From: Rosenbergiella sp. YN46
GTDB taxonomy: Bacteria; Pseudomonadota; Gammaproteobacteria; Enterobacterales; Enterobacteriaceae
Assembly: GCA_036620675.1 (NCBI GenBank)
Contig: JAZHEE010000002.1
Direction: 5' to 3' (one strand)
Length of the DNA: 32,000 bases
Shown here: positions 1 through 32,000 of the stretch, piece by piece
How positions within the stretch are numbered: the first letter of the stretch is position 1
Layout of the letters: every line of letters starts with the position of its first letter
Notes under the pieces: model-generated
Databases searched by the model: none
The model's input: only the letters and a program-made list of their open reading frames with translations
Told to the model about the DNA's origin: nothing
Made by a program: the position numbers and the translations under genes

Positions 1-569
1 ATGGCGTGGTGCCGGATATTGTCGCGATCGCCAAAGGGTTGGGGGGCGGCTATCAGCCCATTGGGGCAGTGCTCACCAGCGACAGGATCTTGGCGCCGCT
101 GCGCAGCGGCAGCGGTCTGTTTCAGCACGGGCATACCTATATCTGCCATCCCACCGCCGCAGCGGCGGCCCTGGCGGTTCAGCAGGTGATCCAGCGCGAT
201 AGCCTGCTGACCCAGGTGCAGGAGCGCGGTGCCCAACTGGCGGCTTCGCTGCGCGCTGCGCTGGGCGATAATCCCTGGGTGGGGAATATCCGCGGACGCG
301 GGCTGTTTATGGGGGTAGAACTGGTACGGGATCGCGCGACTAAAACACCGTTCGACCCGGCACTGAAGCTGCACGCTGCGGTAAAACGTAACTGCCTGGC
401 CCGGGGGCTGATGGTCTACCCTATGGGCGGCACGGTGGATGGTCGACAGGGGGATCACGTGCTGCTGGCACCGCCCTTTATTATTTCGCCGCAGCAAATC
501 GAGCTGGTGGTTATGCATCTGACGGCGGCGATCCACGAAGAGACAGAGAAAGCAGCCGGGGGGCAATAA
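1..569 (+). CDS. Class-III PLP-dependent aminotransferase, C-terminal part (gene begins upstream of window)
   Basis: The reading frame is open to the window edge. It carries the ...IAKGLGGGYQPIG... PLP-lysine-type motif and a C-terminal region typical of the aspartate aminotransferase family. The stop overlaps the next start (TAATG at 567-571). Confidence 0.8.
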   Translation, partial: GVVPDIVAIAKGLGGGYQPIGAVLTSDRILAPLRSGSGLFQHGHTYICHPTAAAAALAVQQVIQRDSLLTQVQERGAQLAASLRAALGDNPWVGNIRGRGLFMGVELVRDRATKTPFDPALKLHAAVKRNCLARGLMVYPMGGTVDGRQGDHVLLAPPFIISPQQIELVVMHLTAAIHEETEKAAGGQ

Positions 570-1138
570 TGACGACCAACCGTATGCCAGCGCTGGTGGA
601 AAACGCGTGGAGCGATGAACAGCGCGCGCTGGCGCAGGAGATAATTAACGGCCCACGCGGCGCGCTGTTGCCACCGTTTGAACCGCTGCTGCGCAGCCCG
701 GAACTGATGGGCCACGCCCAGCGGATGGGGGAATATTTGCGCTACCGCAGCGCCATTGGCCAGCGCCTGTCGGAACTGGCTATCCTGGTGACTGCGCGTC
801 ACTGGTCCCAGCAGGTGGAGTGGGCTATTCACGCCCCGATTGCCGAAGCGCAGGGCATTGATGCCCGGGCTATCGATGCTATCAACGCCGGACGGGAACC
901 GCAGACGCTGAAGGCCGACGAGCGGCTGGTATGGCGCTTTTGTCAGGAGCTGCACGGGGAGCGGCGCATTGGCGACGAGACCTGGCAGGAGGCAGTGGAG
1001 CAGTTTGATGAAAAAGGGGTGATGGATTTGGTCGGTCTGTGTGGCTATTACGCGTTGTTGTCAATGGTGATGAACGCCGCCCGGACGCCCGCTCCCGCCA
1101 GTACGGCGGCGCCGCTGATTGTAGAGGAGGGGAAATGA
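569..1138 (+). CDS. Carboxymuconolactone decarboxylase (AhpD-like) family protein
   Basis: 189-aa ORF translationally coupled on both sides. Its helical composition and size fit the CMD/AhpD-like family, judged by eye only. Confidence 0.6.
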   Translation: MTTNRMPALVENAWSDEQRALAQEIINGPRGALLPPFEPLLRSPELMGHAQRMGEYLRYRSAIGQRLSELAILVTARHWSQQVEWAIHAPIAEAQGIDARAIDAINAGREPQTLKADERLVWRFCQELHGERRIGDETWQEAVEQFDEKGVMDLVGLCGYYALLSMVMNAARTPAPASTAAPLIVEEGK

Positions 1139-2175
1139 AACAACTGCGGATACGGGGAACGGGCTATCAGATCGGACGCCGGCTCGGTGAGTTTGGGCGC
1201 GATGCCTGGCATCAGAAGATCGTGGCGACCGGGCTGTGGCAGCGAATCATGCCGGTAATTGGCTCGCCCCAGGCGATAGCGATGGCGGCGGTCACCCGGG
1301 CGCGCTTTCCGGAAATCATGGCCGAGCTGGAGGGCATGGCTGAAGGGTTGCAGGCCGATCCGCAGGCGGTTTTTGCCTGGAACTGTCGCGGCGACTTGCT
1401 GCCGTCAACGTCCGATGGTTGTACCACGGTGTTCGGGCGCGATGGGCAGGGGCGGATTATCGTTGCGCACAATGAAGACGGCCTGCCGCCGCTGCGCGAT
1501 GACTGTGCGTTGGTCAGGGTCGAGCCCACGGCAGGGATCGGTTTTACCAGCTTTGCTTATCCTGGCTCGCTATGCGGTCATACCTTTGCGGTCAATGATG
1601 CCGGGCTGGTGAATACCGTCAATAATATTCGCGCCAGCTATCGCCCCCAGGGGCTGCCGCGCCAGGTTTTGGGGCGGGCTGCGCTAAACGCCCGGGATCT
1701 GAACGGCGCGCTGGCGATCCTGACCAGCGAGGCGCGGGCCGGTGCTTTCCATCACACTCTGGCACAGGCGGGTTCGCCCTTGCTCTACAGCGTGGAGGCC
1801 TGTGGCGAGAGCTGCTCGGTTGAAGAAGTGGTCGATGTGGGCGGTCACGCCAACCATCTGACGCACTGTGCGCAGGGGCGCGTAGCACAGCGTATTACCG
1901 ACAGTTCCGCCGCGCGCCAGCGGCGGGTAGACGCCTGGCTGGCGGCCCGTACGGAAAAGGAATTCAGCGAGCAGGAGGCGCTGGCGTTGTTAAGCGATAC
2001 CGCGAATCCTTCGCTGCCGATATGGCGCCAGGCGCCGGACGATCCCGATGAGGAAAATACCCTGGCGACGGCGATTTTTAGCCTGAGCGGGGAGGCGGTA
2101 AGCTGGAGTATCTGGGAAAGCGACCGCGCCACCCCAACGCTGAGCGGTAGAGTGGCGGCGGCCCGAGAAGATTAG
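1135..2175 (+). CDS. C45-family peptidase / acyl-CoA:6-APA acyltransferase-like protein
   Basis: I chose the internal ATG at 1135, which overlaps the previous stop (ATGA) and follows GAGGAGG. The SDGCTTVFG motif resembles the autoproteolytic nucleophile Cys of the C45/AAT family. Confidence 0.6.
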   Translation: MKQLRIRGTGYQIGRRLGEFGRDAWHQKIVATGLWQRIMPVIGSPQAIAMAAVTRARFPEIMAELEGMAEGLQADPQAVFAWNCRGDLLPSTSDGCTTVFGRDGQGRIIVAHNEDGLPPLRDDCALVRVEPTAGIGFTSFAYPGSLCGHTFAVNDAGLVNTVNNIRASYRPQGLPRQVLGRAALNARDLNGALAILTSEARAGAFHHTLAQAGSPLLYSVEACGESCSVEEVVDVGGHANHLTHCAQGRVAQRITDSSAARQRRVDAWLAARTEKEFSEQEALALLSDTANPSLPIWRQAPDDPDEENTLATAIFSLSGEAVSWSIWESDRATPTLSGRVAAARED

Positions 2176-2408
2176 CGCTGAATCAGATAGCGAATCGTTG
2201 GACCATCCTGCTGGATGTCCAGCACGGTATAGCCGTGATTTCGGGCATCCTGCGGGATATTATTGACTGACTGCGGGCAGTCGCTTACCACTTCCAGCAC
2301 TTCACCTTTCTTGAGCTGGGGCATTGCCTCAAGGGTGGCGACGGCGGGATAAGGGCAGGGTTCGCCTACCATATCCAGACGGTAGTCGGGAATGATTGAC
2401 TGACTCAC
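2172..2408 (-). CDS. yedF: TusA-like sulfurtransferase YedF
   Basis: 78 aa with the conserved CPYP motif (GEPCPYP). It closely resembles E. coli YedF and overlaps the yedE stop. Confidence 0.9.
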   Translation of the reverse strand: MSQSIIPDYRLDMVGEPCPYPAVATLEAMPQLKKGEVLEVVSDCPQSVNNIPQDARNHGYTVLDIQQDGPTIRYLIQR

Positions 2409-3616
2409 AGGCTCTCCTTAGCCGGACGGGCGCCGGCCTTCTGAAGGCGGAAAAAGCGTTTTTCCCAAACGATAACTAACATCAGGGCGACAAACAGCAG
2501 CAGCCAGGTCATCACCAACCCGCCCTGGGGGCCAAAGATCGTCAGCAGGTTCACTTTATCCCATGAGGTGGCAAGGGTAGGGGATATATCGTCCCAGACC
2601 AGCGCCAGCAGGGTTGAACCCAACACGTTGCCGATACCGACCCACCAGAAATGCACCTGTCCCTCTACGGCCCGGTACATCCAGCCGGTTTCGCAGCCGC
2701 CCGCCAGTACAATGCCGAAACCGAACAGCAAACCGCCCAGCACGGCATTGGGGCCGGCCCACATAATTTTCGGCGCCACGCCGAGCTGCACGTAGCTGTA
2801 GATGCCAATGGCGCTGACGGCCATTCCCAGAATAATGGCTTTCGCCATCTGAGTGCGGCCGGTTATCCACAGATCGCGGAAAGCGGAGGTAAAACAGATT
2901 TGCGCCCGTTCGATCAGTAAGCCGAACCCGATGCCGAACAGCATCGCCAGCCCCAGTTTCGGCTGATTCATGGCCGTAAGCCCGACCCAGCCCAGCATAC
3001 CGATAAACACCAGCATCCCGAACCAAAAGCGGCGTTTCGCCTGGTAAGGGCGCTGAGTTAACGGAGCGGGCGCGTTGACTTTTTGCAGCTTCACCGGCAC
3101 GCGAAATATCGGTAGCAGCGTAAAGCGGGCGCCGGCCCAGGAGCCAAGAGCCGTCGCCACCGCGAAAAACCAGGCGTGGAGCGAAAACTGCGGAATGCCG
3201 GTAAAGAAGGCGGCCAGGTTGCAACCCATTGCCAGGCGGGCGCCGAAACCGGCGATAATACCGCCCAGCAGCGCCTGAATAATGCGCACCCGGTGCTGAG
3301 GCAGACGCAGCTTGATGTTATTGGCCCATAGCGCAGCCGCGAAACAGCCGCCGAACATGCCGATAATCATCACACCGTCGATACGGGTCAGGGGAGTGCC
3401 TTCGAGGCTGATTAACTTAAAGTAGCCCCAGTTTTCGGCGTGAACGCCGAACAGCTGCAGCAGTTCTCCGCCCCAGCGAGTAAATTCGCCGGTTACGGCC
3501 CAGAAGGTGCCGGTAATACCGAAATACCAGGTCGACAGGACGCCGGCGGCAATAACGGCGGGGAAAGGGGACCAGAATTTGATCAGATAATGTTGTCGAA
3601 AGTCGTGCCATGACAT
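2405..3616 (-). CDS. yedE: Selenium/sulfur transport-related inner membrane protein YedE
   Basis: The N-terminus MSWHDFRQHYLIKFW...GITGTFWAVTGEFTRWGG matches E. coli YedE and the protein is polytopic. I chose the ATG at 3616 (GAGG about 9 nt upstream) over the TTG at 3622. Confidence 0.9.
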   Translation of the reverse strand: MSWHDFRQHYLIKFWSPFPAVIAAGVLSTWYFGITGTFWAVTGEFTRWGGELLQLFGVHAENWGYFKLISLEGTPLTRIDGVMIIGMFGGCFAAALWANNIKLRLPQHRVRIIQALLGGIIAGFGARLAMGCNLAAFFTGIPQFSLHAWFFAVATALGSWAGARFTLLPIFRVPVKLQKVNAPAPLTQRPYQAKRRFWFGMLVFIGMLGWVGLTAMNQPKLGLAMLFGIGFGLLIERAQICFTSAFRDLWITGRTQMAKAIILGMAVSAIGIYSYVQLGVAPKIMWAGPNAVLGGLLFGFGIVLAGGCETGWMYRAVEGQVHFWWVGIGNVLGSTLLALVWDDISPTLATSWDKVNLLTIFGPQGGLVMTWLLLFVALMLVIVWEKRFFRLQKAGARPAKESL

Positions 3617-3801
3617 AGTCAATAACCTCTGAACTCAGAAGGATTTTGCTAAAAGCAGTGCATCATACGCCGGTGGCGACGCTGATATAGTAAAAAATGA
3701 AAAAAAGCCGCGCGCGATCAATTTTTATCCCGGCGCGGTTGGGGCTGGCAGGGCTAACGCTTTAATGCCAAAATGAAATTTTGCCGCATTCGGGACGAAT
3801 C

Positions 3802-4359
3802 ATGAAAAAGTTACTTCTACCGCTGGCGCTGGTGGCGTTGAGCGGTTGTGTGCAGGTGGATAATTACAACGAGGTGATCAAACACCCGGCGCCGGCTGGA
3901 CTGGCGGGTTACTGGCAGTCTCAGGGGCCGCAAAGCGAGATGGTGAGTCCGGAGGCTATCGCGAGCCTGGTGGTGACGCCGGAAGGGGACACCCTGGAGT
4001 GCCGCCAGTGGCAGCGGCTGATCGCGCTACCCGGCAAGCTGATGCAGCATTCGGATTCGCTCTATAACGTGACGATTAAGCGAGAAGTCTATGACGTGGA
4101 GCGCCATGGCGATACGCTGGAATATGCCGGTATGACGCTGCGACGGGTGGAGAGGCTAACCGACGAGTGCGCCGACTACCTGGAAAAGCACCCGCTGGGC
4201 CAGCCGATTGGCGAACAGGATGCCAAAGCGGCCATCGAGGCGACTAAACCGGCGGCGGTGCAGTCTGGTGGAACCCTGGGGCTGGGCGGCGGTCGCAACA
4301 GCGCTACGGCTACCAGCCAGCCCGACGATGAGAACGATGTGCAGAGCGTTGGCCCCTGA
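3802..4359 (+). CDS. yedD: Lipoprotein YedD homolog with extended Gly/Ala-rich C-terminus
   Basis: I chose the ATG at 3802, giving MKKLLLPLALVALSGC with a lipobox (LSGC). The body resembles E. coli YedD (GYWQSQGP...CRQWQR), and the C-terminal tail is longer than in E. coli. Confidence 0.8.
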   Translation: MKKLLLPLALVALSGCVQVDNYNEVIKHPAPAGLAGYWQSQGPQSEMVSPEAIASLVVTPEGDTLECRQWQRLIALPGKLMQHSDSLYNVTIKREVYDVERHGDTLEYAGMTLRRVERLTDECADYLEKHPLGQPIGEQDAKAAIEATKPAAVQSGGTLGLGGGRNSATATSQPDDENDVQSVGP

Positions 4360-4459
4360 GTCCCTTAGTTCGTAATGGAATAACATATAACCCGCGGTGA
4401 TTTTGATTTCTGCGCGTTACCTTCGACAATGTAACCATTCTGTTTTTGTAGGGGTGAAT

Positions 4460-5260
4460 ATGACATTTGCACACTTTGGCCGCCGGGCGCTGATGAGCGT
4501 GATGGCGGTTGCTCTGGTCGCGGGTATCAATACCCAGGCTTTCGCGGCGGAAAATCTGCTCAATAAAGTCAAAGAGCGCGGTAGTCTGATTGTTGGACTG
4601 GAAGGGACTTATCCTCCCTTCAGTTTCCAGGGCGATGACGGCAAGCTGACCGGCTTTGAAGTTGAATTTGCTGAGGATCTGGCGAAGCATCTGGGGGTTA
4701 AAGCCTCGCTGAAGCCCACTAAATGGGACGGTATGCTGGCTTCGCTGGATTCGAAGCGTATTGACGTGGCGATAAACCAGGTAACTATCTCCCCGGAACG
4801 CCAGAAGAAGTATGATTTTTCTACCCCTTATACTGTATCCGGCATTCAGGCGCTGGTGAAAAAGGGTAATGAAGGAACCGTAACCAAACCTGCGGATCTG
4901 AAAGGCAAAAAAGTCGGCGTGGGCCTTGGCACCAACTACGAAGTCTGGCTGCGTGAAAACGTACCCGGCGTGGATGTGCGCACCTACGATGATGATCCTA
5001 CCAAATATCAGGATCTGCGCGTCGGTCGTATCAACGTGATTCTGGTAGATCGCCTGGCGGCGCTGGATCTGGTGAAAAAGACGCACAATACGCTGGCGGT
5101 GGCTGGTCAGCCGTTCTCGCGTCTGGAGTCCGGCGTGGCGTTGCGTAAGGGAAACCCGGAACTGCTGGCGGCCATTAACAAGGCTATCGAAGAGATGAAA
5201 CAGGACGGAAGTCTGGCGAAAATCTCTGATAAGTGGTTTGGCACTGACGTGACCAAATAA
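4460..5260 (+). CDS. tcyJ: Periplasmic L-cystine-binding protein TcyJ (FliY)
   Basis: Near-colinear similarity to E. coli FliY/TcyJ (LLNKVKERG..VGLEGTYPPFSFQGDDGKLTGFEVEF). It has a signal peptide, and I chose the internal ATG at 4460. Confidence 0.95.
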   Translation: MTFAHFGRRALMSVMAVALVAGINTQAFAAENLLNKVKERGSLIVGLEGTYPPFSFQGDDGKLTGFEVEFAEDLAKHLGVKASLKPTKWDGMLASLDSKRIDVAINQVTISPERQKKYDFSTPYTVSGIQALVKKGNEGTVTKPADLKGKKVGVGLGTNYEVWLRENVPGVDVRTYDDDPTKYQDLRVGRINVILVDRLAALDLVKKTHNTLAVAGQPFSRLESGVALRKGNPELLAAINKAIEEMKQDGSLAKISDKWFGTDVTK

Positions 5261-5274
5261 TCGCCACACAGAAC

Positions 5275-5301
5275 AAAAGGCGCTGGTACAGCGCCTTTTT
5301 T
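5275..5301 (+). terminator. Rho-independent terminator after tcyJ
   Basis: GGCGCTG-GTA-CAGCGCC hairpin followed by a run of 6 T. Confidence 0.75.
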
Positions 5302-5442
5302 GTAGCCGCATATGGCGCGCGCTGATTTTTCATCTGGCCGGGACTGGGTTACAGTAGCGCGCGTTTTTTACCTTATTCGCAAGTTATACAGGCCGACGAA
5401 CCCGGCTGCCAGCCGCGATCAAAGCGCGCCTGCGGAGGAAAC

Positions 5443-6429
5443 ATGTCCATCGATCAACTCGCCCTTTTCCCGCGCCTGGAACTGGTTGGCGCGCCAACGC
5501 CGCTGGAGTTCCTGCCGCGTCTTTCCGACCACCTGGGTCGGGAGATCTATATTAAACGTGATGATGTGACGCCGATGGCCATGGGCGGCAATAAACTGCG
5601 CAAGCTGGAGTTTCTGGCGGCCCAGGCGCTGCGCGAAGGGGCGGACACGCTGGTCACCGCTGGCGCCATTCAGTCTAATCACGTTCGCCAGACGGCGGCG
5701 GTGGCAGCCAAACTGGGATTGCATTGCGTGGCGCTGCTGGAAAACCCCATCGCTACCCGTCAGGATAACTACCTGACCAACGGCAACCGCCTGCTGCTGG
5801 ATCTGTTCCAGGTCCAGGTAGAAATGTGCGATGCTCTGCACGATCCCGCAGCGCAGTTGGATGAACTGGCGACGCGCATCGAAGCTCAGGGATTTCGCCC
5901 TTATGTGGTACCAGTCGGCGGCTCCAGCGCGCTGGGTTCGTTGGGCTATGTGGCCTGCGCCCGGGAGATAGCCGATCAGTGCGAAGGCGCGGTGTCTCTT
6001 TCCTCGGTGGTGGTGGCATCCGGTAGCGCCGGCACTCAGGCGGGTCTGGCGGTAGGGCTGGAGCAGCTGATGCCGGAAACCTGGCTGATCGGCATTACCG
6101 TGTCGCGCAGCGTCGAGCAACAGCTGCCGAAAGTGGTACAGCTTCAGCATGATATCGGCGCCAGCCTGGAACTGGTACCGCAGGCGCCGATTCACCTGTG
6201 GGATGACTATTTCGCCCCGGGCTACGGATTCCCAAACGATGCCGGGCAGGAGGCGATCAAGCTGCTTGCCGCCCTGGAAGGCGTTGTGCTGGATCCGGTC
6301 TATACCGCGAAAGCAATGGCGGGACTGATCGACGGCATTATCCAGGGACGCTTTCCGGACGATGGGCCCATCCTGTTCGTTCATACCGGTGGAGCGCCCG
6401 CCTTGTTCGCCTATCATCCCCACATTTAA
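5443..6429 (+). CDS. dcyD: D-cysteine desulfhydrase
   Basis: 328 aa, ACC-deaminase/DcyD-type PLP enzyme with the [10 protein letters not shown] motif. It sits in conserved synteny between tcyJ and tcyL. Confidence 0.93.
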
Positions 6430-6450
6430 CACTCAGGAAATCACATAACA

Positions 6451-7119
6451 ATGCAAGAAAGTTTTCATCTGGTCATTGAATCGCTGCCGTTTCTGCTCAG
6501 AGGCGCCGTCTTTACGCTGCAACTGAGCCTGGGTGGCATGTTCTTTGGGCTGCTTCTGGGATTCCTGTTGGCGCTGATGCGCTTGTCCAGCTTCTGGCCC
6601 CTGTCGTGGATTTCGCGTTTTTACGTTTCGATCTTCCGCGGCACGCCGCTTATCGCCCAGCTGTTTATGATCTACTACGGCCTGCCGCAGTTCGGTATCG
6701 AACTGGATCCGATGCCGGCGGCGATGATTGGCCTGTCGCTGAATACCGCGGCCTATACCTCTGAAACGCTGCGCGCCGCTATTGCCTCCATTGAGAAAGG
6801 GCAGTGGGAAGCGGCGGCCAGCCTGGGGATGACTCGCTGGCAGACTATGCGCCGGGCGATTCTGCCCCAGGCGGGGCGCGTGGCGCTGCCGCCGCTCAGT
6901 AACAGTTTTATCGGCCTGGTGAAGGATACCTCGCTGGCGGCCACCATTCAGGTACCGGAGCTGTTCCGCCAGGCGCAGTTGATTACTTCACGTACCCTGG
7001 AGGTGTTCACCATGTACCTGGCGGCTTCGCTGATCTACTGGGTGATGGCGACGGCGCTGTCCGCGCTGCAGAACTACTTTGAAAATCAGCTTAACCGTCA
7101 GGAGCGAGAACCGAAATGA
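6451..7119 (+). CDS. tcyL: L-cystine ABC transporter permease TcyL (YecS)
   Basis: 222-aa polar amino-acid ABC permease in conserved synteny. Its stop overlaps the tcyN start. Confidence 0.93.
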   Translation: MQESFHLVIESLPFLLRGAVFTLQLSLGGMFFGLLLGFLLALMRLSSFWPLSWISRFYVSIFRGTPLIAQLFMIYYGLPQFGIELDPMPAAMIGLSLNTAAYTSETLRAAIASIEKGQWEAAASLGMTRWQTMRRAILPQAGRVALPPLSNSFIGLVKDTSLAATIQVPELFRQAQLITSRTLEVFTMYLAASLIYWVMATALSALQNYFENQLNRQEREPK

Positions 7120-7868
7120 GTGCGATAGAGGTCAAAGCGCTGGTCAAATCCTTCCACGGCCAGCGGGTGCTGCACGGCATCGATCTGGAAGTAGAAAGCG
7201 GCGAAGTGGTGGCGATTATCGGCCCAAGTGGTTCAGGTAAAACCACGCTGCTGCGCAGCATCAATCTGCTGGAGCAGCCGGACAGCGGTAGCATTCGGGT
7301 GGGGGATATTGCCATAGATATCGGACGCTCTCTCGGTAAACAGCGTGAGCAGGTGCGTCTGCTGCGCCAGCACGTCGGATTCGTATTCCAGAATTTTAAT
7401 TTGTTCCCGCACCGTACTGTACTGGAGAACATTATTGAAGGGCCGGTCATCGTTAAAGGGGAATCAAAGCAGGATGCCTGTGCCCGGGGCCGGGAACTGC
7501 TGGCGAAGGTGGGGCTGAGCGGTAAAGAAGAGAGCTATCCGCGGCGACTGTCCGGTGGCCAGCAGCAGCGGGTGGCTATTGCCCGTGCGCTGGCGATGCG
7601 CCCGGAAGTCATTCTGTTCGATGAACCGACGTCGGCGCTCGATCCCGAACTGGTGGGTGAGGTACTGAGTACGATGCGTCAGCTGGCCGAAGAAAAACGT
7701 ACCATGGTTATTGTGACGCATGAAATGAGCTTTGCCAGGGATGTAGCCGATCGCGCCATTTTTATGGATCAGGGGCGTATTATTGAACAGGGGCCAGCGA
7801 AGCAGTTATTTTCCAGTCCGCAACAGCCGCGTACTCAGCAGTTTCTGGAAAAATTTCTGATGCAATAA
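7116..7868 (+). CDS. tcyN: L-cystine ABC transporter ATP-binding protein TcyN (YecC)
   Basis: Walker [10 protein letters not shown], signature LSGGQQQR and Walker [12 protein letters not shown], in conserved synteny. Confidence 0.95.
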
Positions 7869-7996
7869 ATGGTGGCAGCCGTCTGCAGGCGGCTCCGATT
7901 TTACTGATTTGACGTAAGGGCGGGAAAGGAAAATACGATTTGTTATTTTTCCTTATCTGGAAATAAATCGGTTTTTATTTGTAACTAATGGTAAAG

Positions 7997-8019
7997 GCTG
8001 AAGGCGAAACGCCTTCAGC
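7997..8019. terminator. Perfect 10-bp hairpin between convergent tcyN and yecF (possible bidirectional terminator)
   Basis: GCTGAAGGCG-AAA-CGCCTTCAGC. The flanking T/A tracts are weak on both strands. Confidence 0.5.
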
Positions 8020-8031
8020 GCAACGATAAGG

Positions 8032-8256
8032 TTACTGACGGTACGCCTGTTTTATCTGGTTAACCGTATTGGTGAACACTTCGGCATGCGCTTTATCTTC
8101 CATCTGCGCAATCTCTTTTTCCATTTTGATAATGACTTTTCCTGCGTCTGCCTGACCCATTGCTTTCAGCATCTGGGTAAACAGCGCTTTCAGGCAGCTC
8201 ACTTCAAGGGCCAGCTGCTGGGCGTTATCCGCGGTAGAAAAATCCGGCGTGCTCAT
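8032..8256 (-). CDS. yecF: Small conserved protein YecF
   Basis: 74 aa. MSTPDFSTA...AMGQADAG...IKQAYRQ matches E. coli YecF in length and sequence pattern, and the gene lies next to uvrY as in E. coli. Confidence 0.85.
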
Positions 8257-8706
8257 TTCTATTCCTCTTTCTTTCGATTGATACCGCGCTTAACGGCGGT
8301 CGACGCAAGCCCCTGAGTATACCACAAACTCAGATGAAACCATGCGAGGCGCGGGGCGAAGCGAAGGCGGGCAGGGGGGCGATCGCACTTTACGCCTTGC
8401 CGCTGGTGGGGATAATTGTTTCAATTTGGTGTGTTGAAGGTTAATTAAAAGTAGAGCCCAGGGGTAAGTGAAAGAAATAGCAGTAAACATGTATTTTTCC
8501 GACTGATGTAATGTAATTATTGCATAACTATTTCTTTTGCTAGCGGATGGTTCAGTGCCGGGAACGTTTGCGTTACTTTTATTTTATGGATGGTCGATAC
8601 TGTGTGGCACTCAGCATTTTTACGTTTTAAATGTGACTTAAAAACCGTTAATATATGTGGCGAATAAACTATCAGTAGCGTTATCCCTTTTCTGGAGAAT
8701 TATTCT

Positions 8707-9360
8707 TTGATCAACGTCCTTCTTGTTGATGACCATGAACTGGTGCGCGCAGGGATACGCCGCATTCTGGAAGATATCAAGGGCATTAAAGTGATCGGCG
8801 AAGCCTGTTGTGGTGAAGATGCCGTAAAACTGTGCCGTAGTACTCCGGTGGATGTGGTTCTGATGGATATGAACATGCCGGGAATGGGGGGCCTTGAGGC
8901 CACTCGTAAGATTGCCCGGGCCTGTGGCGATACCAGGGTCATTATGTTGACCGTGCATACCGAAAACCCGTTACCGGCCAGGGTGATGCAGGCGGGGGCG
9001 GCAGGTTACCTGAGTAAAGGAGCCGCGCCGCAAGAAGTGGTCAGCGCTATCCGTTCGGTGAATTCCGGGCAGCGCTATATTGCATCTGACATTGCACAGC
9101 AAATGGCGCTCAGCCAGATAGAACCGGCTAACACGGGATCGCCGTTTGCCAGTTTGTCTGAGCGCGAGTTGCAGATTATGCTGATGATTACCCGGGGGCA
9201 GAAGGTCAATGAAATTTCCGAACAGTTGAACCTGAGTCCGAAAACGGTAAACAGCTACCGCTATCGAATGTTTAGCAAACTCAATATTAGCGGTGATGTC
9301 GAATTGACCCATCTGGCAATACGCCACGGGTTGTGCAGCGCGGAGCCTTTGACCAGTTAA
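8707..9360 (+). CDS. uvrY: Response regulator UvrY (BarA/UvrY two-component system)
   Basis: [29 protein letters not shown]... is nearly identical to E. coli UvrY, including the TTG start. It has a LuxR-type C-terminal HTH. Confidence 0.96.
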
Positions 9361-9361
9361 A

Positions 9362-11194
9362 GTGAATGATGTTTTTGACGCAAAAGCGTTCCTGAAGACC
9401 GTCACCAGTAAACCTGGTGTATATCGTATGTATGATGGCCAGGGTACGGTCATCTATGTCGGTAAGGCCAAGGATCTGAAAAAGCGGCTGGCGAGCTATT
9501 TTCGTTCGAACCTTGCCAGCCGCAAAACCGAAGCGCTGGTAGCTCAGATCCGCCAGATTGACGTTACAGTAACCCATACCGAAACCGAGGCGCTGCTGCT
9601 GGAGCACAATTATATTAAGCTCTATCAGCCGCGCTATAACGTGCTGTTGCGCGACGATAAATCCTATCCTTTTATTTTTCTGAGCGGTGATACCCATCCG
9701 CGCCTTGCTATCCACCGCGGGGCAAAGCATGCCAAAGGGGAGTATTTCGGACCATTTCCCAATGGTTACGCGGTGCGTGAAACCTTGGCGTTGCTACAGA
9801 AAATTTTCCCCGTTCGCCAGTGTGAAAACAGCGTCTATCGTAACCGCTCCCGCCCCTGTCTTCAGTACCAGATCGGTCGCTGCCTTGGCCCCTGCGTCGC
9901 AGGGCTGGTGAGCGAAGAGGAGTACGCGCGCCAGGTTGAATATGTGCGTTTGTTCCTTTCCGGTAAAGACGATCAGGTGCTGAACCGCCTGGTGGCGCGG
10001 ATGGAACAGGCCAGTCAGAAGCTGGAATTTGAAGAGGCGGCGCGGCTGCGCGATCAGATTCAGGCTGTGCGTCGGGTCACTGAGAAGCAGTTCGTTTCTA
10101 ACAGCGGTGACGATCTGGATGTGATCGGCGTGGCTTTTGACGCAGGCATGGCCTGTGTGCACGTGCTGTTTATTCGCCAGGGTAAGGTGCTGGGTAGCCG
10201 CAGCTACTTCCCGAAAGTGCCGGGCGGTACCGATCTTTGTGAAGTGGTCGAAACCTTTGTCGGCCAGTTCTACCTGCAGGGGAGCCAGATGCGCACCCTG
10301 CCGGGCGAGATCCTGCTGGATTTCGCGCTGCAGGATAAGAGCCTGCTGGAAAACTCCCTGAGCGAACTGGCGGGGCGCCATATCCATCTGCAAACCCGAC
10401 CGCGAGGCGCCCGGGCGCGCTATCTGAAGCTGGCGCGTACTAACGCTGCCACGGCGCTGGTCAGCCGCCTGGCTCAGCAGTCCACCATCACTCAACGTCT
10501 GACCGCGCTGGCGCAGGTACTCAGGCTTGCGAAAATTAACCGGATGGAGTGCTTCGACATCAGTCACACTATGGGGGAACAGACCGTGGCTTCCTGCGTG
10601 GTGTTTGACTCTAACGGCCCGCTGCGCTCCGAATATCGGCGCTATAACATTGCCGGTATTACCCCGGGGGACGATTACGCGGCTATGAACCAGGTGCTGT
10701 GCCGCCGCTATGGTAAAGCCATTGAGCAGAGCAAAATCCCGGATGTAATTTTGATTGACGGCGGTAAAGGACAGTTGGCCCAGGCCAAAGAGGTCTTCGC
10801 CAGCCTGGACGTGGAGTGGGATAAAGACCGCCCGCTGTTACTGGGGGTCGCCAAAGGGAGCGATCGTAAAGCGGGGCTGGAGACACTGTTCCTGGAACCG
10901 GAAGGGGAGGGATTTGCTCTGCCGCCAGATTCGCCGGCGCTGCATGTTATTCAGCATATTCGCGACGAGTCCCATAACCACGCTATTTCCGGGCATCGTA
11001 AAAAGCGGGCTAAGGTCAAGAACACCAGCTCGCTGGAGTCTATTGAAGGGATAGGCCCTAAGCGGCGCCAGATGTTGCTTAAATATATGGGCGGATTGCA
11101 ACCCCTGAAGAATGCCAGCATTGAAGAAATCGCAAAAGTGCCGGGGATCTCGCAGGGACTGGCAGAAAAGATCTACTACTCGTTGAAACATTAA
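9362..11194 (+). CDS. uvrC: Excinuclease ABC subunit C
   Basis: 610 aa with a GTG start 1 nt after the uvrY stop. Similarity to E. coli UvrC is very high along its full length (GIY-YIG N-terminus, C-terminal HhH). Confidence 0.97.
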
Positions 11195-11252
11195 GGGCTA
11201 TGTAGCAACATAGAGACAATTTCCCCCTGACGACAGATAGTTATCCGGCATT

Positions 11253-11801
11253 ATGCAATTTAATATACCAACCCTGCTTACGCTGTTTCGTGTTGTCCTG
11301 ATTCCGTTCTTTGTGCTGGCATTCTATCTGCCATTCCACTGGGCGCCATTTCTGTGCGCGTTTATCTTCTGCCTGGCAGCGGTGACGGACTGGTTTGATG
11401 GCTTTCTGGCCAGGCGCTGGAATCAGAGCACTCGTTTCGGTGCCTTCCTCGACCCGGTCGCCGATAAGGTGATGGTTGCGATAGCCCTGGTGCTGGTGGT
11501 GGAGCACTACCACAGTTGGTGGATGACGCTGCCGGCCGCAACCATGATTGCCCGTGAGATTATCATCTCCGCGCTGCGTGAGTGGATGGCGGAAATCGGC
11601 AAGCGTAGCAGCGTGGCGGTTTCATGGATAGGCAAAGTGAAAACCACGGCACAGATGTTGGCGCTAATCGGTATGCTGTGGCGGCCGAATATCTGGATTG
11701 AGTACGCCGGTATTACGCTGTTTTTCGTTGCCGCATTGCTGACATTCTGGTCAATGTTCCAGTATTTGAACGCCGCGCGCGGCGATTTGCTTGAAGGATG
11801 A
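11253..11801 (+). CDS. pgsA: CDP-diacylglycerol--glycerol-3-phosphate 3-phosphatidyltransferase
   Basis: 182 aa. [14 protein letters not shown]...[27 protein letters not shown] matches E. coli PgsA. Confidence 0.97.
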
Positions 11802-11851
11802 TCTATCCGCTGTAAAATTCAGCAAACGAGTCGGCGAGAGGGAAAATTTCG

Positions 11852-11879
11852 TTGACTCATTGCGTGAGGTAAGTAGAAT
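11852..11879 (+). promoter_or_regulatory. Sigma70-type promoter of the glyW-cysT-leuZ tRNA operon
   Basis: TTGACT (11852-11857), 16-nt spacer, TAGAAT (11874-11879), about 80 nt upstream of tRNA-Gly. Confidence 0.6.
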
Positions 11880-11957
11880 GCAACGCATCGAACGGCAGCA
11901 CGGTTCGCCAGACGATAGTGAAATCAAGTAATTAACCAGCGTTAACTACCTGATGAT

Positions 11958-12033
<76 letters not shown>

Positions 12034-12075
12034 GTTTTCAGCATCGGCCCTTACGGCGGGTGCCAAAAAGAATTT

Positions 12076-12149
12076 GGCGCGTTAACAAAGCGGTTATGTA
12101 GCGGATTGCAAATCCGTCTAGTCCGGTTCGACTCCGGAACGCGCCTCCA
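12076..12149 (+). tRNA. cysT: tRNA-Cys (anticodon GCA)
   Basis: 74 nt, GGCGCGTTAACAAAGCGG...GATTGCAAATC...GGTTCGACTCCGGAACGCGCCTCCA. Confidence 0.95.
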
Positions 12150-12161
12150 CTTTTTCCCCGA

Positions 12162-12247
12162 GCCCGGATGGTGGAATCGGTAGACACAAGGGATTTAAAA
12201 TCCCTCGGCCTTTGGCTGTGCGGGTTCAAGTCCCGCTCCGGGTACCA
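12162..12247 (+). tRNA. leuZ: tRNA-Leu (anticodon UAA), long variable arm
   Basis: 86 nt, GCCCGGATGGTGGAATCGGTAGACAC...GATTTAAAATC...GGTTCAAGTCCCGCTCCGGGTACCA. Close to E. coli leuZ. Confidence 0.95.
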
Positions 12248-12288
12248 GCGGGAAAAACGCATAAAATCAATGATAAGCAGTGTCGTGC

Positions 12289-12313
12289 AAAACCACCTTC
12301 GGGTGGTTTTTTT
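12289..12313 (+). terminator. Rho-independent terminator of the tRNA operon
   Basis: ACCACC-TTCG-GGTGGT hairpin followed by a T7 run. Confidence 0.85.
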
Positions 12314-12332
12314 GTGTCTGTCGTTTGCAGAG

Positions 12333-12361
12333 TGGCAGCAAAATGGCAGCAGCATGGCAGC
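12333..12361. repeat. Three direct TGGCAGC repeats at exact 11-bp spacing (candidate integrase arm-type sites)
   Basis: TGGCAGC at 12333, 12344 and 12355, lying between the tRNA terminator and the 3' end of int. Confidence 0.4.
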
Positions 12362-12379
12362 GTTGCTTTTTGCTGTCCG

Positions 12380-13387
12380 CTATTTTGCCTCTTCGCGGTT
12401 ATCAAAGGGATTAAGCGCTATAGCTGCATCCAGGTGGTTAGGGGCAAAGTGAGCGTACCGCATGGTCATCATGATGGTGCTATGCCCGAGTATCTGTTGC
12501 AGCACCAGAATATTGCCGCCACGCATCATAAAGTGACTGGCAAACGTATGACGCAGTACGTGGGTACGCTGTCCCTTTGGTAGTTCAATTCCAGCCCTCT
12601 TGAGTGCGGCCTTGAACGCTTCATAAGCAGGGGAGAACAGCGCCCCACGCTTTTTGGGTAACAGCTTTTGCAACTGATCGGAAATGGGTACGGTACGGTT
12701 CTTTTTGCTTTTGGTCTGGGTAAAGGTTATCCGCCCGGGCAGTACCTGGGATTGTTTCAGATCCTGAGCCTCACTCCATCGCGCGCCGGTCGCCAGGCAA
12801 ATCCTCACGATAGTACCCAGGCCTTTGTTGGCCGACTGATCACAGGCTGCAAGCAGTCGGTCAATTTCCTCTTCATAGAGAAAAGCCAGTTCCTGATCGC
12901 CTTCCTTGAACTGCCTGATCCCCGAAAGCGGGTTATCGCCTTCCCACTCTCCCAGCCGCTTCATTTCCGAAAAGACAGCGTGTAAATAAGACTGCTCGCG
13001 ATTTACGGTGGCTTCGCTAAGCTTCTTCTTTCCCTTCTGATTCCATTCACCGCTTAAGCGCCTTTCCCTGTAAACGGCAAAGGTATTTTTATCAAAATGA
13101 GTAGCAAGCGGATCCCCCAGGCGCTCGCAGATGGCAAGCAACTTCGTTTTTCTTTCTTTACCAGAAGACAGCGTTTTGCCGTGCATTTCATACCAGCGAT
13201 CAACAAATGCGGAGAGCGTTACCGCGTTATCGTTAACCGCCTGGCTGGATGCATTATTCATGGTACGGCGCTCGAAGGAGAGCGCCTCGCTTTTAGTAGC
13301 AAACTGCCTGCGTATACGCTTCCCATCGCGGCCATAGGGGAAGCACTGGCAAAGCCATTTACCTGATGGAAGTTTACGGACGGTCAT
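12380..13387 (-). CDS. int: Tyrosine integrase, P2/186 family
   Basis: 335 aa. MTVRKLPSGKWLCQCFPYGRDGKRIRRQFATKSEALSFE... and the C-terminal HVLRHTFASHFMM.GGNILVLQ..LGH....MTMRYAHFAP are colinear with coliphage 186 Int as I recall it. Confidence 0.93.
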   Translation of the reverse strand: MTVRKLPSGKWLCQCFPYGRDGKRIRRQFATKSEALSFERRTMNNASSQAVNDNAVTLSAFVDRWYEMHGKTLSSGKERKTKLLAICERLGDPLATHFDKNTFAVYRERRLSGEWNQKGKKKLSEATVNREQSYLHAVFSEMKRLGEWEGDNPLSGIRQFKEGDQELAFLYEEEIDRLLAACDQSANKGLGTIVRICLATGARWSEAQDLKQSQVLPGRITFTQTKSKKNRTVPISDQLQKLLPKKRGALFSPAYEAFKAALKRAGIELPKGQRTHVLRHTFASHFMMRGGNILVLQQILGHSTIMMTMRYAHFAPNHLDAAIALNPFDNREEAK

Positions 13388-13391
13388 AATT

Positions 13392-13733
13392 CTATTTGTC
13401 GCATAAAGCTAAAGCTGCGTTGGTAACATCGCTTAGGCTCTTTTTTAAACCTTTCGTTTTTTCGTCACTAAGCCAAAACTTATTATCGTTATCAAGTGGT
13501 AGAGCACCGAAAGAACGGCCATTAATACGCGCTGCGCCAGTAAGTGCGTATAGCTTGTTATCATCGAAATTCATCACGTAAGCGTTACCATCAAGACACT
13601 GTAACTGAACTTCATCAGCATTAAAGGGCCATACCCCTTTAAAACTTTCTTTTTCGATAGATTGAAATGGCATAGCGGATACTGTGGTAGAGATAAAGAG
13701 AGTTGATAAGGCAGCCAGTAATTTATGCTTCAT
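13392..13733 (-). CDS. Secreted YebY-like (DUF2511-like) protein, prophage cargo
   Basis: 113 aa with a signal peptide (MKHKLLAALSTLFISTTVSA). The pattern W.FN..EV.L.C...NA.YV.N ... LC at the C-terminus resembles E. coli YebY. GC is lower than the flanks. Confidence 0.65.
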   Translation of the reverse strand: MKHKLLAALSTLFISTTVSAMPFQSIEKESFKGVWPFNADEVQLQCLDGNAYVMNFDDNKLYALTGAARINGRSFGALPLDNDNKFWLSDEKTKGLKKSLSDVTNAALALCDK

Positions 13734-13761
13734 ATATGTAATTCCTTTTTAAGTTTATTAA

Positions 13762-14391
13762 TTAAAAAACAAGGGCACCTACAACAAAACCTACAGCGAA
13801 AATAAATCCGAACTCTTTGGGGTGCGCCCGCAGTAGTTCAACAATGTTGAGTCGTTCTGATGTGGGATTGCGAGGAGGTTGGTGTGTTTCCTGCGACGGT
13901 TGATCCAACCAGGATAGTGCAAGCTGAAGCTGGTTTCTGGTCAGATCGTTCAGTCTGCCTGTCCCAAAATTGATATGACAGTATCGGATCAGTTTTTGCC
14001 GGATGTCGTTGTCTTCGCTATTGCGGAGAAGAAGGCTCACCAGTGCCTTGCTGGCGTCTTTTTCCTTGCACCTGTCCAGTATGGCCTGAAGAAAGCTTAG
14101 GGCTGTCTGGTACTGGTTGACGGTCATATCCTCAATACTGGAAACGCCAACTTCTGCATGTACTTTTTGCCAGATGACAAACGCTTCATCGTTCCCGGCT
14201 TCTGCTATCGCAGCAACCAGGGCGTTGAGTTCTTTCCGCTGAGCCTTTACCAGCGGGCGTTTCTCTTCCTTCTCTGATGGAATGGCGATATTGACGGTAT
14301 GGCGCCCGTCAAAATGGTCTATCTGAACGCTATTTTCATGGAAGTCCTGACCCGCGATACGATTCTGCTCACCAGTAGAATTTACCGACAT
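13762..14391 (-). CDS. Hypothetical tail-anchored membrane protein co-oriented with the repressor
   Basis: 209-aa ORF starting 9 nt after the repressor stop. It has a single C-terminal hydrophobic helix (FGFIFAVGFVVGALVF) and two internal repeats of about 31 aa. I could not assign a family. Confidence 0.7.
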   Translation of the reverse strand: MSVNSTGEQNRIAGQDFHENSVQIDHFDGRHTVNIAIPSEKEEKRPLVKAQRKELNALVAAIAEAGNDEAFVIWQKVHAEVGVSSIEDMTVNQYQTALSFLQAILDRCKEKDASKALVSLLLRNSEDNDIRQKLIRYCHINFGTGRLNDLTRNQLQLALSWLDQPSQETHQPPRNPTSERLNIVELLRAHPKEFGFIFAVGFVVGALVF

Positions 14392-14399
14392 AAATCACC

Positions 14400-14786
14400 T
14401 TACTTCTTGTTTTCGTTGAAATCCCTGCCTGCTATGCGGTTGCCTGAGCCTGATACGTTGATTGAGTTTGATGCGGAGCTTCCGGCTGTAAGAGCAGCTA
14501 AAGCAGCAGCCTTAACTGCTAAAGGTGCTGACCTGTAAAGTTTAATTAATTCAATCTCATCATTGGTGATATCACCAATATCGGGGGTTCTTCTGCCGGT
14601 GAGAACATACAGTACATCCACCCCAGCATTAGCTAATGCTGTCAGATAGGCCCCGCCCGGTATTTTTTCGTCACGCTCATAAGTAGCTTGCGCCCCACGA
14701 GATCCCCCCGCTAATGCAGCAAAATCAGTTTGATTCAATCCCTTACGTGAACGCTCTTCTTTTAGTCTGCAACCTAAAGTAGTCAT
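14400..14786 (-). CDS. cI-like XRE-family HTH repressor
   Basis: I chose the ATG at 14786 (MTTLGCRLKEERSRKGLNQTDFAALAG... is a typical XRE HTH). The gene is divergent from the early operon, and no obvious SD precedes it, so the mRNA may be leaderless. Confidence 0.8.
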   Translation of the reverse strand: MTTLGCRLKEERSRKGLNQTDFAALAGGSRGAQATYERDEKIPGGAYLTALANAGVDVLYVLTGRRTPDIGDITNDEIELIKLYRSAPLAVKAAALAALTAGSSASNSINVSGSGNRIAGRDFNENKK

Positions 14787-14806
14787 TTTTATATAAAGTT
14801 GGTTTG

Positions 14807-14830
14807 CATTGACGCCTATAGCGGTCAATG
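14807..14830. promoter_or_regulatory. Candidate operator palindrome in the repressor/early-operon divergent region
   Basis: CATTGAC-N10-GTCAATG, a perfect 7-bp inverted repeat centred in the 84-bp intergenic region. Confidence 0.5.
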
Positions 14831-14870
14831 ATGTTTTCCACATACACTTAGCAGATCACAATATACCACT

Positions 14871-15083
14871 ATGACACAAGTACATCATGTTCAGCGGTCA
14901 CGTACCCCAAAAAACACCGTCGCGGGTGGCGCGCTTCCACTGCGGCTTTCTCCGGAGGAGCGCTCAACCATTGAGGCAATGGCAGAAGCTGAATGCCGTT
15001 CTGCATCCAATATGGCGCGTATCGTTTTCTTACGCGGGCTGGAGGTTATGCGGCCTGACCCGATTAACCAGACAGGTAATTAG
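14871..15083 (+). CDS. Ribbon-helix-helix (CopG/Arc-like) protein, possible Cro-analog
   Basis: 70 aa. LPLRLSPEERSTIEAMAEAECRSASNMARIVFLRGL fits the RHH beta-alpha-alpha pattern. It is the first gene divergent from the repressor. Confidence 0.55.
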   Translation: MTQVHHVQRSRTPKNTVAGGALPLRLSPEERSTIEAMAEAECRSASNMARIVFLRGLEVMRPDPINQTGN

Positions 15084-15169
15084 AAAAGCAGCGCTTACCA
15101 GGCCATCAATGAGAGTCTGTCTGCCTGAAGTGGATGAAAAAGTTAATGATATTTGCCTTGAGGTGAAAA

Positions 15170-15373
15170 ATGTCAGGTGTAACTATCAATTTAAATGTGG
15201 CGGCGCCTTATTTATCGCTAAAAGAGTATGCCAGAGTGACAGGGATACCCTTTAACACCTGCCGGGATATGGTGAAAGACGGACGGATAATTATTCGTCC
15301 TAAAGAACTGGCCGGAGGAAAGGTTGAGGTTAATATGGTTGCCATGCTCAAGGACGCTATAGCAAATAGCTAA
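15170..15373 (+). CDS. Apl/Cox-like small HTH protein (excisionase/regulator)
   Basis: 67 aa with SD GAGGTG. LSLKEYARVTGIPFNTCRDMVKDGRI resembles the excisionase-type HTH of P2/186 Cox/Apl, and the position is as in 186. Confidence 0.5.
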   Translation: MSGVTINLNVAAPYLSLKEYARVTGIPFNTCRDMVKDGRIIIRPKELAGGKVEVNMVAMLKDAIANS

Positions 15374-15386
15374 CGGAGAAAATATT

Positions 15387-15629
15387 ATGTTTAACCCGCT
15401 AAATAAAGATTACACGCTATCCATCAACCCCTTTTCTGATAGCAATACCTATGATGTGCCGACATATATCAAACCGGGCACTAAAGTGACGGTTGCTATT
15501 GATTCGCGAGAACAAGAAATAGCCATTCTTGCCGCCTACGATTACGGCATTGATGCGCTGAATAAAGAAGGGCGCGAAGAATTAAATCGTTTAATCGCTG
15601 ATCTGAAAGTGGCTATCACAGGGCGGTGA
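15387..15629 (+). CDS. Hypothetical phage early protein
   Basis: 80-aa ORF with GGAGAA upstream, tightly packed in the operon. Confidence 0.55.
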   Translation: MFNPLNKDYTLSINPFSDSNTYDVPTYIKPGTKVTVAIDSREQEIAILAAYDYGIDALNKEGREELNRLIADLKVAITGR

Positions 15630-15630
15630 C

Positions 15631-15834
15631 ATGAGTCAGTTAATACAGTTAAGTCGTCACTCGTATTTATATCGTGGTTTTACTATCCAGAAGTGTCCGC
15701 GCAATCCTTTTACGCTGACAAACTCTTACAGCATTTTTAGTAATGGGGATTATTACGGGCGCGACTTTGCATTGGCTGAGGCTATGCGGACGATTGACGG
15801 TATGCATAACAAAAGGGGGCGCTATGTACGATGA
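15631..15834 (+). CDS. Hypothetical phage early protein
   Basis: 67-aa ORF whose start lies 1 nt after the previous stop (TGACATG). Confidence 0.5.
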   Translation: MSQLIQLSRHSYLYRGFTIQKCPRNPFTLTNSYSIFSNGDYYGRDFALAEAMRTIDGMHNKRGRYVR

Positions 15835-16045
15835 AGGCCCATCACTGGCGAGCCTGCTAAAGCAAGGATGCCAGGTAACACACTTCAAAAATTCGCGTGG
15901 TTGGCTGGAAACGCCAGACGGGAGATTTTTTAAGCCCGAACCGGCGAAGGTTCAATTTATCAAGGGTAAAAATAAACCATTTATTTATACCCAAAGAATA
16001 AATAAAAGCTTCCTGCTTTCCTTTATTGAATTATTTAAAAAATAA
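15824..16045 (+). CDS. Hypothetical phage early protein
   Basis: Internal ATG at 15824 preceded by GGGGG and overlapping the previous gene's end. 73 aa and Lys-rich. Confidence 0.4.
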   Translation: MYDEGPSLASLLKQGCQVTHFKNSRGWLETPDGRFFKPEPAKVQFIKGKNKPFIYTQRINKSFLLSFIELFKK

Positions 16046-16140
16046 TTAAGTAATTCGGTTTTAAAAAATCAAATCTGTTTTATCCACCTCTTTATTGAGT
16101 GGTTGCGGTTCAGCTCATTCTTTTTATGAAGGTTTTCATT

Positions 16141-16344
16141 ATGACTAAGCGCGAACAATACAGCTTTATTCTCAACATTCTGTTGCCAGCCGTCGAGCGT
16201 GAGGGCATGACCATTAAAACCCGCCGCGATGGTGAATTAACTATCAGGCCAACCGATCCCGCCGTCGTCAATTTCATTAGCGAAATGCGTAGCAGCCTGG
16301 AGGCTGAGCTACAGCGCCCAATCATCAACACCGTTATCTACTGA
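16141..16344 (+). CDS. Hypothetical phage early protein
   Basis: Internal ATG at 16141. 67 aa, following an AT-rich spacer. Confidence 0.5.
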   Translation: MTKREQYSFILNILLPAVEREGMTIKTRRDGELTIRPTDPAVVNFISEMRSSLEAELQRPIINTVIY

Positions 16345-16354
16345 GGAAACCACC

Positions 16355-16933
16355 ATGAATCACCTGATGATCGATCTGGAAACTATGGGTACCGATGCCA
16401 GCGCGCCGATAGCGGCTATTGGCGCGGTGTTTTTTGAGCCGTCCACCGGACACACCGGCGCGCGCTTTTATGAGCGGGTTGATTTTGTGACGGATATCAG
16501 CATGGGGGCGGTGCCTGACGGTGAAACCATTAAATGGTGGTTAAAGCAGGGCAGTGAAGCCAGGGCCGAATTAGTGGCCGATGGCGCATTACGTATCTGG
16601 GATGCTCTGACGAAACTACGTGATTTTATTGAAGAGCACGCCCTACCCAATGACCTGGAGCTTTTGCAGGTGTGGGGGAATGGGGCGTCGTTTGACTGCG
16701 TTTTATTGCGCGCGGCCTATGGGCGTTGCGATCTCGAAGTTCCGTGGAAATGGTGGAACGATCGCGACGTTCGTACCGTTGTTGAAATGGGGCGTTCCGT
16801 AGGTATTGACCCGAAGCGTAATACAGCTTTTCGCGGCACTCGTCACAATGCGCTGAATGATGCTATCCACCAGGCTGCTTACGTATCGGAGATTTGGCAG
16901 CGCCTGGCGATGAATGGGGAGGACGTAATATGA
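16355..16933 (+). CDS. DnaQ-like 3'-5' exonuclease (phage type)
   Basis: 192 aa. MIDLETMG (Exo I DxE), WGNGASFD (Exo II) and HNALNDA (Exo III H..D) form the DEDDh pattern. This is the usual partner of dam in P2-like early regions. Confidence 0.8.
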   Translation: MNHLMIDLETMGTDASAPIAAIGAVFFEPSTGHTGARFYERVDFVTDISMGAVPDGETIKWWLKQGSEARAELVADGALRIWDALTKLRDFIEEHALPNDLELLQVWGNGASFDCVLLRAAYGRCDLEVPWKWWNDRDVRTVVEMGRSVGIDPKRNTAFRGTRHNALNDAIHQAAYVSEIWQRLAMNGEDVI

Positions 16934-17154
16934 TCCGCCCGTTCATCAAATGGCCTGGCGGCAAAAGCCGCGTGATGCCTGAACTGCTGCCGCACATGCC
17001 TAAAGCCGATTGCCTGATAGAACCCTTCGTTGGCGGTGCTGCGGTATTCCTCAATACAGATTATCGTCGCTACGTACTGGCAGATATCAATCCCGATCTG
17101 ATCCGCCTGTATCGCGAGGTTAAGAGCAACCCTGATTTGCTGACGCCCTTCTAA
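16930..17154 (+). pseudogene. dam: DNA adenine methylase (Dam), N-terminal ~70 codons only, truncated at the IS junction
   Basis: FIKWPGGKSRVMPELLPHMPK..CLIEPFVGGAAVFLNT...Y.LADINPDLI is colinear with the first quarter of E. coli Dam. The frame ends 3 nt before the IS110 transposase stop. Confidence 0.85.
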
Positions 17155-17157
17155 GAG

Positions 17158-18234
17158 TCAAGCCGTTATCGGGATGCTGTTGACCTGCCTGTTTTGATTT
17201 CGCAGTAATGTATAAACCTCGCGTGAGATATAGCGCTTCAGGCAGCGTATTGCTTCCATTTTTGTGTGTCCTTCGGCTACTCGCCTGGCGACATATTCCT
17301 TCGTCTTATCATCAGTTCGTAAACGTCCGATAGCGATGATGTGAAGTGCACTATTTGCAGCACGATCCCCACCCCGGTTAAGCCTGTAACGATTTGTTTT
17401 CCCAGATGATACGGGAACAGGGCTGACACCACACAATGCCGCAAAACCTGGTTCTGATCTTAATCGTTGGGGATTGTCTCCGGCAGTTATCAGCAATTGT
17501 GAAGCGCTTTCGTACCCAATAGCATTACGTTTGATCAGTTCAGGTGCCAGCTCATCGACAATTGCCGCAATCATGACATCTAAATCAGCGATTTCGTCAT
17601 GTAACTCAAGATAGCGTCTGGCAAGGGACTTCAATGAAATGCGATAGACGTTGGTAACATTGCGGTATTCACTGACATCAGGCCTCCAGGATCCCAGAGT
17701 CCTGATGAGCTGCATGCGTGTCATAGTTCTGAGCTGTTCGCGTAATTCATCCGGTGCAGAGATAATATTGGAATGGATAATCTGGAGAGCGACCCTGCGG
17801 GCTGATACCGCTGTTTTACGGCAAGTTTTTAACACCCTAAGAGACTCAATCATGCCATTGCGAGTTTTGGGGGTGACTGTTCTGATTCCGGAGAATGCGG
17901 CATGAGCAGCACATTCAGCATCAATCGTGTCACTTTTTCCCCGCTTGCGTCGTTCCATTCGGTCTGGCGCAGTTACTTCAAGGACTTCTAACCCGACATT
18001 CTGGAAATAGCGAAGCAGTCCGGAACCATAGGTGCCGGTGCACTCAACGCCAATTCGTTTTAACGCTCCAAACGACGCCATCCATGTCAGCATTTGGCGA
18101 TACCCTTGCCGTGTGGCGGAGAAATACTGGGTACCCAGGACTTTATTGTTTTGATCAACAACAGCGGCAACGTGCAGATCTTTATGTGTATCGACACCAC
18201 CAACAATGGCGGTTTCGGTAACGTTATTAGCCAT
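17158..18234 (-). CDS. IS110-family DEDD transposase/recombinase
   Basis: 358 aa. The N-terminus GGVDTHKDLHVAAV...IGVECTGTYG (RuvC-like DEDD) and the C-terminal IPGIG-less ...LCGVSPVPVSSGKTNRYRLNRGGDRAANSALH segment are typical of IS110 transposases. AGGAG lies 9 nt upstream. Confidence 0.9.
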   Translation of the reverse strand: MANNVTETAIVGGVDTHKDLHVAAVVDQNNKVLGTQYFSATRQGYRQMLTWMASFGALKRIGVECTGTYGSGLLRYFQNVGLEVLEVTAPDRMERRKRGKSDTIDAECAAHAAFSGIRTVTPKTRNGMIESLRVLKTCRKTAVSARRVALQIIHSNIISAPDELREQLRTMTRMQLIRTLGSWRPDVSEYRNVTNVYRISLKSLARRYLELHDEIADLDVMIAAIVDELAPELIKRNAIGYESASQLLITAGDNPQRLRSEPGFAALCGVSPVPVSSGKTNRYRLNRGGDRAANSALHIIAIGRLRTDDKTKEYVARRVAEGHTKMEAIRCLKRYISREVYTLLRNQNRQVNSIPITA

Positions 18235-18515
18235 GACACGACTCCTGTAAGGAAACAGAGTTGAATCTCCAGACAGATAACCCGGACAGGACAGTAACGA
18301 GACAAGCCGTCAGGCCCTTCTTGAGTCACGCGCACCGGTGAGGAGATGCCTCGCATGAAGGCGCTTCCGGCAACCGACGGGTCCAGGGCAGGACACAAAA
18401 GGTCGATCGCTGTGTGAGTCAGGATGCGGGAAGGTCTTCACTGCATCAGTAATCACATCAATCTGGTTAAACGGCAAACGGAGTGATGATAAAAACTGAC
18501 ACCGGCATTATTACT
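18235..18515 (-). ncRNA. Candidate IS110 bridge (seeker) RNA region in the 5' non-coding end
   Basis: This is only positional inference: a GC-rich non-coding stretch between the IS end and the transposase ATG, where IS110-group elements encode their guide RNA. I have not folded it. Confidence 0.3.
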
Positions 18516-19127
18516 ATCGCTATGTACGATGACCTCGCCGTCCGGTTTTCGGCGCCAGACCGCCATCATCAGCGCGTCGAGCGCCAGTTCGCGTGAGAGG
18601 GTGGGTTTCATCGACCAGCCGACCACATTACGGGCGAAGAGATCGATAACCACCGCCAGATACAGCCAGCCCTGCCAGGTGCGGATATAAGTAATATCGG
18701 TGACCCAGACCTGGTTGGCCCGGACAACGGTGAACTGCCGCTGCACGCGATTAGGAGCAACGATTGAAGGCCTGCCAGCGATACGACGTGGCGCTTTATA
18801 GCCGCGCACGGCTTTAATCCGGTTCAGTTGCATGATCCGACCCACCCGGTTTTTACCGCAGGTTTCCCCGATTTCGTTCAGATCGCCATGAACCCGCCGG
18901 TAACCGTATACGCCTCCGCTCAGGGAATATGAGTCGCGGATAAGCATCAGCAGGCGCTGGTTATCTTTATCACGCGCCGAGACCGGGTTATGCAGCCACG
19001 CATAGAACCCGGCCCGGGGGACATTCAGTACCCGACACATTGTCATGACACCCCATACAGTGCGGTGCTCATTGATAAAGCGGTACTTCAGTCGGGCTCC
19101 CTTGCAAAGTACCGCGCGGCCTTTTTC
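18516..19127 (-). pseudogene. IS3-family transposase OrfB (DDE), truncated
   Basis: The -1 frame is open from the slippery site (..LKYRFINEHRTVWGVMTMCRVLNV..WVTDITYIRT..GWLYLAVVIDLF.R..VGWS). The tail after HSD is unrelated sequence ending at 18453. Confidence 0.8.
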
Positions 19128-19372
19128 AGGATATCCCGTTCTTCTTCGGTGCGTTTTAGCTGCGCCCGGAGTTTCAGGATCTCGCTTTTAGCTTCCAGTA
19201 AATCCCGGGCATGCTGCTCGCTGTTATCAGGTTTGATAGCCCGTAGCCACTTGTAGAGGCTGTGTGCAGAGACGCCCAGACGGTCAGATACTTCGGCGAC
19301 GGAATAACCGCGTTCCGTTATCTGACGGACGGCTTCTTCCTTAAATTCAGGTGTAAATCGTGGTGTGCCCAT
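19088..19372 (-). CDS. IS3-family transposase OrfA (HTH)
   Basis: 94 aa. FTPEFKEEAVRQI....SVAEVSDRLGVS..SLYKWL plus a leucine-zipper-like tail ending ILKKAARYFA. Confidence 0.9.
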   Translation of the reverse strand: MGTPRFTPEFKEEAVRQITERGYSVAEVSDRLGVSAHSLYKWLRAIKPDNSEQHARDLLEAKSEILKLRAQLKRTEEERDILKKAARYFAREPD

Positions 19373-19446
19373 ACGCTCCTCCTGTGCTCAAACTATAGGG
19401 CAGGATCGTCTACCGGGGCGGGGTCAGTCCAACGGTTACTGGCGCG

Positions 19447-19755
19447 TCAGTCGCTTTCATATTCCTTCAGAGACGAACTCACCTTTTCTCTTACGAGTTG
19501 CAGGAAACTGAGGGCATCAGTGCCCCATAAGTCAGGATCAAACTCCAGGTCGTAGCGTTTCCTGAACGCTTCTTCCGGATTGTCAGCACTTTCAAGGAAA
19601 AGATCAATATCAGCGATTAATCCATAGCGCATAGCGAAGTGGCTATCGGCGATAAATGCGTCAATTTTTGGTTCAATTTCATCACTGTCATCAATAAGAT
19701 CGTAATCCTGCCCGAAGTAAACAGTGATAAAGCAGTCAAACTCATTGAGGTTCAT
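19447..19755 (-). CDS. CdiI-like immunity protein, paralog 2
   Basis: 102 aa and acidic. The motif F..VYFGQDYDLIDDSDEIEPKIDAF is shared with the upstream paralog. Its start overlaps the stop of paralog 1 by 14 nt. Confidence 0.6.
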   Translation of the reverse strand: MNLNEFDCFITVYFGQDYDLIDDSDEIEPKIDAFIADSHFAMRYGLIADIDLFLESADNPEEAFRKRYDLEFDPDLWGTDALSFLQLVREKVSSSLKEYESD

Positions 19756-20059
19756 TATTCAGATCCTGCCGGACCTTTTCCCTTGCGAATTTCAGGAAGT
19801 CATGGGGGGTTGTGCCCCAAAGTTCTGGCACAAAATACTCGCCGTAAACATCATGGAACGTCCTGTCCAGGGCTTCACCTAAAGCCAGAAATTCATCAAT
19901 ATCATCAAGAAGCGCCAGCTGCATTGGTCGTCCGGAGTGTTTATTATAGGCATCGATCTTTGGCTGAATCTCTTCACTGTCGTCGATAAGGTCATAATCA
20001 TGACCGAAATAATTACAGATAAAATTATCCAGCTCCCGAGCCTTATCTTTAACAAACAT
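19742..20059 (-). CDS. CdiI-like immunity protein, paralog 1 (probable cognate immunity)
   Basis: 105 aa and acidic. F..NYFGHDYDLIDDSEEIQPKIDAY is the pattern I associate with contact-dependent-inhibition immunity families. The gene starts 23 nt after the toxin stop, with GGAG upstream. Confidence 0.6.
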   Translation of the reverse strand: MFVKDKARELDNFICNYFGHDYDLIDDSEEIQPKIDAYNKHSGRPMQLALLDDIDEFLALGEALDRTFHDVYGEYFVPELWGTTPHDFLKFAREKVRQDLNNEPQ

Positions 20060-20082
20060 AACTTACTCCATTGGCATTGAGG

Positions 20083-20901
20083 TTACGATGAAATAGGGCT
20101 TCCCGTTACGTTATATTCGGTAAGTTCCAGCCAGAGCTCAACGCGATAACATTTCCGAACTTCAGAACTACCCCTCTTTATGACAATGCCGGTTGGTTGA
20201 GCGAAGGTAGTGGAAAATTTTTTCCGCCAGGGGGTACCTTTGGGTTGATGACGCACGAACATTTCAATGGCATTTTTATGTTCTCTCAACACCTTTGTTG
20301 TCAGCCTTTCTGCTTCATCCAGATTTCTGAAAGAGCTTGCTGCGGGTAACCCGGGACGTCTTCCGAGCCTTGCCAGTAGCTCTTCTGGCGTTTTACCTAC
20401 GTGGCGTTCCAGCGTATGCCCACCAGGGTGCTTTCCGGTTGCTGACTCATGTATCGCCAGTTTTATCCTTCCGTTGCGAACGGCTGCAATACGGACGGCG
20501 CTGACGGCCAGTGCAAATCCCATAGGGATAGCGAGATCAACTGTCATTCCAACATGAGCAGCGGTCTGGCGATCGGCTCCCAGTCCTTCGGCCAGGGATA
20601 CAGCAGTATTGTAGGTATCGGTATTGATCTGCCTGCCGGTCCACATCTGGCGTACGGAAGCCTGTATGGCATCCAGGCTGTGGGTGCCTACGATGACACA
20701 ACCGGCTTTAGTGAGCATAGTGGGATCGGGGGCGACGCACATGACGCCTGCTCCAAACATTTCTGCCACGCCGCCTGCCAGCCCCAGACCTCCCCACAGA
20801 CGGTTACTGAGGGTTTCCCCCTCGCTGACGGATTTATCGGTCAGAACAGCGGCAAGCTGAACCGGGGAGAGGGCCATTCTGACCCCACCATCGTCTGTCA
20901 T
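20083..20901 (-). CDS. Polymorphic toxin: Gly-rich membrane-helix N-domain plus C-terminal bacterial RNase A-like (CdiA-CT type) domain
   Basis: 272 aa with GGGAG 9 nt upstream. The N-terminal half has Gly-zipper-like hydrophobic helices (LWGGLGLAGGVAEMFGAGVMCVA; DLAIPMGFALAVSAVRIAAV). The C-terminus GKHPGGHTLERHVGKTPEELLARL...FRNLDEAE resembles the RNase A-like CDI toxin family. An immunity-type gene follows. Confidence 0.65.
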   Translation of the reverse strand: MTDDGGVRMALSPVQLAAVLTDKSVSEGETLSNRLWGGLGLAGGVAEMFGAGVMCVAPDPTMLTKAGCVIVGTHSLDAIQASVRQMWTGRQINTDTYNTAVSLAEGLGADRQTAAHVGMTVDLAIPMGFALAVSAVRIAAVRNGRIKLAIHESATGKHPGGHTLERHVGKTPEELLARLGRRPGLPAASSFRNLDEAERLTTKVLREHKNAIEMFVRHQPKGTPWRKKFSTTFAQPTGIVIKRGSSEVRKCYRVELWLELTEYNVTGSPISS

Positions 20902-21053
20902 ATCAAGGACTCCCTGTTGTGCTTAAAAGGCTGGCACCATCATAACAGCCATAAGCATTAATTTTCATAATCGCAAAAAGAGTTTATCGCTGACCGTCCT
21001 TCTTGTCCTGCGCATTCTGTACGCACCTTTTTAATCCCCCTGTGGAGGTGTGT

Positions 21054-21401
21054 ATGAATCAACCCTGTCTGGCCCGGCGTCTGAGCGCTCGTATTCCGGG
21101 CATCACTGGCCTGCTGTTGCTGGCCGCTTTATCCGTATCAACGTCAGTCCGGGCTGCCGAGAAAGACGAACTGGCGTCGGCCCTGCGTCAGTTGGACCAG
21201 GTGCAGGCATCTCTGGAGCGGGCCCGCGTGGCTGCAGCCCAGGCTGATCCGGCAGAGCGTGGCCGCTTTTTCTTTGACTACCGACAGGCAACATCCGACC
21301 TGAACACGATTCGGGGCGGTGTTGAGCGCTATCTGGAACCTTCCCGGGCGCAGCCCCGGTCATCGCATATCGGCGGTCATTACCGCCGGGAGCGTCCCTG
21401 A
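21054..21401 (+). CDS. ICE protein, RAQPRD family (variant RAQPRS)
   Basis: Internal ATG at 21054 preceded by GGAGG. It has a signal peptide, ELASALRQLDQVQASLERA, and the signature SRAQPRS near the C-terminus. Confidence 0.7.
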   Translation: MNQPCLARRLSARIPGITGLLLLAALSVSTSVRAAEKDELASALRQLDQVQASLERARVAAAQADPAERGRFFFDYRQATSDLNTIRGGVERYLEPSRAQPRSSHIGGHYRRERP

Positions 21402-21637
21402 TGAATGCTGCGCAGTCCACGGCCTTTAAAGCCGGTTCAGGAGATATCGAAGTCAGCATTCTGCACCTGGTCTGTATCGGAGCGCTGCTGGCATTTCTGT
21501 TTCTCTGGACCGCCTGGGCGTTTGTGGATGTCTGGAGTGGCTGGAGTAACGAGAGAGTCCGCGATGCCGCACTGGTGCGCTTTGCCATCCGCGCGGTGCT
21601 GCTGTTGGTTATTTGCATCTGGATGTTCGCCAGCTGA
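21401..21637 (+). CDS. ICE small membrane protein (PFL_4701/TIGR03758-like)
   Basis: 78 aa with two TM helices. It is translationally coupled (TGATG) and in the expected position after the RAQPRD gene. Confidence 0.6.
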   Translation: MNAAQSTAFKAGSGDIEVSILHLVCIGALLAFLFLWTAWAFVDVWSGWSNERVRDAALVRFAIRAVLLLVICIWMFAS

Positions 21638-21668
21638 ACGCTGTTTTTAATTTTTTCAGGAGAAATAC

Positions 21669-22055
21669 ATGAATCAATCTCAGTCTGTTATTGCCCGGAT
21701 TCGTTGCGGTGCCGAGCGCGTTTTGGCCCGGGGGATGGCCCTGGCATTACTGGCCTGGCTGACCTGTCAGCCAGCACTGGCCGATCTGCCTACGGTTGAG
21801 CCGCCGCAATCCGGTGGAGGCAGTGGCCTGATGGGGCAGATTAAAGGATATCTGCAGGACGGTATTGTTCTGGTTGGTCTGGTGCTGGCAGCGGTTGCCT
21901 TTGTGAAGGTGGCTGAAGCGGGGTTGTCTACATACGCGGAAGTCCGCGATAAGAAAGCAACGTGGGGCCAGTTTGGCGCCATCGTAGTCGTAGGGGTGGT
22001 GTTGTTGGTCACTGTTATCTGGTTGGTGGGCAAGTCTGCCGACATCATTCTGTGA
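21669..22055 (+). CDS. ICE membrane/pilin-like protein (PFL_4702/TIGR03745-like)
   Basis: 128 aa with a long signal-like N-terminus, the ADLPTVE..P motif and two TM helices. The position is conserved in this ICE family. Confidence 0.6.
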   Translation: MNQSQSVIARIRCGAERVLARGMALALLAWLTCQPALADLPTVEPPQSGGGSGLMGQIKGYLQDGIVLVGLVLAAVAFVKVAEAGLSTYAEVRDKKATWGQFGAIVVVGVVLLVTVIWLVGKSADIIL

Positions 22056-22061
22056 GGCCAT

Positions 22062-22346
22062 ATGCAGACCATTCGCTTTATACCTGACCGTCTCAACAGT
22101 GAGCCTGTAGTGTTTCGCGGGTTTACCACTCCGGAGCTGGGGCTGGCTGCGCTGGCGGGTCTGGGGGCGGGTCTGCTCCTGTCGTTACCGTTCATTCCAC
22201 TTGCCGGCTGGGTCATTGTGCCCACCGGCATGCTGGTGATGCCGCTGCTGCTTATCTGGTCCGGAGGCCGGTGGCTCAGTCGCCTAAAGCGATTATTTTT
22301 TATCTCACTGTTGTTTCCCAGTTTAGTGGGGTTCATGGTGGGGTAG
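22062..22346 (+). pseudogene. ICE conjugative-transfer membrane protein (PFL_4703/TIGR03750-like), truncated after ~75 codons
   Basis: The N-terminus MQTIRFIPDRLNSEPVVFRGFT.PEL and TM helices fit the family. After ...GGRWLSRLKR the frame runs into unrelated (LysE-derived) DNA. Confidence 0.6.
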
Positions 22347-22525
22347 GAAACTACCTGGCCTTAGCATCCGTTCACATAGCGGTAATGAGTATCTGGCTCA
22401 TTGCTGTTAGTCGTACCTTGGTTTTCTCTGCCAAAAATACCGATCCTGTCATTCTTAAAAAATATGTGAATATAGCTGGGGGAGCCCTGCTTATTATTTT
22501 TTCACTACACAGTCTCACTCATTAA
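22271..22525 (+). pseudogene. LysE/RhtB-family amino-acid exporter, C-terminal fragment only
   Basis: SPKAIIFYLTVVSQF... plus the following TM helices match the second half of LysE-type translocators. The N-terminal half is absent and replaced by ICE DNA. Confidence 0.65.
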
Positions 22526-22679
22526 GTTCCGACAGCCACTCAATTTATCTTTATTTATGGCAGAAACAGCCGTTCCTGGCACGGAACAGACCATCTGACT
22601 GAACTGAAGATCCGCTGAGAGTGAGCAGCGGAAGTTGACTTCGCAATATAGCGACCAAGCTCTGAATTCGCTGAGAAGT

Positions 22680-23050
22680 CTGGTGGTTGCCAGAATATGC
22701 AGCCAACATGAGGCCGGTTATTCCTGATTATGACTGGAGCATATTCGGGCTCAGGGTCACATCATAAGCGACCTGGCGAGCATATAGCTCAGCACCTGGG
22801 TACGCCCCCTTTGGCAATTCAACTCCCGCACGCCTGAGTGCGGGAATTGAATGCCTCACAGGCCGGGAGAACAGCGCCCACGCCTTTTTGGGGATAATCG
22901 TTTTTGCCGCTGTTCAGAAATAAGCACGGTACGGTTCTTGCTGTTTTTGGCCTGAGTAAGGGTTAACCGCCCGGGCAGGAGCTTAGAACAGAGTCAGAAA
23001 GCGCTCGCTTTGCACTGACTTCAACTAAGCTGGCTCGATACCATCTGGTA
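22680..23050 (-). pseudogene. Degraded second copy of a P2/186-type integrase (C-terminal third, frameshifted, with stops)
   Basis: By-eye nucleotide and protein alignment to the intact int at 12380-13387. LLPGRLTLTQAKNSKNRTVLISEQ..K.L.PKRRG aligns with VLPGRITFTQTKSKKNRTVPISDQ..KLLPKKRG, then IPALRRAGVELPKG and a frameshifted RTQVL...MM. Confidence 0.75.
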
Positions 23051-23073
23051 TTTTTCCTGCTCTAAGTCTCTAT

Positions 23074-23334
23074 TTATTTACAACAACCGGTCACTATACT
23101 TGTCACACTCCCGGAGCTGATATTGATGATATTGCTTATCCCACATGATTGGTTTAAATCGACGTTGTCCATATTGTTTTTTATTGAATTCTCAATGGAT
23201 TGACCTAAGTTTGACAGGTCGGGCAGGTGCTTATTTATAGCGGCGTTGAGTTGTTTATTGAAATCAGCCATAAAACCATCAAGGAAGCCAGCACCAGAAA
23301 CTTCATTTACCTCGTAAGAATTTAATATACGCAT
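23074..23334 (-). CDS. Candidate class II microcin-like precursor (double-glycine-type leader)
   Basis: 86 aa with AAGGA 8 nt upstream, in an AT-rich locus. The N-terminus MRILNSYEVNEVSGA|G has the length and pattern of MccV/MccL/MccH47 leaders. The core is Asn/Ser-rich with three Cys near the C-terminus. Confidence 0.5.
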   Translation of the reverse strand: MRILNSYEVNEVSGAGFLDGFMADFNKQLNAAINKHLPDLSNLGQSIENSIKNNMDNVDLNQSCGISNIINISSGSVTSIVTGCCK

Positions 23335-23985
23335 TGATAATTCCTTTTATTGAATAAAATGTGATTTTTGTAAGATCAGCTGTTATAGCTATAACATTAT
23401 TATGCTAAATGTATTATTTTAAAATTGCAATAAGAATATTTATCTATTATTCTGCTCTAAGACGTATATACAACATCAGCCTGTCACTGGTCATTCCCGG
23501 TCTTGCCAGGTGATTCCGCTGTATACGCTGCCTGATGCGTGATAATAAGCTAATTTGGCGTGAGTGAAATTTATTTTCTCACTCTTGTGATTAGAGGGGG
23601 GCTTGCCAGTAATAATGTCCGGATGGTTTAATAATGTTGTCAGAAATATTGATATGCTTCTGGTGCATCGTACCGGAATTCACTCATAGATATTCCCTTT
23701 GAATCTTTCCAGAGACAGTGTCATTTCCCATACCGACCAGGTTGATATGCAGTGCCTGTTGATTCCTGCATTATTGCAGTCACACCGCAGGGTCTGGCTT
23801 CGTAAATGCCTGGTTCACCCTGCACCTGAATTCTGGATATTTCTTTAGCTTCCGTACCGCCGCCCGTTGTTTACTACTATGACGACCGGCTCTTCCTGAT
23901 TCGGGCTACTCTCTGGCGCTTTCAGCAGCCGCCCGGGTCTGCATTACCGGAACCCGGGCGTGCGCCATGTGGTAGGGAAGGGCCG

Positions 23986-24360
23986 TCACGCAGCTGGGTT
24001 AGCAGCGGGAATACTGTCCAGACTGTAATACACCGTAAGTCCTGACTCTGTCGCGATACGCACATCATTGTCGGCGCCTTTGGAATCTCCTGCGATACGT
24101 AGTACTGCATTGCATCGAGTAATCAGCCGGTGAGCTACCGGATAAAGAAACGCTTCGCTGATTTCATCGCCGATTTTTTTTGAACCAGCGGCTGCCGCCA
24201 GCGGAAAGGCCAACCACTCGCCAATCACCGGTATATGACCTTTCTGATAAACTGTCAGCGCAGCCTGTTCCATACGGGAAAGATTTTCATGGATCCGTTT
24301 TTCATCGCCGTGGGTACCGCTACGGACCGGGCCAGCAATCAGAATTAACTTACTGTTCAT
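23986..24360 (-). CDS. Small Rossmann-like protein (nucleoside 2-deoxyribosyltransferase-like / DUF4406-like, tentative)
   Basis: I chose the internal ATG at 24360 (MNSKLILIAGPVRSGT...), which overlaps the upstream Nudix gene by 11 nt. The family call is tentative. Confidence 0.5.
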   Translation of the reverse strand: MNSKLILIAGPVRSGTHGDEKRIHENLSRMEQAALTVYQKGHIPVIGEWLAFPLAAAAGSKKIGDEISEAFLYPVAHRLITRCNAVLRIAGDSKGADNDVRIATESGLTVYYSLDSIPAANPAA

Positions 24361-24952
24361 TAGTATTCTCCTGAGGGATATTAAGGGCCAGATACTGGAG
24401 CAGCATAATCGTTTTGGCATCCATAATTTCGCCGCTGGCGATAGCTTCAAGCGCGCGCTGCAATGGCCACTCCAGAACTTCGATATCTTCGCCTTCTTCC
24501 ACCAGCCCGCCGCCGCTACCGGTACGATCGCTATCACTGTATTCGGCGATAAAAAACCACAGCTTTTCAGTGACCGAACCGGGGCTCATAAAAGCGGTAA
24601 ATACCCGTTGAATACGGGTGATGCGAAATCCGGTCTCTTCCTGCGCTTCGGCGATAATGCGCTGTTCCGGCGAGGCGTTATCCAGCAAACCCGCTGCCGC
24701 TTCGATTAAAAAGCCATCGTGGCCGTTAAGATAGACCGGCATCCTGAACTGGCGGGTTAAAACCACGCTCTGCTTGCTACGATTGTAAAGCAAAACGACG
24801 GCCCCATTACCCCGATCATAGGCTTCCCGGCTTTGCTGCTGCCAACTGCCGTCTCTTCTGCGCAGTTCAAAGGTATATTTTTTCAGGGTATACCAGTCGT
24901 TGGAAAGTAACTCAGAGCGAATGTTCCTGATGGGGGAGCCGGTGGTTTTCAT
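24350..24952 (-). CDS. Nudix hydrolase, NudK (GDP-mannose pyrophosphatase)-like
   Basis: 200 aa with AGGAG 8 nt upstream. It is colinear with E. coli NudK (REAYDRGNGAVVLLYN...LIEAAAGLLD...EAQEETGF...MSPG.VTE...FFIAEYSD...GGG...EDIEVLE). Confidence 0.85.
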   Translation of the reverse strand: MKTTGSPIRNIRSELLSNDWYTLKKYTFELRRRDGSWQQQSREAYDRGNGAVVLLYNRSKQSVVLTRQFRMPVYLNGHDGFLIEAAAGLLDNASPEQRIIAEAQEETGFRITRIQRVFTAFMSPGSVTEKLWFFIAEYSDSDRTGSGGGLVEEGEDIEVLEWPLQRALEAIASGEIMDAKTIMLLQYLALNIPQENTNEQ

Positions 24953-25029
24953 TTAGGTTCTCCTGTTGATGACAGTGAACACGCTATCATGCATAATCGT
25001 GAACTATCAAGAATAATCATGCAGGTGAA

Positions 25030-25785
25030 ATGATGTTAGCCACCCAAAGAAAACAGCGTATCCTGGAGATTCTGGCCAGAGAAAAACAGGTGCACTCCAC
25101 GGCATTGAGCCAGCAATTTAAGGTCTCAGAGGACTCGATTCGTCGGGATTTAAGGGAGCTGGCCGCTGCCGGTCTGCTACAGCGGGTGCACGGCGGAGCG
25201 CTACCGGTTTCTGCTGCCATTGCGCCCTATGAAGTAAGAAAAAACGTGCAGACAGACGCAAAAAGGAGCATCGCCCGCAAGGGGGTGGAACTGATTAACC
25301 CGGGCCAGGTGGTAATTATTGACGGCGGCACCACTACCAGCGAAATGATCAAACTGCTGCCGCAGGATATGCCCTTCACCGTGGTCACCCATAGTCCCGG
25401 TATTGCTGTCGGGCTGATTGACTATCCGGCCATTGAGGTGATTCTGCTGGGCGGTACCCTGTTTAAACACTCGATGGTCACGACAGGAATGACCATGGCT
25501 GAAGCCGCTGCCAGAATTAATGCCGATCTCTTTTTTATGGGAGTAACGGGCGTTCACCAAAGCGTCGGGTTTACCACCGGTAGCTATGAAGAGGCGGGGG
25601 TAAAACGGTTGCTGAGCGCAAGGGCATCTGAAACTATCGTGATGGCATCACATGAAAAAATCGATGCGGCTTCCACCTTCGTGATTGGCGAACTCAGTCT
25701 TGCCAGTACGTTAATTGTAGAGGGGGAACCGGGAGCGCCGCTGATGGCGGCACTAAATAAGGAAGGCGTGTCGGTGATAAATTAA
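25030..25785 (+). CDS. DeoR/GlpR-family transcriptional regulator
   Basis: 251 aa with an N-terminal wHTH (RKQRILEIL....V....LSQQF.VSEDSIRRDL.EL...GLL.RVHGGA) and a sugar-phosphate-binding C-domain. The start could be 25030 or 25033. Confidence 0.9.
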   Translation: MMLATQRKQRILEILAREKQVHSTALSQQFKVSEDSIRRDLRELAAAGLLQRVHGGALPVSAAIAPYEVRKNVQTDAKRSIARKGVELINPGQVVIIDGGTTTSEMIKLLPQDMPFTVVTHSPGIAVGLIDYPAIEVILLGGTLFKHSMVTTGMTMAEAAARINADLFFMGVTGVHQSVGFTTGSYEEAGVKRLLSARASETIVMASHEKIDAASTFVIGELSLASTLIVEGEPGAPLMAALNKEGVSVIN

Positions 25786-25893
25786 TTTTGTATTTATCTG
25801 GAATCTTTGAAAATGATTTCAATACCAGACAACCCGCAGTGCCAGAATCCTGGCCATCTTATATTCTGACACTACGGATGTTTCGGGTAGGGT

Positions 25894-26133
25894 TCACCAC
25901 GCCGTCCAGTACGATGCCAGCGATGCAACGTTGGCCAGTTGCTGCGGCTGGTTCTGTATGGGGAGCGGCGTATCGCTGGCGATATCGAAAATCAGCGGCT
26001 GTTGTATATCGTGATGGGCATAGAAGCTGTCATGCCAGCAGTGCCAGGCCTGAACTTCATTGATTAGCAGGCAGATAAGACTCAAAATCAGCAGCAGAAA
26101 CAGAGCGGACTTTACGAAATTAATGCGGATCAT
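25894..26133 (-). CDS. Small single-pass membrane protein (hypothetical)
   Basis: I chose the internal ATG at 26133, preceded by AAGGAAG. 79 aa with an N-terminal TM helix (ALFLLLILSLICLLI). A degraded paralog lies at 30669-30851. Confidence 0.5.
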   Translation of the reverse strand: MIRINFVKSALFLLLILSLICLLINEVQAWHCWHDSFYAHHDIQQPLIFDIASDTPLPIQNQPQQLANVASLASYWTAW

Positions 26134-26547
26134 GGTGCGCTTCCTTTCATATGAGGACAACAACCTTGTTGCCATTCAGAGGCCGCTCTTACCCTTCTAC
26201 TTCCTTTCCCATTGAGCGGTGGAATGGGAATATTCCGAATGTGGAAATTATATGTAGCCTGTTTCTTTGTCAACAACTGTTTTCGCTGGTTATGTTTGCC
26301 ATCGGGGTTTTGTAATGTTTTCTGTAAGAAATTACTTATTTTGTTTTTGCGGGGAGATGAACGATAAAAAAAAAGCTGGGATATTGTTACGGGCTAATTA
26401 AAGCAAGAAATAAATATCAGTAAATAATCGGTAGAGATCAAATTTTCCCGCACAGGTTAATATGTTCGTGTTGATGGGAGTCAAGTTTGCACAGCGATAG
26501 TGATAAAAGGTGGGAAGGGCGCAGCCAAAGACCGCGCCCGTCAGACA

Positions 26548-26810
26548 TCAAAAGTCGTAGTAGATGGAAAGCCAGGTGGTATCCTGCTCATTGTCGCTGC
26601 TGGATGCCAGGGTACGCTCCAGCCAGAACGAAAAGCCGTGACCAATGATAGTGTACATGCCCAGATAAACGTGATTCGCGTGGTAATTTTCGTCGCCCTT
26701 CAGGCGCAGCGTGTCGGCCGCAATGCAAGGCTGGATGGATTCCACGAATGGTTTATCAACGGGGGAGGGAATTGCCCACAAAGCTTTCCAGAACGTAACC
26801 CTAACCGCCT
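26548..26810 (-). pseudogene. 3' fragment of porin-like gene (duplicate of 31239-31500)
   Basis: ...DKPFVESIQPCIAADTLRLKGDENYHANHVYLGMYTIIGHGFSFWLERTLASSSDNEQDTTWLSIYYDF equals the C-terminus of the downstream porin-like ORF. The sequence upstream in the ORF is unrelated. Confidence 0.75.
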
Positions 26811-27207
26811 TCAGGTGCTCTACCGTTTCTTTGCAATTGTATCTGGAGGGGACACCTGCTCTGGCGGCCAGCCTGGCACCGGAATACTGCGGGGTACAGG
26901 GATGTTTATCATTATCAAGAGCCTTTTCAACGGGTAACTTCGTCAACATGCGAGGAACGGGTTAATATCGGCTTTGGTCTTAAGGTCTTTAACCGGGTTA
27001 GCTGAAAGGACTTTAAGTTTCTTTTGGTCCATACATAAATTTCCCGTCTTTGCTATGGGAATAAAGATCCCCAAAACAGGCCGATACAAAATTTAAGTCA
27101 CAGCCTCCAGCGAGCTGCTTTGTTATCGGAGCTGGTGACCGCCTGGACGGTCACCTCAGAGAAATGGTATTTACATCGCGTGGCGAACAGGCGCCTGGCA
27201 GCAAATA

Positions 27208-30200
27208 TCAAAATAAATATTTCACACCTAAAATGGCCTGTGTATCGCTGTATCCTTTGCCACCAATCTGTTGGGCTACATTCCCCCATAGATTCACATT
27301 ACGGTTGAGTTGACTCTCGACTCCTACTTTTACCTCGCCGATATTTCGGGTTCCTGCCTGTCCCACGTGAACTCCATTAAGCGATGCTCCGAAATCCTTT
27401 GTGTTATGCAGCCAGTTTAGCTCTACAAATGGCTCAAAGGTACGCTCCTTCCCTTCATCAATAACACTGCGTCCTTTAATAAATGCCCTGACGCCAAGGC
27501 GGGACTGAATATTACCGTCGCCAGAGCTATGTACCCGCGTCCCGTTTACTTCCCGATGAGCATCGGCTTTTACTCCCATCCATATCAGTTGAGCTACAGG
27601 CTGAATGTAATAGCTTTCACGCTCATTTCTTTCCCCTGTTTTCCAGGTATAACCTGTTTCCACAGATGCCGTAATACCTTTCGACTTATAGCTTTCAGAG
27701 GGTAGCGACTGGCCACTGATACGGTTATTAAACCAGTTATACAGCACCCAGGTGTCAACATAACCCCCCGTCTTTTGCTCATTGTCCTGGAACCAGGTGC
27801 CATATATCCCGGTACTGTAGCCATTGACGCTGCCGTCAGCCCGGTAACTATTGTGAGTATTACGGGTGTTGCTCTTCTGGTTTGCGTAGCCGCCCATAAT
27901 CCCGAGATGGAAACGATTTTGACCGTTGCTGCTCCACTGTGCGATATCGCCCCCCAGTTGCATAACATAGCGGTTGGCCTGTGTGTTCAACTGACCACTG
28001 CTATCCTTAAACCGGGTGTGTCCGCCGATATGACGTAACCACATACTGGTCACTTGTTCCTCACCGCTCAGGGCATCCACATAGTGAGTTTCTCCAAGAC
28101 GATCGTGTAACCGGTGTACAAACAATGTATTTGCAGCTTGCAGATTGGTTGCATATTCGCTTCCTTCCGGGCGAATGTCAGGCTGCGGAGCTGGTTCCGG
28201 TGAGGGTTCAGGCCCCGGCCCCGGCCCCGGCTCCGGCTCCGGCTCTGGATTAGGCCTGGTGTTGATAAGATACCAGTTGGCATAGTCATTCCCTTTACCG
28301 CGGCTTAAATAATATTCATAGGCGCCACCCACTATGCGTCCGCTTTGCACAAAGGTACCTTCCGAATGGCCTGCTACGCTAATTAATTCAATGCCTTTAT
28401 TGGTATAAGCACCGGTACCACCTGTGTTATTCACCTGTACAAAGGTGGTGCCAGCTGTATTTCCCTTGATAATCAGTCGGTCGGTTTTTGAGGCATCATT
28501 TCCAAGGACAGTGTTGAACTCAATGTGTCCATTATTCCCGATGTAGTTCCCTTCAACCAGAAGAGTATTGCCGACCCGTTGTTGTTGATTACCTGTATTT
28601 CCGGCAATTATTACGCTTCCGGTATTGATTAATTCTTTATCAATAAGGAGTTGGGCAGGGCGCTGTTTTTTATTATATAAACTGCCTACCTTAAGAGTTG
28701 CGCCATTCATTACCTGTGTTTTACCGAGGTAGCCCTCAGCAGAAAGCATGCCACCCGTTTGTACAGATATCTCACCGCCTAAAGCATTGGACGAATCCAG
28801 ACCGCCATGCTGAACGGATACTTTTCCTGCGTAACCTCCACTATCGCCGCTTAAGTATAAAGTAGAGAGACCGCTTTTCTCGATATACCCTGAACCTGCG
28901 AATGAGCCAGCATAATGGCTGTTTGAGTTTTGATTAACGATTAGGTTGGCATCCGTGATATCTACCTCACCGCCCCTGCCTGAAAGGTATGACATCGTCA
29001 AATCATGACCGTTAAGATTCAGTTTACCGGCATTGATAATATATGAGGTATTATTTACTAATGCGCCATCACTGTCTGACCGAAGTTCTCCGGCCTCTAT
29101 TCGCGTTCCGCCTGAGTAACTATTTAACCCAGAAAATACCACCAGACCATCGCCTGATTTGACTATCCCACCATTTCCTTTTAATGAACCGTTAAGATGC
29201 ATTTCTTTATTATTGCCGGATTCCAGCACTGATTCTGAGAGTACATTCATATCTACGCGGGTGGACAGTTTGTCATCGCAGTAGTCACATTCATTTACCC
29301 GGAGAGTTCCTCCATTAAGATTAAATGAATAAGAGCCGGCACCGGAAATTATCGCGTCCTGATCAGGCGATAACTTACTGTTGGCGATAGTCATAAATCC
29401 ATCTTTATTCAGGTTGACTGTCGCAGATGTATCATTGCTGCTTGCCAGGAACAGGCCGGAAACCGGATTTTCAAAACCATCTGCATCAGTATTAGCTTTG
29501 CCTTCAAAAATGACTTCGCCGTAGTTATCAATATTAAGAACCGCCGATCCGGCACCCTTTTGTTTTACTTTCACATCGATAGACTGGAGATCGTCAAGTG
29601 CATCAGCGGCCAGGGACATTTGGCTACCGACGATTAAACGGCTACCGCTTCCTGAAACAGTGATTTCAGCAGAGGGGGAGCTATCAGTCAAGTAAGTGTT
29701 ATCGTCTGCTAAGGTTGTTGACGCGCTTATCCTTCCGGCATATAACTTTCCTCCATCGGTGATATTAATTATTCCCCTGCCAATAAAACCAAGATATAAC
29801 GAACCATTTTCAACAGAATCACCAAGATAAGGAGCATTGTTTTTTAAAATCAATGCGCTACCAGAACCTGAGATATTTAAAATTCCTGTGTTGCTGGCGT
29901 TTCCTGTACCTATGTATGCTTTGTTTTTAGAGAAGTTTTTTTCTTCACCGACGTTCATGACCGCGCCGTCAAGTATATTCAATACACCTGTTACTTCACT
30001 ATCTCTTTGGGTATTCCAGTCAAAATTCCCACTACTACCAACGCGGAGATCGAGTGAAGTCACCTCCCCAATTTGTGGGCCAACAAGATTTAGTATGCCA
30101 TGAGTGTTATAGATGGGGGTTCTTTCGGTTGTGACGGTGCCAACAGCAAAATAGGTAGTGTTATTTATATTTGTTGCGGACTCAGATAGGGTTAATGAAC

Positions 30201-30435
30201 CATTTCCACCATCCAGTCCAACAGTGAAGGAGCTATTATATGTTGATGAGCCCTTTAATAACAGATTGCCAGTATTGCCATCGCCACCACCAATGATGTC
30301 ACCTTTGGTGTTCCTGTCCCAGAGTCCATCACTCCATACTTCAGAAGAGTTAAAGTATGGTGGTGCAGCAGAAACGGAACAGCTTAATAAAGCTAAAGTG
30401 GATACCCTGGAAAGATAATTGGCTTTAAATAACAT
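27208..30435 (-). CDS. AIDA/pertactin-type classical autotransporter (type Va) adhesin-like protein
   Basis: 1075 aa with a signal peptide and a long Gly/Asn/Ser-rich beta-helix passenger with imperfect repeats. A Pro-rich linker (PNPEPEPEPGPGPGPEPSPEPAPQP) precedes a C-terminal 12-strand-type beta-barrel ending ...LGVKYLF. GC is low. Confidence 0.93.
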   Translation of the reverse strand: MLFKANYLSRVSTLALLSCSVSAAPPYFNSSEVWSDGLWDRNTKGDIIGGGDGNTGNLLLKGSSTYNSSFTVGLDGGNGSLTLSESATNINNTTYFAVGTVTTERTPIYNTHGILNLVGPQIGEVTSLDLRVGSSGNFDWNTQRDSEVTGVLNILDGAVMNVGEEKNFSKNKAYIGTGNASNTGILNISGSGSALILKNNAPYLGDSVENGSLYLGFIGRGIINITDGGKLYAGRISASTTLADDNTYLTDSSPSAEITVSGSGSRLIVGSQMSLAADALDDLQSIDVKVKQKGAGSAVLNIDNYGEVIFEGKANTDADGFENPVSGLFLASSNDTSATVNLNKDGFMTIANSKLSPDQDAIISGAGSYSFNLNGGTLRVNECDYCDDKLSTRVDMNVLSESVLESGNNKEMHLNGSLKGNGGIVKSGDGLVVFSGLNSYSGGTRIEAGELRSDSDGALVNNTSYIINAGKLNLNGHDLTMSYLSGRGGEVDITDANLIVNQNSNSHYAGSFAGSGYIEKSGLSTLYLSGDSGGYAGKVSVQHGGLDSSNALGGEISVQTGGMLSAEGYLGKTQVMNGATLKVGSLYNKKQRPAQLLIDKELINTGSVIIAGNTGNQQQRVGNTLLVEGNYIGNNGHIEFNTVLGNDASKTDRLIIKGNTAGTTFVQVNNTGGTGAYTNKGIELISVAGHSEGTFVQSGRIVGGAYEYYLSRGKGNDYANWYLINTRPNPEPEPEPGPGPGPEPSPEPAPQPDIRPEGSEYATNLQAANTLFVHRLHDRLGETHYVDALSGEEQVTSMWLRHIGGHTRFKDSSGQLNTQANRYVMQLGGDIAQWSSNGQNRFHLGIMGGYANQKSNTRNTHNSYRADGSVNGYSTGIYGTWFQDNEQKTGGYVDTWVLYNWFNNRISGQSLPSESYKSKGITASVETGYTWKTGERNERESYYIQPVAQLIWMGVKADAHREVNGTRVHSSGDGNIQSRLGVRAFIKGRSVIDEGKERTFEPFVELNWLHNTKDFGASLNGVHVGQAGTRNIGEVKVGVESQLNRNVNLWGNVAQQIGGKGYSDTQAILGVKYLF
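28211..28247 (-). repeat. Tandem hexanucleotide repeats (GGCCCC x3, GGCTCC x2-3) encoding the (PE)n(PG)n linker
   Basis: Read directly from the sequence: ggccccggccccggccccggctccggctccggctctgg. Confidence 0.85.
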
Positions 30436-30629
30436 TTTTAATATCCTTTTTAAATGTTATATCAATTAAGGATTTGCTCTTTTTTTAAAACATGTAGTTT
30501 GTCAATAAGATATGTTTTGTGTGATCGCTGGCGTCCTGTTGCTTAGGGTCGGTGGAGCCAGAATGGCTGCCTGCTAGTGATAGATTAGTCTGGTCGTTAC
30601 CGCTGCTGACATTACCGGATATCTTCGGA

Positions 30630-31500
30630 AACACCAGAATGGCAGTATAAGGTATGTTTCACCACACCTTATGGTGCTTCACCGTCCAGATGCTGAGCCC
30701 AATTCCATATGAGAAACATCGAATCGATGGCGATATTGGAAATCTGTGGCAGTCGTACCCCATAGCGAATATGGGAACGGCCATGCCAGCGATGCCAGGC
30801 ATGGTTTCTATTGATTAGCGGGGCGGACTTTACAAGATTAGTATGGAGCATCGGTACGCTTCCTTTCATATGAGAGACAACAGCCTTGTTGTTATTCAGG
30901 GATCGCTCTTATTCTTGTTGTGGCATCTCCTGTTGAGCGGTGTTCTGGGAAATATTCTCAATATGAGATTATATTCAGGCTGTTTATTTGTCAACAACTG
31001 TTTTCTTTGATGATGTTGTGCGTTGGGATTCGGTAGTGGTATTAAAGGAAAGTGCTGATTTAACTATGAAGTATTGCTTTATTTTTTGCTAATTCAAAAG
31101 ATAAGCATGATGAATGAGTTGTGGAGTCGTGTGTTCCGCTCAAGGAAAAACGCTCAGATTGATAAATGTCTGGCACGCTGCTGCGATAGCAGGATAAAAG
31201 GTGGGAAGGGCGCAGCCCAAGGCCGCGCCCGTCAGACATCAGAAGTCGTAGTAGATGGAAAGCCAGGTGGTATCCTGCTCATTGTCGCTGCTGGATGCCA
31301 GGGTACGCTCCAGCCAGAACGAAAAGCCGTGACCAATGGTGGTGTACATGCCCAGATAAACGTGATTCGCGTGGTAATTTTCGTCGCCCTTCAGGCGCAG
31401 CGTGTCGGCCGCAACGTAAGGCTGGATGGATTCCAGGAACGGTTTATCAATGGGAAAGGTATAGCCGACAAAGCTTTCCAGACCGTAGCCGTCACCGGCG
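30630..31500. repeat. Direct repeat copy B
   Basis: See copy A. The order of elements is the same and so is the orientation. Confidence 0.8.
30669..30851 (-). pseudogene. Degraded paralog of the small membrane-protein gene (TM segment deleted, frameshifted)
   Basis: MLHTNLVKSAP..LINRNHAWHRWH aligns with MIRINFVKSALFLLLILSLICLLINEVQAWHCWH. The upstream leader and SD region are also homologous. Confidence 0.5.
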
Positions 31501-32000
31501 AAGTAACGGCGGGTATTCTGCTGTTTCTTTGACGGAACGTAATTGTCGTACCAGGTGGCGGTTCCCACCATATACCAGTTACCTGGCTGCCAGGTCAGCG
31601 CGGCACCGGAATACTGCTGGTTATAGGTACGCTTATCATTGTCCGGCCCTTTAATCGTTGCCCGGGTCTGGTTCCAGGAGGCGCTGAAGACCAGGTCTTT
31701 TTGTAACTGATAATCGAAGCCGATGCCGCCGCCGTGGTTACGACGATAACGTAGGCTTTCGCCGGCATCGGTTTCGTCCTGTGGCAGCAGGTAATCCGCA
31801 TACAGAGTAAGATCGCCAAAGGTGTTGGTGTATTTCACGGTATTTTTCGGACGCTCACCGCCGTCATAGTCACCATTAATACCGATCCAGTTGGCGCTGG
31901 CGTGGCCGTCGTTGTCCCAGACGTCGCTCTTAACCCCGATGGTGTCGTAATAGACGCCATACTGATGGCCGAAAGTCAGGGTTCCGTACACATTGTCCTT
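31239..32000 (-). CDS. Porin-like outer-membrane beta-barrel protein, C-terminal part (gene continues beyond window end)
   Basis: The frame is open to the window edge. It shows an alternating aromatic/polar beta-strand pattern, an ...YGTLTFGHQYGVYYD... porin-like motif and a C-terminal ...LSIYYDF with terminal Phe. A hairpin follows the stop. Confidence 0.65.
   Translation of the reverse strand, partial: KDNVYGTLTFGHQYGVYYDTIGVKSDVWDNDGHASANWIGINGDYDGGERPKNTVKYTNTFGDLTLYADYLLPQDETDAGESLRYRRNHGGGIGFDYQLQKDLVFSASWNQTRATIKGPDNDKRTYNQQYSGAALTWQPGNWYMVGTATWYDNYVPSKKQQNTRRYFAGDGYGLESFVGYTFPIDKPFLESIQPYVAADTLRLKGDENYHANHVYLGMYTTIGHGFSFWLERTLASSSDNEQDTTWLSIYYDF

Follow-up and report, generated by a model that had tools for sequence, protein, structure and literature searches.

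The closest structurally solved relative of the module considered here is the CdiA-CT/CdiI pair of Yersinia kristensenii ATCC 33638 (PDB 5E3E), in which the RNase A-like toxin CdiA-CT(Ykris) no longer inhibits growth when either Thr276 or Tyr278 is replaced (T276A or Y278A), the T276A protein keeping partial activity in vitro (PMC5435912). RNAse_A_bac has also been named, without detail, among the domains of database 'Tse' effectors in a Klebsiella survey. The DUF4225 T6SS effectors (Jana et al. 2022, PMC9765294; Pse9 of Pantoea agglomerans) carry DUF4225 as a terminal, periplasm-acting lytic toxin accompanied by a membrane immunity protein, and many of them are without a recognizable delivery domain. 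PIX effectors (Pse3/Pse4 of Pantoea agglomerans; bioRxiv 10.1101/2023.07.16.549128) are encoded by orphan Enterobacterales genes for proteins of ~280-350 aa, in which a conserved N-region of ~140 residues, corresponding to Pse3 residues 1-140, precedes a variable toxin, with an immunity gene immediately after and no T6SS genes nearby. Last, the bipartite C-terminal regions of Rhs and CdiA proteins, together with orphan CT/immunity modules, place a conserved first sub-domain before a variable catalytic domain, and diversify by cassette swaps that leave orphan immunity genes downstream. Orphan effectors are known to lack vgrG, hcp, PAAR or adaptor neighbors.

In this work we examine a toxin-immunity locus of Rosenbergiella sp. 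YN46 in a window of 32,000 nucleotides, by which we mean the whole stretch of DNA that was analyzed. The toxin-immunity pair is of the structurally solved type and, in that sense, already known: it shares with the Y. kristensenii pair the RNase A-like fold (28% identity), aligned His-Arg and Thr/aromatic positions and an immunity protein of the CdiI_2 family, and differs from it in that the toxin does not sit at the end of a CdiA filament, that another N-terminal module stands before the RNase, and that the allele in the window is without the Thr/aromatic strand. The organization described above for PIX effectors is found here as well, however the N-domains are unrelated. The core of the N-terminal module matches the DUF4225 stretch of Rhs and stand-alone relatives, and yet here it is N-terminal, is followed by an RNase that acts in the cytoplasm, and is not accompanied by membrane immunity. 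While the likeness to Rhs/CdiA C-terminal modules extends to the mode of diversification, there is no Rhs core fragment or upstream rhs/cdiA gene; a promoter-like site and a Shine-Dalgarno sequence belong to the toxin gene itself, and its product starts with the 'LSPVQLAAV' head. What is new, judging from sequence comparisons, is that the unannotated N-terminal half is a distinct and widespread module, not PIX, which links the stand-alone effectors both with the C-terminal regions of Rhs proteins and with DUF4225. We regard it as reasonably probable that the locus is an orphan polymorphic effector-immunity cassette, the intact form of which is T6SS cargo, and which has here decayed to an immunity island.

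Results

A preliminary description of this DNA had reported three minus-strand ORFs, all of which are present in the ORF list (Table 1), a Shine-Dalgarno sequence and start belonging to the toxin gene itself (AGGGAG lies 8 nt 5' of the ATG), and a 14-nt overlap between the two downstream genes, imm1 and imm2, which is ATGAACCTCAATGA. In public annotation the toxin gene appears as 'RNase A-like domain-containing protein', and the immunity genes as 'contact-dependent growth inhibition system immunity protein'. The promoter-like site, which is a consensus match only, lies 38-67 nt upstream of the toxin ATG and is conserved in the K. aerogenes module, and a 30-nt stretch 5' of the toxin gene (90% identical) is common to contigs L001 and L003. 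The upstream regions of the homologues examined contain no conserved gene or small ORF, only the ~30 promoter-proximal nucleotides being shared with K. aerogenes. The flanks are likewise as first described, an IS3 end abutting the module at 19429 on one side and ICE genes following from 21003 on the other. Similarity of the remaining ICE genes to other ICEs stops at ~22291 (blastn; an intact Jejubacter ICE was compared), and most of the carrying ICE has been deleted by the IS elements. Searched at near identity against the DNA of 5,426 E. coli genomes and 72,556 plasmids, the module gave no match beyond the IS3 end.

Table 1. Features of the toxin-immunity locus and its flanks, in window coordinates.
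Feature	Position	Strand	Remarks
IS block	17158..19429	-	truncates the module 17 nt past the imm2 stop codon; identity to L001 stops at 19430
IS110 transposase gene	17158-18234	-	Pfam DEDD_Tnp_IS110
Partial IS3, truncated orfB	18453-19046	-	adjoins IS110; Pfam HTH_Tnp_1 / rve matches in the IS block
Partial IS3, orfA	19088-19372	-	Pfam HTH_Tnp_1 / rve matches in the IS block
imm2, CdiI_2 immunity gene	19447..19755	-	102 aa, pI 4.05
imm1, CdiI_2 immunity gene	19742..20059	-	105 aa, pI 4.5
Swapped cassette	19760..20377	-	variable RNase part (from ~residue 176) and imm1; without DNA similarity to the sister module
Original toxin 3' end, now out of frame	20063..20104	-	encodes GKPYFIVTSMPME*; has Thr272 and Met274
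Toxin ORF	20083..20901	-	272 aa; ORF list
Tandem TAACG-TAACG	20104..20113	-	extra copy aligned at 20109-20113; frame shifts after Asn264; global alignment with L001
Retained RNase A-like domain	20110..20430	-	residues 158-264; Pfam PF18431 model 1-102 of 113
N-terminal helical module	20452..20901	-	residues 1-150; 'LSPVQLAAV' head, then DUF4225-related core
Promoter-like site	20939..20968	-	ATGAAA, 18-nt spacer, TG-TATGAT; consensus scan
Leftover ICE genes	21003..22346	+	RAQPRD, TIGR03758, TIGR03745, truncated TIGR03750; NCBIfam; blastn against plasmid-/ICE-borne copies; intact Jejubacter ICE compared

The nuclease that makes up the C-terminal domain of the intact protein is RNase A-like and belongs to the CdiA-CT(Ykris) family. 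The resemblance had been suggested from the letters of the window alone and is borne out by Pfam, which matches PF18431 RNAse_A_bac to residues 161-264 of the window protein with an E-value of 4.5e-24, and by a phmmer search of PDB sequences, in which the toxin matches 5e3e_B (E 3.6e-8) with His167, Arg178, Thr272 and Met274 aligned to His175, Arg186, Thr276 and Tyr278. The fold points in the same direction: an AF2 model of the intact allele (pLDDT 82.8) matches 5e3e_B in Foldseek with an E-value of 7e-8 and a TM of 0.84, the model being a predicted structure and the TM being normalised on the target.

The allele in the window departs from this intact form at its 3' end. The 272-aa ORF that had been reported as the toxin does exist, however its length is the product of a 5-bp duplication which the preliminary description had missed. 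Compared with contig L001, the window differs by this single 5-bp indel and is free of mismatches over 1,810 bp, and 97% of the window protein is covered at 100% identity by the 277-aa allele P0001. WP_175342297.1 is one example of the 277-aa allele, the C-domain of which spans residues ~158-277. The proteins of L001 and of the remaining full-length homologues compared (271-281 aa) end in a conserved ...NGKPYFIVTSMPME, and the AF2 model predicts the last β-strand at residues 266-276, which in the window allele are replaced by eight unrelated residues. Four residues of the lost segment, K266, Y268, T272 and P275, show a conservation of 90% or more among 107 homologues, and Thr272 and Met274, which by sequence alignment are the equivalents of Thr276 and Tyr278, are absent from the 272-aa product. 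The Pfam score reflects the loss, the intact allele reaching 104.2 bits (model 1-113) and the window allele 85.9 bits (model 1-102), both above the cut-off of 27 bits for PF18431. Of the catalytic arrangement expected for this fold, then, His167 and Arg178 are in place and the Thr/aromatic strand is missing; all four positions of the complete active site (the His175, Arg186, Thr276 and Tyr278 equivalents) occur in the 277-aa allele, and not in that of the window. We conclude from the sequence that the window allele is probably not a working toxin, and that its gene should be annotated as a probable pseudogene.

The N-terminal ~150 residues form a helical, partly hydrophobic, DUF4225-related module. 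Helices are predicted by AF2 at residues 13-21, 25-56, 62-88, 95-106 and 111-142, and hydropathy peaks at ~residues 38-57 and 113-142. The DUF4225-related core carries the motifs NRxWG...PEPTMLTK...H..D...WTG, and C55 and C68 of the module are at least 90% conserved in 107 homologues. Stand-alone proteins open with a conserved 30-residue LSPVQLAAV head that is missing from the Rhs versions. A search of a 90% clustered database with the N-domain returned RNase-linked or truncated proteins only, other architectures coming to light through an exhaustive profile search, which gave 835 hits. The core stands before at least 10 unrelated C-terminal domains, ATLF and nuclease-like domains among them; it matches Rhs-CT cores with 99.95% probability (hhalign, E 1e-37), and in nine of ten relatives tested lies 1-130 residues past the Rhs core motif (TIGR03696). 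The earlier statement that the protein has no delivery domain was therefore too strong, in that its first 150 residues are a conserved module that also opens Rhs C-terminal regions. In its narrower form, that neither a signal peptide nor a match to PAAR, Rhs, VENN or LXG is found in the toxin, the statement agrees with our Pfam and NCBIfam searches. The same two databases, applied to the window and the homologous loci, gave none of the features that define CDI (T5SS), namely a VENN motif, TPS/FHA domains, cdiB or cdiA.

The relationship to DUF4225 (PF13988; gathering score 25.9 bits) deserves some care in its wording. Pfam does not match DUF4225 to the window protein at E <= 1, and among stand-alone homologues matches it weakly in 6 of 107 (best E 0.014). 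It does match 10 of 32 N-module relatives with other C-terminal domains, over the same stretch, as well as two proteins carrying RNAse_A_bac, and our N-domain profile in turn matches proteins at E ~1e-22 over the very stretch annotated by Pfam as DUF4225, one of them being P0277 (26.9 bits). Since the link is mostly transitive, we use the term DUF4225-related for the module and refrain from placing it in that family. Weak Pfam matches of the module to DUF6310 and holin family 2 were not relied on, and Foldseek found nothing significant in the PDB for the N-domain fold. A PAAR domain in longer relatives was considered and rejected, as their 55-115 extra N-terminal residues contain neither PAAR nor any other Pfam domain; some of these extensions may reflect mis-called start codons.

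The taxonomy and orphan layout of the family had raised the suspicion of a PIX identity. As comparator we used WP_023334001.1, which, in the part of the authors' list accessible to us, is row 71 and corresponds to L029:6685-7749, and which was found through synteny with an acetyltransferase gene. Against the N-module this protein scored -1.6 bits (hmmsearch --max) and 0.13% probability (hhalign), and with no similarity by either method the PIX hypothesis was dropped. For P. vagans C9-1, the accessible part of the same list gives another protein, and not its RNase A-like protein. The latter, WP_041456389.1, is an intact copy, and intact copies occur in P. agglomerans and Enterobacter cloacae as well.

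Both downstream genes had been described as acidic, paralogous immunity genes, and both match PF18593 CdiI_2 in Pfam: imm1 with 54.3 bits (2.4e-14) and imm2 with 58.2 bits (1.4e-15), against a cut-off of 26.7 bits. Their products are indeed paralogous and acidic (49% identical with E 5e-27, the identity being about 47-49% across comparisons; pI 4.5 and 4.05), and the best PDB match of the immunity profile is CdiI(Ykris), 5e3e_A. No membrane-protein immunity gene of the sort that accompanies DUF4225 toxins is present at the locus, both downstream genes encoding soluble, acidic CdiI_2 proteins. The two are nevertheless not equivalent. The imm1 product shares 98% identity with that of the gene adjoining the intact toxin of Jejubacter sp. 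L23, and 71% with the immunity protein that accompanies an 81%-identical toxin in Brenneria; imm2 shares 94% identity with P0298, which adjoins toxin P0012 on a second Jejubacter ICE as its immunity gene, and 74% with the immunity gene found in K. aerogenes. These comparisons identify imm1 as a cognate-type immunity gene, and imm2 as an orphan of another specificity class.

A comparison of alleles shows how this arrangement came about. The window toxin and its sister toxin P0012 are 95% identical in the N-domain and 45% in the C-domain; between alleles, N-domain identities of 95% or 77% stand against C-domain identities of 45% or 46%, and the immunity genes co-vary with the C-domain. At the DNA level, the sister module (L094) matches the window at 20378-21178 (89%) and 19430-19759 (94%) only (blastn). 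The C-terminal part of the toxin and its immunity gene were thus swapped as a cassette, the breakpoints of which are visible in the DNA.

Members of the family come chiefly from Enterobacterales, and outliers occur in Burkholderiales and Rhizobium. In all ten homologous neighborhoods the toxin and its immunity gene occur as a pair, the immunity gene lying directly 3' of the toxin gene in each. No T6SS structural, adaptor or chaperone genes accompany the cassette within 8-12 kb in the ten neighborhoods; vgrG, hcp, PAAR, DUF4123, DUF1795 and DUF2169 are absent over this distance from nine of them, and in the tenth, the intact ICE of Jejubacter sp. L23, an hcp gene lies 7 kb off as separate ICE cargo, in a module of Hcp (1.2e-31) and Tlde1 (1.9e-14). 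The toxin is, as had been proposed, stand-alone with respect to secretion genes. The cassette occupies the same place in the ICE in the window, L001 and both Jejubacter ICEs, beside the DtrJ-like/DUF4400 and coupling-protein genes. ICE linkage holds for two of the ten neighborhoods, and the remaining eight comprise chromosomal islands (Brenneria, K. aerogenes, Enterobacter), a Pseudomonadota genome, a prophage-like region (Roseateles), and Pantoea and Ralstonia replicons. In Enterobacter, a chromosomal slot that is filled in some cases by this cassette is filled in others by a T6SS effector from the PIX list.

Discussion

Three roles had been proposed for this locus from its sequence, and the best supported of them is that of an effector exported by a system encoded elsewhere. 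We envisage that the intact 277-aa protein would leave the cell as an orphan cargo effector, most likely via a T6SS encoded elsewhere in the genome, with the N-module serving in loading and/or in crossing the inner membrane of the target. The RNase would then degrade RNA in the target cytoplasm, the substrates presumably being tRNA and rRNA by analogy with CdiA-CT(Ykris), and imm1 would bind and block its cognate RNase. The allele pair arose when the variable RNase part and its immunity gene were exchanged behind the conserved N-terminal region, and imm2 is what was left of the immunity against the sister toxin allele. Given the 5-bp duplication that removes the last β-strand, the orphan imm2 and the loss of the ICE, the locus is most likely now a two-gene immunity island only.

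The link of the cassette family to the T6SS is circumstantial. In Vibrio, proteins with DUF4225 act as T6SS effectors (PMC9765294), and in Pantoea agglomerans their secretion depends on T6SS1 (bioRxiv 10.64898/2026.08.01.741415); Batot et al. 2017 termed the group 'putative T6SS effectors' (PMC5435912). Our search of the literature found no published secretion test of any family member. It also speaks against our reading that DUF4225 is described as a lytic toxin acting in the periplasm, and not as a delivery domain. A more far-reaching proposal, which we advance only tentatively and consider rather less than likely, is that the PEPTMLTK module is not a lytic toxin alone but a widely reused inner-membrane entry module placed before toxins that act in the cytoplasm, and that the LSPVQLAAV head is the signal by which a new orphan class is loaded onto the T6SS spike or tube. 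Were this true, the PEPTMLTK module would be the T6SS/Rhs counterpart of the CdiA-CT entry domains, and LSPVQLAAV-headed orphan effectors would stand alongside MIX, FIX, RIX, PIX and WHIX.

The decay of the window allele and the export of the intact protein both have alternatives. The frameshift could be an assembly error, and the truncated RNase could have residual activity; a window allele that still works, whether because the frameshift is an artefact of sequencing or assembly or because the 272-aa protein has enough RNase activity, would be compatible with the retention of His167 and Arg178, with the partial in vitro activity of the homologous T276A mutant and with the intact state of both imm1 and imm2. 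We think it unlikely, as a 5-bp tandem duplication is atypical of homopolymer error, the 272-aa product is recorded in an NCBI assembly on a 337-kb contig, the entire terminal β-strand with its conserved K266, Y268, T272 and P275 is lost, and single replacements in this strand of the homologue abolish growth inhibition. More improbable still is the earlier proposal of ICE addiction or abortive infection, in which the toxin, restrained by imm1, would act within the cell that makes it and would stabilise the ICE or kill infected cells. The shared in-ICE position in the window, L001 and both Jejubacter ICEs, the lack of a signal peptide and the adjacency of the toxin and immunity genes count in its favor. 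The proposal is weakened by the eight neighborhoods out of ten that are not ICEs, and by an N-domain conserved beyond the needs of an intracellular toxin-antitoxin pair: the 150-residue module is better conserved than the toxin and also opens Rhs C-terminal regions, with the C-domain and immunity gene swapped behind it, a pattern characteristic of polymorphic toxins that are exported, and uncharacteristic of type II toxin-antitoxin systems. Furthermore, an orphan immunity gene against a foreign allele is sensible only if toxins come from outside.

Export itself might proceed otherwise than through a T6SS, either through the ICE's own type IV machinery or by another route (vesicles, lysis or bacteriocin-like self-translocation), with the N-module acting in recognition or membrane insertion. 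The cassette does lie within the transfer gene cluster of two ICEs, the Hcp cargo of the ICE is the sole T6SS gene ever found nearby, and the N-module combines two hydrophobic helical hairpins with weak holin-like matches. Most family members are nonetheless far from conjugation genes, relatives of the N-module core occur in Rhs proteins, DUF4225 proteins are T6SS-exported in Vibrio and Pantoea, and Pfam detected no C-terminal T4SS signal domain such as XVIPCD, so that we hold these routes to be quite unlikely. The protein could also be a 'double-blade' effector, its DUF4225-like N-module being a toxin that damages membrane or wall from within the periplasm, and its RNase a second, independent toxin; one DUF4225 protein of Vibrio lyses E. 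coli when acting in the periplasm (PMC9765294), the WHIX class includes T6SS effectors that carry two toxic domains (PMC12135965), and the conservation of C55 and C68 would, speculatively, fit a periplasmic disulfide. This we judge to be very unlikely, because the locus has no DUF4225-type membrane immunity gene, no conserved small ORF precedes the homologues examined, and the N-domain is near-constant while the RNase and its immunity diversify together, which argues that selection for specificity acts on the RNase only. Export of the intact protein as T6SS cargo is the reading we prefer over each of these.

Should the N-module turn out to serve in loading or translocation, orphan effectors could be found by it, and the passage of T6SS nucleases across the inner membrane would become more accessible to study. 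The ICEs compared here carry interbacterial weapons between Enterobacterales, both in the form of this cassette and in that of Hcp-Tlde1. Beyond the question of delivery, the locus records the evolution of a polymorphic toxin, comprising a swap with its breakpoints, an orphan immunity gene against a sister allele on a second ICE of a related genome, and the decay of the toxin while both immunity genes persist. Further disrupted members of the family occur, in that a second such allele, P0294, falls in the same 90% cluster, and truncated genes encoding the N-domain only are found on contigs of 100 kb to 830 kb.

Results

Three consecutive minus-strand ORFs make up the cassette, as the preliminary description had it: a toxin gene with its own Shine-Dalgarno sequence and start (AGGGAG, 8 nt before the ATG), followed by two immunity genes, imm1 and imm2, that overlap by 14 nt (ATGAACCTCAATGA). 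RNAse_A_bac (PF18431) covers toxin residues 161-264 (E 4.5e-24), which upholds the RNase A-like reading of the C-terminal half, and both downstream products, 49% identical to each other, match CdiI_2 (PF18593; 2.4e-14 for imm1, 1.4e-15 for imm2), all of these Pfam matches exceeding curated cut-offs. The small immunity proteins are acidic, again as described, and the RNase domain is basic (pI 10). A Pfam/NCBIfam scan of the toxin and immunity proteins matched no PAAR, Rhs, VENN, LXG or signal-peptide family, in keeping with the delivery signals reported missing. Because ORFs, overlap, Pfam families, acidity and missing delivery families all agree, the earlier account is accurate; the feature is real and correctly located, and its general kind is already known, namely an orphan polymorphic effector-immunity cassette with an RNase of solved type. 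We regard its effector-immunity identity as highly probable.

Positions of the cassette, its sequence blocks and surrounding features in the window
Feature	Position	Strand	Remark
uvrY, uvrC, pgsA, tRNA-Gly/Cys/Leu	8707-12247		chromosomal genes
Segment beyond tRNA-Leu	12310-16933		
Tyrosine recombinase gene	12380-13387		
Rv2179c-like 3'-5' exoribonuclease gene	16355-16933		
Dam methylase gene	16894-17154		cut after ~70 codons
IS110-family transposase gene, truncated IS3 orfB	17158-19429		adjoining
Block matching second-ICE module	19430-19759		imm2
imm2	19447-19755	minus	102 aa, ORF listing
imm1	19742-20059	minus	105 aa, ORF listing
Block unrelated to second-ICE module	19760-20377		618 bp; variable RNase part and imm1
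Toxin	20083-20901	minus	272 aa, ORF listing
TAACG, two copies	20104-20113		one copy in L001
Block matching second-ICE module	20378-21178		upstream region, N-domain, RNase start up to GKT.EEL motif
Cys68 and Cys55 codons of toxin	20698-20700, 20737-20739		
End of ICE similarity	~22291		within TIGR03750
LysE/RhtC-type exporter gene fragment	22271-22525	plus	abuts truncated TIGR03750 gene
86-aa ORF	23074-23334	minus	
AIDA-I/MisL-type autotransporter gene	27208-30435	minus	1075 aa

P0001, the nearest protein in the database, shows 100% identity to the window toxin yet is 277 aa long, ending ...LTEYNGKPYFIVTSMPME where the window product ends ...LTEYNVTGSPISS. DNA alignment of its contig (L001) with window 21244-19430 gives zero mismatches and one 5-base gap, the extra TAACG copy. 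With one of the two copies taken out, the reading frame is again 277 aa long and its stop codon falls 3 nt short of the imm1 ATG. The intact toxin aligns with the Yersinia kristensenii CdiA-CT (5E3E chain B; phmmer against PDB, E 3.6e-8), and in that alignment His167, Arg178, Thr272 and Met274 (Phe or Tyr in relatives) pair with His175, Arg186, Thr276 and Tyr278; the substitutions H175A, R186A, T276A and Y278A each abolish growth inhibition by CdiA-CT(Ykris) (PMC5435912). The superposition suggested earlier bears out the fold: in an AlphaFold2 model of the intact allele (mean pLDDT 82.8) the C-domain superposes on 5e3e_B with TM 0.84, and the last strand (residues 266-276) pairs with strand 253-263. 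This terminal strand is gone from the window allele, whose PF18431 match scores 85.9 bits and ends at model position 102 of 113 (intact allele, 104.2 bits), and K266, Y268, T272 and P275 are at least 90% conserved among 107 homologues. The 272-aa product is recorded in an NCBI assembly on a 337-kb contig, and a second disrupted allele in the same 90% cluster (P0294) diverges at an A6T4 run. As the frameshift removes the strand together with conserved and active-site-equivalent residues, and disrupted alleles recur, the window toxin is very probably inactivated; that it retains residual activity, or that the frameshift is an assembly error, we consider unlikely. N-domain-only genes or frameshifted alleles occur elsewhere (P0109, P0119, P0122, P0123, P0124, P0294), the contigs ranging from 70 kb to 830 kb; for several of the N-domain-only genes the contigs measure 100 kb to 830 kb. 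Decay of the toxin that keeps the 5' half seems, from such sequences, to be common in the family, and has likewise been reported for Pse5 of the PIX class (Carobbi et al., bioRxiv 10.1101/2023.07.16.549128).

The two immunity genes have different kin. imm1 is 98% identical to the gene adjoining the intact toxin in Jejubacter sp. L23 and 71% identical to the immunity gene of a Brenneria toxin that is itself 81% identical, whereas imm2 has 94% identity to P0298, an immunity gene that adjoins the toxin gene P0012 on a second ICE of Jejubacter sp. L23, and 74% identity to a K. aerogenes immunity gene. Against the window-type toxin, P0012 has 95% identity over the N-domain and only 45% over the C-domain; for the K. 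aerogenes toxin the values are 77% and 46%. The second-ICE module matches window DNA only in two blocks, and the 618 bp between them are unrelated to it. This is a cassette swap, the footprint of a C-terminal-toxin/immunity cassette that took the place of an older C-terminal part while the immunity gene of that part stayed; the right-hand joint coincides with the 14-nt overlap. imm2 is thus an orphan immunity gene, and keeping it as protection from a sister allele is understandable if toxins come from neighbours.

The N-terminal half of the toxin is a predicted bundle of long helices (25-56, 62-88, 95-106 and 111-142; AF2) with two hydrophobic stretches (Kyte-Doolittle 19-residue mean up to 1.97), and resembles no solved structure in a Foldseek search of the PDB. 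An exhaustive profile search with N-domain sequences recovered 835 proteins at E <= 0.001. Class A carries the entire 150-residue N-domain followed by the RNase; class B carries the core alone (profile positions ~25-140) within other proteins. In nine of ten class-B proteins tested the TIGR03696 Rhs-associated core motif ends 1-130 residues before the core, and P0277 has RHS repeats too. The class-B core is followed by no fewer than ten kinds of C-terminal region, 110-250 residues long and unrelated to one another, among them an anthrax-lethal-factor-like protease (P0253) and several that, by their motifs, appear nuclease-like. The DUF4225 model, proposed earlier as a test, has no match in the window protein by Pfam, and it is the relatives that match over the same stretch: 10 of 32 class-B relatives (best E 1.7e-7), P0277 (26.9 bits), two class-A-like proteins that carry RNAse_A_bac as well, and, weakly, only 6 of 107 class-A proteins. 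Given these matches and an hhalign probability of 99.95% between the class-A N-domain and class-B cores (E 1e-37, columns 26-138; common motifs NRxWG, PEPTMLTK, H..D and WTG), the conserved N-module is DUF4225-related and common to Rhs C-terminal regions. It plays the role of the leading portion in bipartite toxin regions. Only the stand-alone class has the 30-residue head (LSPVQLAAV...), in which P13, Q15, A17 and A18 are invariant. This N-terminal module has not previously been described as such, and the value of follow-up lies with it rather than with the probably defunct window copy. Cys55 and Cys68, at least 90% conserved in 107 homologues, flank a PDPT turn between two long helices of the module; they could form a disulfide, which would point to a periplasmic step.

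Full-length, PF18431-positive homologues of 271-281 aa occur in Pantoea, Erwinia, Brenneria, Serratia, Enterobacter, Klebsiella aerogenes, Kosakonia and Yokenella, and more distant ones in Roseateles, Ralstonia and Rhizobium. RefSeq names the toxin 'RNase A-like domain-containing protein' and the immunity protein 'contact-dependent growth inhibition system immunity protein'; the CdiI_2 gene directly follows the toxin gene in all ten neighbourhoods. The cassette resides in ICEs (the window, L001, L094 and L096), chromosomal islands (Brenneria, K. aerogenes, Enterobacter), a chromosomal locus (Pseudomonadota genome L010), a prophage-like region (Roseateles), plasmid pPag2 (Pantoea) and a megaplasmid (Ralstonia). 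The T6SS adaptor or chaperone genes sought near homologues did not appear: the Hcp-Tlde1 cargo pair aside, the ten neighbourhoods hold no T6SS, CDI or T7SS gene at a distance of up to 8-12 kb.

In Enterobacter cloacae the cassette adjoins an acetyltransferase gene that, in the list of Carobbi et al. (bioRxiv 10.1101/2023.07.16.549128), is the upstream neighbour of PIX effectors, a class that resembles the RNase cassette family in taxonomy and orphan layout. Scanning genomes for this acetyltransferase recovered L029:6685-7749 (NZ_KI535657.1 1496040-1497104), which is row 71 of that list (WP_023334001.1, PIX 1-131). As the shared slot shows, the RNase cassette and the PIX effectors, which as a class are proven T6SS effectors, are alternative cargoes of one effector hotspot. 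Its cargo varies by species (L006-L008 versus L029 and L015) beside the conserved acetyltransferase gene: the RNase A-like cassette with SymE and RhuM genes, a PIX effector with a 95-99-aa immunity gene, or other genes. The N-domain itself was rejected as a PIX domain (against WP_023334001.1, -1.6 bits by hmmsearch with filters off and 0.13% hhalign probability). Among the rows listed, the Pantoea vagans C9-1 entry is a different protein from the RNase A-like WP_041456389.1.

The uvrY-uvrC-pgsA-tRNA segment of the window is 89% identical to Jejubacter sp. L23 (uvrC, 77.5% to E. coli), where the same site holds an intact ICE (L096) in the order ParA, coupling protein, DtrJ-like/DUF4400, imm2-imm1-toxin, RAQPRD, DUF3262, DUF3487, DUF2895, DUF3438, TraC, a cargo of Hcp (PF05638, 1.2e-31), Tlde1-domain protein (1.9e-14) and 194-aa ORF, DUF1525 and TraU. 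The Hcp-Tlde1 cargo places a T6SS auxiliary module within a cluster of conjugation genes; with the 194-aa ORF it spans L096:1679-3109, between TraC and DUF1525/TraU, and is deleted in the window. The window ICE has decayed to ~2.9 kb, and the IS3 end and ICE remnant said to flank the module are indeed there: IS3 and IS110 cut the element 17 nt after imm2, and ICE genes lie on the other side. The K. aerogenes cassette shares a promoter-like site, predicted by consensus, that lies 38-67 nt ahead of the toxin ATG, so the cassette appears to bring its own expression signals along when it moves.

Discussion

On balance we favor a composite explanation, in which an orphan effector-immunity cassette that served as T6SS cargo is now an immunity island. 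Batot et al. 2017 (PMC5435912) called the group 'putative T6SS effectors', and our literature search found no experimental test of secretion for the RNase A-like cassette family. Export through a T6SS encoded elsewhere is a route toward which we lean slightly, on the basis of the Hcp-Tlde1 module that this ICE carries in its intact form, the chromosomal slot also used by PIX effectors, the Rhs relatives, and DUF4225 proteins, which are reported as T6SS cargo both for Vibrio (PMC9765294) and for the T6SS1 secretome of P. agglomerans (bioRxiv 10.64898/2026.08.01.741415). The N-module would then serve in loading and/or crossing of the target's inner membrane, RNA would be degraded in the target's cytoplasm, and imm1 may neutralise the toxin by covering its active site, by analogy with CdiI(Ykris). 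Today the window locus would have an immunity role only.

The ICE addiction or abortive-infection role raised earlier is disfavoured and appears improbable, as eight of the ten neighbourhoods are without an ICE and neither the N-module nor the orphan immunity gene fits it. ICE-borne copies could be delivered by the T4SS of their ICE or by some other route than a T6SS, but such delivery leaves the rest of the family unexplained, and we think it rather unlikely. A two-toxin effector whose N-module is itself lytic is similarly improbable, since it would require an immunity gene of its own, which is absent here.

Beyond the T6SS-cargo reading, several features of the surroundings deserve mention. 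Past tRNA-Leu, at the point where the Jejubacter ICE has its ParA end, the window carries the tyrosine recombinase gene together with an HTH repressor gene, a DUF2511 gene and a Flk-like ORF; the segment represents a second island or, alternatively, ICE ends rearranged by IS elements. The exoribonuclease gene precedes the cut Dam methylase gene, which lies immediately upstream of the IS block. The 86-aa ORF (MRILNSYEVNEVSGAG/FLDGF...TGCCK) sits a short way beyond the point where the ICE is truncated, and its N-terminus resembles a double-glycine leader of the class II microcin (ColV) type. The ORF matches nothing in Pfam or NCBIfam, and no exporter gene is evident nearby. The autotransporter gene has a similar counterpart just after the Brenneria cassette.
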